64,000 nucleotides of DNA from an uncultured virus (IMG/VR IMGVR_UViG_3300047443_000138) (Duplodnaviria > Heunggongvirae > Uroviricota > Caudoviricetes), in the IMG/VR virus record IMGVR_UViG_3300047443_000138. One strand, 5' to 3'. The position numbers were made by a program, and so were the translations under genes. Within the stretch, counting starts at the first letter, position 1. Every line of letters begins with the position of its first letter. The notes below the pieces were generated by a model. It worked only from the letters and a program-made list of their open reading frames with translations, was not told the origin of the DNA and made no database searches. Below, piece by piece: positions 1 to 64,000 of this stretch.

Positions 1-286
1 CAACCAGGTGCAGCATTCCGGCGGCGGCCAGCTGGCAGCGGCACATCGCCATCTCGTCGCGGACGTACTCGCAGCCCTCATAGTCGCCACGCTCGGCCAG
101 CGCCCGATAGCGGGCCGACGCCCACCGATGACGGGCCAGAAGGTCAGCGACCTCCACGTTGATCGCAGTCACCGACGTGCCGTTGATGACCGTCGACTCG
201 CCGAAACGCAGGCCGGCAACCAGGTGCTCGATGCGGTGCTGCTCGGCGATCGCCGGGTCGACCGGGGTGGGGGTTGCGGTGCTCAT
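1..286 (-). CDS. Hypothetical phage protein (runs off window start)
   Basis: ATG at 286 overlaps the upstream stop (ATGA); open frame MSTATPTPVDPAIAEQHRIEHL... to the window edge; not in the ORF track. Confidence 0.65.
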   Translation of the reverse strand, partial: MSTATPTPVDPAIAEQHRIEHLVAGLRFGESTVINGTSVTAINVEVADLLARHRWASARYRALAERGDYEGCEYVRDEMAMCRCQLAAAGMLHLV

Positions 287-552
287 GCCGTCACCGCCTT
301 CCACCAGCGACGCTTCGCAGGCTTCACCGGCTCACGCAGCGCAAGCGCCTCGTAGTAGAAGGACTCGTGCAGGCGGCCCACAAACATCCAGAGCTCCTCG
401 GACGGCGCCTTCGCCGCCAGCTCCATCAGCTCCTCAGCCATCTCGCCGAACGTCCGGGCCAGCGTGGCGCGGTCACCGGACTCCAGAGCGGCAGCAAGAG
501 AAGCGAGATGGGCGGTGGGGGTCGGGGTGGGGGTTGCGGTGGTGCTGGACAT
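283..552 (-). CDS. Hypothetical protein
   Basis: MSSTTATPTP... start coupled (TGATG) to the upstream gene, GGAGG RBS. Confidence 0.7.
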   Translation of the reverse strand: MSSTTATPTPTPTAHLASLAAALESGDRATLARTFGEMAEELMELAAKAPSEELWMFVGRLHESFYYEALALREPVKPAKRRWWKAVTA

Positions 553-785
553 CAAGCCACCTCCGTGGACGACTGAGGGGTGTCCATCGAATTCAGGACG
601 GACTCGGGAATGCGGAGCGTGCCGGTGGCACCGTCTCCGGGCTGGTAGGGCTGGCCGTTCCTGTAGGCAGGAAGAAAGCCCTGGTGGATCCATCGATAGA
701 CAGTCGCGGGGTGCACTCGGAAGTGCGTCGCGACGTCCCGAACTCGCAGCATTGCGCCTCCGATCGCGGGTTTCGCATCTGTCAA
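552..785 (-). CDS. Excisionase-like helix-turn-helix protein (HTH_17/Xis family)
   Basis: LRVRDVATHFRVHPATVYRWIHQGFLPA..RIP pattern. Confidence 0.8.
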   Translation of the reverse strand: MTDAKPAIGGAMLRVRDVATHFRVHPATVYRWIHQGFLPAYRNGQPYQPGDGATGTLRIPESVLNSMDTPQSSTEVA

Positions 786-787
786 CG

Positions 788-879
788 ACCTTAAAGCCTT
801 GATGCATAACGTAGCAAGCCTCGCGGCGCAGTTTCGGCCAGTCGGGTGCAGGCATCTGTAATCATCAAGGGCTTAAGGT
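788..879. promoter_or_regulatory. Inverted 17-bp operator-like pair in a divergent promoter region
   Basis: ACCTTAAAGCCTTGATG (788-804) and CATCAAGGGCTTAAGGT (863-879), 15/17 inverted match, AT-rich against a GC-rich background. Confidence 0.6.
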
Positions 880-924
880 TGGGAGGTCAGAACGAGCACC
901 ATCAGTGGAGGAGAGGCCCGAGAG

Positions 925-1455
925 ATGGCCGAGAATCAGCGACGGAATGACTCGCTCGCCTACGTCACGCCTCGTGAACCGGGGCAAGCGGACGCCTGGA
1001 GCGAAGAAACGCGGCAGCGGGGAGGCCAGCAACTCACCAACGTCGCCGAGGTCGTACCGCCTCGCGAGGTCGCCACCGCCCTCTCTCTCGCAGCCGGCGA
1101 GAAGGCCGCAGTCCGCCGCCGGGTCATCCTGCTCGACGATGAAGCGATCGAACTCGCCGACTCCTACTACCCGCTCGAGATCGCGCGCGGCACGACACTC
1201 CTCGAGAAGAAGAAGATCAAGGGGGGCGCGCCCACGCTGCTGGCTGAGCTCGGCTACCGAGCCCGGCACGCCTCCGAGGATCTGGAGTTCCGGGAGGCGG
1301 ACGACTTCGAGCGCACCGCACTCTCCCTCCCCGAGGGCTCGAGCGTCCTGACGCTGCTACGCACCACCACAGCCGAAGACGGGAGCCCCATCGAAGTGCA
1401 GTTCATGGTCATGAAGGCGCCTCGCCGCCTCCACTACGAGATCGAGGTCGACTGA
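925..1455 (+). CDS. Stand-alone UTRA (HutC-type effector-binding) domain protein
   Basis: RRRVILLDDEAIELADSYYP...IKGG..LLAELG...RT...PIEV; paralogous to the UTRA part of the next gene; no HTH. Confidence 0.85.
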   Translation: MAENQRRNDSLAYVTPREPGQADAWSEETRQRGGQQLTNVAEVVPPREVATALSLAAGEKAAVRRRVILLDDEAIELADSYYPLEIARGTTLLEKKKIKGGAPTLLAELGYRARHASEDLEFREADDFERTALSLPEGSSVLTLLRTTTAEDGSPIEVQFMVMKAPRRLHYEIEVD

Positions 1456-1456
1456 C

Positions 1457-2221
1457 ATGCCGGAGCCGCACGAGGACAAGCGCCCCCTCGGTGAGCGCAT
1501 CGCCGCCGAGATCAGAAAGCTGATCATGTCGGGCGACTGGGAACCTGGAGCCCGGGTCCCCACAAACGAGAAGCTGAGGGAACAGTTCGAAACGTCGAAC
1601 GTGACCATTCAGCGCGCCCTCCAGATCCTCAAAGACGAAAGGTTCCTCGAGGGCCAGACTGGAGTCGGCGTCTTCGTGCGCAACGAAGGCTCCCAGGCGA
1701 TCAGCCCCGCACACAGCCTGCGCCCCTCCGAGCCGGGGCAGCCGTACCGGTGGCTGACCGAGGCCACGAAGAACCAGCAGCACGGCAAGTACAAGATGCT
1801 CGAGGTCGGCGAGGTGAAACCGCCGAAGCAAGTCCGCCTCGCTCTTGGTCTGGACGAGGACGGGACGGCGATGCGCCGGTCCCGCATCGGCTACCTCGAT
1901 GGCAAGCCAGCCGAACTGGTGCACTCGTACTACCCGATCGAGCTGGCGCGCGGGACGCGGCTCGAGGACCGGAGGCTCATCCCCGGCGGATCGCCGCTCC
2001 TGCTCGAGGAGATGGGCTACCCGACCCGCTCACAGGATGACGTGCTTGGCGCGCGACCGGCCACCACCGAGGAGTACGTACACCTCGAGATCCCGCGCGA
2101 TGTACCGGTGATCGAGATCTTCCGCGTCGTGTACAGCGACGAGCAGCGGCCGATCGAGGTCTCGCTGCTCACGAAGCCGGCGCACCGCTTCAAGATGGCG
2201 TACAGCGTCGACTGCCCCTGA
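1457..2221 (+). CDS. GntR-family (HutC/KorSA-like) regulator, wHTH plus UTRA
   Basis: IMSGDWEPGARVPT..L.EQFETS..TIQRAL..L...G.GVFV then a UTRA domain. Confidence 0.92.
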   Translation: MPEPHEDKRPLGERIAAEIRKLIMSGDWEPGARVPTNEKLREQFETSNVTIQRALQILKDERFLEGQTGVGVFVRNEGSQAISPAHSLRPSEPGQPYRWLTEATKNQQHGKYKMLEVGEVKPPKQVRLALGLDEDGTAMRRSRIGYLDGKPAELVHSYYPIELARGTRLEDRRLIPGGSPLLLEEMGYPTRSQDDVLGARPATTEEYVHLEIPRDVPVIEIFRVVYSDEQRPIEVSLLTKPAHRFKMAYSVDCP

Positions 2222-2238
2222 CTGTTTCCCACTTGCAC

Positions 2239-2266
2239 GCCCCCGGCCTCCGACCGGGGGCTTTTG
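2239..2266 (+). terminator. Intrinsic terminator
   Basis: GCCCCCGG...CCGGGGGC stem followed by TTTTG. Confidence 0.7.
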
Positions 2267-2360
2267 CATATACGGACACTTGGGCTTGATACCTGAATGA
2301 GCAAGCCTTACGGTTCTGTCCGTGAGAGTGGCCGACGCCACACGCTCAGTAAGGAGCGGC

Positions 2361-2918
2361 ATGCCCGCATCTTCCGAACGAACCGCGCTCTACCGCTACT
2401 TCGACGCCGACGACGAGCTGCTGTACATCGGCATCTCCATCGACCCAGACGGTCGACTGAAGGCCCACCGCGACAACCACGAGCCCTGGGTACCGGTGGC
2501 TGCACGTCGCACCATCGAGTGGCTCGACTCCCGACCGCTCGCCCTGAAGGCCGAGGAAGACGCGATTAAGACGGAGCGCCCGCGCTACAACGAGAAGCAC
2601 AACTACGACGACGCGACGTTCGATCCCGCCTCATGGTCCGAGGTCATCGACTTCCGCAAGGTGCCTGGGATCGCGGAACTGATGCGAGCCGAGATCGTCA
2701 GCGGGCGGTGGGCACCGGGTCAGCGCATCCCGTCGCTCCGCACCCTCGGGAAGGCGGCGGGAGCGAGTCCCCGAATCGTCAGCAAGGCCTCGGTCCAATT
2801 GCAAGACGAAGGCCTACTCGACTTCCAGCCTGGCCGCGGCCTCTTCGTCACCCGCCCGCGCTGGTCCGAGCCAAAGCTGCCGCACAACTTCTTCTGGGAG
2901 CTCGGCTTCCCCGGATAA
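2361..2918 (+). CDS. GIY-YIG nuclease domain fused to a C-terminal GntR-type wHTH
   Basis: ALYRY...LLYIGIS, R, E(AEEDAI) and N(PRYN) GIY-YIG residues; WAPGQRIPSLR..L...GRGLFV wHTH; AAGGAG RBS before ATG 2361. Confidence 0.8.
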   Translation: MPASSERTALYRYFDADDELLYIGISIDPDGRLKAHRDNHEPWVPVAARRTIEWLDSRPLALKAEEDAIKTERPRYNEKHNYDDATFDPASWSEVIDFRKVPGIAELMRAEIVSGRWAPGQRIPSLRTLGKAAGASPRIVSKASVQLQDEGLLDFQPGRGLFVTRPRWSEPKLPHNFFWELGFPG

Positions 2919-3012
2919 CGCGAACGGCCGGGTGCGCGAACACCCGGCCCGTTCAGCCAGCGAGCGCGAACTCGCTGACCTTCAACCATCACTCGCCTGA
3001 GAGAAGGTTTCG

Positions 3013-3474
3013 ATGACCACTGTAGTCCCCGAACAGGAAGTCGCGTCCGTGACGGACGCCACCACGTCCCGCACGTGGTCGTTCATCAATCGCCGCACCG
3101 GCGAGCCCGTGGCCTACGCCTGTATGCAGGGCTGCACGCTGAATCACGCGTCGGAGATGGCCTCGCCGACGTTCCCGGAGGACGTCTGGTGCTGGACGTG
3201 GCCGGAGGCGTTGACGCTGCCGGTCAACGAGAACGGTTCGCCTGAGGAGTTCCGCGTCCTCTCCACGGTGATCAAGGTGGAGCCGTGGTCTCCGAAGGTC
3301 GCCGAGCGGCTGCCGTTCGCCGTAATCGAGCTGGTCGACGATCACTTCGTCGACGGCCTCGACCCGGACGGGCTGGCGACGGTGATCCGCACCCTGTCTG
3401 ACCGGGTGGAGCGGATGCGGGAGACGCATGCCCGGCTCATTGCGGTCCGCGCCGAGTACATGGGCCGCTCGTGA
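3013..3474 (+). CDS. Actinophage hypothetical protein (DUF6907-like)
   Basis: C-x2-GC...H motif and LDPDGLA helix recalled for this family; coupled to the next gene. Confidence 0.55.
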   Translation: MTTVVPEQEVASVTDATTSRTWSFINRRTGEPVAYACMQGCTLNHASEMASPTFPEDVWCWTWPEALTLPVNENGSPEEFRVLSTVIKVEPWSPKVAERLPFAVIELVDDHFVDGLDPDGLATVIRTLSDRVERMRETHARLIAVRAEYMGRS

Positions 3475-4853
3475 TGGCGGGGTCCACGTTCTCGACGGCT
3501 TTGAAGACGGCGGCCGGCTATATCGACGTGGCGGCGAACGCTCACGGTGAAGAGAAGGCGCATCTCGCTGTCCGCGCGCTGGAGCGTATCCAGCACGACC
3601 GTCCGCGTCTGGTGGAGATTGGGCCGGGCGGCGGGTCCGCGGTCGCGTATCTGGCCTCGCATCTTGCTGCTGGTCGGGGCCGCGACGATGTCCGCCTGAC
3701 GCTGGTGGAGGTGCCGGGGGTGATTTCGGCGTCGCTGGAGCAGGCGATGAAGGACTTCAGCCAGGTCGGTGCTTGTGATCTGGTGTCGGGGTTCGCGCAG
3801 GACGTCGGGACGATCCTCGACGATCCGGTGGATGTGGTGAGCGCGTCGGCGCTGCTGCACGAGGTGTATTCCTACGGCGGCGGCTACAGCGGCCTGCATT
3901 CGATGATCCGGACTCTGCCGACGGTGCTGCGGCCGGGCGGAATGTTCGCCTACCGGGACGTGTACGCGGTGAAGGCGCCGTCGCTGCACGACCGGTGCAT
4001 GCAGACGTACACGTCCCGTTCGTGGCTGCGCTTTCTGCGGATGTTCATTCCGCAGTATCTGCAGGAGGGTACGCATCCGTACCACAGTGCCAGTGATCTG
4101 GTGGTTTTCCGGCAGGACTCGAGGGTCGTGCCGGCTGTGGACCTGTGTGAGCGGACGAGCGTGGTGGCTTCGGCGCCGGTGGGGGTGTTCCGGGAGATCC
4201 AGCGGCATTACGTGACGCTGAGGGATCATGTGTGGCGGTCGGGTGTTCTCGGGTTCAGGCCGTTCCTCGAGGGCCCGCTCGCGGGCGACTGGATCGATGC
4301 CCGGCATGGTCACAAGCGCGTGCACTATGTGCTGACGGACTCGGACTGGTTGCCGGATTCTCAGCGGGCGATGCTGCTCGCGCTGAGCGAGCCGTACACC
4401 GACCACTACACCGTGGACGGCGACATCCTCGACGAGTGCACGGACATCGCCCTGGGTGCGTTCTTCCGGCTGGCGGAGCGTGGCGACGGGGAGTGCTCGA
4501 CGGTGTGGCGGAGTTGGGCCTCCCGGGAGGGCCGCGAAACCTACGCGTATCTGACGCTGGATGCACTGCTGGCGGCGGTCGCGGTCAACTCGGCGGAGGT
4601 AGCACAGGATCAGCGGACGGTACTGGTGCCGGTCCGGGTGGAGGACGTGATCCGGCGCGATCGGGCCTACTACGACCGATATCTGCGGCGGGCCATCCCC
4701 AACCCGCTGCGGGACGGAAAACAACTCGTCCTCTTCACGAACGTCCCCGTGGAGGACACTCGCTCGTTGGCCGAGGGGACGCGGACCCTGCAGCAGTGGT
4801 GCAGCAAGACGAGCCTGGCGCGCGTGTACTCGGCGATCAACGGAGGAGCCTGA
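3471..4853 (+). CDS. Class I SAM-dependent methyltransferase with a large unknown C-terminal region
   Basis: Motif I LVEIGPGGG, acidic motif II LTLVE, DVVSASALLHE, LRPGG...RD. Confidence 0.8.
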   Translation: MMAGSTFSTALKTAAGYIDVAANAHGEEKAHLAVRALERIQHDRPRLVEIGPGGGSAVAYLASHLAAGRGRDDVRLTLVEVPGVISASLEQAMKDFSQVGACDLVSGFAQDVGTILDDPVDVVSASALLHEVYSYGGGYSGLHSMIRTLPTVLRPGGMFAYRDVYAVKAPSLHDRCMQTYTSRSWLRFLRMFIPQYLQEGTHPYHSASDLVVFRQDSRVVPAVDLCERTSVVASAPVGVFREIQRHYVTLRDHVWRSGVLGFRPFLEGPLAGDWIDARHGHKRVHYVLTDSDWLPDSQRAMLLALSEPYTDHYTVDGDILDECTDIALGAFFRLAERGDGECSTVWRSWASREGRETYAYLTLDALLAAVAVNSAEVAQDQRTVLVPVRVEDVIRRDRAYYDRYLRRAIPNPLRDGKQLVLFTNVPVEDTRSLAEGTRTLQQWCSKTSLARVYSAINGGA

Positions 4854-4854
4854 G

Positions 4855-5427
4855 ATGAACGACATGATCGAGGTTGAGCGGAAGCGGCGCCTGCCGGACG
4901 ACGGCTCCGGACTGGCCGTGCTGCTGGCCGGGCTCGGCTGGCAGGCTGCGGAGCGGGTGGTCGAGGTGGACACGTACTACTCGCGGCCGGACGTGGACTT
5001 CATGGAGACGGTCGAGTGTCTGCGGGTGCGGCGCCGCGGCGACTTCGCCGAGGTCACCTACAAGCCGGCCTCCACCGTGGCGACCCATAGCGCCGACGGC
5101 GTGATCTCGAAGCCGGAGACGAACGTCATTCTCCAGTCGGCAGGCCAGGCCCCGCTCGCGGACCAGTTGCTTGAGGCGATCGGCATGCAATTGCTCGTGC
5201 GGGTGGAGAAGAACCGAGCTGCGTACCGGCACCCGGACGAGCCGGACGTGACGGTGACCATCGACACGGTCGCCGGTGTCGCCACGTTCGTGGAGACAGA
5301 GGTCATGAGCGCTGACTCGATCGCGGCGGCCGAGACGGTCGAGCGGGTCGAGAAGGAGCTGGACATCACGGACTACCCGACGGTGGAGTTGCCGTACCGG
5401 GATCTCGCGATGGAGCGCGCGGTCTGA
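4855..5427 (+). CDS. CYTH/triphosphate tunnel metalloenzyme (class IV adenylate cyclase-like)
   Basis: EVERK (ExExK), DTYY, LRVR, TYK, VEKNR, FVETE, PY motifs; GGAGG RBS. Confidence 0.9.
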   Translation: MNDMIEVERKRRLPDDGSGLAVLLAGLGWQAAERVVEVDTYYSRPDVDFMETVECLRVRRRGDFAEVTYKPASTVATHSADGVISKPETNVILQSAGQAPLADQLLEAIGMQLLVRVEKNRAAYRHPDEPDVTVTIDTVAGVATFVETEVMSADSIAAAETVERVEKELDITDYPTVELPYRDLAMERAV

Positions 5428-5440
5428 CGACACGCTGCAG

Positions 5441-5471
5441 CGCCCCCGACTTCAGGACGGAGCCGGGGGCG
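5441..5471 (+). terminator. Stem-loop terminator after the CYTH gene
   Basis: CGCCCCCG...CGGGGGCG. Confidence 0.6.
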
Positions 5472-5631
5472 TCGTGCTGTCTAGACCGCCTCGTCGGCCG
5501 CTGCTGCTGCGCCTGGTGGACTGCCGTGGTGCTGTCGTCGCCTCGGGTGTCGCGCTGGGGCTGTAGTGCCTCGCGGGTCCCGTCTGGTTGGCGCCGTGTC
5601 GCCTCGCCTGGTCGACCCGCACGCTCGGTGT

Positions 5632-6027
5632 ATGGGGGTCATCGAGGAGGGGCCGCGGCGGATCGGCGCCGGGCAGACGTTCACGTGCCCGTTGTGCGGG
5701 TTACCGCAGGATCGGGTGCCGACACTGGACCACGACTGGGTGCTGCTCGAGCCGGGCGTGGACGTGCTGGCGCATCTGGTACCGGCGGAACACCGGTGGA
5801 TCGTGCTGTCGGACGGCCGGGTCACGGTGTACGGGGTGTGCCCGCCGGTCGCCGAGCAGCGCTGCCGGGTCGAGCACCGGCTGGCGTGCCCGGGGCAGGA
5901 GCTGCCGGACTTGTGGCCTTGGTTGACGACGTTGCGGGGCGAGAACAGAAGGTCCTCGGAGCGCCGGGATGACGGGGATCAGCCGCCGGAGCCGGAGCCG
6001 GACATCGAGCTGCCGGACGTCGGGTAG
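5632..6027 (+). CDS. Zn-binding hypothetical protein (DUF6083-like)
   Basis: CPLCG...WVLLEP...VP..HRW...CRVEH.LACP. Confidence 0.65.
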   Translation: MGVIEEGPRRIGAGQTFTCPLCGLPQDRVPTLDHDWVLLEPGVDVLAHLVPAEHRWIVLSDGRVTVYGVCPPVAEQRCRVEHRLACPGQELPDLWPWLTTLRGENRRSSERRDDGDQPPEPEPDIELPDVG

Positions 6028-6395
6028 GCGGTCCGAGCGCAACACGACGCCCCCGTCGGATCCCGGCCGGGGGCGTTCCTGTGTCACGCCTGCTGCTCGC
6101 CGCCTTTCACGACATGCCCCATTTGGCCGCATTTTGGTGTCGGCCCGCGCGGTGCGGCGTTAACCGTGCATGAGCAGGAGTCGCAGGTTGCGGGATCTGT
6201 CAGGGCCTCAGGCGTTCGACCAGCTGCGTTCGCAGTTGGCTCGCGCCGCTGCCGGGGTGGCCAGGGAGAAAGTGCCACGGCAGAGGCCTCGTCCGACGCC
6301 CGCGGAGCCGGATGGCGTCCGCGGTGAGGCGGGCCCGCCACGTTCGAGCTGAGGTCAACGCTCCCCCGCCTGATCAGCGCGGCGCGGGTGGCGAG

Positions 6396-6599
6396 CTACT
6401 CCTCCGACTCCTCACCGGCTTCCCGCAGGTGGTGGTCGGCGAAGAAGATCGCGATCTCCAGCCCGGCCGCGATCCCGTTGTGCGCGGTGACGCGGAGGTG
6501 GTCGAGGTCGGGTCGGGGATGCTGGTCGGCGGCCACGGCTTTGGCGTGTTCGGCGGCGAGTTGGCCGCGGAGACGGCGGAGGCGGGCGAGGTCGTTCAT
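6396..6599 (-). CDS. Hypothetical protein
   Basis: ATGA coupling with the upstream gene, GAGGAG RBS. Confidence 0.65.
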   Translation of the reverse strand: MNDLARLRRLRGQLAAEHAKAVAADQHPRPDLDHLRVTAHNGIAAGLEIAIFFADHHLREAGEESEE

Positions 6600-6796
6600 G
6601 CGGCTGTCTCCTCGGTGAGGTTGCGTCCCAGGGCCATGTCGATGAGGTCCGCCGCCGGTCGGAGGGGCGACGGACGGCCGTCGGGAGCGTTCGCGGTCCG
6701 CAGGATGTCGGCGGCCCGTTGGACTCGCTCCAGCTGCCCGTACAGGGCGTCGAGTTGGTCGTCGGTGATCGTGGATGCGGTGGGCCGGTCAAGCAT
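6596..6796 (-). CDS. Hypothetical protein (TITDDQLDALY motif)
   Basis: AAGGAG RBS before ATG 6796; the frame is open upstream to 7135, so the start is uncertain. Confidence 0.6.
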   Translation of the reverse strand: MLDRPTASTITDDQLDALYGQLERVQRAADILRTANAPDGRPSPLRPAADLIDMALGRNLTEETAA

Positions 6797-7131
6797 GTTG
6801 ATCTCCTTTCGGGTTGGCGGGGCGGGGCTGGGGCTCTGAGTGCCGCTCTGCGCGTCTCGGCGGGCTCCGGTGCGCAGCGGCGAGTTAGGCCGCGAGAGAG
6901 GCGCCCAGGGCCCTTCTCGGGCGCCCTCGGCCCCATCCGGACCCTGCCGAAGCGCCGTGCGGCCATCTGAGCGCTTCTGGCCGCGTCTCACCGCCCGTCG
7001 TGCCGCCCGGTTCGCGGACGGCTCCGGCTGGCCGTCGGGCACGTACTGCTCGCCCGTCGACCGCAGCTCCGTCTCCCAGCCGGCGCCCGGCGTTCCAGCG
7101 CGCTCGCCGCGGGGCGCCGACGACGGCCCGC

Positions 7132-7335
7132 TCACGCCTGCCTCCGCACTTCGCGCCGTCCGCCGGCCCCGCGTTTGATCCGCCCGCCGGCGTCGAGGTG
7201 GCCGTCGGCGGTGGCGAGCATCCGCACCGCGCGGGCCAGGACGGCGGCGGGAGGCTCGCCCGGATAGCAGCGGCGCAGCGTCTCCGCCGTCGGCAGGTCC
7301 AGGCAGACCAGCGGCAGCGGGCGGGCCGGGCTCAT
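7132..7335 (-). CDS. Hypothetical protein
   Basis: MSPARPLPLV..., ATGA coupling. Confidence 0.55.
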   Translation of the reverse strand: MSPARPLPLVCLDLPTAETLRRCYPGEPPAAVLARAVRMLATADGHLDAGGRIKRGAGGRREVRRQA

Positions 7336-7652
7336 CGCTGACCGCCGTTCAGTGCGCGGGCCACTGCGAGAGCGCGGACGAGGTGCGTCGGGTGCGCCGG
7401 ACCGGCTGACACGTACTCGGCAGCAACACGCAGCCACGCCGCAATCTCGCGGGTCGCCTCGGGCGAGAAGAGTCCGGCGAGTTTCCCGGCCGGACCGCCG
7501 AGCGCGTTCTCGACGCCGTTGGCGTACCAGCGGGGCCGGTTGACGATCTGCGAGTGCCAGTAGTCGTTGGCCTCGATCTCCTCGGCCGTCTCGTCGGCGA
7601 GGTCGAGGAGTGTCTGCGCCGCGGCGCGGAGTTCATCAGCGGGTGCGGTCAT
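7332..7652 (-). CDS. Hypothetical protein
   Basis: MTAPADELRAAA..., AAGG RBS. Confidence 0.7.
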   Translation of the reverse strand: MTAPADELRAAAQTLLDLADETAEEIEANDYWHSQIVNRPRWYANGVENALGGPAGKLAGLFSPEATREIAAWLRVAAEYVSAGPAHPTHLVRALAVARALNGGQR

Positions 7653-7711
7653 CGGTGGTGCCTTTCGGTGCGGGGTGCCGCCCCCACGACGCAGGGGCGG
7701 CAGGGGTGGGG

Positions 7712-8077
7712 TCAGGCGGTGGGCGCGGTCTTCGTGGCGGCCCAGTGCCAGCCCATGCGGGCGCGGTGCTTGCCGTCGTGTCCGGCGGGCAACTGGCAGG
7801 CGCGCGGCTGGTACTGCGACGGCACGAGGTTCGGCGGGCCGCCGACCGAACCGCACTCGGGTTCGCCGGGGTTGGCGAAGTCCTTGAACCAGTCGAGGTG
7901 CAGGAGCGTGCTGGCGTCGTCCCGGTAGCAGATGTGGATCACGCAGCTGCCGCAGAACTCGCACTCGGCGCACTCGTCGAGCAGCCACGGGTCGACCTGC
8001 AAACCGAAATGCGCGAGGTAACGCTCGTTGACGCAGGGGCTGCCGTAACGGCCCCAGGTCGTCTGGTCGTCGCTCAC
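7712..8077 (-). CDS. Cys-rich hypothetical protein
   Basis: GTGA coupling; CxxCxxC and C-x6-H motifs. Confidence 0.6.
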   Translation of the reverse strand: MSDDQTTWGRYGSPCVNERYLAHFGLQVDPWLLDECAECEFCGSCVIHICYRDDASTLLHLDWFKDFANPGEPECGSVGGPPNLVPSQYQPRACQLPAGHDGKHRARMGWHWAATKTAPTA

Positions 8078-8769
8078 TGCTGCTCCCCCGCGGCGTCAGC
8101 CTGCCGCGCCACGGCGGGCTGGTGCTCGGCCTCGACGGTGTACGTGGTGGTCGCGCGCACCAGACGGAACTGCCGGGCGGGCACGTGGCCGATGGCGTCC
8201 TCGAAGCGTTCGCGTGCCCAGTCGTGCTCGTCGTAGGTAGTGCCCCAACTTGCCCAGGTGCCGCGCCGCGGGGACTCGATCTCCCAGGTGACGGTCGGCG
8301 GGTGGGCCTCGGCCTGCGTCTCGGGCTGCTGCGCATGGTCGGCCCACTCGCGGACCTGCCGCGCGGCGGACCTGCGGTAGATCCGGGTGAAGCCTTCCTT
8401 CTCGCCCTGCTCGGCGTCGGCAGCGAGACGGTCAGCGACCTCGCGGTAGATCGCGGCCCGGTCGGCGGGCGCCGGGAGGACGGCGAGCACCGCGGCGGCG
8501 AGCGCGGGCACCCACTCCTGCGCCTCGGGGTCGTCTTCGAGGGCGAACGACACGTCGTCCATGCCGAAGTTGTCGAAGGGGAAGCTGCGGATGGCCTCGG
8601 CCACGCCTGCGGCATCGTCGGCGGGCGCGGGCAGCACGGCCAGCACCGCATCGGCGAGCTGCCAGGCGCGGCGTGTGCCGTCGTGCCGGTACGGGGCGTC
8701 TTCAATCGCCATCGCGATGCGGTCGCGCAGCGCGGTCTGGTCGCCCTGCGGGTCGGTGGTGTCGGTCAT
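8074..8769 (-). CDS. Hypothetical phage protein with an internal repeat
   Basis: MTDTTDPQ..., AAGGAG RBS; AVLAVLPAPAD occurs twice. Confidence 0.7.
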   Translation of the reverse strand: MTDTTDPQGDQTALRDRIAMAIEDAPYRHDGTRRAWQLADAVLAVLPAPADDAAGVAEAIRSFPFDNFGMDDVSFALEDDPEAQEWVPALAAAVLAVLPAPADRAAIYREVADRLAADAEQGEKEGFTRIYRRSAARQVREWADHAQQPETQAEAHPPTVTWEIESPRRGTWASWGTTYDEHDWARERFEDAIGHVPARQFRLVRATTTYTVEAEHQPAVARQADAAGEQQ

Positions 8770-8848
8770 GCGATGTCTCCTTGATCGATGTGATGGACTA
8801 GCCGGGCCGACCGCCCGCGGCTCCAACGCGGGCGGCCGGTGCCGGGGG

Positions 8849-9112
8849 TCACGGGGTGGGGCGGAGCTGCAGCGGTGGAGTCGTCGGCTTCTGCCGGGCG
8901 CCCGGGCAGGCCTCGCCGATCCAGTCCCGGTGCATCGGCACACGGCCGTTCTTCAGCGGCTTGAACAGCGCGCGCATCCCGACGGTGCTGACGCACTTCT
9001 CGCGGGCCGGACAGAGCACGAAACCGACAGCCCACTCCTGGTCGGTGAAGCCCGTTTCGAGGTCGGCACGCATCTGCTGCTCACGCTCGGCGAGTTCGCG
9101 GCTCATGGTCAT
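8849..9112 (-). CDS. Hypothetical protein
   Basis: ATGA coupling; CP..C...H...CPG motif. Confidence 0.6.
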   Translation of the reverse strand: MTMSRELAEREQQMRADLETGFTDQEWAVGFVLCPAREKCVSTVGMRALFKPLKNGRVPMHRDWIGEACPGARQKPTTPPLQLRPTP

Positions 9113-9567
9113 CGCTGCGCCCCCTCGGCAGCAGCGGCGGCGGCGCGCACGTGCGGCGGCTCGCAGTCCTGTGCGCCCGCAAGACGGGCCGTCGGGCACG
9201 GGTAGGGCACGAGGCCGTCCCCGCCCGCCGCAGCCGCGTCAGCGTCGATGCAGACGGGGCAGGGCCCCATCGGGGAGTCCTTGTGCAGGTGCCGGATCTG
9301 CTCCAGGACGTTGCGGAGGTGGCGGACCTCGGCCAGCAGCGCGGGTACGTCCTCGCGGGCATGCAGCACGAACGCCCGGTCCGCGTCAGCGGCTTCGCCG
9401 TCACCGAAGTTGAGGGTGCCGATGCCCTGCAAGTGGGAGCCACGGAGGTAGGCGTAGAAGTGCGGGCCGTAGCCCTCGTACAGCTCCCAGGGCCCGGAGG
9501 TGGCGGCGTCGGCGCGGGCCTCGATGTCGTCGAGCTGGTCCGTGGTGAGGGGCTTCTGGTTGGTCAT
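9109..9567 (-). CDS. Ead/Ea22-like phage protein
   Basis: EARADAATSGPW...DRAFVLHAREDVPALLAEV signature. Confidence 0.7.
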   Translation of the reverse strand: MTNQKPLTTDQLDDIEARADAATSGPWELYEGYGPHFYAYLRGSHLQGIGTLNFGDGEAADADRAFVLHAREDVPALLAEVRHLRNVLEQIRHLHKDSPMGPCPVCIDADAAAAGGDGLVPYPCPTARLAGAQDCEPPHVRAAAAAAEGAQR

Positions 9568-9688
9568 GGGGTTCCTTGTCTGGTGGGCGGTTCGCTGGGG
9601 TTTGTGCCTACTGCGGGCGGGCCTGTCGGCCGGGCTGGTGCGCGCCGTTTCCCCGGCCCGAGGGTCGGGCGGCAAACAACGGGCGAGG

Positions 9689-10786
9689 TCACGCGGCTTC
9701 GGTCGGGAACGCGTCGTGGGTACGGCCGTCCAGCTCGCGGCCGGCCTTGGCCTTGCCGACGCGGGCGAGTTCGACCCGGTGGCCGAGTTCGTCGACGGGA
9801 TCGCCGGCGAGGAGCGTGCCCTTGCTAGTGCCGCCGATGACGAGGTAGCCGGTCGGCGCGTACTCGCCGAACTGCTTGAAGAAGAACGGGACGTTGGCTG
9901 CATCGCACTGGTCGCGGAGGCTGGTCGCCCACTGGGGTGCCATGGGACGGGCGCCGCGGCCGGACTCGCCTCCGACGATCACCCAGCCGATCGGCTGGCC
10001 ATTCGGTCGCCCGTTGCCGGTGTGGCTGCCGGTCCAGTGGCCTTCGCGCCCGCAGTCGGGGCAGTGCTGCTCGAGCGGTCCGGCGTAGAAGCGGCGGCAG
10101 TCCGGTCCTTGGCAGCGCCAGGCGGCGTGTCCGCCCGGCATCCACGCGGTGAGGTCGACGGGCCCGAGGAGCGGCTCGCAGGACAGGAAGCGGACGGCGG
10201 CCGGGGTGTCGACGAGGGCGGGGATGCGGAGGTCTGCCCGCTTCTGGTCCTCGACCGAGACGCCCATCCAGACGTTGGGCAGGGGCCAGGCGGCGTTCCA
10301 GACCTGCTGTTCGGCGTCCTCGGGGACGCCGGGGATCCGGTCCGGGTTGGCCTTGGACACGGCCCAGGCCATGGCGGATCGGAAGTGGACGCCGGGAACG
10401 TGGCCGTTGCCGCAGGTGCACAGGTCGTTGAGCAGGGACCGCATCCGGCCGTGCCGCTTGGTCAGCACCTGGTAGGTGTGCTGCGGCGTCAACGCCATGA
10501 TCGCGAAGGTGCGGGCGATGTACTCGTCGGGGATGTCCTTGTGGAACAGGTCGGACATCGAGTTGACGAAGACGCGCTTCGGCTTCCGCCAGCGCAGCGG
10601 CAGCGTCAGCCGCTCGGGGCGGAGGGTGACGTCGAAGCCGGTCTCGAAGTGGTGGCCGGGGATGCCGCGCCACCTTTCGGCGAACGTCTCGGCGTAGCAG
10701 TTGTCGCAGCCGGGCGAAACCTTCTCGCATCCGGTGACGACGTTCCAGGTCGCGTCGGTCCATTCAATCTTGCTGGTGGTGGCCAT
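9689..10786 (-). CDS. DUF5131 / phage Gp37-Gp68 family protein
   Basis: SKIEWTDATWN..TGC.KVSPGC.NCYAE, FVNSMSDLFH, LTKR, SCEPLLG, WVIVGGESG, FFFKQ. Confidence 0.92.
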   Translation of the reverse strand: MATTSKIEWTDATWNVVTGCEKVSPGCDNCYAETFAERWRGIPGHHFETGFDVTLRPERLTLPLRWRKPKRVFVNSMSDLFHKDIPDEYIARTFAIMALTPQHTYQVLTKRHGRMRSLLNDLCTCGNGHVPGVHFRSAMAWAVSKANPDRIPGVPEDAEQQVWNAAWPLPNVWMGVSVEDQKRADLRIPALVDTPAAVRFLSCEPLLGPVDLTAWMPGGHAAWRCQGPDCRRFYAGPLEQHCPDCGREGHWTGSHTGNGRPNGQPIGWVIVGGESGRGARPMAPQWATSLRDQCDAANVPFFFKQFGEYAPTGYLVIGGTSKGTLLAGDPVDELGHRVELARVGKAKAGRELDGRTHDAFPTEAA

Positions 10787-11037
10787 CAGGCGACCTCTCC
10801 TTCGTGGTTGTGGTGCGAGGTTGGCGGGCAGTCGTTGCACGGCGGGGGTGTCGGCCCGGACGGGGCGGTACCGCAGGGCCAGGCGCCCTTGCGCGGGATG
10901 TGGTAGCCGGGCGGCTCTTCCTCGACTGCCGCCTCGGGCTCGGGTATTGGCTTGCCGGTGAGGTGCGCGAAGAGGGCGGCGAGGGTCCCCTCTTCGCGCA
11001 CCGCGGCCAGGTCCCCGGCCTTGAAGTGGCCGGTCAA
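10786..11037 (-). CDS. Hypothetical protein
   Basis: TTG start overlaps the dnaB stop; ends coupled to DUF5131. Confidence 0.55.
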   Translation of the reverse strand: MTGHFKAGDLAAVREEGTLAALFAHLTGKPIPEPEAAVEEEPPGYHIPRKGAWPCGTAPSGPTPPPCNDCPPTSHHNHEGEVA

Positions 11038-12365
11038 CTGACGGCCATGTCGCAAAAGCGGCTGTAATGCAGCTGCGCGGCCACGGTGATCTCGGCGGTA
11101 GGCCCGGCCCGGTGCTTGGCGACGATCAGGTCTGCCTCGCCGGAACGCGGCGACTCCTTGTCGTAGGCGTCTTCGCGGTGGACGAGGATGACGAGGTCGG
11201 CGTCCTGCTCCAGGGATCCGGACTCGCGGAGGTCGGCGAGCATGGGCCGCTTGTCGGTGCGCTGTTCGGGGCCGCGGTTGAGCTGGCACAGGACGATGAC
11301 GGGGACGTCGAGTTCCTTGGCCATGAGCTTGATCTGCCGGCTCATCTCGGAGACTTCCTGCTGCCGGTTCTCAGCCCGCCGCCCGGCGGAGCCGAGGAGC
11401 TGCAGGTAGTCGATGACGACGAGGGACAGCCCGGTGTTCTGCTTGATCTGGCGGCAGCGGGCTTTGATCTGGGTGACGGTGCGGTTGGGGGTGGCGTCGA
11501 TGGTGAGCGGCGCGGCGGCCAGCTTCTGGGCCTGGTTGGCGAAGGCCGCCCAGTCCTCGTCGGTCATCATTCCGCCACGGATCTTGTGGAGTCCGATGCG
11601 GGCTTCGGCGGAGATGATGCGGTGCTGGACTTCGCGGCGGGCCATCTCCAGGCTGAAGATCACCGAGGGGAAGCGGTAGCGGATGGAGCAGGCGCGGAGG
11701 ATGTCGACGCCGAGGGTGGATTTCCCGAGGCCGGGCCGCCCCGCAATGATGATCATCTGGCCGTTGTGGAGGCCGTGCGTCAGCGCATCGAGGTCCATGA
11801 ACCCGGTGGGCAGCCCGGCCGAACGGCCCTCGGCCTGAAGCTTCTCCAGCTCGACAACCACCTCGTCGAGGTCCTCACCGAGGAGCGCCGAGTCGGCTTC
11901 CTCGCGGGCCTGCGTCACCGCGTTGAGTTCAGCCTGCGCGGCGTCGGCCGCCTCGTGCGCTTCGCCTTCGCCGTTGTAGCCGATCTCGGTGATGCGGTGG
12001 CCGGCTTCGACGATGCGGCGGCGCATGGCGCAGTCGCGGACGATCTCGGCGTAGTACTCGGCGTTCGCCGCGGTGGGCACGGACTGGACGAGCTGGTTGA
12101 TGTAGGCGGAGCCGCCGACCTTGGCCAGGACGCCGATCTCCCGCAGGTAGTTGGAGACGGTGATCGGGTCGGCGGGCTCGTTCTTGCCGTACAGGTCGAC
12201 GACGGCACGGAACATGGTCTCGTGGGCGGGGCGGTAGAAGTCTTCGGCGTCGAGGACTTCGACGACTTCGGCGATGGCCCGCTTCGAGAGGAGCATTCCG
12301 CCGAGCACGCACTGCTCGGCTGCGGTGTCCTGCGGGGGGACTCGCTCGAAGGTCTCGTCTTCCAT
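11034..12365 (-). CDS. dnaB: Replicative DNA helicase
   Basis: PPQD..AEQ.VLGG, Walker A GRPGLGKS, IDYLQL, QLNR..EQR.DKRP.L.DLRESGSLEQDAD, KHRAGP. Confidence 0.97.
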   Translation of the reverse strand: MEDETFERVPPQDTAAEQCVLGGMLLSKRAIAEVVEVLDAEDFYRPAHETMFRAVVDLYGKNEPADPITVSNYLREIGVLAKVGGSAYINQLVQSVPTAANAEYYAEIVRDCAMRRRIVEAGHRITEIGYNGEGEAHEAADAAQAELNAVTQAREEADSALLGEDLDEVVVELEKLQAEGRSAGLPTGFMDLDALTHGLHNGQMIIIAGRPGLGKSTLGVDILRACSIRYRFPSVIFSLEMARREVQHRIISAEARIGLHKIRGGMMTDEDWAAFANQAQKLAAAPLTIDATPNRTVTQIKARCRQIKQNTGLSLVVIDYLQLLGSAGRRAENRQQEVSEMSRQIKLMAKELDVPVIVLCQLNRGPEQRTDKRPMLADLRESGSLEQDADLVILVHREDAYDKESPRSGEADLIVAKHRAGPTAEITVAAQLHYSRFCDMAVS

Positions 12366-12381
12366 GGGTTCTCCGTTCGGG

Positions 12382-13326
12382 TCAGGCCGCGTGGGCGGTC
12401 TGGGATGGATGGCACTTGGGGCAAGGCCGGGCGTGGCCGTGGTCGTCGTAGACCAGGCGGAGGCGGCCTTCGCGCTCGGCGGCCTTGGATCCGTCGGCGC
12501 ATTCGCCGCACCACGGCGGCAGCGGGCCGGAGGACTTACGGGGCGCGGGCTTGATCCGCCGTGGAAGGTCTTTGATCCGGATCCGCAGGACGGGCGGATA
12601 GCTGGTGATCCCGCCGGGGCGCTCGGTGAGCTTGGCGACGAGGTCCGCATCGAGATCCCAGCCCTGGCTGTCGATCATCTTGATCAGGTCGGGGGCTGTG
12701 GCTCGGGCCGAGACCGGGCCGACGGTCCAAGGCGCCGGGAGCGTTTCGAGAAAAGCGGCAGCAGCGGTGAGGCGGTCCTCGTGTTGCTGTCGCCCTCCGG
12801 CAACCCCGTCCTCGGGGGCGAAGGGAGTCGAGCCGTTGAGGGGAGGGGTTTTGAGGAGAGGTGAGGAGACTGGGTCCCCCTGTGGGGGGAGCTCTTGGCC
12901 CCTGTGGGGGGAGCTCTGGGGCTCAGTGCTCCCCCCGGCGGGAGACCTCTCCGTTGAGAGCTCCCCCCACAGGGGGACCTCTCGTGCGGTGAACTCTTTC
13001 TCCTCGGGAATCCGGAATGTGAGCTTGTGTCCCTCGAAGGCGTAGAGCGGGCGCCCGGCCTTGTTGCGGACGATCTCCCCGTCCTTGTTGCGAGCCGGGA
13101 CGCGCAGCTCGATTCCGCTCGCGGCGAGCTTGCCGAGCACCTTGCCGACCTGCTTCTGGTTGGCAAGCCCGGAGCGGTGGACGACGACGTCGAGAAGTTT
13201 CGCCCCGTAGGCGAGACGCGTCTTCTCGTTCGCCTGGTCGGCGATCTCTAGCGCTACCAGCCGCTCCCCGGAGGTGAGGTCAGCGGGGAGGCGGTCGGCG
13301 AGCCAACGCCGCAGCTGGTACCCCAT
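12382..13326 (-). CDS. Phage replication initiator (lambda O-like)
   Basis: N-terminal wHTH-like region (ERLVALEIADQAN), central iteron-containing linker, C-terminal CxxC...CxxCH; directly upstream of dnaB. Confidence 0.75.
   Translation of the reverse strand: MGYQLRRWLADRLPADLTSGERLVALEIADQANEKTRLAYGAKLLDVVVHRSGLANQKQVGKVLGKLAASGIELRVPARNKDGEIVRNKAGRPLYAFEGHKLTFRIPEEKEFTAREVPLWGELSTERSPAGGSTEPQSSPHRGQELPPQGDPVSSPLLKTPPLNGSTPFAPEDGVAGGRQQHEDRLTAAAAFLETLPAPWTVGPVSARATAPDLIKMIDSQGWDLDADLVAKLTERPGGITSYPPVLRIRIKDLPRRIKPAPRKSSGPLPPWCGECADGSKAAEREGRLRLVYDDHGHARPCPKCHPSQTAHAA
12877..12979. repeat. Iterons / putative replication origin
   Basis: CCCCTGTGGGGGGAGCTCT at 12877-12895 and 12899-12917, exact inverted copy at 12957-12975, degenerate copy near 12928-12947. 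Confidence 0.75.
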
Positions 13327-13400
13327 CAGTCCGCCACCGTTCGCGGCATGGCGTCCTCGCCCGCGGCGGTATTCACCGAGTGCTTGGGGTTGGAGATCAC
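13326..13400 (-). CDS. 24-aa leader ORF coupled to the replication initiator
   Basis: GAGAGAAGGA RBS, GTG 13400, MISNPKHSVNTAAGEDAMPRTVAD, TGA overlaps the initiator ATG (TGATG). Confidence 0.5.
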   Translation of the reverse strand: MISNPKHSVNTAAGEDAMPRTVAD

Positions 13401-13511
13401 GCGATTCCTTCTCTCGGGGGTTCGTGCTGGTCCGTAGGCATGAAGGCGTGCGTGACCTATGGCGGCACACGGCCCCGATCACCGTGGTTCGCATGGGTCG
13501 ATCCTACCTCA

Positions 13512-13549
13512 AGGTGCCCATCGCAGCGATGGGCATTTGATGGGCACCT
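13512..13549. promoter_or_regulatory. Palindromic operator cluster
   Basis: AGGTGCCCATC...GATGGGCACCT with a nested TGCCCATCGC-A-GCGATGGGCA. Confidence 0.6.
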
Positions 13550-13597
13550 AGACGCCAGAGGGTGCCCGTCGGTTGCACGGTCAGCTACGCTGTGCAC

Positions 13598-13774
13598 ATG
13601 ACGACGAAGGGAACGACCGGACGCGTGGTCCGCGTCGACAAGGAGACGTGGGACGCCTACGCCGAGGTGTGCGCAGCCAAGGGCCTGTCGCGCGCCGCCG
13701 ACCTGCGCGTCTACATCAACCGCGAGATCGCCGCGCACAAGCGCCGGCTTCGCGAGGCTGCAGCTTCCGACTGA
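13598..13774 (+). CDS. Ribbon-helix-helix DNA-binding protein
   Basis: RVVRVDKETWDAY...C...GLSRAADLRVYI pattern; TACGCT -10 box 6 nt before the ATG (leaderless). Confidence 0.75.
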   Translation: MTTKGTTGRVVRVDKETWDAYAEVCAAKGLSRAADLRVYINREIAAHKRRLREAAASD

Positions 13775-13843
13775 CGTCACGTCCTCCTCCTTCCTCCGGC
13801 CCCGCCTGTACGGCGGGGCTTCGTCGTGTGCGGTTGCTGCGGG

Positions 13844-14290
13844 TTAGGGCCCGGCGCGCCCTGTCAGCGTTTCCGGTGCCGGCGTTCTGCTGGTAGATCT
13901 GCTGGGGCTCATATCGGGGGTCATTCGCGGGGTCCTTTTCGACCCGCGCCTATCGCCGTTCTGTCCGCGTTTCGGGCGGCTTTGGCGGGGTGTCCCGCGG
14001 TCGCGATCCGACTGAATGACCCTCGTTATGAGCCCTGTCGTGGGCCGGGCGCGGGTGATCAACGCTTCCGGTTTTCGGGTGGCACCGATACGCCAAACGG
14101 TGGCCACTTCGTCGCCACTTTGGGGTCGTTGGGCGCCGAAGCGGGCACGCGATGTGTGCGCTTTCGCCCCCGTCTGCGACATGCGATGAGCCGGGCCGCC
14201 CGCGGGAAGTGGCCGTGAAATGGCCACCGTTTGGCGTTGTGGTGCCACGCCCGGGGTGGTAGCGGCTCGCGGCCGGCGGTAGGCGGTCAT
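13844..14290 (-). CDS. Doubtful basic hypothetical protein
   Basis: ATG coupled to the stop of the displaced MTase tail; low-complexity product. Confidence 0.35.
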   Translation of the reverse strand: MTAYRRPRAATTPGVAPQRQTVAISRPLPAGGPAHRMSQTGAKAHTSRARFGAQRPQSGDEVATVWRIGATRKPEALITRARPTTGLITRVIQSDRDRGTPRQSRPKRGQNGDRRGSKRTPRMTPDMSPSRSTSRTPAPETLTGRAGP

Positions 14291-14349
14291 GCGGCGACCG
14301 CCAGCTCGGGTGCGGTGTGCCGCTCGATGTCCTGGCCGGTGATGGCGTC
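14287..14349 (-). pseudogene. Displaced original 3' end of the C5 methyltransferase gene
   Basis: Translates DAITGQDIERHTAPELAVAA*, against the MTase C-terminus EAITGEEMERHSQPDLAVAA*. Confidence 0.8.
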
Positions 14350-14941
14350 AGCGCACATGGGCCCACCCGTGGCCATTGGCGAGTCGGGTGATCAATGTGC
14401 GGCTCACGCCGTACTCGCCAGCGAGGACTCGGTGCAGGTCGCCAGCCGCAGCACGGGCCCGTATCTCCGCGACCTGCGACTCGGTCAACTTGCTCGTCCC
14501 GCTCCGGCTCCCGCGCGCCTGGCGTTCCCGGCTGACCATGTCGGCCGCGTTGTCGGCGTTTGTGCCGACGGAAAGGTGTGCGGGGTTCACGCACGGCGGG
14601 TTGTCGCAAGAGTGCCTGATCAGCATTCCCTCGACGTCTACGCCGGCGAGCATCAGCGACACGCGATGCGCCTTGACCGTGGGCCCCGAGCTCTTGCCCT
14701 CGGGGCGCATCACGCCGTAGCCGTGCTCGTTCGTGGCTTTGGTCCACGGCCAGCAGTCATCGGGGCCTCGGCGGTCGACCTTGTCCCAGAAGCGGTCTGC
14801 GAGCGTCTTCTTCGGCGGGTCGTCAGTGGTGCCAGTGCGCTTCATCCGCTGGTCGTGCGTATCGCACAGACCGTTCCGGCGATGCGGGCGACCGCAGCTC
14901 TCTACGGAGCACGGGCCGCCCGAGCCTCGGACCCCCCTCAC
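14348..14941 (-). CDS. Free-standing HNH homing endonuclease
   Basis: RFWDKV..CWPW...GYG...AHRVS...RHSCDNPPCVNPAHL..GT.ADN; C-terminal SKLTE..V.EIR HTH. Confidence 0.92.
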   Translation of the reverse strand: MRGVRGSGGPCSVESCGRPHRRNGLCDTHDQRMKRTGTTDDPPKKTLADRFWDKVDRRGPDDCWPWTKATNEHGYGVMRPEGKSSGPTVKAHRVSLMLAGVDVEGMLIRHSCDNPPCVNPAHLSVGTNADNAADMVSRERQARGSRSGTSKLTESQVAEIRARAAAGDLHRVLAGEYGVSRTLITRLANGHGWAHVR

Positions 14942-17724
14942 GCCGCCACCGCCAGGTCCGGCTGCGAGTGGCGTTCCATCTCTTCGCCGGTGATTGCTTC
15001 AACGAGCGCACAGACGATGATCTCTGCGGCAGGCGGGGTAACAGCGTTCCCATATTGGCGGACGCGCTCCCGCTTGGACCCGAGGACGATGTACTGGTCG
15101 GCGAAGCTCATGGCCCGGCCGATCTCGTGGGGCTCGAGCATCCGGAACAAGACGTCGTCGATGTCCACGTCGCCCTGGACGAGGGCGTACCGGTCGCGGG
15201 TGGAGAGCGTGCCGACGGGTTCGCGGACCGTCTTCGCCGTCCCGTTGCCGTAGTACGGCACGAGCAGGTGCTCCCACGTCACGAGCGACTGGTGGCCGGC
15301 CGTGGTCATGGTGCGGAAGTACTCGGCAGCGGTCGTGCAGTGCTCTCCGCCGTCGCCGGTGCTTCCGTTGTTCCGCATCACGAACGCCGGGACGTTCGGG
15401 GTGACGAGGCCGTGGTGGTTGCCGTTTGCGGACACGGTGCCGAGCGCCTCGTGGATGGAGCGTCCGCGGAGCTGGTCGCCGCCGCCGCGCATGGTCACCA
15501 TGAACGGAAGCCAGGCGAGCCCGGTCTCGTTCCGTGCGGTCTGGGTGCGGAGCGGGGCGTGCGCGGAGGCGGGTTCCTTGCCGTCGCGTCCTTCGACCGG
15601 GATCAGGAGGGGCGGGACGGCGAGCCCGTCGTTCTCCCTGGTGGTGCGGGTGGCCATGGGGTCGGTGACCGGGGTGGCGTCGTTGCGCCATGTTCCGCCC
15701 GCGGGGACCATCATCGGCCGGGCGAACTTGTCGAGGCCGGCCTGGATGCGGGCGAGGGTTTTGTCGGCGAGCGGCTTCGTCCGGTCCCCGATGCGCTGCC
15801 CGGCGATCGTCCAGTCGATGGCGACGGCGGCGGGCAGTGTCTCGGGTTCGACGATCTGGTTGCGGCAGGCCACGTTCGGGCACCTGTAAACGTATTGCTG
15901 GCGGTAGCGGCCCATGTCGCGTCCGGGCTGCTTGAACCGCTGCACAGCCTGCACCCACGTGTCGCAGCCCGTGCACCAGGCGCGTGGCCGCAACCACTTG
16001 TCCCAGTCCGGCGTCCGGCCCAACGACTTGTGCCAGTACGCCACGTACAGGCGATCCCGGCTCTGCGGCGCCTTGTGTACGGTCCGTGGGTCCGCATGCA
16101 TCGAGTTCAGGGCGATGACGCGGGTCTCGTACCCGAGCTTCCGGATCTCGCCGATCCAGCGGTCCCACTGGTCCCAGGCCCGCACGTCGACGACGTTCTC
16201 GACGACGCCCGCCTTGACGAGGCCGCCCCGCTGCTGAACGCCACGCAGGTACATGGGGACTTCCTCCATCAGCGCGCGGGAGCGTTCGACTTCCTCGGAC
16301 GGGCCGAACCCGTCAAACAGGTCGCCCTGGAGGGAGGCGTCGAAGTCACGCTTCTTGCCGCGGGCGTTGGACCACTGCGGGCATTCCGGGGAGGCCCAGA
16401 AGATGTCGGTGACGGGCCACTTGTCGACGGGCGCTTCGCGGATGTCGCCGCGGTAGTGGTCGACCTCCGGGAAGTTCGCGGCGTGCGACTCGATCGCCCG
16501 CTCCCAGTGATTCGCCGCCCGCTCCATCCGGACGCCGGGGATCGAGTGCATGCCCTGGGAGGAGCCGCCCGCACCGCAGTTCCCCGTCCAGTGCACCAGG
16601 CCGTTGCGACGGCACAGCCAAGTGCCGTGCTCGACGGTGGGGCACCACACGATGCCGCTGTAGGTGGTCCACTCGGCGACCGCCTGGCGGAGCGGCTTGG
16701 CGGTGACCCTCTCCAGGAGCGACACCCGCCACATCGGGTAGGCCGCGCCCTTGTGTTGCATCTCCCACCGGTGGATCGATGTCGCCCGCCCGGCGAGGAT
16801 GGCAGCGAACTGGAATCCTTCGGCCCGGTCCTGCCTGTTTTGCGAGAGGGACGAGTCCCTCGCGCCGTTCCGCACGCGGGTAGTCCCGTCGGCGAGCATC
16901 GACGCTTCCACGAGCAAGTCGAGCTGATCAGCTGTGAGCGTCAGCAGCCAGGCCGGATCCAGGACATGGTCCGGTGCGGCGGCGACGATGGGGGCTGCGG
17001 CTGCGACGTTGAGGCGCCAGTACCTGGTCCCCTCATAGTCGGCGACGTTCCAGGCCGGCTGTCCGGCCCGGCGTCCGGTCCGCCCCATGGGCGACCCGTA
17101 GAGCGCAGTCAGCGCCTGCTCGATCCGCTCGCACTTCCCGGGGTTCACCGACGGCGACTGCGAGAGGTGGATCCCGCCGTTCGCCCGGTAGCTTCCCTCG
17201 GTCCACGCCCATCCGACGAGCTCGACGAGCGCGTCATCGTGGCTGCGGTTCTCCGGGTACGCGAAGGGGGCACTGCGGACGACCGACGAATCCACGGTGA
17301 GCTGGTCGGAAGTACGGATCTGCCAATCGAGCCGACGCCCAGAGGGAGTAGCGACTCGCTGCTGGACTGGCCAGCGGTGGCCGACTGTCACCAGTGCCGA
17401 GAGGGCCTTGCCCTCGACCTTCAGCATCTTCTCGTCGGTCAGGTCGAAGATATTCATCTTCTGGACCGGCACCCAGCGCGCCACTCCGTCGTCTGTGCTG
17501 AGACTGGCGACCAGGTCTCCGACCGCGACCTGGTCGTAGCGCCGCCATCCACGGGCCGTAAGGATCTCGGTCTCCGTGTCCGCGCAGAACCAGTCCATGA
17601 CGGTGAGGTCGCCGTCCGTGGTCCATCCAGCGGCCCGTCGACGGTCTTCGGCTTGCCGAAGGAACTCCTCCGCCTGCCGCGGGGACATGTCGTACAGGTG
17701 GGGCACGTTGCCGTTGCGGTCCAT
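14938..17724 (-). CDS. DNA (cytosine-5) methyltransferase, intein-containing
   Basis: Motif I DWF|CGAGG after intein removal, motif IV SPEC, ENV, QSRDR, GNAV. Confidence 0.92.
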   Translation of the reverse strand: MDRNGNVPHLYDMSPRQAEEFLRQAEDRRRAAGWTTDGDLTVMDWFCADTETEILTARGWRRYDQVAVGDLVASLSTDDGVARWVPVQKMNIFDLTDEKMLKVEGKALSALVTVGHRWPVQQRVATPSGRRLDWQIRTSDQLTVDSSVVRSAPFAYPENRSHDDALVELVGWAWTEGSYRANGGIHLSQSPSVNPGKCERIEQALTALYGSPMGRTGRRAGQPAWNVADYEGTRYWRLNVAAAAPIVAAAPDHVLDPAWLLTLTADQLDLLVEASMLADGTTRVRNGARDSSLSQNRQDRAEGFQFAAILAGRATSIHRWEMQHKGAAYPMWRVSLLERVTAKPLRQAVAEWTTYSGIVWCPTVEHGTWLCRRNGLVHWTGNCGAGGSSQGMHSIPGVRMERAANHWERAIESHAANFPEVDHYRGDIREAPVDKWPVTDIFWASPECPQWSNARGKKRDFDASLQGDLFDGFGPSEEVERSRALMEEVPMYLRGVQQRGGLVKAGVVENVVDVRAWDQWDRWIGEIRKLGYETRVIALNSMHADPRTVHKAPQSRDRLYVAYWHKSLGRTPDWDKWLRPRAWCTGCDTWVQAVQRFKQPGRDMGRYRQQYVYRCPNVACRNQIVEPETLPAAVAIDWTIAGQRIGDRTKPLADKTLARIQAGLDKFARPMMVPAGGTWRNDATPVTDPMATRTTRENDGLAVPPLLIPVEGRDGKEPASAHAPLRTQTARNETGLAWLPFMVTMRGGGDQLRGRSIHEALGTVSANGNHHGLVTPNVPAFVMRNNGSTGDGGEHCTTAAEYFRTMTTAGHQSLVTWEHLLVPYYGNGTAKTVREPVGTLSTRDRYALVQGDVDIDDVLFRMLEPHEIGRAMSFADQYIVLGSKRERVRQYGNAVTPPAAEIIVCALVEAITGEEMERHSQPDLAVAA
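16579..17586 (-). mobile_element. Intein (336 aa) with LAGLIDADG-like core
   Basis: Starts CADTETEILTARGW, block B VTVGHRW, LVGWAWTEG and LADG motifs, ends VWCPTV...WTGN followed by extein Cys. Confidence 0.92.
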
Positions 17725-18602
17725 CAGGCGGCTGCTTTCTCGGTGTCGGGGTGGCGCAGGAGGGCTTGTTGGCGGGCGGCGCGTTCCTGCTCGGCCTTAG
17801 CCGCGCGTTCGCGGAGGACGGCGGCGAGCTGGTCGGTGATGTACTTCTCGTTGCCGCCGAGCTGCTTGGCGATAGAGGTGATGGATTCGCCCAGCAGGTA
17901 GAGGTGTTCGATCTCGGCCTTGCGCATCGAGTCGCGGCCGTTCTTGGCGACCGGCTTGTACGGTTTGACCTTCTCCGGTTTCGCCTTCGCGTCGTCGATG
18001 TTGTCGTCCCAGGCGAGAGGGCCGTGCCAATTGCGGCGGGCTGCACTGTGGACTGCGAAGTGGGACGGGCCGGGCTTCCATTGCAGCTGCCGGTATCGGG
18101 CGGTCATGGCCTCGGCGACGGCGGCGCGGATGGTGGCGTACTGACCGTCGAGGATGCGGCCGAGGTAGTTGCTGTTGACGGGCAGGCTGCGGGCGATTTC
18201 GTACAGCGGGTATCCGATGGCGTGCAGTGCCTGGCCGCGGCGGACCGTTCCCGTGCTGTCCGTGGTGGCGTGGAAGGGGATGCCGGTAGGGCCGGCCGAG
18301 GTGAGGTATCGGGCGGCGACTCGGGGTGCGATGGTCTGCTGTCCGCTGAGGAGTTTGCTGATGTCGCCGCTGTTGCCGCCGACGGCTTGCGCGATCTGTA
18401 CGTGGCTGTAGCCCTGGCTGGACCATTCCTCGACGCGCTGCCTTACGGGGGTGGCGTCGACCCGGACGGGTTGCCGGATGGTGGCGATGCGGTACTGCTT
18501 GCAGTACTTGCGGTTGGCTTGCACGCATTCGGGGCGCCGGCAGCCGCGGAGGTAGCAGCGACGCTCTCCGTGTTGGGGCGGGATCTTGGCGGCCGTGGTC
18601 AC
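17724..18602 (-). CDS. Actinophage DNA-binding/Zn-binding early protein
   Basis: HG...Y.RGCR..EC motif, HTH-like repeats, PLAWDD. Confidence 0.7.
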   Translation of the reverse strand: MTTAAKIPPQHGERRCYLRGCRRPECVQANRKYCKQYRIATIRQPVRVDATPVRQRVEEWSSQGYSHVQIAQAVGGNSGDISKLLSGQQTIAPRVAARYLTSAGPTGIPFHATTDSTGTVRRGQALHAIGYPLYEIARSLPVNSNYLGRILDGQYATIRAAVAEAMTARYRQLQWKPGPSHFAVHSAARRNWHGPLAWDDNIDDAKAKPEKVKPYKPVAKNGRDSMRKAEIEHLYLLGESITSIAKQLGGNEKYITDQLAAVLRERAAKAEQERAARQQALLRHPDTEKAAA

Positions 18603-18832
18603 GGCTTCTCCTCTCGGGGCGGGTTGTTGATCTCGTCGAGCAGGGCGCGCAGCCCACGGCCGTTGGCGTGGCGTTCGAGCCGTCGGATGGTGAGGCGGAT
18701 GCGGATTCGGCGGGCGGTCCACCAGGTGCCGCCGAGGCCGCTTGCGACGGCGAGGCCGGGCCCGTAGGTGCGGGCCTTGCCGTCGACCCACACGTAGGCG
18801 TTGGCGAAGGCGTCGATCTGCTCGGGGCTCAC
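18599..18832 (-). CDS. Hypothetical protein
   Basis: GTG coupled to the upstream stop, GGAGG RBS. Confidence 0.6.
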   Translation of the reverse strand: MSPEQIDAFANAYVWVDGKARTYGPGLAVASGLGGTWWTARRIRIRLTIRRLERHANGRGLRALLDEINNPPREEKP

Positions 18833-18945
18833 GTCCGCCTCCAGGGCTTGCTGCACAGCCAGCCGATGAGGACTCCGAGCCCGCTGGAGGCGACGACGGC
18901 GACGGGCAGCCAGCCGAGGTTCGCGTGGTTGAGGAAGTCGTTCAT
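18829..18945 (-). CDS. 38-aa membrane peptide
   Basis: MNDFLNHANLGWLPVAVVASSGLGVLIGWLCSKPWRRT; coupled at both ends; GGAGG RBS; not in the ORF track. Confidence 0.6.
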   Translation of the reverse strand: MNDFLNHANLGWLPVAVVASSGLGVLIGWLCSKPWRRT

Positions 18946-19955
18946 GACGCCTCCCCGAGCCCGTCGAAGGCCAGCTGCTCTTCACGTGGAGCAGGCAGTT
19001 CGACGACGTCGGCCTGCCGTGCTTCGGCAACCTTCGGCGTCGGCTTGGCGAGGGAGGCAGCGACCGCGTCGAACTCCCTCAACGCGTTTCGGAGACTGGC
19101 CCGGATCTCGTTGGCGATGGTCAGAGGGTCTTGGAGTTGCTTCTCCGTCTCCTCCGGCACGTCCCGTGCGGGCCAGACGGTCAGCTTCGCGTCGGCAAGC
19201 CTGGTGGCGGGGATGGTGACGATGACGGTGGGTACGTCTGTGCCGGACTCGCGGAACGCCCCCTCGGTGACCGCTTCGACGGTCCCGCCACGTGCTTCGA
19301 CGAGCGCACGGAATTGCGCGGTCTTGTTCGTCTGGCAGGTGACGGCCCACGACATCACCGACACGAGCAGCCCGTCCGGCTTGAGGAATCGCAGCGCGTG
19401 CTCGACGTGGGCGATGTCGGCGCCTTTGGTGAAGGGCGGGTTCATGAGGACCCGGTCGTACCGGGCCTCTGTGGGCGCGGTGAGGAAGTCGGCGACCTGC
19501 ACGGTTCGCGCGACGCCCGTGTCTGCGAGTACGGCGGCGTACCCGGGGTCACGCTCGATGCAGTCGACGACCGCACCGCTGGCAGCGGCAGTCGTGGCGA
19601 TGGCGCCGGAACCGGCCGACGGTTCGAGGGCTTCCATCCCGGGCTGAAGGTCGGCAAGTTCGATGAGTCGCTCGACGACGGCGGCCGGGGTGGGGAAGTA
19701 CTGGGCCTGCTGCCGCTTCTCCCGCAACGTCACCACCTGTCCGGTCTCCAGGACGGGGGCGATCGCCTCGGCGGCGTCGACGGGGAACACGTGCGCCTGG
19801 ACGCTGGTGGTCCAGCGGCCTCCGACGGCTTCGAGGACTTCGTTGACGAGTTGGTACAGCTTGGGGTCCATGCGCGGGCCGGTGAGGACGAGGCGGTTGC
19901 CGTCGATCTCGGGCCGCTCTGTCAGCACGGCGAGGATGTCGTCGGTGAGCTTCAC
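18942..19955 (-). CDS. N6-adenine DNA methyltransferase-like protein
   Basis: QYFPTP, LEPSAGSG, MNPPF. Confidence 0.88.
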   Translation of the reverse strand: MKLTDDILAVLTERPEIDGNRLVLTGPRMDPKLYQLVNEVLEAVGGRWTTSVQAHVFPVDAAEAIAPVLETGQVVTLREKRQQAQYFPTPAAVVERLIELADLQPGMEALEPSAGSGAIATTAAASGAVVDCIERDPGYAAVLADTGVARTVQVADFLTAPTEARYDRVLMNPPFTKGADIAHVEHALRFLKPDGLLVSVMSWAVTCQTNKTAQFRALVEARGGTVEAVTEGAFRESGTDVPTVIVTIPATRLADAKLTVWPARDVPEETEKQLQDPLTIANEIRASLRNALREFDAVAASLAKPTPKVAEARQADVVELPAPREEQLAFDGLGEAS

Positions 19956-20359
19956 GCTGCCCTCCGCGTCTGGGTGCGGGCGGCCCGTCGTGCGGCACGC
20001 TCCTCGCGGCGGCGGGCGGCGACCATCTCCCGCATGGCGGCGGGGACGCCGATCCACACGTGGACGAGGGACTGGTGGGCGCGCTGGCTGCCGCCGAAGC
20101 CGTGGTGCCGGATGATTCCCGCGTCCTGCAGTCGGGCCGGAAGCGATCCCCATTGGCTGGCCGGGCGGGGCGGGTCGGGCAGCTGCTTGCGGGCGGCGAC
20201 GTCTGCGATCGTGAACGGCTCGCGGGAGTCGGCGGCCTCGACGAACGCGTCCCACACCTCGGTGACCCAGGCCTCGAAGTCGTCGACTATCCGGCGGGAG
20301 ACGGACGGGGCCGCGGCGGCGAGCTCGGAGCCGTCGAACGCGGGTGCGGTGTGGCTCAT
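19952..20359 (-). CDS. Hypothetical protein
   Basis: MSHTAPAF..., AAGGAG RBS, coupled. Confidence 0.65.
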   Translation of the reverse strand: MSHTAPAFDGSELAAAAPSVSRRIVDDFEAWVTEVWDAFVEAADSREPFTIADVAARKQLPDPPRPASQWGSLPARLQDAGIIRHHGFGGSQRAHQSLVHVWIGVPAAMREMVAARRREERAARRAARTQTRRAA

Positions 20360-20604
20360 GACGCGGACTCCTTGATTTCGGCGAGCTCCATGCCGGCGGC
20401 CGGACTGAAGGGGACGGCGCCGACGACGGGCCATGCGGCGACGGTCTCGTCGGGCTCGTATCCGGTGGAGCCCCAGCGGTCGGTGACCATCCAGCGGGCG
20501 GGGTGCGGCGGGGACGGCCAGAGGACGGCGAGCTGCGTGCCCTTCGGGGAGCGGCGGACGGAGCCGATCAGGTCGGCGAGGTGGATGACGGGCTTCTTGG
20601 CCAT
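20356..20604 (-). CDS. Hypothetical protein
   Basis: AGGAG RBS, coupled downstream. Confidence 0.65.
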   Translation of the reverse strand: MAKKPVIHLADLIGSVRRSPKGTQLAVLWPSPPHPARWMVTDRWGSTGYEPDETVAAWPVVGAVPFSPAAGMELAEIKESAS

Positions 20605-20673
20605 GGGGTGTGCTCTCCTATCTGGTGGCGACCGGCCGTATTTCGGGTACGGCCGGCCGCCGAACGGGGTGGG

Positions 20674-21498
20674 TTAGTCGACGAGTTCGCCCTCGATGGG
20701 GCCTTCGTCGACGGGGTCGGCGTCGTCCAGCGCGGTGGGCTGCGGCGGGAGCGGGGCGCTGGCCACAGACGGGGCGGCCGTGAGTTCTCCGGCGACTTCG
20801 GCTTGGGCGCGGAGCTGTTCGCGCATGTACTCGGCGGAGGTCGGCACCCACTTGGCGAGCTGCCGGACCGCGGACTTGAGCCACATGGATTCCTCGCTGG
20901 TGTTCCACGGGCTGTAGTCGGAGTTCTTGGAGTCGGACTTGGCGCGGATCTCCATGACGCGCTTGCGGTTGAGGACGACGACCTTGGAGACGGCTCCGTC
21001 CTTCATGACCGCGTAGGCGTAAACGCCGACGAGGTCGCCGCGGTCGGCGCCGAACCAGTCGATGCCGTGGACGGGGCGGTCGTCGCGGCCAGGCACGTAC
21101 TGGAAGGAGTCGCCGGCGCGGACGGCCTCGACGATGACTGTGGAGACCGCACCGGCCCGGTAGATGAGTTCGACAATGCCCTGGTAGCCGACGATGCCCT
21201 TGATGATCTGGCGGCCGTTGTGGGCCTTGCTCTTGCGCGGGGTGAGGTAGAACTGCTCGGTGCCAGGCTCCAGGCCGAGACGGGCGGCGACCTTCATCTC
21301 GCGGAGGAACACGCCGACATCGGTCTGCGCGGCGGCCATGAGGTTCTTGTCGCCGCGGATGGCTCCGACGGCGAGGCGGATCCACTGGTCGGCGTTGACG
21401 TGGGACGGGACGAGGGCGGCGTACTCGTCGCGGTACTGCTCGATCTGGGCGGCGGGCCCGTCGTCTCGGGTGGCGATGGCGTTGCTGATCTGGCTCAT
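20674..21498 (-). CDS. recT: RecT-family single-strand annealing protein
   Basis: AARLGLEP...YL.P...IVGYQG..LIYR, PW....MWLKSAVRQLAKW.P.S. Confidence 0.92.
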   Translation of the reverse strand: MSQISNAIATRDDGPAAQIEQYRDEYAALVPSHVNADQWIRLAVGAIRGDKNLMAAAQTDVGVFLREMKVAARLGLEPGTEQFYLTPRKSKAHNGRQIIKGIVGYQGIVELIYRAGAVSTVIVEAVRAGDSFQYVPGRDDRPVHGIDWFGADRGDLVGVYAYAVMKDGAVSKVVVLNRKRVMEIRAKSDSKNSDYSPWNTSEESMWLKSAVRQLAKWVPTSAEYMREQLRAQAEVAGELTAAPSVASAPLPPQPTALDDADPVDEGPIEGELVD

Positions 21499-22445
21499 GC
21501 GGCGGAGTCCTTGCTGGTGTAGGGGCTGAGGCTGTAGGTCTTGCCGTCGCGGACGGTGCGGTAGGCGATGCGGCGTTCGCCGACGACGGCCCGCTTGCCG
21601 GTGCCGATGTGGTCGAGCACGACGCCCTTCGCGGCGGTCAGCTCGGTGGCTGCGGCCTTGGCTGCGGCCTGCGCGTTCTCGTAGCGGGCGGCGTCTTCGG
21701 CGGGGATCTCAACGTCGACGTCTTCGAGGCCGTCGGGCTGGACGCGGATGGTCTGGTAGGTGTCGTCGGCGCCGTCGATCGGCGGGCGCTCCTGATCGCG
21801 GACGGTGCGCAGGAATTCGGCCGCCGTTTTCCGCATCAGCCGGGCGTCGGCCTCGTCGTAGGCGACGGTGTATTCGCGGTAGTCCAATCCGCCGATCAGC
21901 ACGGCCAGGTGGCAGATCTTGAGGCCGAGGGTGTCGAGCTGCCACTGGATCTGGCAGCGGTAGTGCAGCGGGTACTCATCCGTGCCGGACGGGCCCCAGC
22001 CGTCGCCGAACGGGCTGGTCTTGACCTCCAGGAGACCGACGGCCTTGTCCGGCACCTCGAAGACGTTCGCGGGCGCCTCGTACACGAGCCGGTCTGGGGT
22101 GGCGCGCTGCCAGTTCCGCTCCCGGTTCCGCCACGTGCCGGCCGGAGCGGCGAGCATCCCGGGGTGCTCTTCCTCCCACTTGAGGGCGACCGGGTCCTCG
22201 AGCCGGTTGCCCCACTCGATGGCCGGGGTCATCTCGAACGGGCCGGTCGGGAGGCCCGACTTCTTGTGCCAGAGGCTGAAGCGGGACTGCCACGGGGACA
22301 GGCCCATCACGGCGGCGATCTCGGTGGCGGTGATGGTGAGCCCGGTGCGGGCCTCGTCCCAGGCTGCGGTGCCCGGCGTGAGGTGGCCGATCAGGACCCC
22401 GTCAGGTGCCGGATACGGGTGGTCTGTGGTGTCTGTGGTGCTCAT
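21495..22445 (-). CDS. YqaJ/lambda-exonuclease family protein
   Basis: W...R....ATEIAAVMGLSPW, WGN.LE, ATPD, LEVKT, Y.CQ.QWQL; next to recT. Confidence 0.92.
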   Translation of the reverse strand: MSTTDTTDHPYPAPDGVLIGHLTPGTAAWDEARTGLTITATEIAAVMGLSPWQSRFSLWHKKSGLPTGPFEMTPAIEWGNRLEDPVALKWEEEHPGMLAAPAGTWRNRERNWQRATPDRLVYEAPANVFEVPDKAVGLLEVKTSPFGDGWGPSGTDEYPLHYRCQIQWQLDTLGLKICHLAVLIGGLDYREYTVAYDEADARLMRKTAAEFLRTVRDQERPPIDGADDTYQTIRVQPDGLEDVDVEIPAEDAARYENAQAAAKAAATELTAAKGVVLDHIGTGKRAVVGERRIAYRTVRDGKTYSLSPYTSKDSAA

Positions 22446-22576
22446 GGTTCCTGCTTTCGGGTGTCGTGAGGTGGGGCCGCCGCCTGTTGGCTGGGGGGTT
22501 GCCGCGAGGCGGCGGCCCTGGGTGCCGCGGAGCGCGAGGGGGGCGCGCTACACCGCGGCGGTATGGGAGGTGTTGG

Positions 22577-23569
22577 TCAGGCGGTGGTGTCGGCTGCCCG
22601 CTTCTCGGCGAGCTGCTTCTTGTGGGCCTCGTACTCGTCGTGCCACTGCTGCGGGTTGTGGCCGGCCTTCTCTGCGGCGTCCCACGCCCACTCGCCGATC
22701 TCGCCGGACTCCAGCTGCTCGTTGAGGTCGCGGACTGTCGCCTCGGCCAGGTCCGGGTCGGCCTTCTTCAGGGCCTGCAGGAGCCGGTACGCGGACCAGG
22801 CGTAGATGCTGGAGTGGACGTGGGCGTAGAACTCGTCGGGCTTGTCGATGGACTTGCCGTGCATGTCAGCGCCCGAGCGCAGGGTCTGCCGGAGCGCGTT
22901 CTCCGCCATCTCCGCTACCGCTCCGGGGGCAGGGGGTGCGGTGATCTCGACAGGCTCGCCTCCCTGGCCGAGGCTCCCAGCCCATGCTTCGAGGGCTGTG
23001 GCGCGGTCCTTCACGTCGCCGCTGTAGCGGCACGGCATCTGCATGCCGAGGAAGTCGTCGCCGACTAGCAGGAGCGGCTTCTCGGCTGCGCTCTGCCACA
23101 TGCGCAGGTGGCTGTCGGCGTGCTTCCAGCGGGCCAGCATCTCGGTGTCGAGGCTGAGCAGTGCCTCGGCGGTTGCGGCTTCCTGCAGCGCGTCGCGGAA
23201 CAGGTGCTGCCACTTGGGCCAGGTCAGATCCTTCGCCGGGACCAGGAGCTTGCCCCGGTCGTCGGTGATGGTCAGCCCGTCCGTACCCGCCGCCAGGTCG
23301 AGGATGGTGTCGCCTTCGTGGGTTGCCAGCCAGGCGGACACCCAGTCGAGGTCTGCCTCGTTGATGATGGCGGCCCAGGTGTCGGTTTCCTCTCGGACCT
23401 TCGTTCGGGCTGCGGCGAAGGTGAAGCGGTCGGTGGCGAGCGCGTGGATGTGGACGCCGTCGCACTCGAAGCGGATGCCGTTGATGGGCGGCAGGGTGTC
23501 GTCGGGGCTGATGTGCGGGCGGGTCTGCTTGATGAGCCGCTGGAGCTTGTGGGCGTTGATCGTGGTCAC
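22577..23569 (-). CDS. Beta sliding-clamp-like protein with a C-terminal extension
   Basis: D.TLPPINGI.FE...ALATDRF and terminal KP....F.GMQMP resemble DnaN domains. Confidence 0.6.
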   Translation of the reverse strand: MTTINAHKLQRLIKQTRPHISPDDTLPPINGIRFECDGVHIHALATDRFTFAAARTKVREETDTWAAIINEADLDWVSAWLATHEGDTILDLAAGTDGLTITDDRGKLLVPAKDLTWPKWQHLFRDALQEAATAEALLSLDTEMLARWKHADSHLRMWQSAAEKPLLLVGDDFLGMQMPCRYSGDVKDRATALEAWAGSLGQGGEPVEITAPPAPGAVAEMAENALRQTLRSGADMHGKSIDKPDEFYAHVHSSIYAWSAYRLLQALKKADPDLAEATVRDLNEQLESGEIGEWAWDAAEKAGHNPQQWHDEYEAHKKQLAEKRAADTTA

Positions 23570-23679
23570 AGGTTCCTCCGTGGGATGCTGGTGTCGGATC
23601 CCCGGGCGTCTCTAGCGCTCGGGGGTTTCTGCTTGGCCGCCGCCCCTGCCGGCCGGTCTCATCCGGCGGGGGCGGCGAG

Positions 23680-24090
23680 TCAGGGGGCGGCGGGCTCGTC
23701 GGCCACGGCCCACGACGGCGGCACGCGCCCGGGGTTGGTGGTGGCGAACGGCGCCGCGTACAGCGGCAGCACCGGGGTGATGACCGTGATCGGCTGCGTC
23801 TGCGCGGCGGCGGCCTCGGCCAAGGTCCGGATGTCGAGGCGGCGTTCGAGGTCGGCGATCTGGTCTTCCAGCCCGCGGACGGTCTCGCCGTGCCGCTCGT
23901 CGATGCGGGCGATCGTCTCGGCGTGCTCGTGGTCCTGGTCGTCGAGCTGCAGGCGCAGGCCCTTGATGAGCAGTTGCGCGCTGATCAGCTTGCACTGCAG
24001 CAGGTCGACGGTGTCGTCTTCGCGGCGCTTGCCAGTGGGCTTGTCCCGCTTGAAGTGGCTGATGCGGATCGGCAGCAGGCTGATGCTCAC
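23680..24090 (-). CDS. Coiled-coil hypothetical protein
   Basis: GTG coupled, GGAGG RBS. Confidence 0.6.
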   Translation of the reverse strand: MSISLLPIRISHFKRDKPTGKRREDDTVDLLQCKLISAQLLIKGLRLQLDDQDHEHAETIARIDERHGETVRGLEDQIADLERRLDIRTLAEAAAAQTQPITVITPVLPLYAAPFATTNPGRVPPSWAVADEPAAP

Positions 24091-24188
24091 TGGTCCTCCC
24101 GGCGGGCTTGAATGCGGGCGGAGATGCGGGCGCCGGCGAGGAGGAGGAACGGGGTGCTGGTGCACAGGACGATCGCGACGTAGATCAC
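24087..24188 (-). CDS. 33-aa hydrophobic peptide
   Basis: MIYVAIVLCTSTPFLLLAGARISARIQARREDQ, coupled both ends, GGAGG RBS. Confidence 0.55.
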   Translation of the reverse strand: MIYVAIVLCTSTPFLLLAGARISARIQARREDQ

Positions 24189-24424
24189 TTGGCCCTCCGG
24201 ATCTGGTCGGGTCGGATGCCGAGCTTGGCGAGGAGTTCCAGCACTCCGGCGGCGATCACCGGGTCTTTGGCCAGCTCGCGTCCGGCCTGGCGCGGGTCCT
24301 CGTGGTCGAGTGCGTGTGGGTGCTCCTTGCCGAACTGGTCGGCGATGCGCCGTGCGGCCCGGAGCTGCTCGTCTGCCTGCGCGGTGGTCGGCTTCGGGCT
24401 GTAGTCGGTGAGCTCCATGCCCAT
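24185..24424 (-). CDS. Hypothetical protein
   Basis: TGATG coupling. Confidence 0.6.
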   Translation of the reverse strand: MGMELTDYSPKPTTAQADEQLRAARRIADQFGKEHPHALDHEDPRQAGRELAKDPVIAAGVLELLAKLGIRPDQIRRAK

Positions 24425-24924
24425 CACGCAACCGTCCTGGTGATCCGGTCGGTGAGCGTGTTGCGGGCGGCGCTCCACGTCTGCGGGTGGTCCCAGTTCG
24501 CGGCCGGGTAGGCGCCTTGGAGCAGCGCGGTGATCTGCCGGGATCCGCCGGCCGGGAACTTGACGATCTGCCCGTCGGCGGTGAGGGCGCGGGCGACAAC
24601 GTGACGGACGCCGGTGCCGCTGGTGTCGGTCCACAGCGGCGTGACGAGGACCGTGATGGCCCCGGGCGCGATCGCGCGGACACGCCACGAGAGTTGCTTC
24701 AGATGCCTGCGCCGGCGGGAAGCCGAGGCCCGTCGCGGGTGCAGCGGGTGCGTCTCGCGGTCGGCGGTGCGGCGGGCCCGCTGCATCTCCAGCAGTTCAC
24801 CGCGCACGCCCTTCGCCCAGACGCCCATGTCGGGGCCGTAGACGGCGGCGAAGTCCCGGTCCAGCAGGATGAGGGATTCCTCGACGTCGTCGGCCAGCGG
24901 GCGGAGTTCGATCACGGTCGCCAT
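24424..24924 (-). CDS. Hypothetical protein
   Basis: MATVIELRP..., TGATG coupling. Confidence 0.65.
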   Translation of the reverse strand: MATVIELRPLADDVEESLILLDRDFAAVYGPDMGVWAKGVRGELLEMQRARRTADRETHPLHPRRASASRRRRHLKQLSWRVRAIAPGAITVLVTPLWTDTSGTGVRHVVARALTADGQIVKFPAGGSRQITALLQGAYPAANWDHPQTWSAARNTLTDRITRTVA

Positions 24925-25298
24925 CACGCCACCGCCTTCGCAGTGCGCTCGAACGCTGCGATGACGTCGGCGGCGGTGCGTTCGGCGGCGTCGTTCCAGC
25001 CGGTCAGCCGCAGCACGGGCGGCTCGCCGTGGAAGCTGTACAGGTGGAAGTCCTCGATGCGGGCGTTCAGGCGTGCGACGACCGCTTCGAACTCGGCGCG
25101 CCCGTCTTCTCCTTCGCGGGGCGGGACCGGGTCGTCGAAGATGACGACCGACAGGGCCCCGGCCGCACACACCGGGTACTCGCTGCGGCTCTTCTCGATG
25201 CCGACTCCGCTCTCGGGGACGCTGTAGAAGTCGCCCTTGGCGTGGCCGTTCGACTCGATGACCTCGGCGGCCTTCAGGTAGATCTCGGAGAGGGTCAC
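24924..25298 (-). CDS. Actinophage protein (DUF6197-like)
   Basis: AAEVIE..G...G...CAAGAL...WND...RT..DVIA. Confidence 0.7.
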   Translation of the reverse strand: MTLSEIYLKAAEVIESNGHAKGDFYSVPESGVGIEKSRSEYPVCAAGALSVVIFDDPVPPREGEDGRAEFEAVVARLNARIEDFHLYSFHGEPPVLRLTGWNDAAERTAADVIAAFERTAKAVA

Positions 25299-25558
25299 GA
25301 CGCCTCCTGGGGGCGCTTGGTGAGGTTCACGCGGAAGACGGGGATGGTGGAGTCGGGGTCGGCGTCGTGCAGCAGGTGCCGGTACTCGAAGAGGTCGCCG
25401 CGTGAGGCGGTCTTCTCCGCGATCTCCGGGTGGGCGAGGATTTCCCGCAGGCGTTCGGTCCGGGCCTGGACCTTCTGCCGGGCGACGAGGGCCTGCATGT
25501 CGGCGGCTGGACGGTCCGCGCGGGTGATGTGCGGGGCGGGGGTCTGGAAGGCCTTCAT
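25295..25558 (-). CDS. Hypothetical protein
   Basis: MKAFQTP..., GGAGG RBS, coupled. Confidence 0.6.
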   Translation of the reverse strand: MKAFQTPAPHITRADRPAADMQALVARQKVQARTERLREILAHPEIAEKTASRGDLFEYRHLLHDADPDSTIPVFRVNLTKRPQEAS

Positions 25559-26151
25559 GACGTCGCCTCCGTCCACGCGCTGCGGTACACGGTGCGGGTG
25601 ACGAGGACTGCGGCTTGGTTGTGGGCGTTCAGCCCGGTCAGGTTCTCCAGGGCTTGCTCCCGGTCGCGGGCGGCCATCGTGTAGTCGCCGTTGACGAGCC
25701 GGACGCCCCACTCCGGGGTTGCGGCGGGAACGCCGACCTCCACGAGCAGCCGGTCCAGCTGATCGACTGCCTTGGTCCTGGCCGTCTCCGGCATATAGGG
25801 GCGGAGCATGCGGATCAGCTCGTGGCGGAGCTGGTGCCAGCGGGGGGTGGCGGGCTGCGCAGGCCCGGCGGGCATCGGCAGGGCGCCCATGACCTCGACG
25901 GCCGTGGCCAGGTCGGTGATCGGCTCGGCCGCATCGAGGGCGTCCTGGCAGTCCGGGCACAACCCGGTGATGCGCCACTCCGCTTCGTACCGGCTGGCTT
26001 CCTCTTCGTCCCAGAAGACTCGGGTCGTGCCGTCCTCGGCGATGAGCGGCTGGCCACAGCCGATCGGAGCCTTCAGGCACCGGTCCTCGCGCACCGCATC
26101 CGCGGGCAGATCGCCACCGGAGATCGCGGCCAGGAAACTGGGGATGCTCAT
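25555..26151 (-). CDS. Hypothetical Zn-finger protein
   Basis: C....GCG...EW.ITGLCPDCQD. Confidence 0.65.
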   Translation of the reverse strand: MSIPSFLAAISGGDLPADAVREDRCLKAPIGCGQPLIAEDGTTRVFWDEEEASRYEAEWRITGLCPDCQDALDAAEPITDLATAVEVMGALPMPAGPAQPATPRWHQLRHELIRMLRPYMPETARTKAVDQLDRLLVEVGVPAATPEWGVRLVNGDYTMAARDREQALENLTGLNAHNQAAVLVTRTVYRSAWTEATS

Positions 26152-26873
26152 GCCGCCACCGCCTTCGGGGCGGCGTCGTACTGGGTGATGGCCCAGGAGG
26201 CGGCGTGGCACTGGTAGGCGAAGTGGTAGCTGACCTTGTCGAAGTTCCAGTCGCCGACGTCGGAGAAGGCGAAGCCGCCGATCTCGCGTGTCTTGACCTC
26301 GTGACCTTCGCGCGTGTGGCCTTTGTAGATGGCCCACATCGTGGCGTCGTGGGAAGACTCGTGATCCTTCGAAGCCCCGCACGTGCACTCGGCGCGGTAG
26401 GTGACGCCGTGCTCGAAGTCGTAGACCATCTGCATGGCCCAGTCCCGCGAGCACAGGCGGTCGCTCTCCAGGATCTGCTCACGGACCGCAGCGCGCAGAC
26501 CGCGCGGGGCGCCCTCCTTGACCGCGTCCGCGACCTCAGACTTGACCTGAGCGACAAGCCGCTCCCGGTCGTACTCACGGACAGAGTCGGCACCGTTGAC
26601 GAGCTTCGACGCCCACCGGTCTGGCTCCACGCGGATGCCGCGCAGCCAGTCGAACATGTCCTCGGTGTCCGGGCCGAACCGCTCGAAGTGGTACGAGCCG
26701 TGAGACCCGGCGACCAGCAGGTTGAACGGCCACGTCACCACGATCAGACGGTTCATCGACTTCGGTGCCGAGAACTCGATGTGACGGAACAGGCCGTCCT
26801 CGCGCTGCGCCTTCAGCGTCGCCTCGGCGAAGTCGTTCTTGAAGTGGCGGGCGATCTCGGAGTAGTCGGTCAT
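26148..26873 (-). CDS. Conserved phage hypothetical protein
   Basis: DGLFRHIEF...VTWP..L...G..G.Y.F...DMF..LR...WASK. Confidence 0.7.
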   Translation of the reverse strand: MTDYSEIARHFKNDFAEATLKAQREDGLFRHIEFSAPKSMNRLIVVTWPFNLLVAGSHGSYHFERFGPDTEDMFDWLRGIRVEPDRWASKLVNGADSVREYDRERLVAQVKSEVADAVKEGAPRGLRAAVREQILESDRLCSRDWAMQMVYDFEHGVTYRAECTCGASKDHESSHDATMWAIYKGHTREGHEVKTREIGGFAFSDVGDWNFDKVSYHFAYQCHAASWAITQYDAAPKAVAA

Positions 26874-27745
26874 GCCGCACCGCCAAGCTGGATGCGGTCC
26901 TGCACGTCGTAGTGGCGGGAGATCTCCACCCACGCCGTGTCGAACAGATCGATGTCCCGGTGCGTGTACACCGCCACATCGCGGTGCACACCGTGGATCG
27001 GCCGCTTGATCTTCTGCGGGTCCTTGCCGCCGTAGCGCGCCCGGTACAGAGCGGCCACCGTCTTGCCGAGCCGAGTCCGCGCCGACGGCACATCCGCCGC
27101 GGCAATCCGACCGTCGAGGTACTCGTCGCACGTGATCGTGATGTCAGCGGGGTCCAACTCCGGCTCCTCACCCAGCATCCGGGCCGCGACATGCCGGCTC
27201 AGGCTGCGGGCGTAGGAGGTGTTGCCGTCGATACGGGCGAGAACCTCGATCGCTCGGAGCTGCGCCTCAGCCTCCGCCGCCTTCTCGATCGCCGTCACCT
27301 TCTGCTCCGGCGTCGCCAGCTCCTCGACGTCCAGGAGGTAGGTGCGAACCTGGCGGGCCACGTCCGACTCGGTCAGCAGCTGGCCAACGTTCAGGATCGT
27401 CCGGCGGGTGAAGAGATTGAGGGAACGCGCCTTGCTGCTGACCTCATCTGCGGGGGTCAGGGTGACCCTCACAAACTCGCGCAGCTCGTCGCCGCTCAGC
27501 TTGCGGAAGCCGTTCCCTTCAAGTTCCTCGCGGTGGCGACGAACGAGGCTCTTGATGGCGTCGGCGTGAACCTCAAAGTACGAGGCGACGCCGTCCGTCG
27601 TGGCGTGCGTGCCGTCCGGCAGCAGCGCCAGCGCCTTGACCTTGTCGAGGACGTCGACACGGCCGGCGGTCTGGGCCCGCATGGTGCGGGACTCGGTGAG
27701 TACGAGTTCGTTGGGCTGATCTGGGACCATGGTCATCAGGTCCAC
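26870..27745 (-). CDS. Antirepressor-like DNA-binding protein
   Basis: VLDKVKAL..LPD...T..VASYFEV...RHREEL...SDVARQVRTYLL; first large gene of the early operon. Confidence 0.6.
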   Translation of the reverse strand: MDLMTMVPDQPNELVLTESRTMRAQTAGRVDVLDKVKALALLPDGTHATTDGVASYFEVHADAIKSLVRRHREELEGNGFRKLSGDELREFVRVTLTPADEVSSKARSLNLFTRRTILNVGQLLTESDVARQVRTYLLDVEELATPEQKVTAIEKAAEAEAQLRAIEVLARIDGNTSYARSLSRHVAARMLGEEPELDPADITITCDEYLDGRIAAADVPSARTRLGKTVAALYRARYGGKDPQKIKRPIHGVHRDVAVYTHRDIDLFDTAWVEISRHYDVQDRIQLGGAA

Positions 27746-27843
27746 TCCTGTTTCTCTCAGGGATCTACGGGTGGATCGCGCGGCGTGAGCCGCGGTGGCC
27801 CCGGCTGTCGGTGTGCGAACCGGCGGTTGGGGCCGCGGCCGCT

Positions 27844-28125
27844 CTAGGCGGCGACTTCGGCGGGCCGGGAGTTGTGCTGCTGCTCGGCGTCGGGGCTGGG
27901 GGCTTGTCCGTCGAGCCAGGCTTCGATGTCGGCTTCGCGCCAGGCGGCCTTGCGGCCGACGGATACAGACCAGGGGCCGTTGCTGGTACCGGTCCTCTTC
28001 TGCTTCTGGCGGTCCTTGTAGAGCTGTTCGATGGATCGGCCGGCGAGTCGGGAGGCTTCGTCGGCCCAGACGTGCCCGGGTGGGGGCGACTGGTCGTACT
28101 GGGGGGTCCGGGGCACCGCGTTCAC
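27844..28125 (-). CDS. Excisionase/AlpA-like protein (candidate RDF)
   Basis: EASRL.G.S..QLY..R...GP...VGRK..WR.ADI.AWL; downstream of cro. Confidence 0.7.
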   Translation of the reverse strand: MNAVPRTPQYDQSPPPGHVWADEASRLAGRSIEQLYKDRQKQKRTGTSNGPWSVSVGRKAAWREADIEAWLDGQAPSPDAEQQHNSRPAEVAA

Positions 28126-28139
28126 TCCTTTCGGGAGTC

Positions 28140-28412
28140 TTATTCTGTGGTCATTCCGACCCGATTTGGGGTCGTCGGGGGCGTGAAAAGGACGAGTATG
28201 GCGACGCCGGTGGCCTCCGCTATGGCGGTGGCGTCGAGGACGTCGGCGGTCTCCTGCTTGCCTGTGGCGAGCTTTTCGATCAGGCCGCTGCCGCAGCCGG
28301 CTGCTTCAGCGAGGCTGTCGTAGCCAAACGGCGCGCCTCTGCCTGGGTTTTTCATGACCCACCGGAACCACTCAGGGCTCTTCAGGGTCCAGCGTCGGCT
28401 TACACGGCTCAA
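28140..28412 (-). CDS. Cro-like XRE regulator
   Basis: LAEAAGCGSGLIEKLATG...AIAEA.GV...LF; divergent from the repressor. Confidence 0.75.
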   Translation of the reverse strand: MSRVSRRWTLKSPEWFRWVMKNPGRGAPFGYDSLAEAAGCGSGLIEKLATGKQETADVLDATAIAEATGVAILVLFTPPTTPNRVGMTTE

Positions 28413-28473
28413 TGGATCTCCAGTGGTGCGGAGTGGCCTTGACTGGCTCTATGTAAGCACTCCAGGGTCAACC

Positions 28474-28546
28474 TGTCTACAGATTGGGTCACCCCGACCT
28501 CGACTATCGGCAAAGATCATGGCGCGATAGCATTGATCTGTAGACG
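28474..28546. promoter_or_regulatory. Lysis/lysogeny switch operators
   Basis: GTCTACAGAT (28475-28484) and inverted ATCTGTAGAC (28536-28545); CTGTAGACG recurs at 29170-29178. Confidence 0.55.
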
Positions 28547-28654
28547 ATTCGTCTCCGAACCGGGATGGTTGTACGGACCGACCTGCTACTTTCCCCGCAT
28601 CCACGACGACCTATAGAGACAGTCGGTGACAGAGTGACGCGAAAGGACGAGGAC

Positions 28655-29092
28655 ATGACGGCGCCGGCATCCGCCCCCCACGCTGGTTCGGCCGCGAACG
28701 CCTCCCCTTTGGGTGCCCTCTCGCAGCTCGTACAGGACGCCCTCGACGCCGGGACGTCCCTCCGGCGCCTCGGAGAGCGCGCGATTGATCCGGAGTCGAG
28801 CGAGCGAATCTCCTGGCAGTACTTTCAGAAGCTCGTCAAAAACCCGCCCGCCAGCCCTCCCGATCCGGTCCAGATGCGGGCGCTGGCCGCCGCCCTCGGC
28901 AAGCCGTACCGCCGCATCCAGGAAGCTGCCGCGAAGCAGTGGCTTCAGTACGAGGCGACGGAACTCGCGGGCTACGGGGACGAGTTGCGCATAATCGTTG
29001 CCCACCTGGCAGGCCAGCCGGAGTCCGAGAAGCGGCGTTGGCGCATGATGATCGAGGCGGCCGAGCGCGCCAAGCGGGAAGTCGACGAGTAG
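28655..29092 (+). CDS. Immunity repressor (XRE-like)
   Basis: SLRRLGERA...ISWQ..KL...MRALAAALG...IQEAAA.QW; divergent from cro, upstream of int. Confidence 0.75.
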   Translation: MTAPASAPHAGSAANASPLGALSQLVQDALDAGTSLRRLGERAIDPESSERISWQYFQKLVKNPPASPPDPVQMRALAAALGKPYRRIQEAAAKQWLQYEATELAGYGDELRIIVAHLAGQPESEKRRWRMMIEAAERAKREVDE

Positions 29093-29246
29093 CGAGACAA
29101 CGCTGTCTCACACCCTCGACCAGGAATGTCCATCCATAGACATTTCTTCAACCGATTGTCGGCGACTCCCTGTAGACGTACTCTTCACCAACCGTGCACT
29201 TCTGGCCGATCTGGCTCGTTGTGCGCCGTTGCGCAAGGAGGGCTGC

Positions 29247-29690
29247 ATGCTGGACGTCATATACGAAGCCGTCGACGACCTCCCCCCGGGCCGGCTGGCG
29301 AAGATCGAGGAGAGCAGAGGACGCATCCGCGTCCGGCTCGACAAGCACGCACCCCTCAGCGACGTGGTGCGGCAGCTGAACATCGAGGCCGCTCAAGTCA
29401 TGTCCTCGGCCCACTGGTTCCAGTTGTGGGGCGAGGAGATCATCTCCCGGGACACCCCCAGTTGCCCGTTCCGGACGCAGTACGTCCTGAAAGAGAACGC
29501 GCCGCACGGCGTGGGTGTCGCGGAGGGCAGGGGAACCGTTCGCTATTACATCAGCGCCGGCCTGACCATCGCAGAGTTCGCCGCCTTCATGATCCAGGCC
29601 GCCAAGGAACTCCTCGCCGGCGGCTGCTGGTTCCAGCTGTATGCCGGTGAGATCATCGACACCAGTCCAGAGCCTATGAGCAAGGTCTGA
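29247..29690 (+). CDS. Lysogeny-module protein with an internal tandem duplication
   Basis: AAGGAGG RBS; WFQLWGEEII and WFQLYAGEII repeats. Confidence 0.75.
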   Translation: MLDVIYEAVDDLPPGRLAKIEESRGRIRVRLDKHAPLSDVVRQLNIEAAQVMSSAHWFQLWGEEIISRDTPSCPFRTQYVLKENAPHGVGVAEGRGTVRYYISAGLTIAEFAAFMIQAAKELLAGGCWFQLYAGEIIDTSPEPMSKV

Positions 29691-29706
29691 ACGAACGGGG
29701 GCAGCG

Positions 29707-31116
29707 ATGGCGGGCTACATTGAAGATCGCTGGCTGAAGAAGGATGCGAGCGGCAAGCGCACCATCCGTACCGAGCGCTACGGCAAGGGCAAGCGCTACA
29801 AGGTCGCCGGCATCCCCGGGGTTCGAGCCCGCAGCTTCCCTGACAAGCAGAAGGGGGCCGCGGAAGACTGGCTCGCAACCGCTCAGGCCGACGCCATCAA
29901 GGGCGAGTTCGTCGACCCGCGTGACGGCAACATCCTCATGCGCGAGTACGTAGAGAAGCACTGGTGGCCCGCCCGCACCGGAGACCCGGCAACGCTCGAG
30001 ACGGTCAGCCGCAGGGTGCGTAACCAGATCCTGCCGTACCTCGGCAGCGTGTCATTGCGGCAGATCAAGGTCGAGATCCTGAGGAAGTGGCTCAAAGACC
30101 TTGAGGGCGTCATCTCCCCCGGCACCGCGGTGACCGTGTGGGGATACCTCAACAACATCCTCGACTCTGCCGTCGACGACGAACGCATCCGCAAGAACCC
30201 GTGCCGCGCCAAAACCATCAAGGCGCCAACCAAGCCGCCGAACAAGGCCCGCGCCTGGACCCGGGAACGCGTCAGGGCCGTCCAGGCGGACCTGCCGTCG
30301 CACTACCGGATCCTCGTGGACATCGGCGTCGGCGCGGGCCTGCGTCACGGGGAGGTGCTCGGTCTGGCCGTCGACGACATCGACCTGCAAGGCGGCATCA
30401 TTCACGTGAACCGTCAGGTGCGCAGCGTGGGCGGGAAGCTGGTGTTCTCGCTGCCGAAGGGCAACAAGACGCGCACCGTGCCGATCCCCGGCCATCTCGC
30501 GGCCCGCATCAGGGAGCATGTGGCCGCCTACCCGGCGAAGGCCGTGACGCTTCCCTGGAAGGATCCGCGCCCTCCGCAGACCAAGGTGGAGGCGAAGGAG
30601 CGGGCGCCGCAGACCCACCGGCTGCTGGTGTCCAACCGCAATGAGTCCGCGGTGCGGGCGAACATGTGGAACGAGTACTACTGGAAGCGGGCGCTCGCCG
30701 CGGCCGGGATCATTCCTGAGCCGAAGGTGGTTGCGCGGAAGACTGGGCGAGGGAACCGTCTCGTGTACGAGGCGGCGCACGAGTTCGGCTTCCACTGCCT
30801 GCGGCACACGTTCGCCAGTGTGCAGTTGGACGCGCGGGAGAATCCTGTGGCAGTCTCGAAGTGGCTCGGTCACGCAGATGCGTCGATCACGCTGCGGGTC
30901 TACGGACACTTCCTGCCCGACGCGGACGGCCGGGGCCGGCAGGCGATGGATGCCTGGTTCGCAAGTGACTCCGTTTCTTCCTCTCGCTCCCCCAGCGCTC
31001 CCCAGGGGCAAGATCCCGACGCTGGGGAGCCGGATTCCCTCCCCGCCGATGAGCCCGTCGAGGTGGGGTCCAGTGACGGGAATCTGCCGCCTGACCTGCA
31101 AGAAGACGCGGCATAG
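29707..31116 (+). CDS. int: Tyrosine integrase
   Basis: GLRHGE (R), K (PKGNK), HCLRH, LGH, VYGH catalytic set. Confidence 0.97.
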   Translation: MAGYIEDRWLKKDASGKRTIRTERYGKGKRYKVAGIPGVRARSFPDKQKGAAEDWLATAQADAIKGEFVDPRDGNILMREYVEKHWWPARTGDPATLETVSRRVRNQILPYLGSVSLRQIKVEILRKWLKDLEGVISPGTAVTVWGYLNNILDSAVDDERIRKNPCRAKTIKAPTKPPNKARAWTRERVRAVQADLPSHYRILVDIGVGAGLRHGEVLGLAVDDIDLQGGIIHVNRQVRSVGGKLVFSLPKGNKTRTVPIPGHLAARIREHVAAYPAKAVTLPWKDPRPPQTKVEAKERAPQTHRLLVSNRNESAVRANMWNEYYWKRALAAAGIIPEPKVVARKTGRGNRLVYEAAHEFGFHCLRHTFASVQLDARENPVAVSKWLGHADASITLRVYGHFLPDADGRGRQAMDAWFASDSVSSSRSPSAPQGQDPDAGEPDSLPADEPVEVGSSDGNLPPDLQEDAA

Positions 31117-31374
31117 GGTCCGCCCCGAACTGGCGCAGTTCTTCCGCCAGGTACAGCCAGACCACAGCCCTGTAGCGGTTCAAGTAGAACTTATACGTTG
31201 TGAGGGCTCACCAGCTGGTATCCCTCGCGGCTCCCCGCATGGGCCATTGACCTGGTGGTTCTGGGTGGTGCTCCGTGGCGCTGGGTGGTGTCGAGTGGCT
31301 TTCTCGTAACTCCCCCAGCGCTTCCCGGACGGCCTGCCTCCCCAGGGGCTCCCCAGGAATCCGCTCCCCAAAGG
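30987..31374. other. Candidate attP (arm sites, AT-rich core, phased repeats)
   Basis: CTCCCC(C)AG arm-type repeats at 30987-31008 and 31310-31357, AT-rich GTTCAAGTAGAACTTATACGTT near 31178-31199, 10-bp phased GTGG repeats at 31251-31300. Confidence 0.6.
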
Positions 31375-31396
31375 CCCCGCGAACTGCCGGAATCTC

Positions 31397-31636
31397 TTAC
31401 CGCAGCACTTCGCCGAGACGCCCCGGCTCATACTCGCTCCCCGAGCGCGCGGCCTCCTCGCGCCGCGTGTCTTCCATGGCGATGACGCAGTCGGCGCATG
31501 CGCGGACTTCTCTGTCGTCATCGGATCTGGGGTGGATGACGCCGACGACAGTGGTGGGGATTTCGCCGAGTTGAGGGTCCCGGAAGCACATGCCGTCCTC
31601 CCACTTATAGAGGTCGAGGATCTGCTGTCGGTCCAT
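31397..31636 (-). CDS. Small Zn-binding hypothetical protein
   Basis: AGGAG RBS; CFR...AC.DCV. Confidence 0.7.
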   Translation of the reverse strand: MDRQQILDLYKWEDGMCFRDPQLGEIPTTVVGVIHPRSDDDREVRACADCVIAMEDTRREEAARSGSEYEPGRLGEVLR

Positions 31637-31746
31637 GTGCCGTCTCCTGCTGGGGATGCGTGGTGTAGGGGGTGGTGGGGGGTCTTGCGCTAGTTCCCGC
31701 TGAGGTCAACGGGAAGCGCGGGTGGGGAGCTGTTTGCCCTTTCGAG

Positions 31747-31760
31747 CGAACGTGCGTTCG
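31747..31760. promoter_or_regulatory. LexA (SOS) box
   Basis: CGAAC-GTGC-GTTCG, exact actinobacterial CGAAC-N4-GTTCG. Confidence 0.75.
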
Positions 31761-31966
31761 AATCGAGAACACTACCCCTGGCCCTGCGGCATATGCCAGA
31801 GCGTCGCAGGGCTTGCGCGTCATGTCGCCGAGGCACCACCTCGTGGAGCGGCGCCTGCCTTCTCTACGGGGAGGGTCGGTCCGTCCGTCGCTCGGTTGCC
31901 AATCTTTCTCAGGTGGCGACCATTTGGGTACTGACACAAGATCACTGACGCCGAAACGTGTCCCGG

Positions 31967-32209
31967 GTGCCAGCCCGCCGCAATCCCCGACCCGACTGGG
32001 TCCTCGACCGCCGAAGAGCCCTCGGCCACCGCATCGCCGATCTGCGACGGCAGGCGGAGTTATCGCAGGAGCAGCTCGCCCACCTCGCCGGCTTGGAGCG
32101 GAGGTCGATCCAGCGCTACGAGAACGCGGTGCGGGACCCGCAGTATTCGGATCTGCTGCTCATTGCTCACGCCCTGCGGGTGCACGTCACTGACCTCTTC
32201 CACGGCTAG
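31967..32209 (+). CDS. XRE-family HTH regulator
   Basis: LRRQAELSQEQLAHLAGLERRSIQRYENA. Confidence 0.88.
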   Translation: MPARRNPRPDWVLDRRRALGHRIADLRRQAELSQEQLAHLAGLERRSIQRYENAVRDPQYSDLLLIAHALRVHVTDLFHG

Positions 32210-32413
32210 GGAGACGCCCGGAAGGAGTTGTTCCGTTGCGACTTGAGTCCGAGTCAACAGCACGGCAGGTCGTAAGGGAAGTGTGAAGGTTGCATATATC
32301 TGCGCGCATCTTGTGCACCCCGCACGTTTCTGTAACCGCAGGTCAATCCATGGCCAGCGCTTACCTTGGCGGCAACGCCAGCGCCCGTTTAGTGCCTGTC
32401 AGGCAAGATCCCG

Positions 32414-32674
32414 TCACGCCTCTTCGGACAGCCGCCGGTACGCCTCATCCCCCTGCGCCCGGTACGCGCTCCACAGCCGCTCGGAGTCCTTGCACCGGCC
32501 GCGGTCGAGGTCCCGGCAGACGTCGCAGTTCGTGGTGTGGGTGACGTAGCGGCTGTAGGCCTGCTGAAGCGGGGAGAGGTTTCCGGCGACCGAGGTTATG
32601 ACCGGCGGGCGGGTTACGGGCTTGGGTGGGGGTTCTCTACGCTCGTCCACGTCGACGGCTCCTTCGTCGGCCAC
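32414..32674 (-). CDS. Hypothetical protein (H..C..C...C)
   Basis: QQAYSRYVTHTTNCDVC...C...LW.AY. Confidence 0.6.
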   Translation of the reverse strand: MADEGAVDVDERREPPPKPVTRPPVITSVAGNLSPLQQAYSRYVTHTTNCDVCRDLDRGRCKDSERLWSAYRAQGDEAYRRLSEEA

Positions 32675-32792
32675 GCCCCCGGGCCGTTGTCGGCGGCCGC
32701 GGGGGTCTTTGTTACTCCGTTGACCGTACTACCCCCTGCTAGCCCCGTGGGTAGCTATGGCAGGTCACGGGTGGCGGACTAGCGTCCGAAGC

Positions 32793-33047
32793 GTGATCAT
32801 CGACAGGGAGGGGCCCGTTCCCCCGTACCGGCAGATCGCCGACGACCTACGACGACAGATCGAAGACGGGGCGATCCCGCCGGGTCGGCGCATCCCGTCG
32901 ATGGTCGAGCTCGAAGCGACCTACGGCGTCGCCCGCGACACCCTCCGCAAGGCGACCAAAGTCCTCAAGGACGAAGGGCTCGTCGAGACAGTCACCGGCA
33001 TGGGGATCTACGTAGTTCACCCGGCGCCGCCCGCGACAGAGGGCTGA
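32793..33047 (+). CDS. GntR wHTH-only regulator
   Basis: PPYRQIADDLRRQI..G.IPPG.RIPS..EL...YGVAR.T.RKA...L..EGLV....G.G.YV. Confidence 0.88.
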   Translation: MIIDREGPVPPYRQIADDLRRQIEDGAIPPGRRIPSMVELEATYGVARDTLRKATKVLKDEGLVETVTGMGIYVVHPAPPATEG

Positions 33048-33080
33048 CCGCTGTCGTACCCGGCGGCTACGCTTTGATCT

Positions 33081-33269
33081 ATGCCTCCCACTCCCCCAGA
33101 CCCGGCCCTCGTGCGGCCGTCTGCCGTGGTGAATGAGGAGATCCGGGAGCTGGTCACGTCGGTCGGCGGCTGGCTGTACGGGCCGTCCAGACGGCGGTAC
33201 GAGGTGCTCGTCGCCGAGTGGACCGTGGCCGTCGCAGCGGAGCGGTGTGAGGTCGTCGAGGCGGCGTGA
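33081..33269 (+). CDS. Hypothetical protein
   Basis: ORF followed by a strong hairpin. Confidence 0.55.
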   Translation: MPPTPPDPALVRPSAVVNEEIRELVTSVGGWLYGPSRRRYEVLVAEWTVAVAAERCEVVEAA

Positions 33270-33284
33270 CGGTACCCTGACGCG

Positions 33285-33321
33285 ACGGCGCCCCCGCCGC
33301 TTTGACTGGCGGGGGCGCCGT
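33285..33321. terminator. Bidirectional terminator
   Basis: ACGGCGCCCCCGCC...GGCGGGGGCGCCGT between convergent genes. Confidence 0.7.
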
Positions 33322-33349
33322 TGCTCTGCGGGTACGCAGGTCGCGAGGC

Positions 33350-33637
33350 CTAGCGGTTCCTCCATCCAGTGACAGGCGAATAGCCGGTCGGAGGCCGTTC
33401 GCCACGCAGGGGATCGAAGCGGCGCCGCAGCGTCCACTGATGCCCGCAAGTGGGGCTACTACAGACAGCGCGCGTTCGAACCGGGTCTCCCTGGTGGAAC
33501 TCCATATACTGCACGGCCGGTCGGACTGTGCCGTCCTCGTCTACCAGGGCGAGGCCCCAGTCGACGGTCCCGTCAACGTCTTCCACGACACCGGCCTGAC
33601 TGCCGCACCTGGTGCAGCGAAGAGGGCGACTGGTCAT
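33350..33637 (-). CDS. Zn-ribbon hypothetical protein
   Basis: CTRCG...C....CGHQW; GGAGG RBS. Confidence 0.6.
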   Translation of the reverse strand: MTSRPLRCTRCGSQAGVVEDVDGTVDWGLALVDEDGTVRPAVQYMEFHQGDPVRTRAVCSSPTCGHQWTLRRRFDPLRGERPPTGYSPVTGWRNR

Positions 33638-33649
33638 GGCGCCCTCCAT

Positions 33650-33829
33650 CTACTCGTCCTCCACGTTCCACCACGCGTTGACGTTGTTGGAGACGTGGAC
33701 GTCCAGAGACTCGTCTGCCCACTCTCCCTTCTCCTTGTCGGTCATCGAGTCCCATCCGTCGGGCAGCGGCACGCTCGCCTCGTCGGTGAGACCTCCCATC
33801 TCGACGCCGACCTTCAGTACCTTCGCCAT
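33650..33829 (-). CDS. Small acidic hypothetical protein
   Basis: GGGAG RBS, MAKVLKVGVEM... Confidence 0.65.
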   Translation of the reverse strand: MAKVLKVGVEMGGLTDEASVPLPDGWDSMTDKEKGEWADESLDVHVSNNVNAWWNVEDE

Positions 33830-33846
33830 GACTACTCCCTGATAGC

Positions 33847-33908
33847 AGGTGGTTAACCACCTCCACAATGCCACCCCCTAGACGGGTGGTCAACCACCCA
33901 TGCATGAT
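33847..33908. promoter_or_regulatory. Two palindromic operators overlapping a divergent promoter
   Basis: AGGTGGTTAACCACCT (33847-33862), GGGTGGTCAACCACCC (33884-33899); TAGACG-18-CATGAT. Confidence 0.7.
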
Positions 33909-33914
33909 TGCCCC

Positions 33915-34112
33915 ATGGCGAATCAGCACCGGACCAAACTGCGCGGCGTGCGCAACGTCGACGACCAGCTGTGGGACGACTTCGAGAAGGTGGCGGACGC
34001 TCTCAACAGCGACCGGTCAGCCGAGATCCGCCGCTACATCGAATGGGCCGTCCGCCGCCCCGGCGCCGAAGACCCCCGACGGCCACCCGAACCCGGCGAC
34101 GAGCCGACGTAG
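33915..34112 (+). CDS. Ribbon-helix-helix-like protein
   Basis: RGVRNVDDQLWDDF...DRSAEIRRYI, similar to the 13598 gene. Confidence 0.7.
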   Translation: MANQHRTKLRGVRNVDDQLWDDFEKVADALNSDRSAEIRRYIEWAVRRPGAEDPRRPPEPGDEPT

Positions 34113-34121
34113 GATCCTCCG

Positions 34122-34424
34122 GTGGCAATCGAACTACCCGAAGATCTGATCAACGCCCAGCGCGCGGCGAACGCCGAGCATGCGCGGCTCCTGGCCCTGC
34201 AGGACCGATTCGAGCGGCAGGAAGGCGACGAGACGCGCGTGTCGCCCGCCGCGTGGACGGACCAGCAGCGCGCCGAATGGGACGCCCAGCAGCAGCGGTG
34301 GGCCGACCTCCTGCCCGGTCTGCACGGCGCCATCAGGGGCGCCGCACACACGCTCGGAGCGTCCCGGTACGAGGTGGAGATGGCGGTCAAGCAGGCCGCG
34401 AAGGCGGAGACCGTGGCGGCCTGA
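34122..34424 (+). CDS. Hypothetical protein
   Basis: AGGA RBS, helical 100-aa product. Confidence 0.6.
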   Translation: MAIELPEDLINAQRAANAEHARLLALQDRFERQEGDETRVSPAAWTDQQRAEWDAQQQRWADLLPGLHGAIRGAAHTLGASRYEVEMAVKQAAKAETVAA

Positions 34425-34572
34425 CAGCAGCGAGCCCCGCACCCGGTGCATCACGCCGGGGCGGGGCATCAGCAACAACCCGACTGGCTAGTCGTTATGT
34501 TGACGACAACTCTACGGGCGGCCACTGACAACGAGGCGCCCCCGCCGACGGGGGATGCGACGAGGGGCACGA

Positions 34573-34785
34573 TCAGTCTGGCAGGCCGTCCGTCTCATCG
34601 GGCCAGGACGCGAGGACCAGCTGCTCCTGCTCGTCGACGAGGGTGATGCGGGCGTCGGGCATGCTGCCGCGCTCGCCGATCCACGACAGGTACTTCCGGT
34701 CGGCGGTCGCCCGGTCCGACCACCAGCCGTGCATGACGGGCTGGCCGCCGGTCGACAGGGTGAGGCGATAGCGCTGGGCGTTCAC
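34573..34785 (-). CDS. Conserved hypothetical protein
   Basis: RYRLTL..GG.PVMHGWW...TA.RK..SWIG...ARITL.DE. Confidence 0.7.
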   Translation of the reverse strand: MNAQRYRLTLSTGGQPVMHGWWSDRATADRKYLSWIGERGSMPDARITLVDEQEQLVLASWPDETDGLPD

Positions 34786-34814
34786 GGGATCAGCCTACGC
34801 GTAATATCGAACGC

Positions 34815-35150
34815 GTGAACGACCAGCCCGCCTCCCGCCTCGACCAGCTTCTCTTCCTCAAGCGCGTCCAGGAAGCCGACCTCGAGCGCACCCGCAGGTG
34901 GATCGCAGCAGAGGAACGGCGGCAGGCCGAGCAGCGGCACGGCGAGCAAGCCCGGCCGCCCGAACCGGACTGGCTCATCGAGCAGGGCCTCGACGGGCGC
35001 CAGCCGGTGTACGTCCACGTCGGCGGCTGCCACATGGCGGGGAAACGCAGCCGCGGCGTCCAGCGGGACCAGGCGCTCCGGGCACTCGCCGAAGGGGTCG
35101 CAGCCTGCACCCACTGCCGGCCGGACTCGGAGCTGGGATACCTCGAATAG
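34815..35150 (+). CDS. DUF6233-like protein
   Basis: PDWLIE.G...VHVGGC...A..AL.EGV.AC.HCRPD..LG. Confidence 0.75.
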   Translation: MNDQPASRLDQLLFLKRVQEADLERTRRWIAAEERRQAEQRHGEQARPPEPDWLIEQGLDGRQPVYVHVGGCHMAGKRSRGVQRDQALRALAEGVAACTHCRPDSELGYLE

Positions 35151-35188
35151 CTGTCCTACACTTCGGCTGTCCAGGCCAAGGGGGGCAT

Positions 35189-35644
35189 GTGAACAGCGAA
35201 ACCGAACCGCCGCGAAGACCGCGGCGTCATCTCATAGTCGGCGGCGTCCTCGTCGCCGTCCTGGCTGCCCAGTCGGCGGCGCTCGTCGCCCAGCAGATGC
35301 AGATCAGCGACCTGAAAACCCAGCGCAGCACACCCGGCCCGGCGGGTCCATCCGGGCCGCCCGGACCTGCGGGGCTGCCCGGTCTCCGCGGCCTTCCCGG
35401 GCCTGCAGGCAAAGACGGGAAGGACGGGAAGGACACCGTCGTCCCCATTCAGGGCAGTAACACTCAGACGCAGCTCACCGAGACCGAGGCCCGCGCTCAC
35501 TGCGAGACTGTCGCCGACCAGGCCTACCCCGGCAACAGCAACACCGGAGACACGACAGCCGACAGCCTCACAAACGCCTACTCCGCCACGATGCACGAGA
35601 AGACGTTCCAGCGGTGCATGGGCGAGCAGGGGTATCCGCAGTAG
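35189..35644 (+). CDS. Membrane-anchored collagen-like protein
   Basis: N-terminal TM segment, (GXY)n, two C-terminal Cys. Confidence 0.75.
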   Translation: MNSETEPPRRPRRHLIVGGVLVAVLAAQSAALVAQQMQISDLKTQRSTPGPAGPSGPPGPAGLPGLRGLPGPAGKDGKDGKDTVVPIQGSNTQTQLTETEARAHCETVADQAYPGNSNTGDTTADSLTNAYSATMHEKTFQRCMGEQGYPQ

Positions 35645-35723
35645 GAACGCCGGGCGCCCGCCATGACAGAGGCGTGACGGGCGGAGGACCGGCGTGACGC
35701 GCAGGCCTGACGGGGAAGCGGCG

Positions 35724-36245
35724 TCAGGCGGCCCGCTTCAGGTGGCGATCCGTGTTCAGCTCAAGACGCAACTGCTCGGCGAGGAGACGTCGAGTCTTCT
35801 TCACCTCGGTCGACAAGCGCGCGTACACGGGATCCTCGTATGCATCAGATTGCAGTTGAGCGTAGTCCCCGCGCATTTCAAGCAGGTTCTCCCGCGCGTA
35901 GAAGTCCCGGGCTCGGCCTGCCTCTGATGCTCGCTTCCAGCGTTCCTCGACGGCCGCCGACCCGAAGAGCTGGACGCGCGCCGTGAGGTCTTGACGGAGC
36001 TCTTCCGTCCCGGGCGTCCAACCATATTGCTCGTCGACGTCGTCATCGTCCATGTGCGCTATCTGTCCATTGCCGTGGCGCAGGACATCCAAGTAGAGCT
36101 CGGCGCGCTTGCTCCACAAGTACTGCCCTCGTTCAGCACGTCGCTGCAGCCTGGCCTGCAGGACTGCTGTTGCGGTGCTGGCCGCCAGTGCGATTGCGCC
36201 GCCCACGGTGACGCTCCAAAGCTCGCCCACTGCATCCCCTCCCAA
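35724..36245 (-). CDS. Hypothetical protein with an N-terminal TM helix
   Basis: SVTVGGAIALAASTATAVL then a charged helical domain. Confidence 0.65.
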   Translation of the reverse strand: MGGDAVGELWSVTVGGAIALAASTATAVLQARLQRRAERGQYLWSKRAELYLDVLRHGNGQIAHMDDDDVDEQYGWTPGTEELRQDLTARVQLFGSAAVEERWKRASEAGRARDFYARENLLEMRGDYAQLQSDAYEDPVYARLSTEVKKTRRLLAEQLRLELNTDRHLKRAA

Positions 36246-36337
36246 GGTGAGAGCAGGAGCATACGAGGGACCAGCTCATGAGTCCCCTTGCGCGCGAGCC
36301 ACAGGGGGCTACTCGGCCGACGGCTCAGCTCGGCTCG

Positions 36338-36907
36338 TCACGCGCGCTCCAGGTGGCGGTAGATGGTCGGCCGGCTGACGCCGAACTCCTCTGCAATCTG
36401 CTGCACGGTGTACTTGCGCTTGCCGTCGCCGCCAGTCTCGTCGTACATCTGCTGGGCGAGCTTGATCTGACGCTTGCCGAGCTTGGGCTTCTGGCCTCCC
36501 GTTCGGCCGCGCGCTCGCGCCGCTTCAAGGCCGTCCAGGGTTCGGTCCGACATCAGCGCGTGCTCGAACTCGGCGATAGCGCCGATGATCTGGAAGAAGA
36601 GGCGGCCGGCCGGAGTCGCCGTGTCGATGCCCTGATCGAGGACAACGAGGCCGATCCCGCGCGAGCGGAGTTCTTCGGACAGTTCGATGAGGTTCTTCAG
36701 GGAGCGGCCGAGCCGGTCGAGTTTGGTGATGACGAGTTGATCGCCTTCGCGGGCGACCATGAGGGCCTTGTCGAGTTCGGGGCGCCGGGCGAGCTTGCCG
36801 GACGCCTTGTCGGTGAAGACGCGTTCGCAGCCAGCTGCGATGAGTGCGTCCTGCTGGGCTTCGGGGTTTTGGTCTCGGGTCGAGACTCGTGCTACGCCGA
36901 TCCTCAT
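36338..36907 (-). CDS. Serine resolvase/invertase
   Basis: ARVST..Q, SG...RPEL, KLDRLGRS, FE, GR.GG, C-terminal HTH GVSRPTIYRHL. Confidence 0.95.
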   Translation of the reverse strand: MRIGVARVSTRDQNPEAQQDALIAAGCERVFTDKASGKLARRPELDKALMVAREGDQLVITKLDRLGRSLKNLIELSEELRSRGIGLVVLDQGIDTATPAGRLFFQIIGAIAEFEHALMSDRTLDGLEAARARGRTGGQKPKLGKRQIKLAQQMYDETGGDGKRKYTVQQIAEEFGVSRPTIYRHLERA

Positions 36908-37032
36908 GAATTCATTGTATCGCCAAGGGGGTTGCGCGTTACATAGATGCGTACACGAGTTACGTTACAGCGCTTCCCCAGGATGAGCGTCCGAACTGAG
37001 CCCTGTCACACAGACGATCGTTTGCGGACACA
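36908..37032. promoter_or_regulatory. Putative res site and promoter
   Basis: AT-richer tract with TGT...ACA boxes (TGTATC...GTTACA, CGTTACA twice, TGTCAC...CGGACA). Confidence 0.5.
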
Positions 37033-37069
37033 GCAGAACGCCCCCACAGCCGAAGCTGCAGGGGCGTCG

Positions 37070-37162
37070 TCACTCGGTCTCGTCGTCGTCCGGCGGCGGC
37101 ATGGGTGGCGGTTCGAGGAACGGCCGCGGCGACAGCCAGAACGGCGGAGGGTCTTCGTCCAT
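37070..37162 (-). CDS. 30-aa Pro/Asp-rich peptide
   Basis: AGGAG RBS; MDEDPPPFWLSPRPFLEPPPMPPPDDDETE; followed by a hairpin at 37037-37068. Confidence 0.55.
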   Translation of the reverse strand: MDEDPPPFWLSPRPFLEPPPMPPPDDDETE

Positions 37163-37170
37163 GGCGGCTC

Positions 37171-37785
37171 CTAGCCGAGTAGGCCCTTCTTCTCTGAGGG
37201 CTGCGGTGCACCGTCCTTGCGGCAGACGAGAGCGTCCGGATCATAGGCGGGCGTCTGGAGACTGTAGCCGTCGGGGCATGCCGGCCCGGGATCGCCCTTC
37301 TCGCCCTTCTCGCCCTTGTCTCCTTGTGGTCCTGCCGGCCCGGTGTCGCCTTGTGGGCCTTGCGGTCCGGTGGCTCCTGTTTCGCCGCGGTCTCCTTGCT
37401 GGCCGGCGGCACCGTTGGCGCCTGCGATTCCGGGCGTTCCGACGCCGTTGCTGCCGTTGATGCCGTTCTTTCCTGGCGCGCCGGAGGGTCCGATCGGTCC
37501 GACGGGTCCGGTCTCGCCTTGGACGCCTGGCGGGCCTTGGGGGCCGACGACGCTCTTGCCCGGCTCGCCTCGGCTGCCGGGTGGCCCACCCACCGGCTTG
37601 TGCCCCAACTGCTGTACCTGCCGCGCCAAGGCGTCCCGTGCATCATTCGCGGTCCGCAGGTCGTGGTTGAGCTCCTGCAGCCAGAGGACGAGCAGCGTGA
37701 ACAGGACGACCCCGCCCAGGACCAGTACGCCGTAGGCGATGTCCCGACGGCGTTGTATCTGGTCTCGACTGCGGTGGCCCCTCAC
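37171..37785 (-). CDS. Collagen-like membrane protein of the lysis cassette
   Basis: TM, coiled coil, long (GXY)n, CPDGY...LVCR. Confidence 0.85.
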   Translation of the reverse strand: MRGHRSRDQIQRRRDIAYGVLVLGGVVLFTLLVLWLQELNHDLRTANDARDALARQVQQLGHKPVGGPPGSRGEPGKSVVGPQGPPGVQGETGPVGPIGPSGAPGKNGINGSNGVGTPGIAGANGAAGQQGDRGETGATGPQGPQGDTGPAGPQGDKGEKGEKGDPGPACPDGYSLQTPAYDPDALVCRKDGAPQPSEKKGLLG

Positions 37786-38129
37786 GTGCCTGCTCCTCTC
37801 GCTGCCAAATACGCCTGTAGGAGCAGGAGGAGAACCGGGGCGGCGAGGCAGGAGAACACCAACCGGCGGTCTGCGCGCCGTTCGTCCTGCCGTTTCCGCC
37901 GGTCTGCTTCGGCTTCTCGCTGCTCTTGGAGGCGGGCCGCTTCGATGGCTGCGACCCGCTCAATCACTTGCCGGTGCACCTGGTCGGCGGCACGCCGCTC
38001 GAGCTCGTACCGCTCGACGCTGACTTTCTTGTCGAGCCGTGTGCCGTACTCGCGGAGGTCTTCCTTGAGGTCGGCGTGGATGGCCTCGAGGCGTCTGGCG
38101 ACCTCGCCGAGTGTCGGCTCGTCGGCCAC
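37782..38129 (-). CDS. Lysis-cassette membrane protein (coiled coil plus C-terminal TM)
   Basis: EPTLGEVARRL...; hydrophobic C-terminus. Confidence 0.75.
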   Translation of the reverse strand: MADEPTLGEVARRLEAIHADLKEDLREYGTRLDKKVSVERYELERRAADQVHRQVIERVAAIEAARLQEQREAEADRRKRQDERRADRRLVFSCLAAPVLLLLLQAYLAARGAGT

Positions 38130-38150
38130 GTGCTGCTCCGATCAGAGGTT

Positions 38151-38522
38151 CTACGACGCCGCCACGGCCGGGGCCGGTATGGGGCTGGCCGGCACCTTCG
38201 CGACGACCTGCGTGCGGGACCACAGTCCGATCGCGACGGTCACCAGCGACAGCCACATGGCCTGGTGGTCGGCGTCGAGCTTCAGGCCGAAGCCGACCGC
38301 GGCGGCAACGAGGGCCTGCGCCAGGTTGAAGACGGCCGCGCCGATCGAATCGTGGGCGCTGATCGCGATGAACAGGGCGACGCCGCACGCGGCGACGGTG
38401 TTGACGGTGGCCTGCTGGTTCACGGTCGCGTGGAACACGTAGGCGGAGCTCAGCTTTACGAGGACGCTGACGAGGGCCAGGATCGCCGCGGGCTCACGTC
38501 CGAACGTCTTGACTGTAGGCAT
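38151..38522 (-). CDS. Holin
   Basis: FGREPAAIL..., about 4 TM segments, RTQV; follows the endolysin. Confidence 0.8.
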   Translation of the reverse strand: MPTVKTFGREPAAILALVSVLVKLSSAYVFHATVNQQATVNTVAACGVALFIAISAHDSIGAAVFNLAQALVAAAVGFGLKLDADHQAMWLSLVTVAIGLWSRTQVVAKVPASPIPAPAVAAS

Positions 38523-38548
38523 GGGAGGAACCGTTCTGCGAGTAGGGG

Positions 38549-39736
38549 TCAGTCGGTGACGGTGAAGCCGTGGGCGTTGCCGAGCCGTGTGAGGGAGGCC
38601 TTGCCGGGGATGCCGTCGGCGGCAACTCCGGAGTAGTCGTAGCGGCGCTGGAGGGCGGCGTAGGCGGTGACGGTCTTCGTGCCGAAGGAGCCGTCAACGT
38701 ACTGCGTCGCCAGCAGGCCCTCGGCGTGCAGCGCCTTCTCGACCAGCAGGACTTCGGACCGGTAGCTGGTGTGGCCCTGCGCGGCGGCCGGGTCGTGCCG
38801 GGCGGCGTACACGACGTGCGCCAGGGAGACCTTCGGCTTCGTGGCCGGCTTCGGTGGAGTGACCGGGCCGGGAGGCTGCGGGGTGGGCGCTGCCTTCCCC
38901 GGCACCTTGGCCATGTCGATGCCGCCCGGGTCCCAGTGCGTGTTGCCGGGCACGTGACAGTGGCCGTAGTGCCCGCCCTTGGACTGCCAGATGTCGCGGC
39001 GGCGCGGCATTGCTTGGCTCGACGAGGTGACGGGGGGTCCTGCGGGCCAGACGTCGGGGATGCCGTGCGCCCGGCCTGCGGCGAGGAGCTTGCGGAAGTT
39101 CGGCTTGGCGGCCGGGTCGAATCCGTCGGTCCAGGGCGGGGACGGCATGGCGACGACCTCGACCTGAATGTTGACGAGGCCTTCGCGGTTGGTGCGGCGG
39201 TTGCCGTCGTTCTGCAACGCGCGGGCGGACTGGGTGAGGGGTCCGAACTGGCCGAGGCGGTCGCTCTTGGGGTCGTACAACACCTGCGGCTCGAACCCGG
39301 CGTTGATCAGGTAGGACGCCATCGAGGTGAAGTAGCCGGTGGGGCTGACGGTGACGTGCCAGGTGAACCTGGGCCCCGACTCGGGGTGGTCCATGGCGCC
39401 GCCGATGACCTGCCCGCCGAGACGCTCGACGCCGTCGATATACGCGGGGCCACTGGTGGCGGTCCGCGGCACGTCAGCGCCCTCGAGGCCGGGCCCGGGA
39501 GCACGGACAGTGAACGGGGCGGCGTCGGTGGGCTGGTACCAGTCGAGGTCGCCGCCCTCCTCGTCCGGGCGGAGGACGAAGAACGTGCCGTCCTGCTGCG
39601 GGTGTTCCTTGACGAACCGCGGCACGTCCTCGAGGCCGGCGAGGGCCCGCACGGTCTCGACGTGGTCCTGGTCGACCTCGCCGCAGTACGTGACGGTCTG
39701 GTCGGGGTGGACGATCGCGGCGTGGAATGTGGTCAT
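38549..39736 (-). CDS. Endolysin (amidase-like plus peptidoglycan-binding domain)
   Basis: WHVT, IQVEV, GH.HVPGN.HWDPG; C-terminal DG.FG.KT..AY...Q...ADGIPG..SL..LG. Confidence 0.88.
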   Translation of the reverse strand: MTTFHAAIVHPDQTVTYCGEVDQDHVETVRALAGLEDVPRFVKEHPQQDGTFFVLRPDEEGGDLDWYQPTDAAPFTVRAPGPGLEGADVPRTATSGPAYIDGVERLGGQVIGGAMDHPESGPRFTWHVTVSPTGYFTSMASYLINAGFEPQVLYDPKSDRLGQFGPLTQSARALQNDGNRRTNREGLVNIQVEVVAMPSPPWTDGFDPAAKPNFRKLLAAGRAHGIPDVWPAGPPVTSSSQAMPRRRDIWQSKGGHYGHCHVPGNTHWDPGGIDMAKVPGKAAPTPQPPGPVTPPKPATKPKVSLAHVVYAARHDPAAAQGHTSYRSEVLLVEKALHAEGLLATQYVDGSFGTKTVTAYAALQRRYDYSGVAADGIPGKASLTRLGNAHGFTVTD

Positions 39737-40572
39737 CACAGCCCCTTCGCGGTGAGCCACGCGTGGGCGGCCTTGGCCATGGCGGCGTCGACCGAGGCGG
39801 GCGTGGGAGTGGGTGTCGGCGTCGGGGTGGGCGCCGGGGAGGTGAGCGGTACGAAGAACGTGACGTCGCCCTGCTCGTCGAGGAGTCGGCCCCAGTCGTC
39901 GAAGGAGAAGCGGAACGTGCCGTTCAGGCCCCAGTCGGCGGTCCAGGAGTTGCGGGCCCAGACGAGCTTGTTGACGGCGTCGATGCCGTACACACAGAAC
40001 TCGTGGCCGCCGCGGACCGAGCCGGAGATCTTCACGCGGCCGCTGGCGTCCGGGTTGTCGAAGCCCTCGTACCAGTTGACGCCGGTGATGCACGGCAGCG
40101 CGCCGAGCCCCTTGAGGGCAGCATCCAGGGAGAGGGCGTGCTGGTAGCCGGAGATGAGCCCGGCCTTCTGCGCGGCCTTGGCCCCGGCCAGTCCGACGGA
40201 TCCGGTGTCGTCGGGCGGATAGGTGCCCTTGATGTTGTCGAGGCCGGTGGCCGACGAGTACAGGGCGAGGCCCTGCTTGTTGTCGGTGGCAGCGTCTGCC
40301 GTGGGCCGGGCCTTCACCGTGGTGGGGATTGCCGCGTAGAAGGGATCGGCGGACGTGCAGGCCTCGGTGCCGAATCCGACGCAGGCGCCGACGTCGCCCT
40401 GGTTGAGGACGGGCGCGTTCACCTTGTGCCAGGCGGAGGTGTAGCCGGTGCTGAGGAGATCCTCCGACAGGGCGTAAGCGCGAGAGCGTTCGTCGTGCTC
40501 GACGTGACGGCCGAGCCTGCCGCCGGCTTCGCTGGGGTGTTCTTCGATGTGCCGGGTGACGATCACAGTCAA
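39736..40572 (-). CDS. Papain-like (C1) cysteine peptidase
   Basis: NQG.VGACVGF, GGH, RNSW..DWG.NG; PT linker. Confidence 0.88.
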   Translation of the reverse strand: MTVIVTRHIEEHPSEAGGRLGRHVEHDERSRAYALSEDLLSTGYTSAWHKVNAPVLNQGDVGACVGFGTEACTSADPFYAAIPTTVKARPTADAATDNKQGLALYSSATGLDNIKGTYPPDDTGSVGLAGAKAAQKAGLISGYQHALSLDAALKGLGALPCITGVNWYEGFDNPDASGRVKISGSVRGGHEFCVYGIDAVNKLVWARNSWTADWGLNGTFRFSFDDWGRLLDEQGDVTFFVPLTSPAPTPTPTPTPTPASVDAAMAKAAHAWLTAKGL

Positions 40573-40651
40573 CGAGGGCTCCGAGAGGGCGCAGGGGCAT
40601 GAGAAAACCCCAGGGCCGACGGGCCGAGGGGCGACTAGGGGCGCGGGCGGG

Positions 40652-41737
40652 TTAGTTGCAGGGGTAGCTGACTGGGGGGATCCAGCGGTGTCCGTCGCCG
40701 GGGGCGCCTGCGGTCGGCGTGTAGGCGAGCGGGGACAGCAGCGTGTCGGCGGCGGTCTCGTTGCGGGTGCCCTGCCACAGGTCGGTGCCCTGGTACGGGA
40801 TGCCGTCCACCACGCTGACGGTCCGGGCCTGGCCGCCGCAGCCGGGGCTGATGTCGCGACGACCGCCGGGCGGCGCGGACCAGCCCAAATTCGCGGGTGC
40901 GGTCCACGGGCCCGTCAGGGACGGCGCGGTCGCGTAGCCGGTCGGGGTGCCGGTGCAGTAGCCGCACTTCTCGGCGTAGGTCATCACCCACGTCCCTGAC
41001 GTGGGGTCTTGCCAGGCTCCGACGCCCTCGACGTCGGCGAGCCCGGCAAGTCCGTTGGAGCCGGTGCCGTTGCCATTGGCCCACCACTTGTCGAGCTGCT
41101 CGACGGCGAGGGTGCCGCCGTAGGAGCAGATGATGGCCGCGCCACCCGTGCTGTCGGGCACGAACGCGAAGTCGCCGTTGTTGCCCGCGCATTGGTGCAG
41201 GCTCGGTTTGTGGGTGGACCCGTTGGGCGCGCCGGCCGAGGCGCCGCAGGGCCCGGCCGGACCGTTACAGCCCATGATCCAGTACGCGTGCGTTGAGGTC
41301 GACGTGCGGGCGTCGGGCATGTTGAACCACAGCACCCACACCCCGTCAGGCCTGGCGGCCATGCGCGGGTTGAAGCAGCCGTGGCCGTTGACCAGCGCGC
41401 ACTCGCTCGCAAAGGTCTTGCCGGTGTACGGGTCGATCTCGGTGACTGGGAACAGCGGTTGGGGTGCGGACCAGGGGCCTTCCAGTGACGGCGCGGTGGA
41501 CACGCCGAACCCGCACCAGGGGCTGGGGACATACCACTGGTAGCCGCAGCCGTACATGGAGCCGACCATGTAGTAGGTGCCGTCGGCCTTGTAGGCCATG
41601 CCGTCGTGCAGGTCCACGCCATCGATCACGACCGGCGGGGGCGCGGTCGTGCTGTCGGGGACGGCCGGGGTGCTGGCCGCGAGGAGCGCGGCAGCGGTGA
41701 GAATGAGCGCGGCCAGGACGGTACGAATACGTGGCAC
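40652..41737 (-). CDS. Secreted beta-propeller glycoside hydrolase-like protein (GH43-like)
   Basis: Signal peptide; HDG...DGTYYMVG, FNPR, GD..F, VEG, YATAPSLTGPW. Confidence 0.65.
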   Translation of the reverse strand: MPRIRTVLAALILTAAALLAASTPAVPDSTTAPPPVVIDGVDLHDGMAYKADGTYYMVGSMYGCGYQWYVPSPWCGFGVSTAPSLEGPWSAPQPLFPVTEIDPYTGKTFASECALVNGHGCFNPRMAARPDGVWVLWFNMPDARTSTSTHAYWIMGCNGPAGPCGASAGAPNGSTHKPSLHQCAGNNGDFAFVPDSTGGAAIICSYGGTLAVEQLDKWWANGNGTGSNGLAGLADVEGVGAWQDPTSGTWVMTYAEKCGYCTGTPTGYATAPSLTGPWTAPANLGWSAPPGGRRDISPGCGGQARTVSVVDGIPYQGTDLWQGTRNETAADTLLSPLAYTPTAGAPGDGHRWIPPVSYPCN

Positions 41738-41746
41738 GCCAGCTCC

Positions 41747-42280
41747 TTACCTGGACAGGAAGTACAAGGCCATGGCGGAGGAGGAGTCCGAGCCGGCATA
41801 CGTGGCCAGAGTTCCGCCGCTTGTCTGGTTGCCCCACACCTCGACGAAGTCCGTGGTGCCGTTCATGGTGACGACGGCCCAGCACTGGCCGCACCACTGC
41901 GCGCCTGACACTGAGGCGCTGACGATCTGCGAGCCGCGCACGCTGGTTCCGTTGAGTTTGATCTGCGCCGTGCGCAGGCCGGTTGCGTTGCTCGCCCACG
42001 CCACGGAGCCGAGTACCAGGTAGGTGCCCGGCACCGTGGCCGTGTAGCGGCTCGTGTTGGTGACCGTGGAGTGGCCGCCGTCCGAGTCCAGGTTCTCCGT
42101 GTCGATAGTCAGCGCGACGGGAGTGTTGTTGGCGACGCTCTGGGTGGATGTCTGGACGCCAGCGAAGACCGGCGGCGCGGTCAGGAAGTCATTGAGGGCT
42201 TTGACCTGGGCATTCCACAGTGCGGCAGTCTCGAAGTTTCCCGGGACTACTGATGCGGAGACGGGGACGGTGCGGGGCAC
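41747..42280 (-). CDS. Minor tail / receptor-binding protein (C1q-like beta sandwich)
   Basis: DTE..D.DGGH....NTSRYTA.VPG.Y...MNGTTDFVEV...Q.SG..L. Confidence 0.7.
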   Translation of the reverse strand: MPRTVPVSASVVPGNFETAALWNAQVKALNDFLTAPPVFAGVQTSTQSVANNTPVALTIDTENLDSDGGHSTVTNTSRYTATVPGTYLVLGSVAWASNATGLRTAQIKLNGTSVRGSQIVSASVSGAQWCGQCWAVVTMNGTTDFVEVWGNQTSGGTLATYAGSDSSSAMALYFLSR

Positions 42281-42292
42281 GGGGGCCTCCTC

Positions 42293-45200
42293 TCAGTAGG
42301 CGAAGGCTGTGGAGTCGAACATGCTGACGGCGTCCCAGGTGGTGGCGTCAGTCGTTCCCCCCGGTAGCTGGTCGCAGACGACCGCGCCGACGCCGTGGGC
42401 GTTGACGGTCCCGGCGGTGAGGGTGATGACGGCCGACGTCCAGCCTGGGGAGGTGGCGCCGATGGCGGAGATCGTGACGTTCTCTGCCGTGGCCAGGCCC
42501 GGATCGAGGGTGATGACCTCGCCGACCGCCAGCTGGGCCGCGAGCGGATTCGTATTGTCCTGGGACGGGTTGATGGTGATGGACGTCGCCCCCGCGCTGA
42601 TGCCCGTCTTCAAGGCGGTATGCCAGGATGAGAAAACGCCGTAGGGGGTCAAGTCGGCCGGGCTGCACTGGAGCGTGACCCAGGCCTCCCCGTCGTCGCC
42701 GAAGTCCCAGGCGATGTTCTCGACGAAGCATTCGATCTGCGTGACAGGGACCCCGGGAGGCCGCCGCATCACCCGCACCCGGGTTCCGAGTTCCAGCGCC
42801 AGGCACACCGGCCACAGGGCGGGGTTCGCGGACGGGTGGAGCTTCACCGAGGACACCCGCGTCGCAGGCATCTTGTACCGGGACAGCAGGTAGTTCGCCG
42901 CGTCCTGGCATTCGAGCGCACTCGACGAGTTGATCGTGCGGCTCATCGACCTCGGGAAATAGTTCGTAGCGCTGGTGGGGTCCTGCGCGTAGAAGTTCTG
43001 GCCGCCACCCTCCTGCGTGACCGTGACCTGGTTCGACAGGTGGGTGCTGTCGTAGTCGAGCGTCACGTCCTCGTAGGGCCATTCGCCCGCGTTCTCCCCG
43101 AACGTGTACGCAGGCGTCAGCGCGTTGTAGCGCGCCGAGCGGGACTTGAACTGCACGAATCCCTGCTTGTCGACGAAATGCTCGCCCGACTCGGATTCCA
43201 CCACCGCCTGCAGCGCGGACACAGCGTCCTGCCCATCGATGTTCGCCGGCCCCATACTCGTTGTGAGACCGGTCTGGACCGTGGACGGGCCGGTGTATCC
43301 CGCATAGCGCAGCACCCGCGCATAGCGGGCGCCGCTGGATTCGCCGGCGCAAGCGTTCTTCCACGCCTGGTACATGTTGGCGATCTGAGTGCCGGTCGAG
43401 AACATGGCCGGGAACTCAGCGACAAAGCTGATGTCCCCCTTGAAATTGAAGGTCGTGCCATTGCCGACCGTGGCGTCGACGAACCCGCCGACGTTGTCGC
43501 TGATCAGGCCGGTGGGCGTGTTGGTGATGGGAACGCTGCCGATGTAGGCGGAGGTGCTGCCGTCCTGCGACGCGAGGATCTGCTGCGTGGCCTGGTTGTA
43601 GCCGAAGATCAGCAGGTGCCAGTCACCGTCGACGCAGTTCGTCGCGCCGCCGAAGTAGGTGACCGTGCCCGCTCCGGTGGGCCCTTCGATCCACACCAGC
43701 GGCTTGCCCGTCGTGTCCAAATAGACGTAGATGTGACTGCCTGAGGGGGTGCCGCCGCTGCGCTGGCTGTCCATGCAGGACCATAGGTAGGCGCCAGCTG
43801 CCGGGGTTGGGCCCGTGTAGCGGAACGCAATCATTCGGGTCCATGCAGTCGGGTCGGCAGGGCCAACAATGCCCGCGCTCGACAGCTTGATGAACGTCGC
43901 GCCGCCCGAGATCAGGTTCGTGCCCGGGTTGCTGTTGTTGATCGTAACGACGGTGCCGCTGGATCCGGTGTAGGTGCCTGTCGCGTCGGTGGCCGTGATC
44001 GCGTTACCGAAGGTCAGCGACCCGGCGCCGTACTTGCTGATGGCGAGCTGCGCGGCCGGGTTGGTGCCCGTCCAATCCGCCACGCTCGTGGATCCGGCCG
44101 GATCATCGAGCCGGTAAACGAACCGGGGGCTGCTGTTGTTGATCTCCTGCGTCAGCGGGTCCGACAGCTGTTTCTGTGACAGCAGTGAGAACGCGTCCAC
44201 AGCAGTCGGCTGCACCAGCCCATATGTACCGGACATGTCCCACGACGACGGCCACCGCTCCATATAGCCCGCGTACACCGGATTCCACACACCGGGGCAC
44301 ACCCAGCTCGTCGACGCCGCTCCCTTCTCCAACTGCCAGCCGTCCACCTGCACACTGCACGTGGCCGCCGCGGCGCCTCCGGTTTCGACGCCGACCGCCA
44401 TGCGGGCGGTGCCTGCCGGGGCTGTGCCGGTGACGGTGAGAAGGGTCCACGCGGCCGTGGCACTCCCGGCGAGGGTTACCGGGGATGACCGGACAGCCGT
44501 GATGGTGCCCGGCACGTCGGTGAAAAGGATGAACGCGTCCACCTGCTGCGATGTGGATGCGGTGACGTTACGAACTCGCATTTGCAGGGTGTAGGTGATG
44601 CCCGGCTGCACTGCGGGCTGCCGGGTGAAGCCGATCGATGTCTGCGTGGCTGTGCCGTTGGGCACGGAGAACTGGAAGACGTTGCCGCCCTGCCATGCCG
44701 AGCTGGAGGCGGTGATGGTGCCGCCGCTGCTGTCGGTCAACGAGAAGACGTCGATCCCTGCGGATCCGCCGGGGATAGTACCGGTGGAATAGCCGCCGAG
44801 ATCTCCGCCCGTGGCCTGCACCTGCGTGAGCAGGTTGCGGGTCGGCGGCCACTGCGCGCGCCGCCGGTAGGGCTGGTAGGGCTGAATGTGCCCGTACCAG
44901 GGACCCGATGCGTTGAGCGGATCCAAGGCCGCGTCCGTGTTCGCGAGCGTCAGGCCAGCCTCGCCGGAGCGGACCTGGTCCAGCTCGTACTGCCGACCCC
45001 GGGATACGGTCACGGAGTTGCGTGTGCGGTCACTGATCTCCACATAGCGGTCGAGCGGGGAGTCGCCTCCGTTGGCGTTCCAGAACGGGCCCCACGCGTC
45101 TTCGATCATCGGCCAGTTCAGGTTGGGCTGGCCGGGTGCGGAACTGGTCGTGTTGACGTGGTCGATGTACGCGGACATGCCCGCGGACTCGGTGGCGTAG

Positions 45201-45739
45201 TAGCCGGTCACGAACTGGAACTTGGTCGCGGTGGCGTTCCACGTGTAGGCGATCGTCGCGCGAGTGGTCCACGTGTACGCGTCCGGGCTGGTGGCGAACA
45301 CGAAGCTCCCGGAGGCTTCAGTGATGCGCCACCACGCATACGCATACGGGTCGTAGGCGGCGGCCGACGCGGCGATCGTCGTCGTGGTCGCCACTCCTGC
45401 GTTGGTGACCGCAGCGGTGAACGCTCCGCCGTTGACCGAGAACGTGGCCTTGTTGTTGGCGTCGAGCAGCACCTCGAAGAACGTCTGAGTGCTGCCGTTA
45501 CCGACGGGCGTCGGTACGACCCGCGCGTACACGCCGTTGGGGGTGTTCACGTTGGCCGACGTGGCATCCCAGAGGATGGAGGCGAGGCTGTAATAGTTCG
45601 TCGTGCACGACACCGCCACCCGATCCAGGGCGGTATCGAGTTGGACGTTCGGTGCGGCTGCCGACGCGTTCCACAGGACGGTGTTGAGCGCTGAGCCGCC
45701 GAACTGGTCGGCGAGCGTGGACAGCTTCGGGTTCGCCAC
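42293..45739 (-). CDS. Large minor tail (tip/hub) protein with carbohydrate-binding and LamG-like domains
   Basis: Follows the tape measure; RGRQYELD, DG.QLEKG, DGDWHL motifs. Confidence 0.82.
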   Translation of the reverse strand: MANPKLSTLADQFGGSALNTVLWNASAAAPNVQLDTALDRVAVSCTTNYYSLASILWDATSANVNTPNGVYARVVPTPVGNGSTQTFFEVLLDANNKATFSVNGGAFTAAVTNAGVATTTTIAASAAAYDPYAYAWWRITEASGSFVFATSPDAYTWTTRATIAYTWNATATKFQFVTGYYATESAGMSAYIDHVNTTSSAPGQPNLNWPMIEDAWGPFWNANGGDSPLDRYVEISDRTRNSVTVSRGRQYELDQVRSGEAGLTLANTDAALDPLNASGPWYGHIQPYQPYRRRAQWPPTRNLLTQVQATGGDLGGYSTGTIPGGSAGIDVFSLTDSSGGTITASSSAWQGGNVFQFSVPNGTATQTSIGFTRQPAVQPGITYTLQMRVRNVTASTSQQVDAFILFTDVPGTITAVRSSPVTLAGSATAAWTLLTVTGTAPAGTARMAVGVETGGAAAATCSVQVDGWQLEKGAASTSWVCPGVWNPVYAGYMERWPSSWDMSGTYGLVQPTAVDAFSLLSQKQLSDPLTQEINNSSPRFVYRLDDPAGSTSVADWTGTNPAAQLAISKYGAGSLTFGNAITATDATGTYTGSSGTVVTINNSNPGTNLISGGATFIKLSSAGIVGPADPTAWTRMIAFRYTGPTPAAGAYLWSCMDSQRSGGTPSGSHIYVYLDTTGKPLVWIEGPTGAGTVTYFGGATNCVDGDWHLLIFGYNQATQQILASQDGSTSAYIGSVPITNTPTGLISDNVGGFVDATVGNGTTFNFKGDISFVAEFPAMFSTGTQIANMYQAWKNACAGESSGARYARVLRYAGYTGPSTVQTGLTTSMGPANIDGQDAVSALQAVVESESGEHFVDKQGFVQFKSRSARYNALTPAYTFGENAGEWPYEDVTLDYDSTHLSNQVTVTQEGGGQNFYAQDPTSATNYFPRSMSRTINSSSALECQDAANYLLSRYKMPATRVSSVKLHPSANPALWPVCLALELGTRVRVMRRPPGVPVTQIECFVENIAWDFGDDGEAWVTLQCSPADLTPYGVFSSWHTALKTGISAGATSITINPSQDNTNPLAAQLAVGEVITLDPGLATAENVTISAIGATSPGWTSAVITLTAGTVNAHGVGAVVCDQLPGGTTDATTWDAVSMFDSTAFAY

Positions 45740-45787
45740 CGGGCACCACCTATCTGGCGCCCGGCGGCGCCCTCGATCCAGAAAATG

Positions 45788-48700
45788 TCAGCGCTTGTAT
45801 GAGGCGTATGTCTGCGGGTTGCGCATACCGAGCTGCAGCATCGACTTCTCGACGACGTCCCGCAGCTTCCGCTCCGTCAGCACCTGGCCCTCAACCGTGA
45901 TGTGGAGCGTGTTGTGCTGATGCACAACAGCACCCCCGCCACCGGCCATCGCCAGCCCCGACCCAGCGAACGAGCCCGCGCCGGCCACCGAGGTAGCGAG
46001 CCGGTGCACGGCCCCTGTGGCGTGGTGCGCGCTCCCGTCCACACCCTTCGCGAGGCCCTTGGGGATCCAGGTGCCGATCTCGGTGAACACGCGGGACGGG
46101 CTGTGGATCCCGAGCGCGTGTTTGATCGCCTTCTGCATCGCCTGTGCGATCTTCATCATCTGGCGCTCGATCGCCTTCTCCTGCGACTGCAAGCCCTTGA
46201 CCAGGCCTTGCGCGGACTTGATCCCTGCCCCGTACATGGAGTCCGCGACGGCTTTGCCCGCGCTGTTCGCCGCTCCCTGCGTGGCCGTCTGCAGCTGGTT
46301 GATCTGCTGGATCTGCCCCTTCGTCGCCCCGGCGAGAGCGGTTGCGGTCGCGCCGCCCTGGTCCACGCCCGCGGCCGCGATTTGCGCGATCAGGTCCGAG
46401 CTGAGGCCCTTCTTCTGCAGGGCGCGCAACTGCGCCGCGAACTGCATGGCTTTCTGCATCTGGGACTGCATCTTGTTGACGACGTCCTGCGCGGTCAGCG
46501 CGAACCCTTCCTGCGGGGCGTCCGTCACGATGCTGAAGCCCTGCATCACGCCCTGCGCGACGCTTTTGACCTCGTCGGACCACGACTTCTGGAGGGCGGC
46601 GAGATTCGCTTGCGCCGTCTTCAGCTTGGCCGCGACGCTGTCCCGCTTCGCCGCCAGTGACCGGAGCGCCTTGTCTTCCCGCTTCGCATAGGCCTCCAGG
46701 TGCTTGATCGTCGCCTCGTGCGCCCGCACCCACTTGTTGCTGACGCCCTTGCTGCCCTTGAGGTCCGCGACCTTGTTGTAGGTCTGGATCAGCAGCGTCT
46801 CGATCCGCCTGGTCGCCGCCTTCACGCGGGCTGTCGACGCCGTGAGGCCGTCGACCAAGCCTTCGTTGACATAGATGCCCAGCGAGCGGAAGACCTTCGA
46901 CGGGCTCGAGATACCAAGGGTCTTCGCGAACGCGTCGGCGGTCGCCTGCGCAGCGCCGCGCATAGTGGATACCGCGCGCGGTGCGCCCGCCGTGATTCCT
47001 TCGGCGAGACCGTCCATTAGGGCGTGGCCGGAGTGCAGCGTCCATCCGCGCCCGCTGAACGGGCCCTCCTTTGCGGGCGAGTGCGGGAACAGTCCGGAGA
47101 TCTTCGATACGACGCTGTGCGCCGCGCTGAACGCCTGACTGACCATCGACTTGATGCCCGAAATGAATCCGCCGATCAAGCTCTTGCCCGCGCTGAGCAG
47201 CAAGCCGCTCAGATTCCCCATGGCTCCCTTCACTCTGCCGGGGATGCCGCGCACGTATGAGAGGACCGCAGCGGCGCCAGTCACAGCAGCCGCCTTGAAG
47301 CGGGACCAGGCCGAGCTGCCGAGCGACAGCAGGCGTGCGCCCAGCCCGGAGAGGTAGCTGATGATCCGGCCAGGCAGCGCCCTCACCCAGTTGAGCATGC
47401 TGGTCGCGACTGAGACGGTAGCGTGGTAAGCAGCGGCGAACCCGGACCGGATCTTGTCCCAGTGCTTGACGATCAGCAGGACTGCGATGCCGATCGGGCC
47501 CGCCAGTATTGCGATCAGTAGCGGCCAGTGCCCCTTGACGAATCCGACCACCCACGAAATGGCGGCGGAGACACCGGCCTTGATCTGATCCCAGTATTTG
47601 ATCACGAGGCCGACCGCGATGCCGATCGGGCCCGTCAGGATGGCCAGCAGCAGCGGCCAGTGTGCCTTCACGAAGGTGACGACCCACCCGATCGCCTGGC
47701 CGATCATGTGGAAGGCCGAGTTGCACAGGTCCCGGAACCAGCCGATCTTGTTGTACGCCAGGATTACCGCGGCAACCAGCGCCGCGATCCCGATGACGAC
47801 CAACATGACCGGGTTGGCGTCCATCACCAAGTTGAAAGCGGCCTGGACACCGGCCCAGATCTTCGTCGCGATCGCAGCGAGCCGTTCGGACAGTACGAAT
47901 GCTTTGACCGCCTTCGCCGCGGCCAGAATGCCCCGGGAGAGGTCCATGACCCCGCTGACCGCGCCCACCACGGCCCCGGCAGCGAAAGAAATCACTGCCG
48001 CGGTGAGCACTCCGCCGATGACGACCGCCAGCGCGATCGCCGCGGTTTTGTTCTGCTCGAAGAAGGTGACGACTTTGAGGATGACCGGGATGAGTTTCGA
48101 GCCCACGGTGATGGCCGTGGTGGCGACGGCTTCTTTGAGGCGGCCCATCTGGACGTTGAAGGACTGCTGGGTGATCTTCCAGCCCTCGACGTCCTTGCTC
48201 GCGTGGTTGAAACTCTCCGAGACCTTGCCGACGCGGTCCTTGAAGCCCTCCGTGTTCTCACCGGTCAGCTGCAGCGTCGTGTTCAATCCGATGGCGCCGC
48301 CGGTCATTTTTTTGATGGCCTCGGTGTACGTCTGGGCTGCCGGCCCGCCTCGCTTCAGTTCGGCGGAGAACCCGGTCGTCTTGTTCTGCAGAGTGGCGTA
48401 CTGGGTCAGCAGGTTGGCCTGCTCGGGCGGCAATCCCTTGAGTTGCTTGCGCCAGTCGCCGAGGCTGATCGATCCCTTGGAGTAGGACGTGGCCAGCTTC
48501 TGGAGGTTGGGCGGCATGGCCTTGACCATGGTGTCCGCGTCCTGAGCCGCTTGTTTCGTTTTATTGAACGAGCTGAGCAGGAGCGTGCCGGACTTGCCCA
48601 TGTGCTCGAGCACGGTCCGGGACAGCAGGTCCAGCGTGCCCGACAAGCCGCGCTTGCCCAGCTTGGTCGACACGTCCACGCTGGACAGGCCGAGGCGCTG

Positions 48701-49441
48701 CATCTCCTGAACGGCGACGTTGTTCGGGGCGGCCAGCTGCCGGATCGTGGAGGCGAGTTCCTGGGTGGCCTCGCGGGCGCTGGTGCCGTGCTGGGTGAGG
48801 GTGGCGATCGCGCCGCCGACCTCACCGAACGAGATCTTGTTGGCGGACGCGATCGGAATGACCGTCGACAAGGAGCCCGCGAACTCCTGCATCGTCATCT
48901 TGCCCTCGCCCGCGGCGGTCTTGAGGGCATTCATCACTCTGACGCTGTCGGACGCCTTCAAGTGGTAACTGGCCATGACGCTGGTCATCGCGTTGGTGAC
49001 GTCCTTGAGGTCCGCGCCCTCCTCGCGCGCGCCCTGCGAAGCCGCGCGCAGCACCTTCAGGCCGTCACCAGCCCGGTACCCCGCCTTCTCGACCTGGTAC
49101 ATGCCCTCGGACAGTTGGTCCGTGGATGTGCCCGTCTCCCGTGCCAGCGACAGGACACCGTCCGAGACCTTCTTCAGGTTCTTCGACGACTCACCGCACG
49201 CCGTGACCAGCAGATTCATCTTCTGCTGGAAGTCGCCAGCAGCCTTCACCCCGTAGGCGAGGAAGCCCACGCCGACGAGGGTGGTGGCCGCGCCGAGCTT
49301 GCGGAGCATCGCCGAAGCGCCACCCATACGAGTCGTGAACGACTCGCCCTCCTCGGATGCCTGCCGCATGTTCCGGGTGAACGGCGCGGTCTCCGCGCGG
49401 AGAACGGCATACAGATCGGCGACCTCGGGCACCCGCCCCAC
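45788..49441 (-). CDS. Tape measure protein
   Basis: 1217 aa, Ala-rich helical; ANP...KHWD repeats; HSPSRVF/SSPSKVF motifs. Confidence 0.93.
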   Translation of the reverse strand: MGRVPEVADLYAVLRAETAPFTRNMRQASEEGESFTTRMGGASAMLRKLGAATTLVGVGFLAYGVKAAGDFQQKMNLLVTACGESSKNLKKVSDGVLSLARETGTSTDQLSEGMYQVEKAGYRAGDGLKVLRAASQGAREEGADLKDVTNAMTSVMASYHLKASDSVRVMNALKTAAGEGKMTMQEFAGSLSTVIPIASANKISFGEVGGAIATLTQHGTSAREATQELASTIRQLAAPNNVAVQEMQRLGLSSVDVSTKLGKRGLSGTLDLLSRTVLEHMGKSGTLLLSSFNKTKQAAQDADTMVKAMPPNLQKLATSYSKGSISLGDWRKQLKGLPPEQANLLTQYATLQNKTTGFSAELKRGGPAAQTYTEAIKKMTGGAIGLNTTLQLTGENTEGFKDRVGKVSESFNHASKDVEGWKITQQSFNVQMGRLKEAVATTAITVGSKLIPVILKVVTFFEQNKTAAIALAVVIGGVLTAAVISFAAGAVVGAVSGVMDLSRGILAAAKAVKAFVLSERLAAIATKIWAGVQAAFNLVMDANPVMLVVIGIAALVAAVILAYNKIGWFRDLCNSAFHMIGQAIGWVVTFVKAHWPLLLAILTGPIGIAVGLVIKYWDQIKAGVSAAISWVVGFVKGHWPLLIAILAGPIGIAVLLIVKHWDKIRSGFAAAYHATVSVATSMLNWVRALPGRIISYLSGLGARLLSLGSSAWSRFKAAAVTGAAAVLSYVRGIPGRVKGAMGNLSGLLLSAGKSLIGGFISGIKSMVSQAFSAAHSVVSKISGLFPHSPAKEGPFSGRGWTLHSGHALMDGLAEGITAGAPRAVSTMRGAAQATADAFAKTLGISSPSKVFRSLGIYVNEGLVDGLTASTARVKAATRRIETLLIQTYNKVADLKGSKGVSNKWVRAHEATIKHLEAYAKREDKALRSLAAKRDSVAAKLKTAQANLAALQKSWSDEVKSVAQGVMQGFSIVTDAPQEGFALTAQDVVNKMQSQMQKAMQFAAQLRALQKKGLSSDLIAQIAAAGVDQGGATATALAGATKGQIQQINQLQTATQGAANSAGKAVADSMYGAGIKSAQGLVKGLQSQEKAIERQMMKIAQAMQKAIKHALGIHSPSRVFTEIGTWIPKGLAKGVDGSAHHATGAVHRLATSVAGAGSFAGSGLAMAGGGGAVVHQHNTLHITVEGQVLTERKLRDVVEKSMLQLGMRNPQTYASYKR

Positions 49442-49485
49442 CGCCTCTCGGACTCAAAGGGGTTGAACGGGCGGTGCTGCAGAGA

Positions 49486-49941
49486 TCAGAGACGCGGCCA
49501 GCCGGCGCGGAAGATGGTCTGGTAGAGCTGCGGGGCGACCACCCTCATGCCGAAGTCGACCGCGGGCTTGAGGAAGGGGTAGGTGGTCCCGTTCTTCAGG
49601 CCGGTCTCCAGGTAGAAGCCGTACTTGTTGGACGGTGTGCGCCCATACGGTGGTGTGAAGCCGACCCCGGTGCCGACCTTGGTCTCCCAGCCGCCGCCTG
49701 TGAAAGTGAGCGGCGAGTGGGTGATGGAGCGGCGCAGCGTGCCGGAGATGACGGCCGGCCCGGTGCCGGGACTCGCCGGGGTCTTCGTGCCGCGCTTGTG
49801 CGCTCCGACTGACGCGTTGATCTTCGCCTGGCGTTCCACCGCCAGGGCAAGCCCCGTGATGACGCGCCGGGCTTTGACCTGCCCCTCACGTGACACCTCG
49901 GCGAAGATCCGCGTGAACGCGCCGGGCCGCAGTTCGCCCAT
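49486..49941 (-). CDS. Neck/tail completion protein (HK97 gp10-like)
   Basis: PAVISGTLRRSI, YG.YLE.G, YPFLKPA. Confidence 0.7.
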   Translation of the reverse strand: MGELRPGAFTRIFAEVSREGQVKARRVITGLALAVERQAKINASVGAHKRGTKTPASPGTGPAVISGTLRRSITHSPLTFTGGGWETKVGTGVGFTPPYGRTPSNKYGFYLETGLKNGTTYPFLKPAVDFGMRVVAPQLYQTIFRAGWPRL

Positions 49942-49944
49942 GGC

Positions 49945-50221
49945 TCACCCCCTGGACGCCCGATCGGCCTTCCGTCGCTCGCGTTCGATCTGGCGTTCCT
50001 CTTGCTCGTTGATCATTCCGAGGAAGTCGACGCAGTACCGGCGCACATACAGAGGGGTCTGCTGCAACTGCTCCCACGACCAGCGCATCTGCCGCATCAA
50101 CGCAAAGTCGATCCACTCCGGCGGTGGCGCCTCGCTGCCGCCCCAGCTGCCCTCGATGATGGACTCAGCCGGCAGCAGGACGTTCTCGAAGTACGGGGAG
50201 CCGGGCCCTACTGAGGGTCCG
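49945..50221 (-). CDS. Tail assembly chaperone, downstream (T-like) frame
   Basis: -1 frame overlapping the chaperone stop; MRWSWEQLQQTP.YVRR. Confidence 0.6.
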
Positions 50222-50612
50222 CGACCCGGCCGACCTCCTCGCCGATCCGGTTGAGGATGGCCAGAGGCAGGCGTGCGATGTTCTCGGTGGTGATCTTTCC
50301 GAGGCGGGTCTGCTCGCCGGTGCCGAGCGCGGCGAAGATGTCGACCGGGTCCGCGTCCGGGTCGATGTCGAGGGCATCGCCGTCGCTGAAGGCTTCGTAC
50401 ACCTTCCAACTGACGATCAGCTTCGCCATCACCTTGTACATGGCCTCTTGGGCGGCCTTCTGGTCGAGCGGCTGGCCGTTGTCGTCTGTGGGGACGTCCT
50501 CTGGCTGGATCTCGCTCGGCGGCAACAGCTGCGGGTTCTTCATCAGCACGCTGACGTCGTCGCCGAGGTCGGGGAACTGGAGCAGGACGTATGGGTTGGT
50601 GTAGCCCGACAT
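50208..50612 (-). CDS. Tail assembly chaperone (G-like)
   Basis: Acidic, follows the tail tube gene, AAGGAG RBS. Confidence 0.75.
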   Translation of the reverse strand: MSGYTNPYVLLQFPDLGDDVSVLMKNPQLLPPSEIQPEDVPTDDNGQPLDQKAAQEAMYKVMAKLIVSWKVYEAFSDGDALDIDPDADPVDIFAALGTGEQTRLGKITTENIARLPLAILNRIGEEVGRVADPQ

Positions 50613-50719
50613 GGGCGCTTCTCCTTGCGGGTGAGGGCGTTGAGGGCGTGAGACCCCAGCCGTGCCGCGACGCCCTCACGCGCGGGCACGGCCGGGGAGT
50701 GATTGAAGAAAACTGCAGG

Positions 50720-51877
50720 TCAGTACGCCGAAGTGACGTAATTTTTGAGCACGACCTGCACGGACCCGGTATCGGTCGCGTTGTACACGCCGTTGATCTC
50801 GAAGTCGGCCTGCACATACGTCCCGGAGATGTCCGGCTTGCCCTTCGACCAGCCGCCCTGCGTTGTCGTGATCGTCAGGCTGGCGCCACCCGCGTCTACG
50901 CCGGCGCCGACGGGCTGGGTGAGCACCATCGACGTCGGGTTGTTCTGCAGGGCCTGCAGGTAGAGGTTGTAGTCGGCGTCCGACTCGTAGATCGCCTTGT
51001 AGGTGATGTCCGCGTCCAGGACGCCCGAGAACACTTCACGGGGCTGCTGGGTGCCGTTGGAGGCGTGGATCGCCTCGACGGGGCGCTTCAGCGTGAGGTC
51101 GTAGGACAGGCCGCGGGTGCTGCTGGCCCCAGCGTTGGTCATGGTGAACTGCCAGCCCAGGAAGGGCGGCGGCTCGGAGAACGTCGGGGTCGCGCTTTGG
51201 ATGGCGCCGATCCAGCCGATGTACTTGGCGCCGACGGTGACGATGCCCTTCGGGTCGACCTTGATCTGCACGTCGGAGAGCATGCAGCCCGGGTATCCCC
51301 ACGCCTCGAACGCGTTGTGCTCGGTCAGGCTGTACGTCGGCTTCGCCACCGCGGCGTTCTGCTTGAACGTGTGTGTGGTCTGGGAGATGACGGCGACGCC
51401 GGAGGTGTGGGCGAAGGTCAGACCAGTGGTCGGCGTGGTGATGGGGATCGTGTACGGGCCCGAGCCGGTCGGGGTGCCGGTCACGGCGTACTCGACCTTG
51501 TTGCCGGTGTCGATCTGGATGGTGGAGCCGAGCGGGATGGTTGCCGCCACGCTGATCGACGTGGCGCCTGCGGTCGTCGATGCCGATAGCGTCGTCGACA
51601 CGCCTGGCGTGACCGTGTCCGGGCCGATGATGCGCAGCGCGTAGCCGATGGAGTCGGGGTAGGCGTTGAATTCGAGGTCGACCGCGGAGTCCCCGGCGCC
51701 CTGGAAGAGGCCTTGGAGGTTGGAGTCGTTGTTGCGGTACGACTCGTCGCGGAGCTGGTCGTAGTTGATCTCGAAGTCGATCTTCGTGCACGGCAGGTAG
51801 TAGGTCGGGGTCAGCCAGGTGCCCTGGGTGACCTCCTTGGCCAGGCCGACATATCCGAGCCGTCCGAGCAGGGTCAT
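50720..51877 (-). CDS. Major tail tube protein
   Basis: G.AKE.T.GT, THTF...P.YSL...YPGC, L.N...SAY end; position in the operon. Confidence 0.85.
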   Translation of the reverse strand: MTLLGRLGYVGLAKEVTQGTWLTPTYYLPCTKIDFEINYDQLRDESYRNNDSNLQGLFQGAGDSAVDLEFNAYPDSIGYALRIIGPDTVTPGVSTTLSASTTAGATSISVAATIPLGSTIQIDTGNKVEYAVTGTPTGSGPYTIPITTPTTGLTFAHTSGVAVISQTTHTFKQNAAVAKPTYSLTEHNAFEAWGYPGCMLSDVQIKVDPKGIVTVGAKYIGWIGAIQSATPTFSEPPPFLGWQFTMTNAGASSTRGLSYDLTLKRPVEAIHASNGTQQPREVFSGVLDADITYKAIYESDADYNLYLQALQNNPTSMVLTQPVGAGVDAGGASLTITTTQGGWSKGKPDISGTYVQADFEINGVYNATDTGSVQVVLKNYVTSAY

Positions 51878-52092
51878 CGCGGCTCACCCCTCTCGGTGTC
51901 CGCGGCGGAAGTACGCCTGCTCTTGGTGGTCTTGGACGGCGGCTCGTCGGCCGCCTGCTTCGGTTCGGGCTCGTCGATGGCCGTCCAGCCGTCCAGCAGA
52001 ACCTCGTGCTCGTGGTCCTCGCCGGGCAGCACCCGGACGGGCGGATCGCCCATGAACGTCCAGGCTGAGCCGGTGTCATTGCGCTGGCGCAC
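51874..52092 (-). CDS. Small virion-associated hypothetical protein
   Basis: GGGAG RBS, coupled to the tail tube gene. Confidence 0.6.
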   Translation of the reverse strand: MRQRNDTGSAWTFMGDPPVRVLPGEDHEHEVLLDGWTAIDEPEPKQAADEPPSKTTKSRRTSAADTERGEPR

Positions 52093-52172
52093 AGTGGGCT
52101 CCCGCGTTGAAGGTGGGCAGAGAAGGGGCCCCGCACGGGGCCGGGCGAGGGCGTGTAAGGGAAGGGCGCAGG

Positions 52173-52664
52173 TCAGGAGGTGAAGTCCTGGTCGTCGGCC
52201 TGATAGGTGACCGTCGCGGTCAGCTCGGCGCGCGCCTGGATCGACTGCTCGGGGTCGGCGAACTGCACGTCGATGTCCATCGGGTTCTCGGCAACCGACA
52301 GGAACCGGGCCCCGTGCGTCTTGTCGCCGAACAGGCCGTTGACCCGCTGGACAACCAGATCGACCGCGGCATCGAAGTCGGCCTGCACCGACTCAGCCTG
52401 GCCGGACGGTGAGGACTGCGGCCAGTACAGGCGCAGCATGAAGCTGTGGTGGTTGATCTTCCGGTTGAAGCCGAACCGCTCCACCCGCAGCTGCGTGCGC
52501 GTCACGTACAGCCGCGACTGCCGCTGCGCCCCAGTCCGGGGTACATAGGCCTGCACGACATCGAACGGGCCACCGTTGGCCGTCAGCAGCCCCGGCAGGC
52601 CATCCGAAGCGTCATAGGCGCTCAGCCATGCCGCCTCCCGGGCCACGGCGTCCGCTGTGCTCAC
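52173..52664 (-). CDS. Tail terminator / head-tail connector
   Basis: Position, size, GGAGGT RBS. Confidence 0.65.
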   Translation of the reverse strand: MSTADAVAREAAWLSAYDASDGLPGLLTANGGPFDVVQAYVPRTGAQRQSRLYVTRTQLRVERFGFNRKINHHSFMLRLYWPQSSPSGQAESVQADFDAAVDLVVQRVNGLFGDKTHGARFLSVAENPMDIDVQFADPEQSIQARAELTATVTYQADDQDFTS

Positions 52665-52678
52665 CGCTCACCTCCCGA

Positions 52679-53347
52679 TCAGGTGGGCTGGTAGCGGCAG
52701 AGGATCTCCTCGGCCTGCGTCCGGAGCGCGCCCGGGTCATGCCCGAACTGCGTTCCGGCCGGATCGATTTCGCCGAGCACCAGCACGGCAGCCTGCAACT
52801 TGCAGGCGCGCTCCAGATCAGCCGGCACCGTGGTGTAGCCGCCGTCGTACAGAACCCGGATCAGCGAGCCGAGCGGCAGGAACGTTCCGAGCGTGAACCA
52901 GATGTGCCCGCTGTCAGGCTCGGCGCCGATCAGGCTCGTCGAGCCCACAGTCTGCGTGCCGCCATACGACCGCAGGAGCGTGACCTGCAAGTTCGCATAG
53001 GTCCACATCTCGGGGTACCTGGGAGCGAACTCGTTCAGCCAGCAATGCCGTACCTGGTCGCCGCCGCCGAGAGCGTTGGAGTACGAACGGCCCAGCGTCC
53101 CCTGCAGATCCAGCGGGAAGTTCGCCGCCTCCGTGTACTCGTCCGGGTCGATACCGGTCGCCCGGTGGGTCTCCGGCACGCCCGTGAACGGTGCGAGACG
53201 GCGCCCGGCGATGCCCTCGCATACTCGCGTGGCCTCGACCATCAGCTGGTCCAGGGCGCTCGCGCTGTAGTCGCGCACGAGGTCCGCGAACTGCCCGTCC
53301 TGCATGTCCGCGGAGGATGCGAGCGGGACCGGGGAGTCCGCGGCCAT
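52679..53347 (-). CDS. Head-tail adaptor
   Basis: EATR.CE...RR, Y.GGY..VPADL..AC, L.RY. Confidence 0.75.
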   Translation of the reverse strand: MAADSPVPLASSADMQDGQFADLVRDYSASALDQLMVEATRVCEGIAGRRLAPFTGVPETHRATGIDPDEYTEAANFPLDLQGTLGRSYSNALGGGDQVRHCWLNEFAPRYPEMWTYANLQVTLLRSYGGTQTVGSTSLIGAEPDSGHIWFTLGTFLPLGSLIRVLYDGGYTTVPADLERACKLQAAVLVLGEIDPAGTQFGHDPGALRTQAEEILCRYQPT

Positions 53348-53350
53348 CGG

Positions 53351-53653
53351 CTACTCCGGCTTGCTGACGGCAGTCTTGCGGGCCGCCGTCTTCTTCGCTG
53401 CGGGCTTGGGTGCCTCGGCGTCCTCGTTCTTCGGGTCAACCTCGGAGAACTCGGCCTGCTCGCCGCCCTGATCCTCGGGACCCGGCTTGGCGGTCTTCTT
53501 GCCGGGCGGGGCAACCTCGCTGAATCCGGCGTCCGAGATCGCCATGAGTGCGGCGATCTGTTCGGGGTCCTCGATCTCGACGACAGCGCCGTCCTCAGGC
53601 CAGACGTGACCGAACGAGTCGCTGCCCGCCGCGGCCTTGCGGATGAGAGCCAT
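53351..53653 (-). CDS. Small acidic virion-associated protein
   Basis: AAGGAG RBS, follows the capsid gene. Confidence 0.65.
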   Translation of the reverse strand: MALIRKAAAGSDSFGHVWPEDGAVVEIEDPEQIAALMAISDAGFSEVAPPGKKTAKPGPEDQGGEQAEFSEVDPKNEDAEAPKPAAKKTAARKTAVSKPE

Positions 53654-53714
53654 GCTCTCCACTCCTTGGGGTTGGGCGCGGCGCGCCACCACGCCGGTGG
53701 CGCGCCGCAGCGGG

Positions 53715-55085
53715 TCAGCTGGACAGAGTGGTGGTGACGCGGGACAGCCGGCCGAGGAACTTCGGCGCGCGCACCGCAAGGCAGGTGTCCGACGCGATGG
53801 CAAACGGCAGCTGGTCGGGACCCGCGGTCGTGGGGTAGACATCCAAGGGCTGGAGCTCCCGAACATACGGCCGCACCACGAAGTTCTGGTCGCGGGCCAT
53901 CAGGTAGATGTTCTCCTGGCCCGTGGCCTGCGGCTTGACCGAGGCGTTGGTGCCGACGTAGGCCGCCGGGCCCTGCGCCGGGACGGTCGCACCGTTCTTC
54001 GGGGTGAGCTTGGCGCCGTCGTCGACGATGCTCGTGGTCAGGACCGGGGTGACGCCGTCTGCGGCGAGGCCGACCGTGGCGTCGACGTAGCCCAGCAGCG
54101 TCTCGGTGCCGGTCGCGGTGCTGCGGTACACCTTGTACAGGTTCGGCTGGGAGCCGTCGAGACCGGCCGGGGTGGAGAACGACAGAGTGACCGTCGACGT
54201 CGAGCCGGTGGTGACCTGGGAGACCTCGGTCGAAGGCAGCACCTCGCCCTGGCGGGCGATGACCGGGACGATCTGGTAGTAGTACGTCTGCGCGGCCAGG
54301 GTGCCGCCTGTGGTGGCGGTCGCCGTGGTGACGGTTCCCATGCCGAACGCGCGAGCCGACAGGAACGACGACTTGATGATCGGGACGTCCCGGTAGGTGG
54401 GGACGTTGAGGCCGCCCGCGACCTGGACCTTGTCGGAGAACCGCTGCTGCGCCTGCAGGAGCTGCGCGACCTTGGAGGCGGCGGTGGGGCTCATGACGAG
54501 CATCCACTGCTGGTCGTAGACGCCCATGGCGGACTGCTGCTCGACCATGTCGATGAGCTTGTCGAGGGCGCCGAGCGACATGGCGGCGTTGAAGTCGATC
54601 GCGTTCTGGCTGGTGCCGGAGAACGTCGACGCGAGGGAGTCGAGGCCGTCGAACTGCGGGTAGGCGCCCAGCGAGGTGGATGCGCTGTTTCCCCACAGGA
54701 TGGCGTTCTCGATGTCCCAGTACAGGCCCTGGATCGCGCCCTCGACTTCCTGTGCCTTCAGGTCGCCGATGAGGCCCTTGGTGACGGCCTGGGAGTAGCC
54801 GGTGACGGCGCCGACGGCCTGCATCTGCCGGATCGTGTACTGGTTCTGCACGTAGGTGCTGTTGGTGACGGCTCGGGCGCCGCCGTCGGTGACGAAGCCG
54901 CCGGAGGCCCTCGCCGTGCGCTGGTTGAAGTAGTAGACCGTCGAGTCCCACTTGCGGGTGGGGATGGCCCGCACGAGGGGGGCGTAGCGCCGCTGGTACT
55001 CCAGCAGCATCGGGTCGACGATCGTGGGGACGAGCGGGGCGGCACCGGATGCGGTCAGGGCCTCGCGGAGCTCGTTGGTGGTCAT
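53715..55085 (-). CDS. Major capsid protein (HK97-fold, SU10-like) with an inserted FN3/Ig-like domain
   Basis: G.VTG, IE.AILWG, QFDGL, YRDVPII.S, LAVRAPK; internal TYYYQI...LYKVYRS segment. Confidence 0.85.
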   Translation of the reverse strand: MTTNELREALTASGAAPLVPTIVDPMLLEYQRRYAPLVRAIPTRKWDSTVYYFNQRTARASGGFVTDGGARAVTNSTYVQNQYTIRQMQAVGAVTGYSQAVTKGLIGDLKAQEVEGAIQGLYWDIENAILWGNSASTSLGAYPQFDGLDSLASTFSGTSQNAIDFNAAMSLGALDKLIDMVEQQSAMGVYDQQWMLVMSPTAASKVAQLLQAQQRFSDKVQVAGGLNVPTYRDVPIIKSSFLSARAFGMGTVTTATATTGGTLAAQTYYYQIVPVIARQGEVLPSTEVSQVTTGSTSTVTLSFSTPAGLDGSQPNLYKVYRSTATGTETLLGYVDATVGLAADGVTPVLTTSIVDDGAKLTPKNGATVPAQGPAAYVGTNASVKPQATGQENIYLMARDQNFVVRPYVRELQPLDVYPTTAGPDQLPFAIASDTCLAVRAPKFLGRLSRVTTTLSS

Positions 55086-55226
55086 GGGGTGCCTCTTTCG
55101 GCAGGAAGGGGGAATGGCGAAGCCCCGCTCACAGGGGTGGCGGGGCTGGGCGACCATCACTGCCGAAGCGGCACCAGCGGCTGCTGGCGGTCAGGTGGTT
55201 CAGGGGGCGCCGGGCGACGTCGGGGG

Positions 55227-56981
55227 TTACTCGGCTTCGCCGCGGACCTTGAATACCGCGCCGGTGACGATCGGCGCGATGTGCTGGCGCCATTCGTCCT
55301 GCGTGTACTCGTGAAGCGGCTTCGCGGGGGCGCCTTCCGGCAGGCCCGGAGTGGCCGGCGCGGTGCCGTCGGTCTCGGTGACGCTGGCGACGAGGCCCTT
55401 GCGGGACGGGCCGCCGGTCGTCTCGACGTGCTCCTGGATCGCCTTCGGCAGTGCGGCGGCGACGCCTTCGGAGACGAGGCGGGCGATGCGCTGGTCCTCG
55501 GTCTCGGCGACCTCGGGGGCGGCCGGGGCGGCTTCGGCGACAGTCTCGGCCGGGGCGGACTCGGCCGCCGCAGGCTTCGGGGTCATCGCGGTGACGAACC
55601 CGGCGAGCGCATCGCTGAGCTTGTCGATCTTCTGGCCGAGGGCGTTGATGCCGTCGGTGCTTCCCGGGGTCTCGGCCGCCGGGGTGGTGGTGGACTCCGC
55701 CATGGCGGGCTCCGTTTCCTGGGTGGGGACGGCGGCCGGTGTCTCCGGCGCCGGGATCTGGGGGGCGGTCTCCATCGCGTCGTCGTCCTCGTCGTCGACC
55801 GTCTTACAGTGCATGCAGGACTCGCACTCGCACGGGCAGTTGCCGGGGGTCTCGGGGATGGCGCATCCGCAGCCGCACGGGCAGGTGGTGCCCGAGGCGG
55901 TCGCCGGTTCACCGTCGTCGTTCGGCTCGCCAGGGACGTCGACGTCGGCGTCCATGTCCGGGTCGAGGTTCGCCAGGGCGTGACAGGCGCCGTCCATGGC
56001 CGCGCGGCCGACGGCGTCGAGGTCGTGCGGGTCGAGGCTGTACGAGGTCACCGTCACGGTCGTCGGGCCGTTGGTAAGGGAGACGTAGAGGTTCCCGGCG
56101 TCCGCCGAGTCCATGCCCCAGCACTCGGCGAGCGCCTCAGTGACCGAGGCGGCCGGGTCGATGAGCCAGCCCTCAGCGGTCGCGACGGTCACGCCGAAGC
56201 CCTTCAGGGCCTTGGTGATCCGCTGCTTGATCCGCTTCAGCTGCGCGGACGTGTACAGGCGGGCGTTGTCAGCCTGGTTCACGTATGACCAGGCGCTTTT
56301 GGCGTGTTGCTTGGAATCGAGGGGGTACCGCTTCTTCTTGTCCTTCTGATACCCGGGATCGCCGTATGTGACGTCGCCGTAGGGCTTGGTGGAGTCGCCG
56401 CCCTTCGCGTCGGCCTCCGTGACGGTCGCTGTCACCAGCGCCTCCTGCACTGACTCGGTGATGAGCACCCGACCATCGGATGCAGACTCCGCCGGCGCCG
56501 TGCCCGCGGGGGTGAAGCTGTCGACGCGCGCGCCGACGACACCGGGCTTGCGCGTGAAGTCGAGGCCGTCGAGTTCGAGGTCGTCGGCCGTTTCGACGGG
56601 CGTGCCGTCGGGGCCCGGCTGACGCCGAACCTTGCCGACCCAGGCCCCGCGGATGGAGACGCCCTTGAGGAAAGCGGGGCCCTTGCGGGTGTCGACGAGG
56701 GACGCGATGTTGCGGGCCTCGTCGGTGTCGGCGAGGTCCGCGGTGTAGGCGGCGCTGCCGTCTTCGAGCTGGTTGATGCCGGTGAGCCGGCCGACGATCT
56801 GGGTGGAGTCGTCGTCTGCGGCGTGATGCGTCAGCATCGTCAGAGGCGCACCGTCCTCGTCGATGCGCTGCTGGGCTCGCTTCACCGCACGACCGATGGT
56901 TTCGGCGGTGTAGAGGCGGCCGTTGCGGGAGACGCCCGGGATGAGGGCGATGCCAGTGATGGTGCCAATGCGGGCGGCCAC
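55227..56981 (-). CDS. Prohead protease-scaffold fusion with a DUF6582-like domain
   Basis: SRNGRLY, H, GVSIRG, DF..KPG protease motifs; KRYPLD...AWSY...I..AL..FGV; acidic scaffold tail. Confidence 0.8.
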   Translation of the reverse strand: MAARIGTITGIALIPGVSRNGRLYTAETIGRAVKRAQQRIDEDGAPLTMLTHHAADDDSTQIVGRLTGINQLEDGSAAYTADLADTDEARNIASLVDTRKGPAFLKGVSIRGAWVGKVRRQPGPDGTPVETADDLELDGLDFTRKPGVVGARVDSFTPAGTAPAESASDGRVLITESVQEALVTATVTEADAKGGDSTKPYGDVTYGDPGYQKDKKKRYPLDSKQHAKSAWSYVNQADNARLYTSAQLKRIKQRITKALKGFGVTVATAEGWLIDPAASVTEALAECWGMDSADAGNLYVSLTNGPTTVTVTSYSLDPHDLDAVGRAAMDGACHALANLDPDMDADVDVPGEPNDDGEPATASGTTCPCGCGCAIPETPGNCPCECESCMHCKTVDDEDDDAMETAPQIPAPETPAAVPTQETEPAMAESTTTPAAETPGSTDGINALGQKIDKLSDALAGFVTAMTPKPAAAESAPAETVAEAAPAAPEVAETEDQRIARLVSEGVAAALPKAIQEHVETTGGPSRKGLVASVTETDGTAPATPGLPEGAPAKPLHEYTQDEWRQHIAPIVTGAVFKVRGEAE

Positions 56982-57000
56982 GCTGGGCCTCCTCTCGGGG

Positions 57001-58461
57001 TCAGGCGAACCAGGCGGCGAAGTGGGCCAGCGAGACGTCTGCGGCGTAGCAGCAGCGGCAGACGGGGTGGAGGGGCATTCGGGGCGCGTCGAGAATGTTC
57101 CACGGGCTTCCGGCCTCGGCGTCGATGCATGCAGGACAGACCCTGCCGTCGCCAGCCGAAATGATGTCGATCTTGAGGACGCCTTCGGAGCGGTAGAGGC
57201 TGAGGGCGCCTTCGTCGGCGGCGATGGTCATGGCCCAGTCGACGACGAACGCGACCGCGTCGACGTCGCTGCCGGTGAGGACGTCCATAGCCGCGTCGAT
57301 CATTTCGTCGCGGGTGGCGCCGTCTTCTGCGCCGTTGGCGAGGACTCTGCCGAGGTCTCCGGCCGCCCGGTCGATGGTGCGGCCGAGCCATCCGTCGGCA
57401 TTGCCCCATAGTTCATCGAGGCGTGCCAGCGACTGGTAGGCGTCGTGGAAAGCGATGTTCCAGTCGAGGCCGATCCGGCTGGCACGTTCGGCCGCGATCG
57501 CGACCGCGTTGACCATGCCTTCGGCGCGACCAGCAGCAATGGCGTCACGGATCGCGCCACGTAGGGCGGCCCAGCCTGCCAGGTCGGCGATGGCGTGGAG
57601 CATGGCCTTGGCGGCGGCGAGTGCTTCTGCGCGGATGCTGGACTTGTCGGGGTCCTGCGCTTCGGTGAGCCCGACGCGCTGCCGGAACCGGTCGACCATG
57701 GCGGCAACGGCGTCGCGGTCTATGAGCTGTCGCCATACGTCGGCGACGGCCTGGGTGTGCTTGGCCTGCTGCTCCTCGCGGCGTTGGAAGAGCAGCGCCC
57801 ACATCCCTTCGAGTTTCCCGAGGTCGATGGTGACTTCGAGGATGCGCGGGTCGTCGGCGTGCTCGACTGCGGTCTGGACGGCGGCGACGCTCGCGACCCG
57901 CACCCTCTCCGTCATCGGGCCGCCGGACACCGCCCATCCCGCGGCGAACGCTTCCCGGGCCGTGGCCGCGAGGGGGTGTTCGAGGGGCGTATCGGTGCGG
58001 TCGGTGCCGTGGACGGCTGCCAAGGCGGTGAATTCCACCGGCTGGGCGTCGAGGCGGTCGAGCGGGGAAGGGTCATCGGCTTCGAGGTAGGTAATGGTGA
58101 GGTGAGCGGTGTAGCCGTGATCCCGTGGGATCTCGATGCCCCGCTCAGTGAGCGCGTCCAGCGTGTCGCGGCGTAGGTCTTCAAGGTCGGCGGAGTCGAT
58201 GAGGGCGACGATGACGTCCTTGTCGCCCCCGGTGAAACGGGCCAGCCCGGAGAGCTGCGCCTCGATCGGCTTCCTGCCTGCCAGCTCTTCGACAACCTCG
58301 CGGAACTGATCGCCATCGATGTCGGCCGCGTCCCCGAGGTAGGCGACCGTGACGTGCATTTCTTCCGGCGGGAGACCGCCGTCGACCGCGAGCCCCTCGG
58401 CTACATCGGCGGGCGGGTAGAGAGCGATCATGCAGCCGTCGGAGTAGTCCGGAGACGCCAC
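57001..58461 (-). CDS. 2H phosphoesterase fused to a MuF-like minor head protein
   Basis: MHVTVAYLG and YTAHLTITY (two HxT motifs); C-terminal DGRVCPAC...P.HP.CRC. Confidence 0.85.
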   Translation of the reverse strand: MASPDYSDGCMIALYPPADVAEGLAVDGGLPPEEMHVTVAYLGDAADIDGDQFREVVEELAGRKPIEAQLSGLARFTGGDKDVIVALIDSADLEDLRRDTLDALTERGIEIPRDHGYTAHLTITYLEADDPSPLDRLDAQPVEFTALAAVHGTDRTDTPLEHPLAATAREAFAAGWAVSGGPMTERVRVASVAAVQTAVEHADDPRILEVTIDLGKLEGMWALLFQRREEQQAKHTQAVADVWRQLIDRDAVAAMVDRFRQRVGLTEAQDPDKSSIRAEALAAAKAMLHAIADLAGWAALRGAIRDAIAAGRAEGMVNAVAIAAERASRIGLDWNIAFHDAYQSLARLDELWGNADGWLGRTIDRAAGDLGRVLANGAEDGATRDEMIDAAMDVLTGSDVDAVAFVVDWAMTIAADEGALSLYRSEGVLKIDIISAGDGRVCPACIDAEAGSPWNILDAPRMPLHPVCRCCYAADVSLAHFAAWFA

Positions 58462-58477
58462 GCTCGCCTCCTGTCGG

Positions 58478-58585
58478 TCAGCCGATCCGCTTCTTGATGA
58501 GCGCCGCCACGTCTTTCGCCCGCAGTGGATGGTTCGGAGGATCCGGCAGGGGCCACAGCGGGCCCGGGTCAGGCGGCACGCTCAT
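58478..58585 (-). CDS. 35-aa ORF between portal and MuF
   Basis: GGGAGGT RBS, MSVPPDPGPLWPLPDPPNHPLRAKDVAALIKKRIG; fills the gap; not in the ORF track. Confidence 0.55.
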   Translation of the reverse strand: MSVPPDPGPLWPLPDPPNHPLRAKDVAALIKKRIG

Positions 58586-60137
58586 CGATACCTCCCGGCA
58601 GTCGGGCTAGGGCCTCCCGCAACCGCCGCTTGTATGCAGCTTGCAGGGACTCGACGGGCGGCGGTTCCTTTTCCGGATCCGCAGGCTCGGGCGGCTCCCC
58701 TGGGGGCGCCTTGCCCGCGAATGCCGCGAGCTGGGGTGGCACCGGTGCCGGTTCGGGTTTCTCCACGGTGACCGGTTCGCCGTGAGCCGGGTCGCCGGGC
58801 TCCAGGGCGGTCCCCTTGAGCTTGTTCGCGATGCCGGCCTTGGATGCGGCGTCCATGTCGGCCCATTTGACGAGGTTCTCGCGGTCGACGAGTACGGCTT
58901 GGTCGCCGCCGTCGACGGGGGGTTCGCCGATGTCGGCGCGGTAGCGGTCGAGGGTCCAGGAGCCGTTGCGGAGCCGCATGTCGCGGATCTTCTCGACGGT
59001 TTCGCTGTCGCGCATGTCGATGTCGCGGAACTTCAGCTTCCAGCCCTCGACGTCGAAGCCCAGCTTCGCGAGGTGGAAGTTGAGGGCTTCCAGGACGAGT
59101 TCAGCGATGGGCTGACACGTATTGATCATGAAGGTGCGGTCCTGGGCTTCCCCCGTACCGCCCCCCAGGTTCCCGGACTCGATGATGCCGACCTTCGCGG
59201 GCGGCACCCCATACGAGGCGATGATCTCGTCCCGCTTCTGATCCAAGTATTTCAGGTAGTCCATCGTCCGGGACTGCGCCAGCTCCTGAATCTGCGCGCC
59301 GCCCTTGGTGGAGATCGGCGTCCCGATGTTGCGGGGCCCGATGTTCCGCTGCTGGTACTGCGCATTCCACCGGTTGATGTCCGCCGTCGAGTTGGAGGCC
59401 GGGAAGTCGACGTGGATCTGCGGGGGCGCACCCTTGCGGAAAATCTCTTTGCTCGTGGCTGCGGCGAACAGCCACGCGGTGATCGGGAGCATCGCGGCCT
59501 GCGTCGGCGACACCCCGAACACGCTCGAACGGGGCGCGTCCAGCGAGATGTGGATGACCTCGCGCGGCTCGAACGTTGCCCGCTGCCCCGCATCCGTGAT
59601 CTGCACGTAGCTGGTCACGTTGCCGTGCTCGTCCGTGATCGGCAGCATGCTCGGGCAGTCCAGCGTGTACAACGCGACCGGCTGCTGGCCCAGCCACACG
59701 ACCTCGACGAACGCGTCACCGAAGACGAGGAGGTCGATGATGACGCCGCGGAGGATCTGCCGGATGTTCTCCCGCGGATTGCAGTAGCCGATCATCCGCT
59801 CGAGGAGCAGCACCTGCTCGGGCTTGTCAGGCTCCTGCTCGCTACCCTGCCCGTCGTCGGAGTCCCAGTCGGTGACCAGCCCGCCCGCGGTGATGGTGCG
59901 GGCAATGGCGTTGATGCTGGCCCACGCCCACGGGCAGGAGAGGTACGCCTCGTACAGGGACTGCAGCATGGAGCGGCGGTCCGTCTGGGTGGCGCCGCCG
60001 AGGCCCTGGTTGGACTCGGTGAGTCCGCCGGGGCCGATGCCGTAGACGTAGCCTTCCCGCTCCGGGAGCTTCGCCGGGGCAGTCTCCAGCACTTCAGCGC
60101 TGCCGGTCAGGCCCTGCCACCAGGTGCGTAGGCTCAC
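58569..60137 (-). CDS. Portal protein
   Basis: DLLVFGDAF, EVIHI, GVSP, YGVPP..G, T.D.YR..IG.PP..GGD. Confidence 0.93.
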   Translation of the reverse strand: MSLRTWWQGLTGSAEVLETAPAKLPEREGYVYGIGPGGLTESNQGLGGATQTDRRSMLQSLYEAYLSCPWAWASINAIARTITAGGLVTDWDSDDGQGSEQEPDKPEQVLLLERMIGYCNPRENIRQILRGVIIDLLVFGDAFVEVVWLGQQPVALYTLDCPSMLPITDEHGNVTSYVQITDAGQRATFEPREVIHISLDAPRSSVFGVSPTQAAMLPITAWLFAAATSKEIFRKGAPPQIHVDFPASNSTADINRWNAQYQQRNIGPRNIGTPISTKGGAQIQELAQSRTMDYLKYLDQKRDEIIASYGVPPAKVGIIESGNLGGGTGEAQDRTFMINTCQPIAELVLEALNFHLAKLGFDVEGWKLKFRDIDMRDSETVEKIRDMRLRNGSWTLDRYRADIGEPPVDGGDQAVLVDRENLVKWADMDAASKAGIANKLKGTALEPGDPAHGEPVTVEKPEPAPVPPQLAAFAGKAPPGEPPEPADPEKEPPPVESLQAAYKRRLREALARLPGGIDERAA

Positions 60138-61651
60138 GGGACTTCCACCGTCCCTCCTGGCCTCGGGCCCTCGTCATCGTCGAACCACCAGGCGTCGTCG
60201 GCGGGCGCGGTCTCGGTCGGCCGGTAGGCCATCGTCGGCCCGAGCGGCTTGAGCAGCTCGGTGGCGGGTTCTGCGGGCAGCTCGTCGAGGATGACGAGCT
60301 CGGGGCCAGCGCCGAGGTTGGAGAGGAGATAGCGGACAGCGTCGGCCGCGTGGTCGTCGGCCGTCGTGTCAGCGTCTTCCGGGTCGCCCTTCGTGGCGTG
60401 CGGCAGGTCCGACAGCTCGCGGTACAGCTCGGTGACGGTCGAGAAGATGTGAATCTTCGGGCAGGTCTCCCAGCCCTGCGCCCGGTGGTGCGGGCACGCC
60501 GGGGCATCCGCGAGGTAGGAACGGACCCGCTGCCAGCCGTTGACGCGAGAACCAGCCCCCTTGCCGGCGGGGGCGAGATGCACGCCGTTGTCGGCGTACA
60601 CCGAGGCGATGGGCTTGGCATCACCGCGGGTGGCCCACATGGCGTCGTCGGCGTACCGGACGGCAACGTGCTCGCCGGCGGCTTCGGCGGCGAGGATCTG
60701 CCGCGCCTGCTCGGCCTCGCCGACACCGCGCCGGTAGATCTCCCGGTAGATCCAGACCCGGCCGTCTTCGTCGACTGCAGCCCACAGGACTGCCCAGGGG
60801 GCGGCGAAGCCCCAGTCGATGCCGTTGTACCGCTTCCACGTGGCGGGCAGAGTGATCGGTTCGATGACGTGCCGGTCGCGCTTGACCTCGCTGAACATCA
60901 TTCCTGCGAACACATCCCAGTCGCCGTCGAGGAAGGCGGCCCGCAGTTTCTCCGGGAGGGCCTTGAGGTCTTGGGCGTACTCGGGGTTGACGTGGGGGTT
61001 GTCGCTGAGCTTGGACGGGATGAACCGCACGGTGCGTCCGCGCCCGTCGGTGATGACCTGCTTGCCGTAGTTGGTGGGCTTGATGTAGCGGGTTTTGACG
61101 GCGCCGTGGCCGGGGCCGCCGGGGTTGGTGCCGGAGCGGATACCGAGGACGGGAATGTCGCGGCGCCCTGAACGCAGGCGGGACTCGAGGAAGCTGCACA
61201 CGTCGGGCGGGGTGAGGGTCCGCTCGTCGAAGATGAGCAGCTGGTACTGGCCGCCCTGGCGTCGGGTGGCGTCCTGCACCGTCTCGGCATACCGGAACAT
61301 GATCAGGCTGCCGTTGGGGAACCGCAGCTCGTACTCGGTGCCGTTCCAACGGGCGCCGAGTTCCCTGGCGAAGTTCAGGTTCACCAGCTCGGCGATGAGC
61401 GACTCTTTCAGCTCGCCGTAAGTGCGGCGGAACGCGCCGACCCGCAGCCCCGGATACTGCATGCACTCGCGGATCGCGTGCGCGGTGAGCGCCCGGGACT
61501 TACCGCCACCGGCGGCTCCGCCGAACAGGACGTCGAACTCTGTCGCAGCGTGGAACTCGCGCTGCTTCGTGGTCGGTTCATAGCCGAGGTCGCCGAAGAT
61601 GTCCTTCGGCTCGAACGCTTTGGCGGCAAACTCGGCCCACGTGGCGGTCAT
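60134..61651 (-). CDS. terL: Terminase large subunit
   Basis: Walker A GGAAGGGKS, FDE, TNPGG.GH, DNPH, GIDWG, DHAADAVRY. Confidence 0.96.
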   Translation of the reverse strand: MTATWAEFAAKAFEPKDIFGDLGYEPTTKQREFHAATEFDVLFGGAAGGGKSRALTAHAIRECMQYPGLRVGAFRRTYGELKESLIAELVNLNFARELGARWNGTEYELRFPNGSLIMFRYAETVQDATRRQGGQYQLLIFDERTLTPPDVCSFLESRLRSGRRDIPVLGIRSGTNPGGPGHGAVKTRYIKPTNYGKQVITDGRGRTVRFIPSKLSDNPHVNPEYAQDLKALPEKLRAAFLDGDWDVFAGMMFSEVKRDRHVIEPITLPATWKRYNGIDWGFAAPWAVLWAAVDEDGRVWIYREIYRRGVGEAEQARQILAAEAAGEHVAVRYADDAMWATRGDAKPIASVYADNGVHLAPAGKGAGSRVNGWQRVRSYLADAPACPHHRAQGWETCPKIHIFSTVTELYRELSDLPHATKGDPEDADTTADDHAADAVRYLLSNLGAGPELVILDELPAEPATELLKPLGPTMAYRPTETAPADDAWWFDDDEGPRPGGTVEVP

Positions 61652-61666
61652 CAGCCGCCTCCCCGG

Positions 61667-62335
61667 TCAGGATGCGAGCGCCCGCAGATGACGCGGCACC
61701 ACCTCGGGCACGCGGGCCTGCTGCTCGGAATTGAGATTGAGATCAGCGAGGATCGCCCGAATGGCCTGAGCCACCAGTGAGCCCTGCTGCTCCGCCAGAT
61801 GAACTCGCCGCTCCTCGATGCCGGCCCGGATGGCTTCCGAGCAGACCTTCACCAGGTGGGTGCGTTCCTGCTGGTACAGCTTGAGCCAGACGTTCGGGAC
61901 GGCTTCCTCGGTGACGCCGCGGTCCTCGCCGCCGGACTTGCGGCGGGTAGTTCCCCACACGAGGCCGTTCTCGGCGTCAGCACCGGCGTCCTCGACGGTC
62001 TCGATCTCTTGGACGCGTTCCCGCAGCCAGGCCACGTGTCCGGCGGTCCACTGCACTTCTTCGAGGAGTGCCTCGGTCGCGGTTGTTTTGATCTTCCGGC
62101 CATACGTTTCCGCGAGTACTCGGGCCTTCTCTTCGGTGACGCGCCGTTCACCTGCCTTGATGCTCTGCGGTGCGGCGCCCCCGTGGTACCTGCAGACGTT
62201 CTGTCCGGCCATGGCGACGGCTCCGCACTGGCCGCTGGTTGTCTTTTTCCGTCCCCAGCAGCGTCGGTTGCCGTCCGGCCGGAACTCTTCGAAGCCCTCG
62301 GGAAGCTGCCGCCCGTGTCCTTGCTTGGGCATCAC
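61667..62335 (-). CDS. Terminase small subunit (HGG-motif Zn-finger type)
   Basis: C...C...CRYHGG; directly upstream of terL. Confidence 0.7.
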   Translation of the reverse strand: MMPKQGHGRQLPEGFEEFRPDGNRRCWGRKKTTSGQCGAVAMAGQNVCRYHGGAAPQSIKAGERRVTEEKARVLAETYGRKIKTTATEALLEEVQWTAGHVAWLRERVQEIETVEDAGADAENGLVWGTTRRKSGGEDRGVTEEAVPNVWLKLYQQERTHLVKVCSEAIRAGIEERRVHLAEQQGSLVAQAIRAILADLNLNSEQQARVPEVVPRHLRALAS

Positions 62336-62760
62336 GCGCCCCCCGTCACCCAGTGTTCGGGCAGCGGCGCCGCGGACTGTTCTTCCATGGGCGCGGGCGG
62401 GAGGGCTTCGGGCGTGCAGTCACAGCCGGGCAGGTCTGCCTCGTTCGGCGCGGTGCACGAGCTGGCGTGAGTAAGGGCAGCCGCGTCCATCGTGATGGCG
62501 TGGGGGCCGCAGGCGTACACGGTGCGGGTCGTGCCGTCGGCGGTCGGTGGCGGTCCGAACTCCGGCTCTGGCAGTTGCGGGTCAGCCAGGAGCCGGATCT
62601 GATCACGGCGATCCCGTTCGGCCTTTACGACCTCGGCGAGCTCGTCGTCGGTCGGCCGGCGCAGCCAGTTCACGATGGCAGGCTCAGCGCACAGGACGCA
62701 GGCGGGGCCGGACGCCGGCGGCGTGGGCTCGTTGACGGGCGGCATAGCCGGGAAGTCCAC
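62332..62760 (-). CDS. Zn-binding hypothetical protein
   Basis: AAGGGAG RBS before GTG; C..C, C..H, CDC. Confidence 0.65.
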   Translation of the reverse strand: MDFPAMPPVNEPTPPASGPACVLCAEPAIVNWLRRPTDDELAEVVKAERDRRDQIRLLADPQLPEPEFGPPPTADGTTRTVYACGPHAITMDAAALTHASSCTAPNEADLPGCDCTPEALPPAPMEEQSAAPLPEHWVTGGA

Positions 62761-62772
62761 GGCATCTCCCTT

Positions 62773-62920
62773 CAGGTGATGTTGAGCAGCCCGAACGGGA
62801 TGACGGGAATCTCTGGGTTGTCGGTGATCCGCACCCACATCGTGTACTGGCCTGCGGAAAGGGTCACGGTGCCGCCTGGTCCGACGAGGCAGTGGGCGAT
62901 GTAGGCGGTGCCGGGTGCGC
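62773..62920 (-). pseudogene. 5'-truncated gene fragment (beta-rich virion-protein-like C-terminus)
   Basis: PGTAYIAHCLVGPGGTVTLSAGQYTMWVRITDNPEIPVIPFGLLNIT* with no in-frame start upstream. Confidence 0.55.
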
Positions 62921-63067
62921 TGCGGCGATGTGCTGCTGAAGGACGTTGAGGTCCAGGACCGCCGTGACGGTGAACCGGTTGACGCTCGTCTGCTTGATCG
63001 GCGCAGTCAGCGGCGCGTCACAGACCGGGCAGGGCACTTGGATGCTGTTGCCGAGGGGAGACGCCAC
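62864..63067 (-). CDS. Small CxxC protein, C-terminus probably chimeric
   Basis: GGAGG RBS; CPVC...H...H then a low-complexity tail. Confidence 0.55.
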   Translation of the reverse strand: MASPLGNSIQVPCPVCDAPLTAPIKQTSVNRFTVTAVLDLNVLQQHIAAAHPAPPTSPTASSDQAAP

Positions 63068-63081
63068 GGTTCAACCTCCAC

Positions 63082-63438
63082 TCAGCTGAATTGGCTGTCG
63101 CTGAAGTCGTGACCGCAGGACTTGAATTCGTGGCCGGTCGTCACGCCGTACTGCCTGCCGCCCGGCCGGTTGAGATGGTCGAGCCCGTCGGCCTTGCCGT
63201 GGGCCAGGTCGAGCAGCTCGGCGAGGCTGCATTCCCGGCCGCACTCGTCGACGATGGGCCCGGACAGAGCGCGTCGCACCCAGTGCGCGAAGACTTCGTC
63301 GCGCGGCCATTCGGGGTCGGCGCGGAACAGGAACCGCCAGCCTGCGGACGACTTGCCGAGGTGGATGCGCTCGGATTCCGCGCAGTGCTCGCAGGCGTTG
63401 GGGCAGGACGGGGTGTTCACGTAGTAGTTGGTGCCCAT
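63082..63438 (-). CDS. Conserved phage hypothetical protein
   Basis: MGTNYY...C..C...HLGKSSAGWRF...I.DE.G...FS. Confidence 0.75.
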   Translation of the reverse strand: MGTNYYVNTPSCPNACEHCAESERIHLGKSSAGWRFLFRADPEWPRDEVFAHWVRRALSGPIVDECGRECSLAELLDLAHGKADGLDHLNRPGGRQYGVTTGHEFKSCGHDFSDSQFS

Positions 63439-63440
63439 AG

Positions 63441-64000
63441 TCAGCTCCAGGTCCAGCCGCGCACGTACTCGATGTCCATCTGGGCGCTGGTGTTCGGCTT
63501 CGGCGAGGCGCCTTCGAGAGCGGTCTCGTTCTGAATGTCCCAGCTCATCGGCGTGTTGGGGACTGCCGTGGTGCTGTGGCCGACGGTCCTGCCGTCGAGC
63601 GTGAGGGTGACGCTGCCGGGCTGCCACGTGATCACCGTGGTGTGCCAGTCGGTCCATCGGGCGCGGGCGTCGTAGGCATCTTGGTCGCCGCCGATGCTGT
63701 TGAGGTGGTGGGCGTAGCCGTTGACGCTGCCCGTCCAGTTCCCTTCGGGGAAGTCGATCTCGCAGTTCGGGCAGGCGCTGTCTGTGACCGGCCATAGCAG
63801 GTGCGCGCTCTTGTAGCCGACGGCAGCTTTGGAGACGCGCCATCGTTCCTCGTACCGGCCGTATCGCTGCCCCATCAGGGCCTTGGGTACGACGGTCGCG
63901 GAGTGGACGGGGCCGGATGCGCCGCGCCACATGTGGATGTGCAGTTGCCCACCCGAGATCCACAGCGTGGACGCGGGGTCGTAGTAGCCGCCGACCGGGT
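63441..64000 (-). CDS. GH16-family glycoside hydrolase (5' end outside the window)
   Basis: YGRYE.R, LLWP, catalytic EIDFPE, WHT....W.PG......DG. Confidence 0.8.
   Translation of the reverse strand, partial: PVGGYYDPASTLWISGGQLHIHMWRGASGPVHSATVVPKALMGQRYGRYEERWRVSKAAVGYKSAHLLWPVTDSACPNCEIDFPEGNWTGSVNGYAHHLNSIGGDQDAYDARARWTDWHTTVITWQPGSVTLTLDGRTVGHSTTAVPNTPMSWDIQNETALEGASPKPNTSAQMDIEYVRGWTWS

Follow-up and report, generated by a model that had tools for sequence, protein, structure and literature searches.

Eukaryotic and viral mRNA capping combines a Cet1-type triphosphate tunnel metalloenzyme (TTM) RNA triphosphatase with a guanylyltransferase and a cap methyltransferase. The pre-replicative hydroxymethyl-dC pathway of phage T4 comprises the gp56 dCTPase, the gp42 dCMP hydroxymethylase, and the gp1 dNMP kinase. 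According to Vogt et al. (2021, PMC8233210), Cet1-type RNA triphosphatases belong to the CYTH superfamily, in which triphosphatases are told apart from cyclases by an HF motif upstream of ExExK, the arginines of RxR, and the glutamates of ExE. Class IV cyclases carry HF before ExExK, a small residue in place of the first RxR arginine, and ExA. The same text reports no dedicated methyltransferase partner for small tunnel enzymes of the SaTTM/PH1819 type, unlike the CYTH protein described here.

We analysed a methyltransferase-CYTH gene pair in the 64,000-nt sequence of an uncultured virus (IMG/VR IMGVR_UViG_3300047443_000138), hereafter the window. As in mRNA capping, a tunnel triphosphatase is combined with a class I SAM methyltransferase, but the cassette has no guanylyltransferase, its CYTH protein belongs to the small CyaB/ThTPase-like branch and not to the Cet1 branch, and the methyltransferase has no specific likeness to cap methyltransferases. 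The T4 combination of an NTP-cleaving enzyme, a base-modifying enzyme, and an NMP kinase resembles the gene sets around distant relatives of the methyltransferase. Unlike in T4, the modifying enzyme here is SAM-dependent and of another fold, the window holds no kinase, so the three activities are not encoded together, and the pair is mainly cellular and shows no sign of a link to DNA. A literature search yielded no description of the pairing, in line with the initial annotation, which knew of no such system.

Organization of the cassette and its phage context

The cassette consists of three coupled plus-strand genes between two GC-rich hairpins and encodes a DUF6907 protein, a class I SAM methyltransferase (MT), and a CYTH protein (Table 1). 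Judging from third-position GC contents of 0.90 (DUF6907), 0.84 (MT), and 0.92 (CYTH) vs. about 0.66–0.68 in the local DNA, all three ORFs look coding. Their tight packing, reported in the initial annotation, is evident at both junctions: the DUF6907 stop codon (TGA, 3472–3474) overlaps either candidate MT start, and the MT stop codon (TGA, 4851–4853) lies 1 base ahead of the CYTH ATG. The DUF6907 ATG is preceded by GAGAAGG, and GGAGGAG is located 7–13 nt upstream of the CYTH ATG.

Table 1. Positions of the cassette genes, the flanking hairpins, and the upstream GntR-related genes in the window.
Feature	Position	Strand	Description
UTRA-only gene	925..1455	+	Pfam domain
GntR+UTRA gene	1457..2221	+	Pfam domains
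GIY-YIG + GntR HTH gene	2322..2918	+	Pfam domains
Upstream GC-rich hairpin	2920..2957	+	Between the GIY-YIG/GntR gene and the operon
DUF6907 gene	3013..3474	+	153 aa, first gene of the operon; PF21848, E 1.5e-16
MT gene	3471..4853	+	460 aa; start GTG 3471 or ATG 3474
CYTH (triphosphate tunnel metalloenzyme) gene	4855..5427	+	190 aa; PF01928, E 1.1e-24
Downstream GC-rich hairpin	5429..5481	+	3' of the CYTH stop codon

Both hairpins are unusually stable, with none of 200 shuffled sequences folding equally well in either case. The upstream one (fold of 2916–2975, dG -32.4 kcal/mol, z -3.7) lacks a T-tract and is likely the terminator of the preceding unit. The downstream hairpin (dG -32.7 kcal/mol, z -3.6) probably acts as a factor-independent terminator of the Streptomyces type, which has no U-tract. 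Of the earlier statement that the cassette is closed by a terminator, the strong hairpin stands, but it has no T-tract and a consensus terminator scan did not call it.

The remaining window encodes a large terminase, portal, major head protein, tape measure, holin, integrase, RecT/RecE, and a DnaB-like helicase, which places the cassette, as had been proposed, in a phage, namely a temperate actinobacterial one. Two DNA methyltransferase-like proteins are encoded elsewhere by the same phage, and the replication and recombination genes at 7–28 kb are on the minus strand, so that the cassette does run opposite to the early operon. The window contains no tRNAs and no terminal or att-like repeats of note. 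No Rfam family, including riboswitches, was found in window positions 1–8000 at E 0.1, and an Rfam scan of 11 loci returned only a tRNA and no riboswitch.

The three GntR-related genes upstream of the cassette (positions 925–2918) possibly regulate it. A GntR/UTRA gene adjoins the MT-CYTH pair in 10 of 84 loci (nine genome loci and L081), and relatives of the GIY-YIG/GntR protein are found upstream of MT in loci L014 and L081. The DUF6907 gene, listed in the initial annotation as part of the operon, drops out as a module member: a homologue accompanies the pair in only 1/84 loci, the sister phage contig L080, and the protein has no match in the GenBank phage collection (50,697 records). It is a lineage-specific passenger outside the conserved pair.

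Association and distribution of the MT-CYTH pair

In 75 of 79 genome loci, MT is immediately followed on its strand by a CYTH gene, which lies 1–2.3 kb away in two further ones (L047 and L074). In L055, the sequence stops 150 nt past MT, leaving L021 as the only genome locus without CYTH. The pair is also present in three of the four viral loci with a full-length MT (L084 matched over just 38 residues). Thus, the co-occurrence of homologues that the initial annotation had suggested looking for is found, and this adjacency supports MT and CYTH as a real functional pair. No other neighbour is conserved across the 84 loci, the most widely shared family, an SDR, being present in 11. Genes for NUDIX (six loci), YpsA/SLOG (five loci), and HAD proteins (three loci) recur near actinobacterial pairs, and many other neighbours are regulators, SDRs, MFS transporters, and CoA enzymes.

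Several loci initially resembled gene fusions. L008, L049, and L079 contain in-frame MT-CYTH fusions, and in L064 the two proteins are encoded in separate overlapping frames; all four arose by deletion, having lost part of MT or the CYTH end with ExExK, and are therefore not counted as Rosetta-stone fusions. Complex prediction for MT and CYTH gave a score of 0.00 and a mark of 0.32, values that count neither for nor against an interaction.

The pair is accessory and decaying in actinobacteria. In the genus of G002, the genome with the S. triticisoli locus L001, it was found in 3/301 genomes, compared with 33/151 in the genus of G003 (Nocardia sp. locus), where six of the 33 copies are partial or split. 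Broken or truncated MT copies occur in 9 of the 79 genome loci. Neither MT, CYTH, nor the cassette as a whole has a DNA or protein match in 50,697 GenBank phage records, a collection in which the structural region of this phage is likewise unmatched and from which records close to the window may be missing, and the nearest virus record (G001) lacks the cassette. A single plasmid record among 72,556 matched, with 52% identity. The system thus does not appear to be phage-specific; it is mainly chromosomal in actinobacteria. All 24 DNA sequencing runs listed as carrying the DNA are labelled as rhizosphere metagenomes, and no RNA sequencing run is among the matches listed.

The CYTH protein resembles tunnel triphosphatases

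The CYTH protein matches its Pfam family over residues 4–170 (87.6 bits, cut-off 23.2). The ExExK motif is intact, as previously noted, and reads EVERK at residues 6–10. Across 24 sequences, E6, E8, K10, R57, R59, K70, E88, E147, and E149 are invariant. This full residue set (ExExK, RxR, K, E, ExE), the size of about 190 aa, and the single-domain architecture are shared with tunnel enzymes of the SaTTM/PH1819 type, and the best solved relatives by profile comparison are PH1819 (1e-21) and SaTTM (2e-21).

The initial annotation also considered a cyclic nucleotide as the product of the pair. If CYTH were a class IV adenylate cyclase, MT could modify the cyclic product or its target. CyaB (TIGR00318), the NCBIfam class IV cyclase model, is of the same superfamily and size, and its score of 57.2 bits falls just short of the cut-off of 57.95; solved class IV cyclases match weakly (5e-9), over query positions 92–167 only. 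By the published motif rules, however, the protein has none of the three cyclase signatures and all of those of triphosphatases. The HF motif four residues before ExExK is absent from a protein that begins with MNDMIEVERK, LRVRR retains both arginines of RxR including the gate-keeper residue, and ETE retains both glutamates of ExE. The same holds for 12/12 MT-linked CYTH proteins examined, which keep ExEx(K/R), the RxR arginines, and the ExE glutamates, and none of which has HF upstream. CYTH is thus predicted to be of the triphosphatase type, a class IV adenylate cyclase being disfavoured, and because of this fit to the motif rules cyclic-nucleotide signalling appears highly improbable. The aromatic residue typical of thiamine triphosphatases (W/Y of W/YxRxR) is also missing, with Cys55 in the CLRVR stretch at this position.

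MT is a predicted class I methyltransferase with a large internal insertion

Curated families capture MT poorly. Its best Pfam match, Methyltransf_12 (residues 48–159), is weak (E 1.6e-3, 19.6 bits, cut-off 30), and Methyltransf_11 scores 17.2 bits, below its cut-off of 21.2, while several distant relatives do exceed the cut-offs of Pfam methyltransferase families. Full-length relatives share 56–100% identity. A profile search against the sequences of solved structures returned nothing below E 0.06, an ESM Atlas search only its own cluster and generic methyltransferase clusters, and PHROGs matched none of the three cassette genes.

An AlphaFold2 model (pLDDT 82, pTM 0.80) aligns with class I methyltransferases over residues 13–426 at Z 12–14.8, and Foldseek against the PDB lists 46 chains among its matches (~25 entries, E 1e-6 to 1.4e-5), all with the SAM fold and mostly class I methyltransferases, the exceptions being three spermidine synthase entries and the RdmB hydroxylase. 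The model identifies MT as a class I SAM-dependent methyltransferase with a Rossmann-like seven-strand fold. GPGGG at residues 51–55 and E80 are invariant across 28 sequences, and E80 would be the acidic residue ending strand 2, given the strand at residues 74–80 in the model. Together with the fold, these residues make MT active-looking, that is, predicted to be catalytically competent. A regular-expression scan for [DNS]PP[YFWH], PC, and ENV motifs found none, which agrees with the earlier remark that MT has no DNA methyltransferase catalytic motif.

About 270 aa of unrecognised C-terminal sequence had been described for MT. This sequence indeed has no solved match, but most of it is an insertion of ~235 residues (roughly 181–415) inside the methyltransferase fold instead of a separate C-terminal domain. 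When the insertion alone was folded and compared with 48,161 chains, the best match reached Z 4.7 and no chain reached Z of at least 5. Further invariant residues of MT are HE130–131, YRD161–163, QRH244–246, and the REGxExYxY motif. Highly conserved and rich in invariant Arg, His, Tyr, and Glu, the insertion is the probable site of the acceptor pocket. The combination of a Rossmann core and a sizeable additional domain, as in MT, is also found in small-molecule class I methyltransferases that carry large cap or lid insertions (SABATH family: SAMT 1m6e, xanthosine methyltransferase 2eg5, mycobacterial fatty-acid O-methyltransferase 5f2k). These give the longest alignments (239–253 residues, Z 13.0–13.4), at an rmsd of 5.4–6.2 Å and 6–10% identity, with the insertion unmatched.

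Structural matches to methyltransferases of every substrate class are tied within the same Z range and do not single out an acceptor. Some of them would suit an accessory metabolic or natural-product pathway that methylates a phosphorylated small molecule other than a nucleotide, such as thiamine triphosphate, inorganic tri- or polyphosphate, or the phosphate of an isoprenoid or sugar, with the phage copy being a chance passenger. Among the fold matches are OxaG (Z 14.8), the toxoflavin N1-methyltransferase (14.1), and SAMT (13.4); SDR, MFS, AMP-binding, and CoA-transferase genes occur near actinobacterial pairs; and CYTH enzymes include thiamine and inorganic triphosphatases. Since CYTH is the sole conserved neighbour, lacks the aromatic signature of thiamine triphosphatases, and is not accompanied by a riboswitch in the regions scanned, and since relatives of MT are fused to nucleotide kinases and NUDIX domains (see below), we regard a non-nucleotide substrate as unlikely.

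Distant relatives suggest a link of MT to nucleotides

Distant MT relatives with 20–45% identity carry the proposed link to nucleotides. Seven of the 32 scanned have a C-terminal P-loop nucleotide-kinase-like domain (AAA_17, AAA_18, AAA_33, or CoaE), one is fused to NUDIX, and one (P0197) to a GreA/GreB C-terminal domain. In the 17 metagenome loci examined out of 73, CYTH is encoded in eight, a nucleotide kinase in 11, a Gre-like protein in ten, and NUDIX in two. The 11 kinase loci comprise five with thymidylate-kinase-like proteins, whose profile finds solved thymidylate kinases at 1.4e-10, three with a 245-aa P-loop family, and one each with a fused kinase, a dNK, and an ADK. Low-GC contigs, some of them from Patescibacteria, contain clusters of Gre-like, thymidylate-kinase-like, CYTH, and MT genes. 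The Gre-like factor of the small-genome system has WHDN as its tip motif. In a sample of 401 Patescibacteria genomes, 13 matched MT at E 1e-10, with a full-length match in G004 only and a partial one in G611; the remaining matches cover the generic methyltransferase core only. One candidate relative, L086, proved to be an unrelated O-methyltransferase fusion. In these small genomes, housekeeping gene order could account for part of the Gre-like and thymidylate-kinase-like neighbours, an explanation that the fusions speak against.

Because distant relatives are fused to or located beside nucleotide kinases and NUDIX enzymes, a nucleotide-directed role appears to be the best-supported reading of the pair. 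No kinase was found in the window or the actinobacterial loci, and the window holds the MT-CYTH core only, so the connection to nucleotides comes from these 20–45% identical relatives. The two-enzyme nucleotide pathway of the initial annotation is hence supported in its pairing and nucleotide link, but not in its cyclic-nucleotide branch, and the signalling, defence, and RNA-end functions it suggested are conjectural.

The same neighbourhoods could point to RNA 5' ends. CYTH would then act as an RNA triphosphatase on 5'-ppp RNA and MT would place a methyl group on the RNA end, either cap-like or on a phosphate, so that phage or host transcripts would differ in their stability or in how they are recognised. 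Some NUDIX enzymes remove RNA caps, and MT relatives are associated with Gre-family RNA polymerase factors in the ten loci and the P0197 fusion mentioned above. The presence of Cet1-type RNA triphosphatases in the CYTH superfamily (PMC8233210) fits as well. However, the kinases linked to MT relatives are similar to NMP kinases (thymidylate kinase, ADK, dNK, CoaE-like) and not to polynucleotide kinases, and the cassette has no guanylyltransferase or ligase. The best solved relatives of CYTH are small-molecule triphosphatases, with RNA triphosphatases accounting for 0/15 matches. Neither an action on RNA ends nor its proposed effect on transcripts therefore seems likely.

Pre-replicative modification of phage DNA is a further alternative, in which the pair would make a methylated deoxynucleotide that is built in to escape restriction, as in T4. 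The combination of CYTH or NUDIX, MT, and a kinase around the distant relatives mirrors an NTPase, a base-modifying enzyme, and an NMP kinase, and Iyer et al. (2021, PMC7824862) propose that in jumbo phages unmodified nucleotides are broken down by CYTH triphosphatases. Against this, the cassette points away from the replication genes, has a hairpin on either side, and lacks a kinase; the pair resides mostly on chromosomes, outside phage surroundings, and neither gene matched the GenBank phage records. With two DNA methyltransferase-like proteins already encoded by the phage, a role in DNA modification seems quite improbable.

A proposed nucleotide-tailoring module as phage cargo

We consider the MT-CYTH pair to be best explained as a minimal nucleotide-tailoring module carried as phage cargo, a proposal that we hold with about as much confidence as doubt. 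The two genes would form a self-contained, translationally coupled two-enzyme module that moves horizontally among actinobacteria and is carried here as cargo of a temperate phage, beside GntR-type regulators. MT may methylate a nucleoside phosphate, and the CYTH tunnel enzyme may dephosphorylate the substrate or product in its triphosphate form, either feeding MT or controlling the level of a methylated triphosphate. Host kinases would take over the step performed by dedicated kinases in the fuller versions of small-genome bacteria. The phage or lysogen could benefit through nucleotide-pool manipulation, defence, or DNA/RNA modification.

Several observations count against nucleotide tailoring. 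No solved homologue points to the acceptor, with the structural scores tied across substrate classes, and the tunnel triphosphatases characterised so far convert NTP to NDP by releasing the gamma phosphate, unlike the NTP-to-NMP step of T4. Regulators, SDRs, MFS transporters, and CoA enzymes near the pair also fit non-nucleotide small-molecule metabolism. Among the defence models of PADLOC-DB 2.0 (2023 library), the best and only result for MT was mad2 (E 0.0054, 13.6 bits), and CYTH and DUF6907 matched nothing.

A more speculative and rather unlikely extension is that the product of the pair is a methylated nucleoside polyphosphate targeting RNA polymerase via the secondary channel, as a new alarmone-like signal or a transcription-poisoning antiviral. 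If so, the Gre-family factor of small-genome bacteria would deliver the methylated nucleotide or rescue their own polymerase, and a phage with the minimal pair would reprogramme host transcription or exclude rival phages.

The MT family comprises several hundred proteins, with roughly 220 representatives, that have no curated model or solved relative, and MT is tied to a tunnel triphosphatase from a family that itself has no clear physiological role. Repeated links through fusion and neighbourhood, to kinases, to NUDIX enzymes, and to a special Gre-family factor, would amount to an undescribed nucleotide-centred system, whose two-gene form in actinobacteria and phage should lend itself readily to expression and assay. 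Identifying the product would assign a function to a branch of the CYTH superfamily and could uncover a novel modified nucleotide that matters in phage-host conflict or the control of transcription.

A conserved methyltransferase–CYTH gene pair

The 460-aa class I SAM methyltransferase (MT) and the adjoining CYTH protein, a triphosphate tunnel metalloenzyme, form a genuine, undescribed enzyme pair with strong conservation. Relatives of MT number at least 236. All 120 that were listed are close to full length (425–489 aa, 56%–100% identical); Streptomyces, Kitasatospora, Nocardia, Nocardiopsis, Actinoplanes and Saccharopolyspora are among their sources, and nearly all of them are annotated as "hypothetical". 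A scan covering a single genome for each species confirmed 102 places, and 79 distinct loci were retained from these. The CYTH gene lies directly 3' of MT on the same strand, a few to ~140 bases away, in 75 of these 79 loci, bearing out the co-occurrence proposed in the initial annotation. Elsewhere, an HTH gene separates the two (L047), the gene order is CYTH, 167-aa gene, MT, P-loop protein (L074, Saccharibacteria), or the sequence ends 150 nt past MT (L055). The sole locus of the 79 with no CYTH gene within 6 kb is L021, from the same species as the viral locus L082.

Nothing besides CYTH is conserved around MT. The commonest other neighbour family is SDR (11/84 loci), a GntR/UTRA gene is found at 10/84, and DUF6907 and DUF6083 accompany the pair only in the viral locus L080 among the loci compared. 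Divergent HTH regulators of several kinds are frequent 5' of actinobacterial pairs, near which NUDIX (6 loci), YpsA/SLOG (5) and HAD (3) genes recur. A literature search on CYTH–methyltransferase pairing (phage, operon, gene neighborhood, GreA/thymidylate kinase context) found no description of it, and the earlier claim of novelty holds within that literature. The only nearby statement found comes from Iyer et al. 2021 (PMC7824862), that jumbo-phage CYTH triphosphatases might degrade unmodified nucleotides.

Cassette and phage setting

On the evidence of 41 scanned proteins, the window is the genome of a temperate siphophage-like virus. The cassette is located past the end of the minus-strand early block and faces it, confirming the opposite orientation initially described. 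Three GntR-related genes (UTRA only; GntR plus UTRA; GIY-YIG plus GntR HTH) lie 5' and a DUF6083 gene 3' of it.

Features of the phage genome
Feature	Position	Strand	Details
Three GntR-related genes	925–2918	+	
GC-rich hairpin before operon	2920–2957		dG -32.4 kcal/mol, z -3.7
DUF6907 gene	3013–3474	+	Pfam DUF6907, E 1.5e-16
MT gene	3471–4853	+	460 aa; weak Pfam Methyltransf_12 (19.6 bits vs 30-bit cut-off), residues 48–159
CYTH gene	4855–5427	+	Pfam CYTH 87.6 bits, cut-off 23.2
GC-rich hairpin after CYTH stop	5429–5481		dG -32.7 kcal/mol, z -3.6
DUF6083 gene	5566–6027	+	E 2.2e-27; CPLCG-type motif
Very stable hairpin after DUF6083 gene	6026–6105		dG -48.9, z -4.1
Early block	28–7 kb	-	anti-repressor-like protein, RecE/RecT, 2 DNA-methyltransferase-like proteins, HNH endonuclease, DnaB-like helicase
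DUF5131 protein and the two DNA-methyltransferase-like proteins (large) of the early block	9689–10840, 14938–17724, 18942–20255	-	DUF5131 E 6e-100; methyltransferase-like 928 and 437 aa
Integrase	29707–31116		
GntR HTH protein, lysogeny region	32757–33047	+	96 aa
Large terminase, portal, major head protein, tape measure, tail genes, holin	64–38 kb	-	
Two tandem 126-nt units in tape measure gene	47430–47687	-	75% identity
2H phosphoesterase–minor capsid protein	57004–58461	-	486 aa; N-terminal 2_5_RNA_ligase2 E 1e-11, LigT, TIGR02258 2e-8, weak Acb1 E 5.8e-4; C-terminal SPP1 gp7-type, TIGR01641 3e-5

ORF calling recovered the three cassette genes with the positions and strand of the initial annotation, and their third-position GC (DUF6907 0.90, MT 0.84, CYTH 0.92) exceeds the GC content of the surrounding DNA (~0.66–0.68), indicating coding sequences rather than chance frames. 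Translation of the genes is coupled: the stop codon of DUF6907 overlaps the MT start (GTGATG at 3471–3476), the MT stop and the CYTH ATG are one base apart, and GGAGGAG lies closely 5' of this ATG. The operon was thus rightly described as coupled, but the module really consists of two genes, with DUF6907, shared only by L080, as a passenger. Of the terminator said to close it, the stable downstream hairpin stands; neither this hairpin nor the upstream one has a T-tract, and a consensus terminator scan calls neither. No PHROG family matches any of the three genes.

Two IMG/VR contigs, L080 and L081, carry the MT–CYTH pair with a related DnaB-like gene, which places the cassette within phage genomes rather than in a host flank. 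Their MTs are 91% (L080, with DUF6907 and DUF6083 also present) and 83% (L081) identical to that of the window.

The phage encodes four GntR-related proteins; the GIY-YIG–GntR HTH fusion is unusual, and its relatives also occur 5' of MT in L014 and L081. The DUF6083 gene forms its own small unit. The DNA-modification genes of the early region suggest that the phage invests heavily in modifying DNA, apart from the cassette. The 486-aa 2H phosphoesterase protein could be a virion-delivered phosphodiesterase that destroys cyclic-oligonucleotide defence signals upon entry.

CYTH as a triphosphatase

The ExExK motif of CYTH is intact, as claimed earlier (EVERK, residues 6–10). The NCBIfam class IV cyclase model scores this protein just under its cut-off (57.2 vs 57.95 bits). 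According to Vogt et al. 2021 (PMC8233210), true class IV cyclases differ from tunnel triphosphatases by an HF motif four residues N-terminal to ExExK, a missing first Arg in RxR, and ExA instead of ExE. The window protein (N-terminus MNDMIEVERK; LRVRR and ETE elsewhere in the chain) has no HF and retains both RxR arginines and ExE, so the cyclase assignment was rejected, and the cyclic-nucleotide branch of the initially suggested pathway is unlikely. The triphosphatase pattern is found in all 12 aligned MT-linked CYTH proteins, distant ones included, and E6, E8, K10, R57, R59, K70, E88, E147 and E149 do not vary across 24 MT-linked sequences. By profile, the closest solved proteins are PH1819 (1e-21) and SaTTM (2e-21), a characterised triphosphatase. 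The motifs of CYTH thus predict a triphosphatase rather than a cyclase; where thiamine triphosphatases have an aromatic residue, the window protein has Cys55.

Fold of the methyltransferase

MT carries GPGGG at residues 51–55, and a motif scan detected no DNA-methyltransferase motif, in agreement with the initial annotation. Its AlphaFold2 model (28 sequences) is confident (pLDDT 82, pTM 0.80). Foldseek and VIA-align 2 retrieved only class I methyltransferases, of every substrate class and with tied scores, including OxaG (Z 14.8, rmsd 5.0, 219 aligned) and toxoflavin N1-methyltransferase (Z 14.1, rmsd 2.8, 191 aligned); SABATH enzymes gave the longest alignments. As the alignments span residues ~13–426 while covering ~160–250 residues, and the last long strand of the model is at 416–426, the ~270 aa originally taken for an unrecognised C-terminal sequence probably represent mostly an insertion (~181–415) between late Rossmann-fold strands. 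The sequence did prove to be without a solved match: folded alone (pLDDT 80.7), the insertion hit none of 48,161 solved chains at Z 5 or more (best Z 4.7). Residues invariant in relatives down to ~20% identity (G51, G53, H130, E131, Y135, G157, R162, H246, E353, E356, Y358, Y360, and R398) comprise the SAM loop and charged or aromatic residues, half of the latter within the insertion, and may fit a polar, possibly phosphorylated acceptor.

Kinase, NUDIX, and Gre links in distant relatives

An exhaustive profile search yielded 221 MT-family representatives at E 1e-3 or better. Among 32 scanned, seven (~685–760 aa) have a P-loop nucleotide-kinase-like domain (AAA_17, AAA_18, AAA_33, or CoaE) at the C-terminus, one is fused to a NUDIX domain, and one (P0197) to a GreA/GreB C-terminal domain; one MT–kinase fusion bears the source name Candidatus Peregrinibacteria. 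A metagenome scan gave 73 loci, of which 17, matching over most of the protein or well beyond the generic methyltransferase core, were examined; 56 on short contigs or with generic core matches only were set aside. Two of the 17 repeat genome loci (L115 equals L076; L128 is close to L055). CYTH adjoins or is near MT in 8/17, a nucleotide kinase is present in 11 (5 thymidylate-kinase-like, 3 with a 245-aa P-loop protein also found in L074, 1 fused, 1 dNK, 1 ADK), a Gre-family protein in 10, and NUDIX in 2.

The thymidylate-kinase-like profile matches solved thymidylate kinases (1.4e-10), and the Gre-like profile gives full-length matches to Gfh1, GreA, and GreB (5e-15 to 3e-10). Both proteins score in Pfam far below the level we presume for housekeeping genes, which together with the fusions argues for a dedicated system and against chance gene order. 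The Gre-family protein is distinct (L099, L100, L101, L104, L106, L112, L119, L120, L121, and L128), with an unusual invariant WHDN where the coiled-coil tip falls, and occurs in clusters that also include CYTH, the MT family, and either the thymidylate-kinase-like or the 245-aa P-loop protein. In L123, ADK, MT relative, and NUDIX genes are consecutive; the same contig encodes a mitochondrial-carrier-family protein (5037–5876, minus strand; PF00153, E 2e-27), unusual in bacteria, a hint that the contig may stem from an organism or virus associated with eukaryotes.

Distribution and proposed role

The MT–CYTH module is accessory. It occurs in 3/301 sampled genomes of the genus with the S. triticisoli locus and in 33/151 of a genus with a Nocardia locus, where 6 of the 33 copies are incomplete or split. 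At 9/79 loci MT shows a frameshift, a truncation, or an interruption, in some cases perhaps through assembly errors. In Nocardia niwae (L046, 7219–8480), ~1.2 kb of inserted DNA, possibly an insertion element, splits the MT gene (residues 408/408–457) upstream of an intact CYTH gene. One of 72,556 plasmids has a copy (52% identical), and no record in a collection of 50,697 phage genomes, from which close relatives of the window may be absent, matched MT, CYTH, or DUF6907. Given this accessory, mainly actinobacterial spread, the phage copy is best seen as cargo from actinobacterial hosts. No PADLOC defence model fits the cassette genes.

The common thread is enzymes adding or removing nucleotide phosphates around one MT, and the pair is therefore read as a nucleotide-tailoring core; that the window pair is the minimal core of such a pathway has, in our estimate, an even chance. 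MT would methylate a nucleoside phosphate, CYTH would hydrolyse the triphosphate form of substrate or product, and cellular kinases would carry out the remaining steps in this minimal form. Phage T4 has a set of dCTPase, dCMP hydroxymethylase, and dNMP kinase, to which the proposed pathway bears a formal likeness that does not imply a DNA target. A role of the pair in phage DNA synthesis is spoken against by the contrary orientation of the cassette, by the hairpins that insulate it, and by the mainly chromosomal occurrence of the pair. For the nucleotide-tailoring core, the Gre link leaves room for a tie to transcription, via modified initiating or regulatory nucleotides or RNA 5' ends.

Follow-up and report, generated by a model that had tools for sequence, protein, structure and literature searches.

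A predicted 2H phosphoesterase as optional N-terminal cargo of a MuF-like minor head protein, with a candidate protease site at the junction

The head module of this temperate phage raises the question of what a 2H phosphoesterase domain does at the N-terminus of a MuF-like minor head protein: whether it is a working enzyme, whether it travels in the virion and is released from its carrier, and what it cleaves. The window, the stretch of 64,000 nucleotides analyzed here, carries a siphovirus-type late operon in the order terminase, portal, fusion gene, protease-scaffold, major capsid, adaptor, tube, and tape measure (Table 1), along with the tyrosine integrase (29707-31116), RecT, YqaJ, and DnaB of a temperate phage. 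Named homologs of the fusion protein come from Streptomyces and close genera, and the host is a Streptomyces-like bacterium. The placement of the fusion gene between portal and protease, reported in a preliminary description of this DNA, is correct. The gene starts with GTG, has AGGAGG 5 nt upstream, and is followed 20 nt past its stop by the protease gene. An assembly or gene-calling artefact is ruled out by 97 further full-length homologs among the best 120 matches, and read-through from the portal is ruled out by the 35-aa ORF and the fusion lying in different frames.

Table 1. Features of the fusion locus, in window positions. The arrow (↓) marks a predicted cut.
Feature	Position	Strand	Remarks
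2H phosphoesterase-MuF fusion gene	57001..58461	(-)	486 aa, 52 kDa
2H phosphoesterase domain (predicted), aa 8-161	57979..58440	(-)	PF13563, fold, hhalign to T4 Acb1
Catalytic motif 1, H36-x-T38	58348..58356	(-)	
Catalytic motif 2, H120-x-T122	58096..58104	(-)	
Divergent MuF/gp7-like minor head protein, aa 163-486	57004..57975	(-)	
MuF motif C-x2-C...H-P-x-C-R-C, aa 442-470	57052..57138	(-)	
Predicted protease site A-R-E170↓A, 2H-MuF junction	57949..57960	(-)	cut would free 18.2 kDa 2H piece
E267, flexible MuF loop, second predicted protease site	57661..57663	(-)	pLDDT dip 261-270
Portal protein	58569-60137	(-)	PF04860 E 9e-31; conserved E↓[AST] motifs near both ends
Short conserved 35-aa ORF, portal/fusion gene interval	58478..58585	(-)	
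Head maturation protease + DUF6582 + E[AST]-rich scaffold	55227..56981	(-)	phrog_207 E 1.5e-5
Major capsid protein	53715..55085	(-)	phrog_752; likely true start 55085

The N-terminal part contains two intact HxT motifs, as had been claimed, and is confirmed by modeling to have a predicted 2H fold. Conservation was counted in 98 full-length homologs (from the best 120 of 246 matches). In motif 1, H36 is present in 98/98 and T38 in 97/98; in motif 2, H120 and T/S122 are each present in 96/98. A tyrosine occurs three residues past each HxT (97/98 and, for Tyr125, 95/98), giving the pattern HxTxxY twice. PF13563 matches amino acids 29-133 above its cut-off (E 1e-11), and LigT_PEase is also above cut-off. 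An AlphaFold2 model of the fusion built from 98 sequences (pLDDT 90) was compared with solved folds (VIA), the Deinococcus CPDase 5h7f scoring Z 17.4 (rmsd 3.2, 158 aligned), LigT 14.7, the phage BCSR5 PDE 11.4, and Acb1 10.7; LigT/CPDase scores span Z 17.4-14.2. Foldseek agrees, and the best structural matches overall are CPDases/LigT and Usb1; the best 20 fold rows are all 2H-type entries or look so by title. A solved-structure sequence search with the fusion gave weak matches only (best E 0.085).

The 2H domain is an optional part of this protein family. The homolog search yielded 246 matches among 8000 scored candidates, the best 120 of which comprise the query itself, 97 full-length fusions, 21 MuF-only proteins (304-336 aa), and one shortened fusion. 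One short MuF form keeps its first five residues and then resumes just past the 2H domain, a clean excision, and at three of nine loci fetched (L015, L018, and L020) the portal directly precedes MuF and a 2H is lacking across about 20 kb. Carrier prophages of the fusion include those of Streptomyces aureus NRRL B-1941 (L016) and S. xanthochromogenes JCM 4612 (L013). In a tree built from 129 MuF parts, 2H is gained or lost 23 times, and strong branches force at least 15 of these changes; the total is near the shuffled-label value of 25.7, and a miscalled start could account for some of the MuF-only proteins seen without context. A wider set of 151 rows, made up of 149 distant representatives, P0085, and the query, contains 40 with an N-terminal 2H domain, one with a C-terminal 2H domain, and 110 with none, while other rows of the MuF subfamily bear ART, kinase-like, or NUDIX domains or inteins (55 longer or split-match rows scanned). 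Both HxT/S motifs are intact in 49 of 53 fusions under 60% identity, and the second Thr/Ser is gone from the other four. Median dN/dS is 0.26 for 2H and 0.30 for MuF (120 pairs, 16 loci), a rough estimate for GC-rich DNA. To judge from these sequences, the 2H module is under purifying selection and is a working, dispensable cargo. Its repeated absence, with the portal directly before MuF at some loci, makes it accessory in the manner of counter-defence genes.

The carrier of this cargo ends in a MuF-type Cys/His motif, as the preliminary description had it, with C442, C445, H465, C468, and C470 retained in 98/98 full-length homologs. The wider identification of the C-terminal part as MuF stands on this motif, on homology, and on the portal neighbor, but falls short of curated cut-offs. 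TIGR01641 matches amino acids 372-473 over profile positions 3-106 of 109 with E 3.3e-5 and 24.2 bits, below the cut-off of 39.65; of 41 aligned members, 38 match it at E 10 or lower. PF04233 does not match the query; it matched 4 of 22 MuF-part sequences, the best relative reaching 29.0 against a cut-off of 29.6. BFVD models named 'minor capsid protein' match the MuF part (E 4e-6 to 2e-4). ESM Atlas gave matches that were all under 0.9, one set of which bears PF04233 and provides a lead, and a whole-protein search gave no solved fold distinctive for the MuF part (best Z 6.6).

Proteins of the MuF/gp7 kind bind portal and DNA and occur at 1-3 copies in the head. SPP1 gp7 is reported to bind the portal and to be present at about 1-2 copies per capsid (PMC5576092). 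Like SPP1 gp7 and the MuF polymorphic toxins, the fusion is encoded by a muf gene that belongs to a temperate phage's head module (PMC5576092; PMC12226406). MuF proteins with C-terminal toxins have been described (PMC7302621, PMC12226406); these combine a C-terminal toxin with an immunity ORF, whereas the cargo here is N-terminal and not a known toxin. The protein stops 16 aa past the Cys motif with no C-terminal toxin domain, and the protease gene comes next with no immunity ORF. Other members of this MuF subfamily carry C-terminal ART or kinase-like domains.

The MuF subfamily shows further variation. Other N-terminal cargo occurs on the same MuF in P0169 and P0188, HAD-like (by eye) and DUF1015/ParB-like (weak). 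Giant proteins of >2200 aa start with a 2H-MuF unit (L061:5501-12127 and P0178), one of 3693 aa with NUDIX, ART, GNAT, HeH, and Rho_N. Portal-NUDIX-MuF fusions in Lys-motif phages (P0270, L079-L108) have NUDIX in the slot of 2H. Inteins occupy two positions, on the Cys/His motif or immediately ahead of it (P0122, P0125, P0140, P0141, P0143, P0170, P0174, P0195, and P0196), and their sites suggest an essential conserved function there. No genomic context was found for P0243.

The neighboring protease has, according to its model, a T4 gp21-like (S77) fold. Its amino acids 1-160 match 5jbl (T4 gp21) best (VIA; Z 11.0, rmsd 3.5, 130 aligned), and a herpesvirus protease scores 9.8. The Foldseek match is weak (E 3.6e-3), as is PF03420 (in 5 of 32), and a solved-structure sequence search with the protease gave no relevant match. 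The catalytic pair consists of H53, which is invariant, and S109, which is found in at least 90% of 32 proteases. A DUF6582 domain (amino acids 201-267) lies between protease and scaffold. The proteases of T4, phiKZ, and SPN3US are reported to cut after Glu, that of SPN3US at A-X-E with a preference for Ser at the following position (PMC5694885, PMC10052503). The protease-scaffold contains 22 E[AST] in 584 aa, and the capsid protein has L-x-E↓A a few residues past its start in 31/31 among the MCPs listed. In 37 protease-scaffolds ES is 2.3-fold and ET 1.9-fold above expectation, with ES also 2.1-fold over-represented in the terminase control.

The same motif occurs at the boundary between cargo and carrier. 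E170, at the 2H-MuF junction, is found in 89/98 and E267, in the MuF loop, in 98/98 full-length homologs. In 53 diverse fusions, E[AST] is present in the 21-residue junction in 49 and in the E267 loop in 42, as compared with 6-36% for windows within the 2H domain. When lengths are matched, E[AST] lies within 14 residues of the first MuF helix motif in 45/50 fused versus 20/56 MuF-only proteins, and D and Q controls at the junction have no excess. Loss of E170 is scattered on the tree (15 changes). An alternative upstream site is found in 17/20 rows where E170 is lost versus 6/30 where it is kept (Fisher p 8e-6; 2000 shuffles, mean 8.2, maximum 15; three rows without the helix dropped). In phages with K↓A-start capsid proteins, the E267 loop has [VL]xK↓A in 8/20 rows and Glu there in 0/20. 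Other Streptomyces prophages have 2H flanked by each phage's own repeated motif; by eye, the motif preceding 2H in 18 such proteins is K↓A in 6, AA↓A/S in 9, E↓A in 1, and Arg-rich in 2. Because the protease is gp21-like, E↓[AST] is common to head proteins, and the motif is present at the junction and reappears when the Glu is lost, the phage's own protease probably releases the enzyme at this junction within the prohead.

The lid residue Trp147 of Acb1 has a weak alignment partner in W176, which belongs to the MuF part and lies past the E170 site; standalone 2H relatives end in an invariant Trp, as at the Acb1 lid position. This is a tension for the E170 cut, which would part the aligned lid Trp from the enzyme. 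If W176 is the lid, the working piece may be amino acids 1-267.

Related 2H domains are widespread in head operons. Searched by itself, the 2H part has matches in 329 of 50,697 phage records; actinophages supply nearly all of these, and the genes are annotated as 'RNA ligase', protease, or portal. Within head operons the same 2H clade is fused to portal, protease, or MuF, or forms a separate gene between those for portal and protease. Streptomyces phage Maih gp11 is a 1192-aa MuF-2H-protease protein with an Ala-type motif, annotated 'capsid maturation protease and MuF-like fusion protein'; its 2H domain belongs to the same clade (profile E 6e-18 among six targets), but the domain order differs. 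No cultured phage record covers 80% of the fusion protein. Matches were found in 22 of 401 Streptomyces genomes, 20 of them via the 2H part, and seven ORFs from Streptomyces genomes that were scanned or classed are portal, protease, MuF, or ParB-like fusions. In an unrelated head module, seen at 9 loci (7 viewed, one annotated), a standalone 2H protein of 190-220 aa is flanked by the portal and a ClpP-type protease. In this module (L027-L034 and L076) the N- and C-termini of the 2H protein bear similar W-x-x-L motifs, and that at the C-terminus looks as if derived from the first MuF helix. On the basis of these sequences, hundreds of actinophage genes annotated 'RNA ligase' appear to encode head-linked predicted Acb1-like phosphodiesterases.

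Published virion proteomes bear on the loading of such domains. For purified virions of Gordonia phage GMA2, 18 peptides of orf10 are reported, one of which (amino acids 825-846) spans the second HxT of its 2H domain (PMC4524720). This domain is found by the profile of the fusion family (E 2e-15 among six targets); orf10 has no MuF match. GTE6 orf18 (2H + protease) is absent from the virion table, which gives two or three proteins per phage (PMC4524720). The MuF carrier, the head-operon position of the whole 2H clade, and the one GMA2 2H peptide make virion loading of 2H plausible.

We tentatively favor, with confidence a little short of even, a scheme in which an active Acb1-like 2H enzyme is loaded into the head by its MuF carrier, set free by the protease, and injected into the next cell, where it would degrade immune messengers. 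By analogy to SPP1 gp7, the MuF part would be built into the prohead at low copy, carrying 2H along. During head maturation the putatively Glu-specific gp21-like protease would cut after E170 and nick at E267. The freed 18 kDa enzyme would remain in the head, enter the next host with the DNA, and hydrolyze cyclic or 2'-5' oligonucleotide immune messengers of the CBASS type. Packaging, cutting, retention, ejection, and substrate are all steps that we infer. In T4, internal proteins are reported to be trimmed by gp21, retained inside, and injected (PMC9958956). Together with Alt, they share with the role proposed for 2H that they are non-essential head cargo, gp21-trimmed, and injected against host defence. 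They have a short N-terminal targeting peptide that is discarded, whereas here the carrier is a 320-aa MuF part and the N-terminal piece would be the one released.

Virion delivery of a 2H-head protein fusion is already known as a prediction. Iyer et al. 2017 described 2H domains fused to MuF or portal that may be RNases or degrade immune nucleotides (PMC5512222), and Iyer et al. 2022 predicted that such fusions are packaged and injected (PMC9503650). The 2H domain on a head-packaged carrier and the proposed injection are thus shared. The accessible text of these papers gives no domain order, host, or cleavage site, and a figure or the files may show the same order; in the present fusion an optional 2H domain occupies the N-terminus, and a conserved candidate protease site comes after it. 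The accessible text of Doherty et al. 2025 makes no mention of fusion, capsid, virion, or portal, and 13 multidomain proteins are in its Supplementary Table 2. Our literature search, which covered papers outside subscription, turned up neither a laboratory test of a packaged 2H nor an account of MuF cargo being released by a protease. New here are the candidate protease site at the 2H-MuF junction and the related 2H peptide in a published virion proteome (GMA2). The 2H anti-CBASS enzymes tested in the published work seen are free proteins made during infection. The fusion family provides a clean test system: a single head gene has natural alleles with and without 2H, the release site is predicted, and the relatives Maih and GMA2 are cultured on laboratory hosts. 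Should the release rule hold, sequence could be used to delimit cargo domains in head proteins.

A broader proposal, which we regard as doubtful, is that loading and release of counter-defence enzymes is a general system of actinobacterial phages, with 2H on any head protein, always bracketed by the motif of the phage's own maturation protease (Glu-, Lys-, or Ala-type), cut free in the prohead, and injected to destroy immune second messengers ahead of all phage gene expression. If true, such a system would amount to an anti-CBASS enzyme that is carried by the virion and acts pre-emptively, and the junction motif would be a rule for finding released capsid cargo.

Action before phage gene expression, as suggested in the preliminary description, is weakened by the late timing of both Acb1 activity and CBASS triggering and by the usual exit of cut-off pieces from the head. 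Acb1 activity is reported to start about 15 min into T4 infection (PMC9117128), CBASS activation to be set by late virion assembly (prohead protease and capsid; 10.1101/2023.05.21.541620), and prohead-protease propeptides usually to exit the head. These reports favor a different site of action for the same enzyme and target, the leading alternative, which we nevertheless hold to be unlikely: MuF would place 2H at the CBASS-triggering proheads late in the producing cell, and the protease would release it to the cytoplasm and not into the mature virion. Carrier copies of about 1-2 per capsid mean little enzyme, and a carrier is dispensable where 2H genes stand alone in head operons, both of which also fit late action. 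The related 2H peptide in purified GMA2 virions argues against it, as do the T4 internal proteins, which stay inside after gp21 trimming, and the repeated fusion to portal, MuF, and protease, which timing alone would not need. The injected and late producing-cell modes are compatible with each other.

The substrate may be approached through the relatives of the 2H domain. The preliminary description had named Acb1 and LigT for comparison, and the outcome is divided: the fold is nearer to LigT and the motif pattern is like that of Acb1, but the Acb1 profile is under its cut-off. PF23474 (Acb1) scores 20.1 bits against a cut-off of 27 bits, and TIGR02258 (LigT/ThpR) 34.3 bits (E 2e-8) against an equivalog cut-off of 65.7. 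In hhalign, the 2H family profile aligns with T4 Acb1 over 140 columns (24% identity, E 9e-5, score 33.0) and scores lower with ThpR by a small margin (E 5e-4, score 29.5). E. coli ThpR has the motifs HxTxxF and HxTxxR. The Arg five past the second His, which is catalytic in ThpR, is replaced here by Tyr125 (95/98).

The 2H domain shares with T4/FBB1 Acb1 (PF23474; 7t26/7t27) the predicted fold, HxTxxY twice, and aligned pocket positions. Acb1, which cleaves cyclic di- and trinucleotides, is described as a standalone, late-expressed cytoplasmic enzyme with a C-terminal lid (PMC9117128), whereas the predicted enzyme of the fusion is N-terminal on MuF and has an extra helix. The base-stacking residues of Acb1 are Y12, W74, and F107, and its lid has W147/E141 (PMC9117128); the three stacking residues align to M11 (98/98), F76 (98/98), and H115 (97/98). 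The aligned pocket is therefore conserved but of a different make (M/F/H versus Y/W/F), and the substrate may differ from that of Acb1. Viral 2H groups are reported to differ in substrate, two groups cutting 0/18 messengers (10.1101/2025.08.21.671373).

It is distinctly unlikely, in our estimate, that the substrate is instead RNA, with 2H opening 2',3'-cyclic phosphate ends from host defence RNases as a LigT/ThpR-like enzyme or acting as a Usb1-like RNase. The top structural matches to CPDases/LigT and Usb1, the TIGR02258 match (E 2e-8, below cut-off), and the RNase reading of MuF/portal fusions in Iyer 2017 (PMC5512222) agree with such a role, but Tyr follows both HxT motifs (97 and 95/98) as in Acb1, where ThpR has Phe and Arg, and hhalign favors Acb1 over ThpR (33.0 versus 29.5, a small margin). 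Nor was an RNA ligase (73 window ORFs versus Pfam) or a tRNA seen in the 64-kb window; part of the phage genome lies beyond it, since a contig with the fusion protein reaches 81 kb.

Messengers of the c-di-AMP, c-di-GMP, and 2',3'-cNMP type steer Streptomyces development. Degradation of such housekeeping messengers, shifting host physiology at infection or induction and not immunity, is very unlikely as the role of 2H. Some viral 2H enzymes are reported to cut regulatory nucleotides (10.1101/2025.08.21.671373), and a link to host SMODS genes is missing: SMODS/CD-NTase genes occur in 55/401 Streptomyces genomes versus 2/20 2H-bearing genomes and 0/5 carrier genomes, with no association of 2H-bearing prophages with SMODS, a comparison that is uninformative because the enzyme would act in the next host. 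The frequent loss and swapping of 2H, along with ART, kinase-like, and NUDIX cargo on the same carrier, fit conflict better. A passive role, in which 2H is carried along incidentally or without catalysis and the E↓A motifs belong to helix structure, is highly improbable, the location of E170 in a predicted helix, the second Thr/Ser gone in 4/53 fusions, and E[AST] at the same place in 20/56 MuF-only proteins being set against purifying selection, near-invariant catalytic residues, and a position-shifted motif retained in fusions only, with D and Q controls lacking excess.

The 35-aa ORF between portal and fusion gene is Pro-rich and unannotated, overlaps the portal stop, and ends in a conserved HPLR...KKR; it has no PHROG match. 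A matching frame is present at 23/35 loci (one or two doubtful) and absent from 2/3 loci without 2H. Elsewhere in the window, a CYTH-domain gene (4855-5427, +; PF01928, E 1e-24) beside GntR-UTRA regulators encodes a predicted second nucleotide-acting enzyme of the phage; the 460-aa ORF upstream of it (3471-4853, +) has no Pfam or PHROG match. The window also encodes a 928-aa C5 DNA methylase (14938-17724, -) and, although the phage has a tyrosine integrase, a resolvase beside the lysis module (36338-36907, -). At locus L011, terL contains a large in-frame insert.
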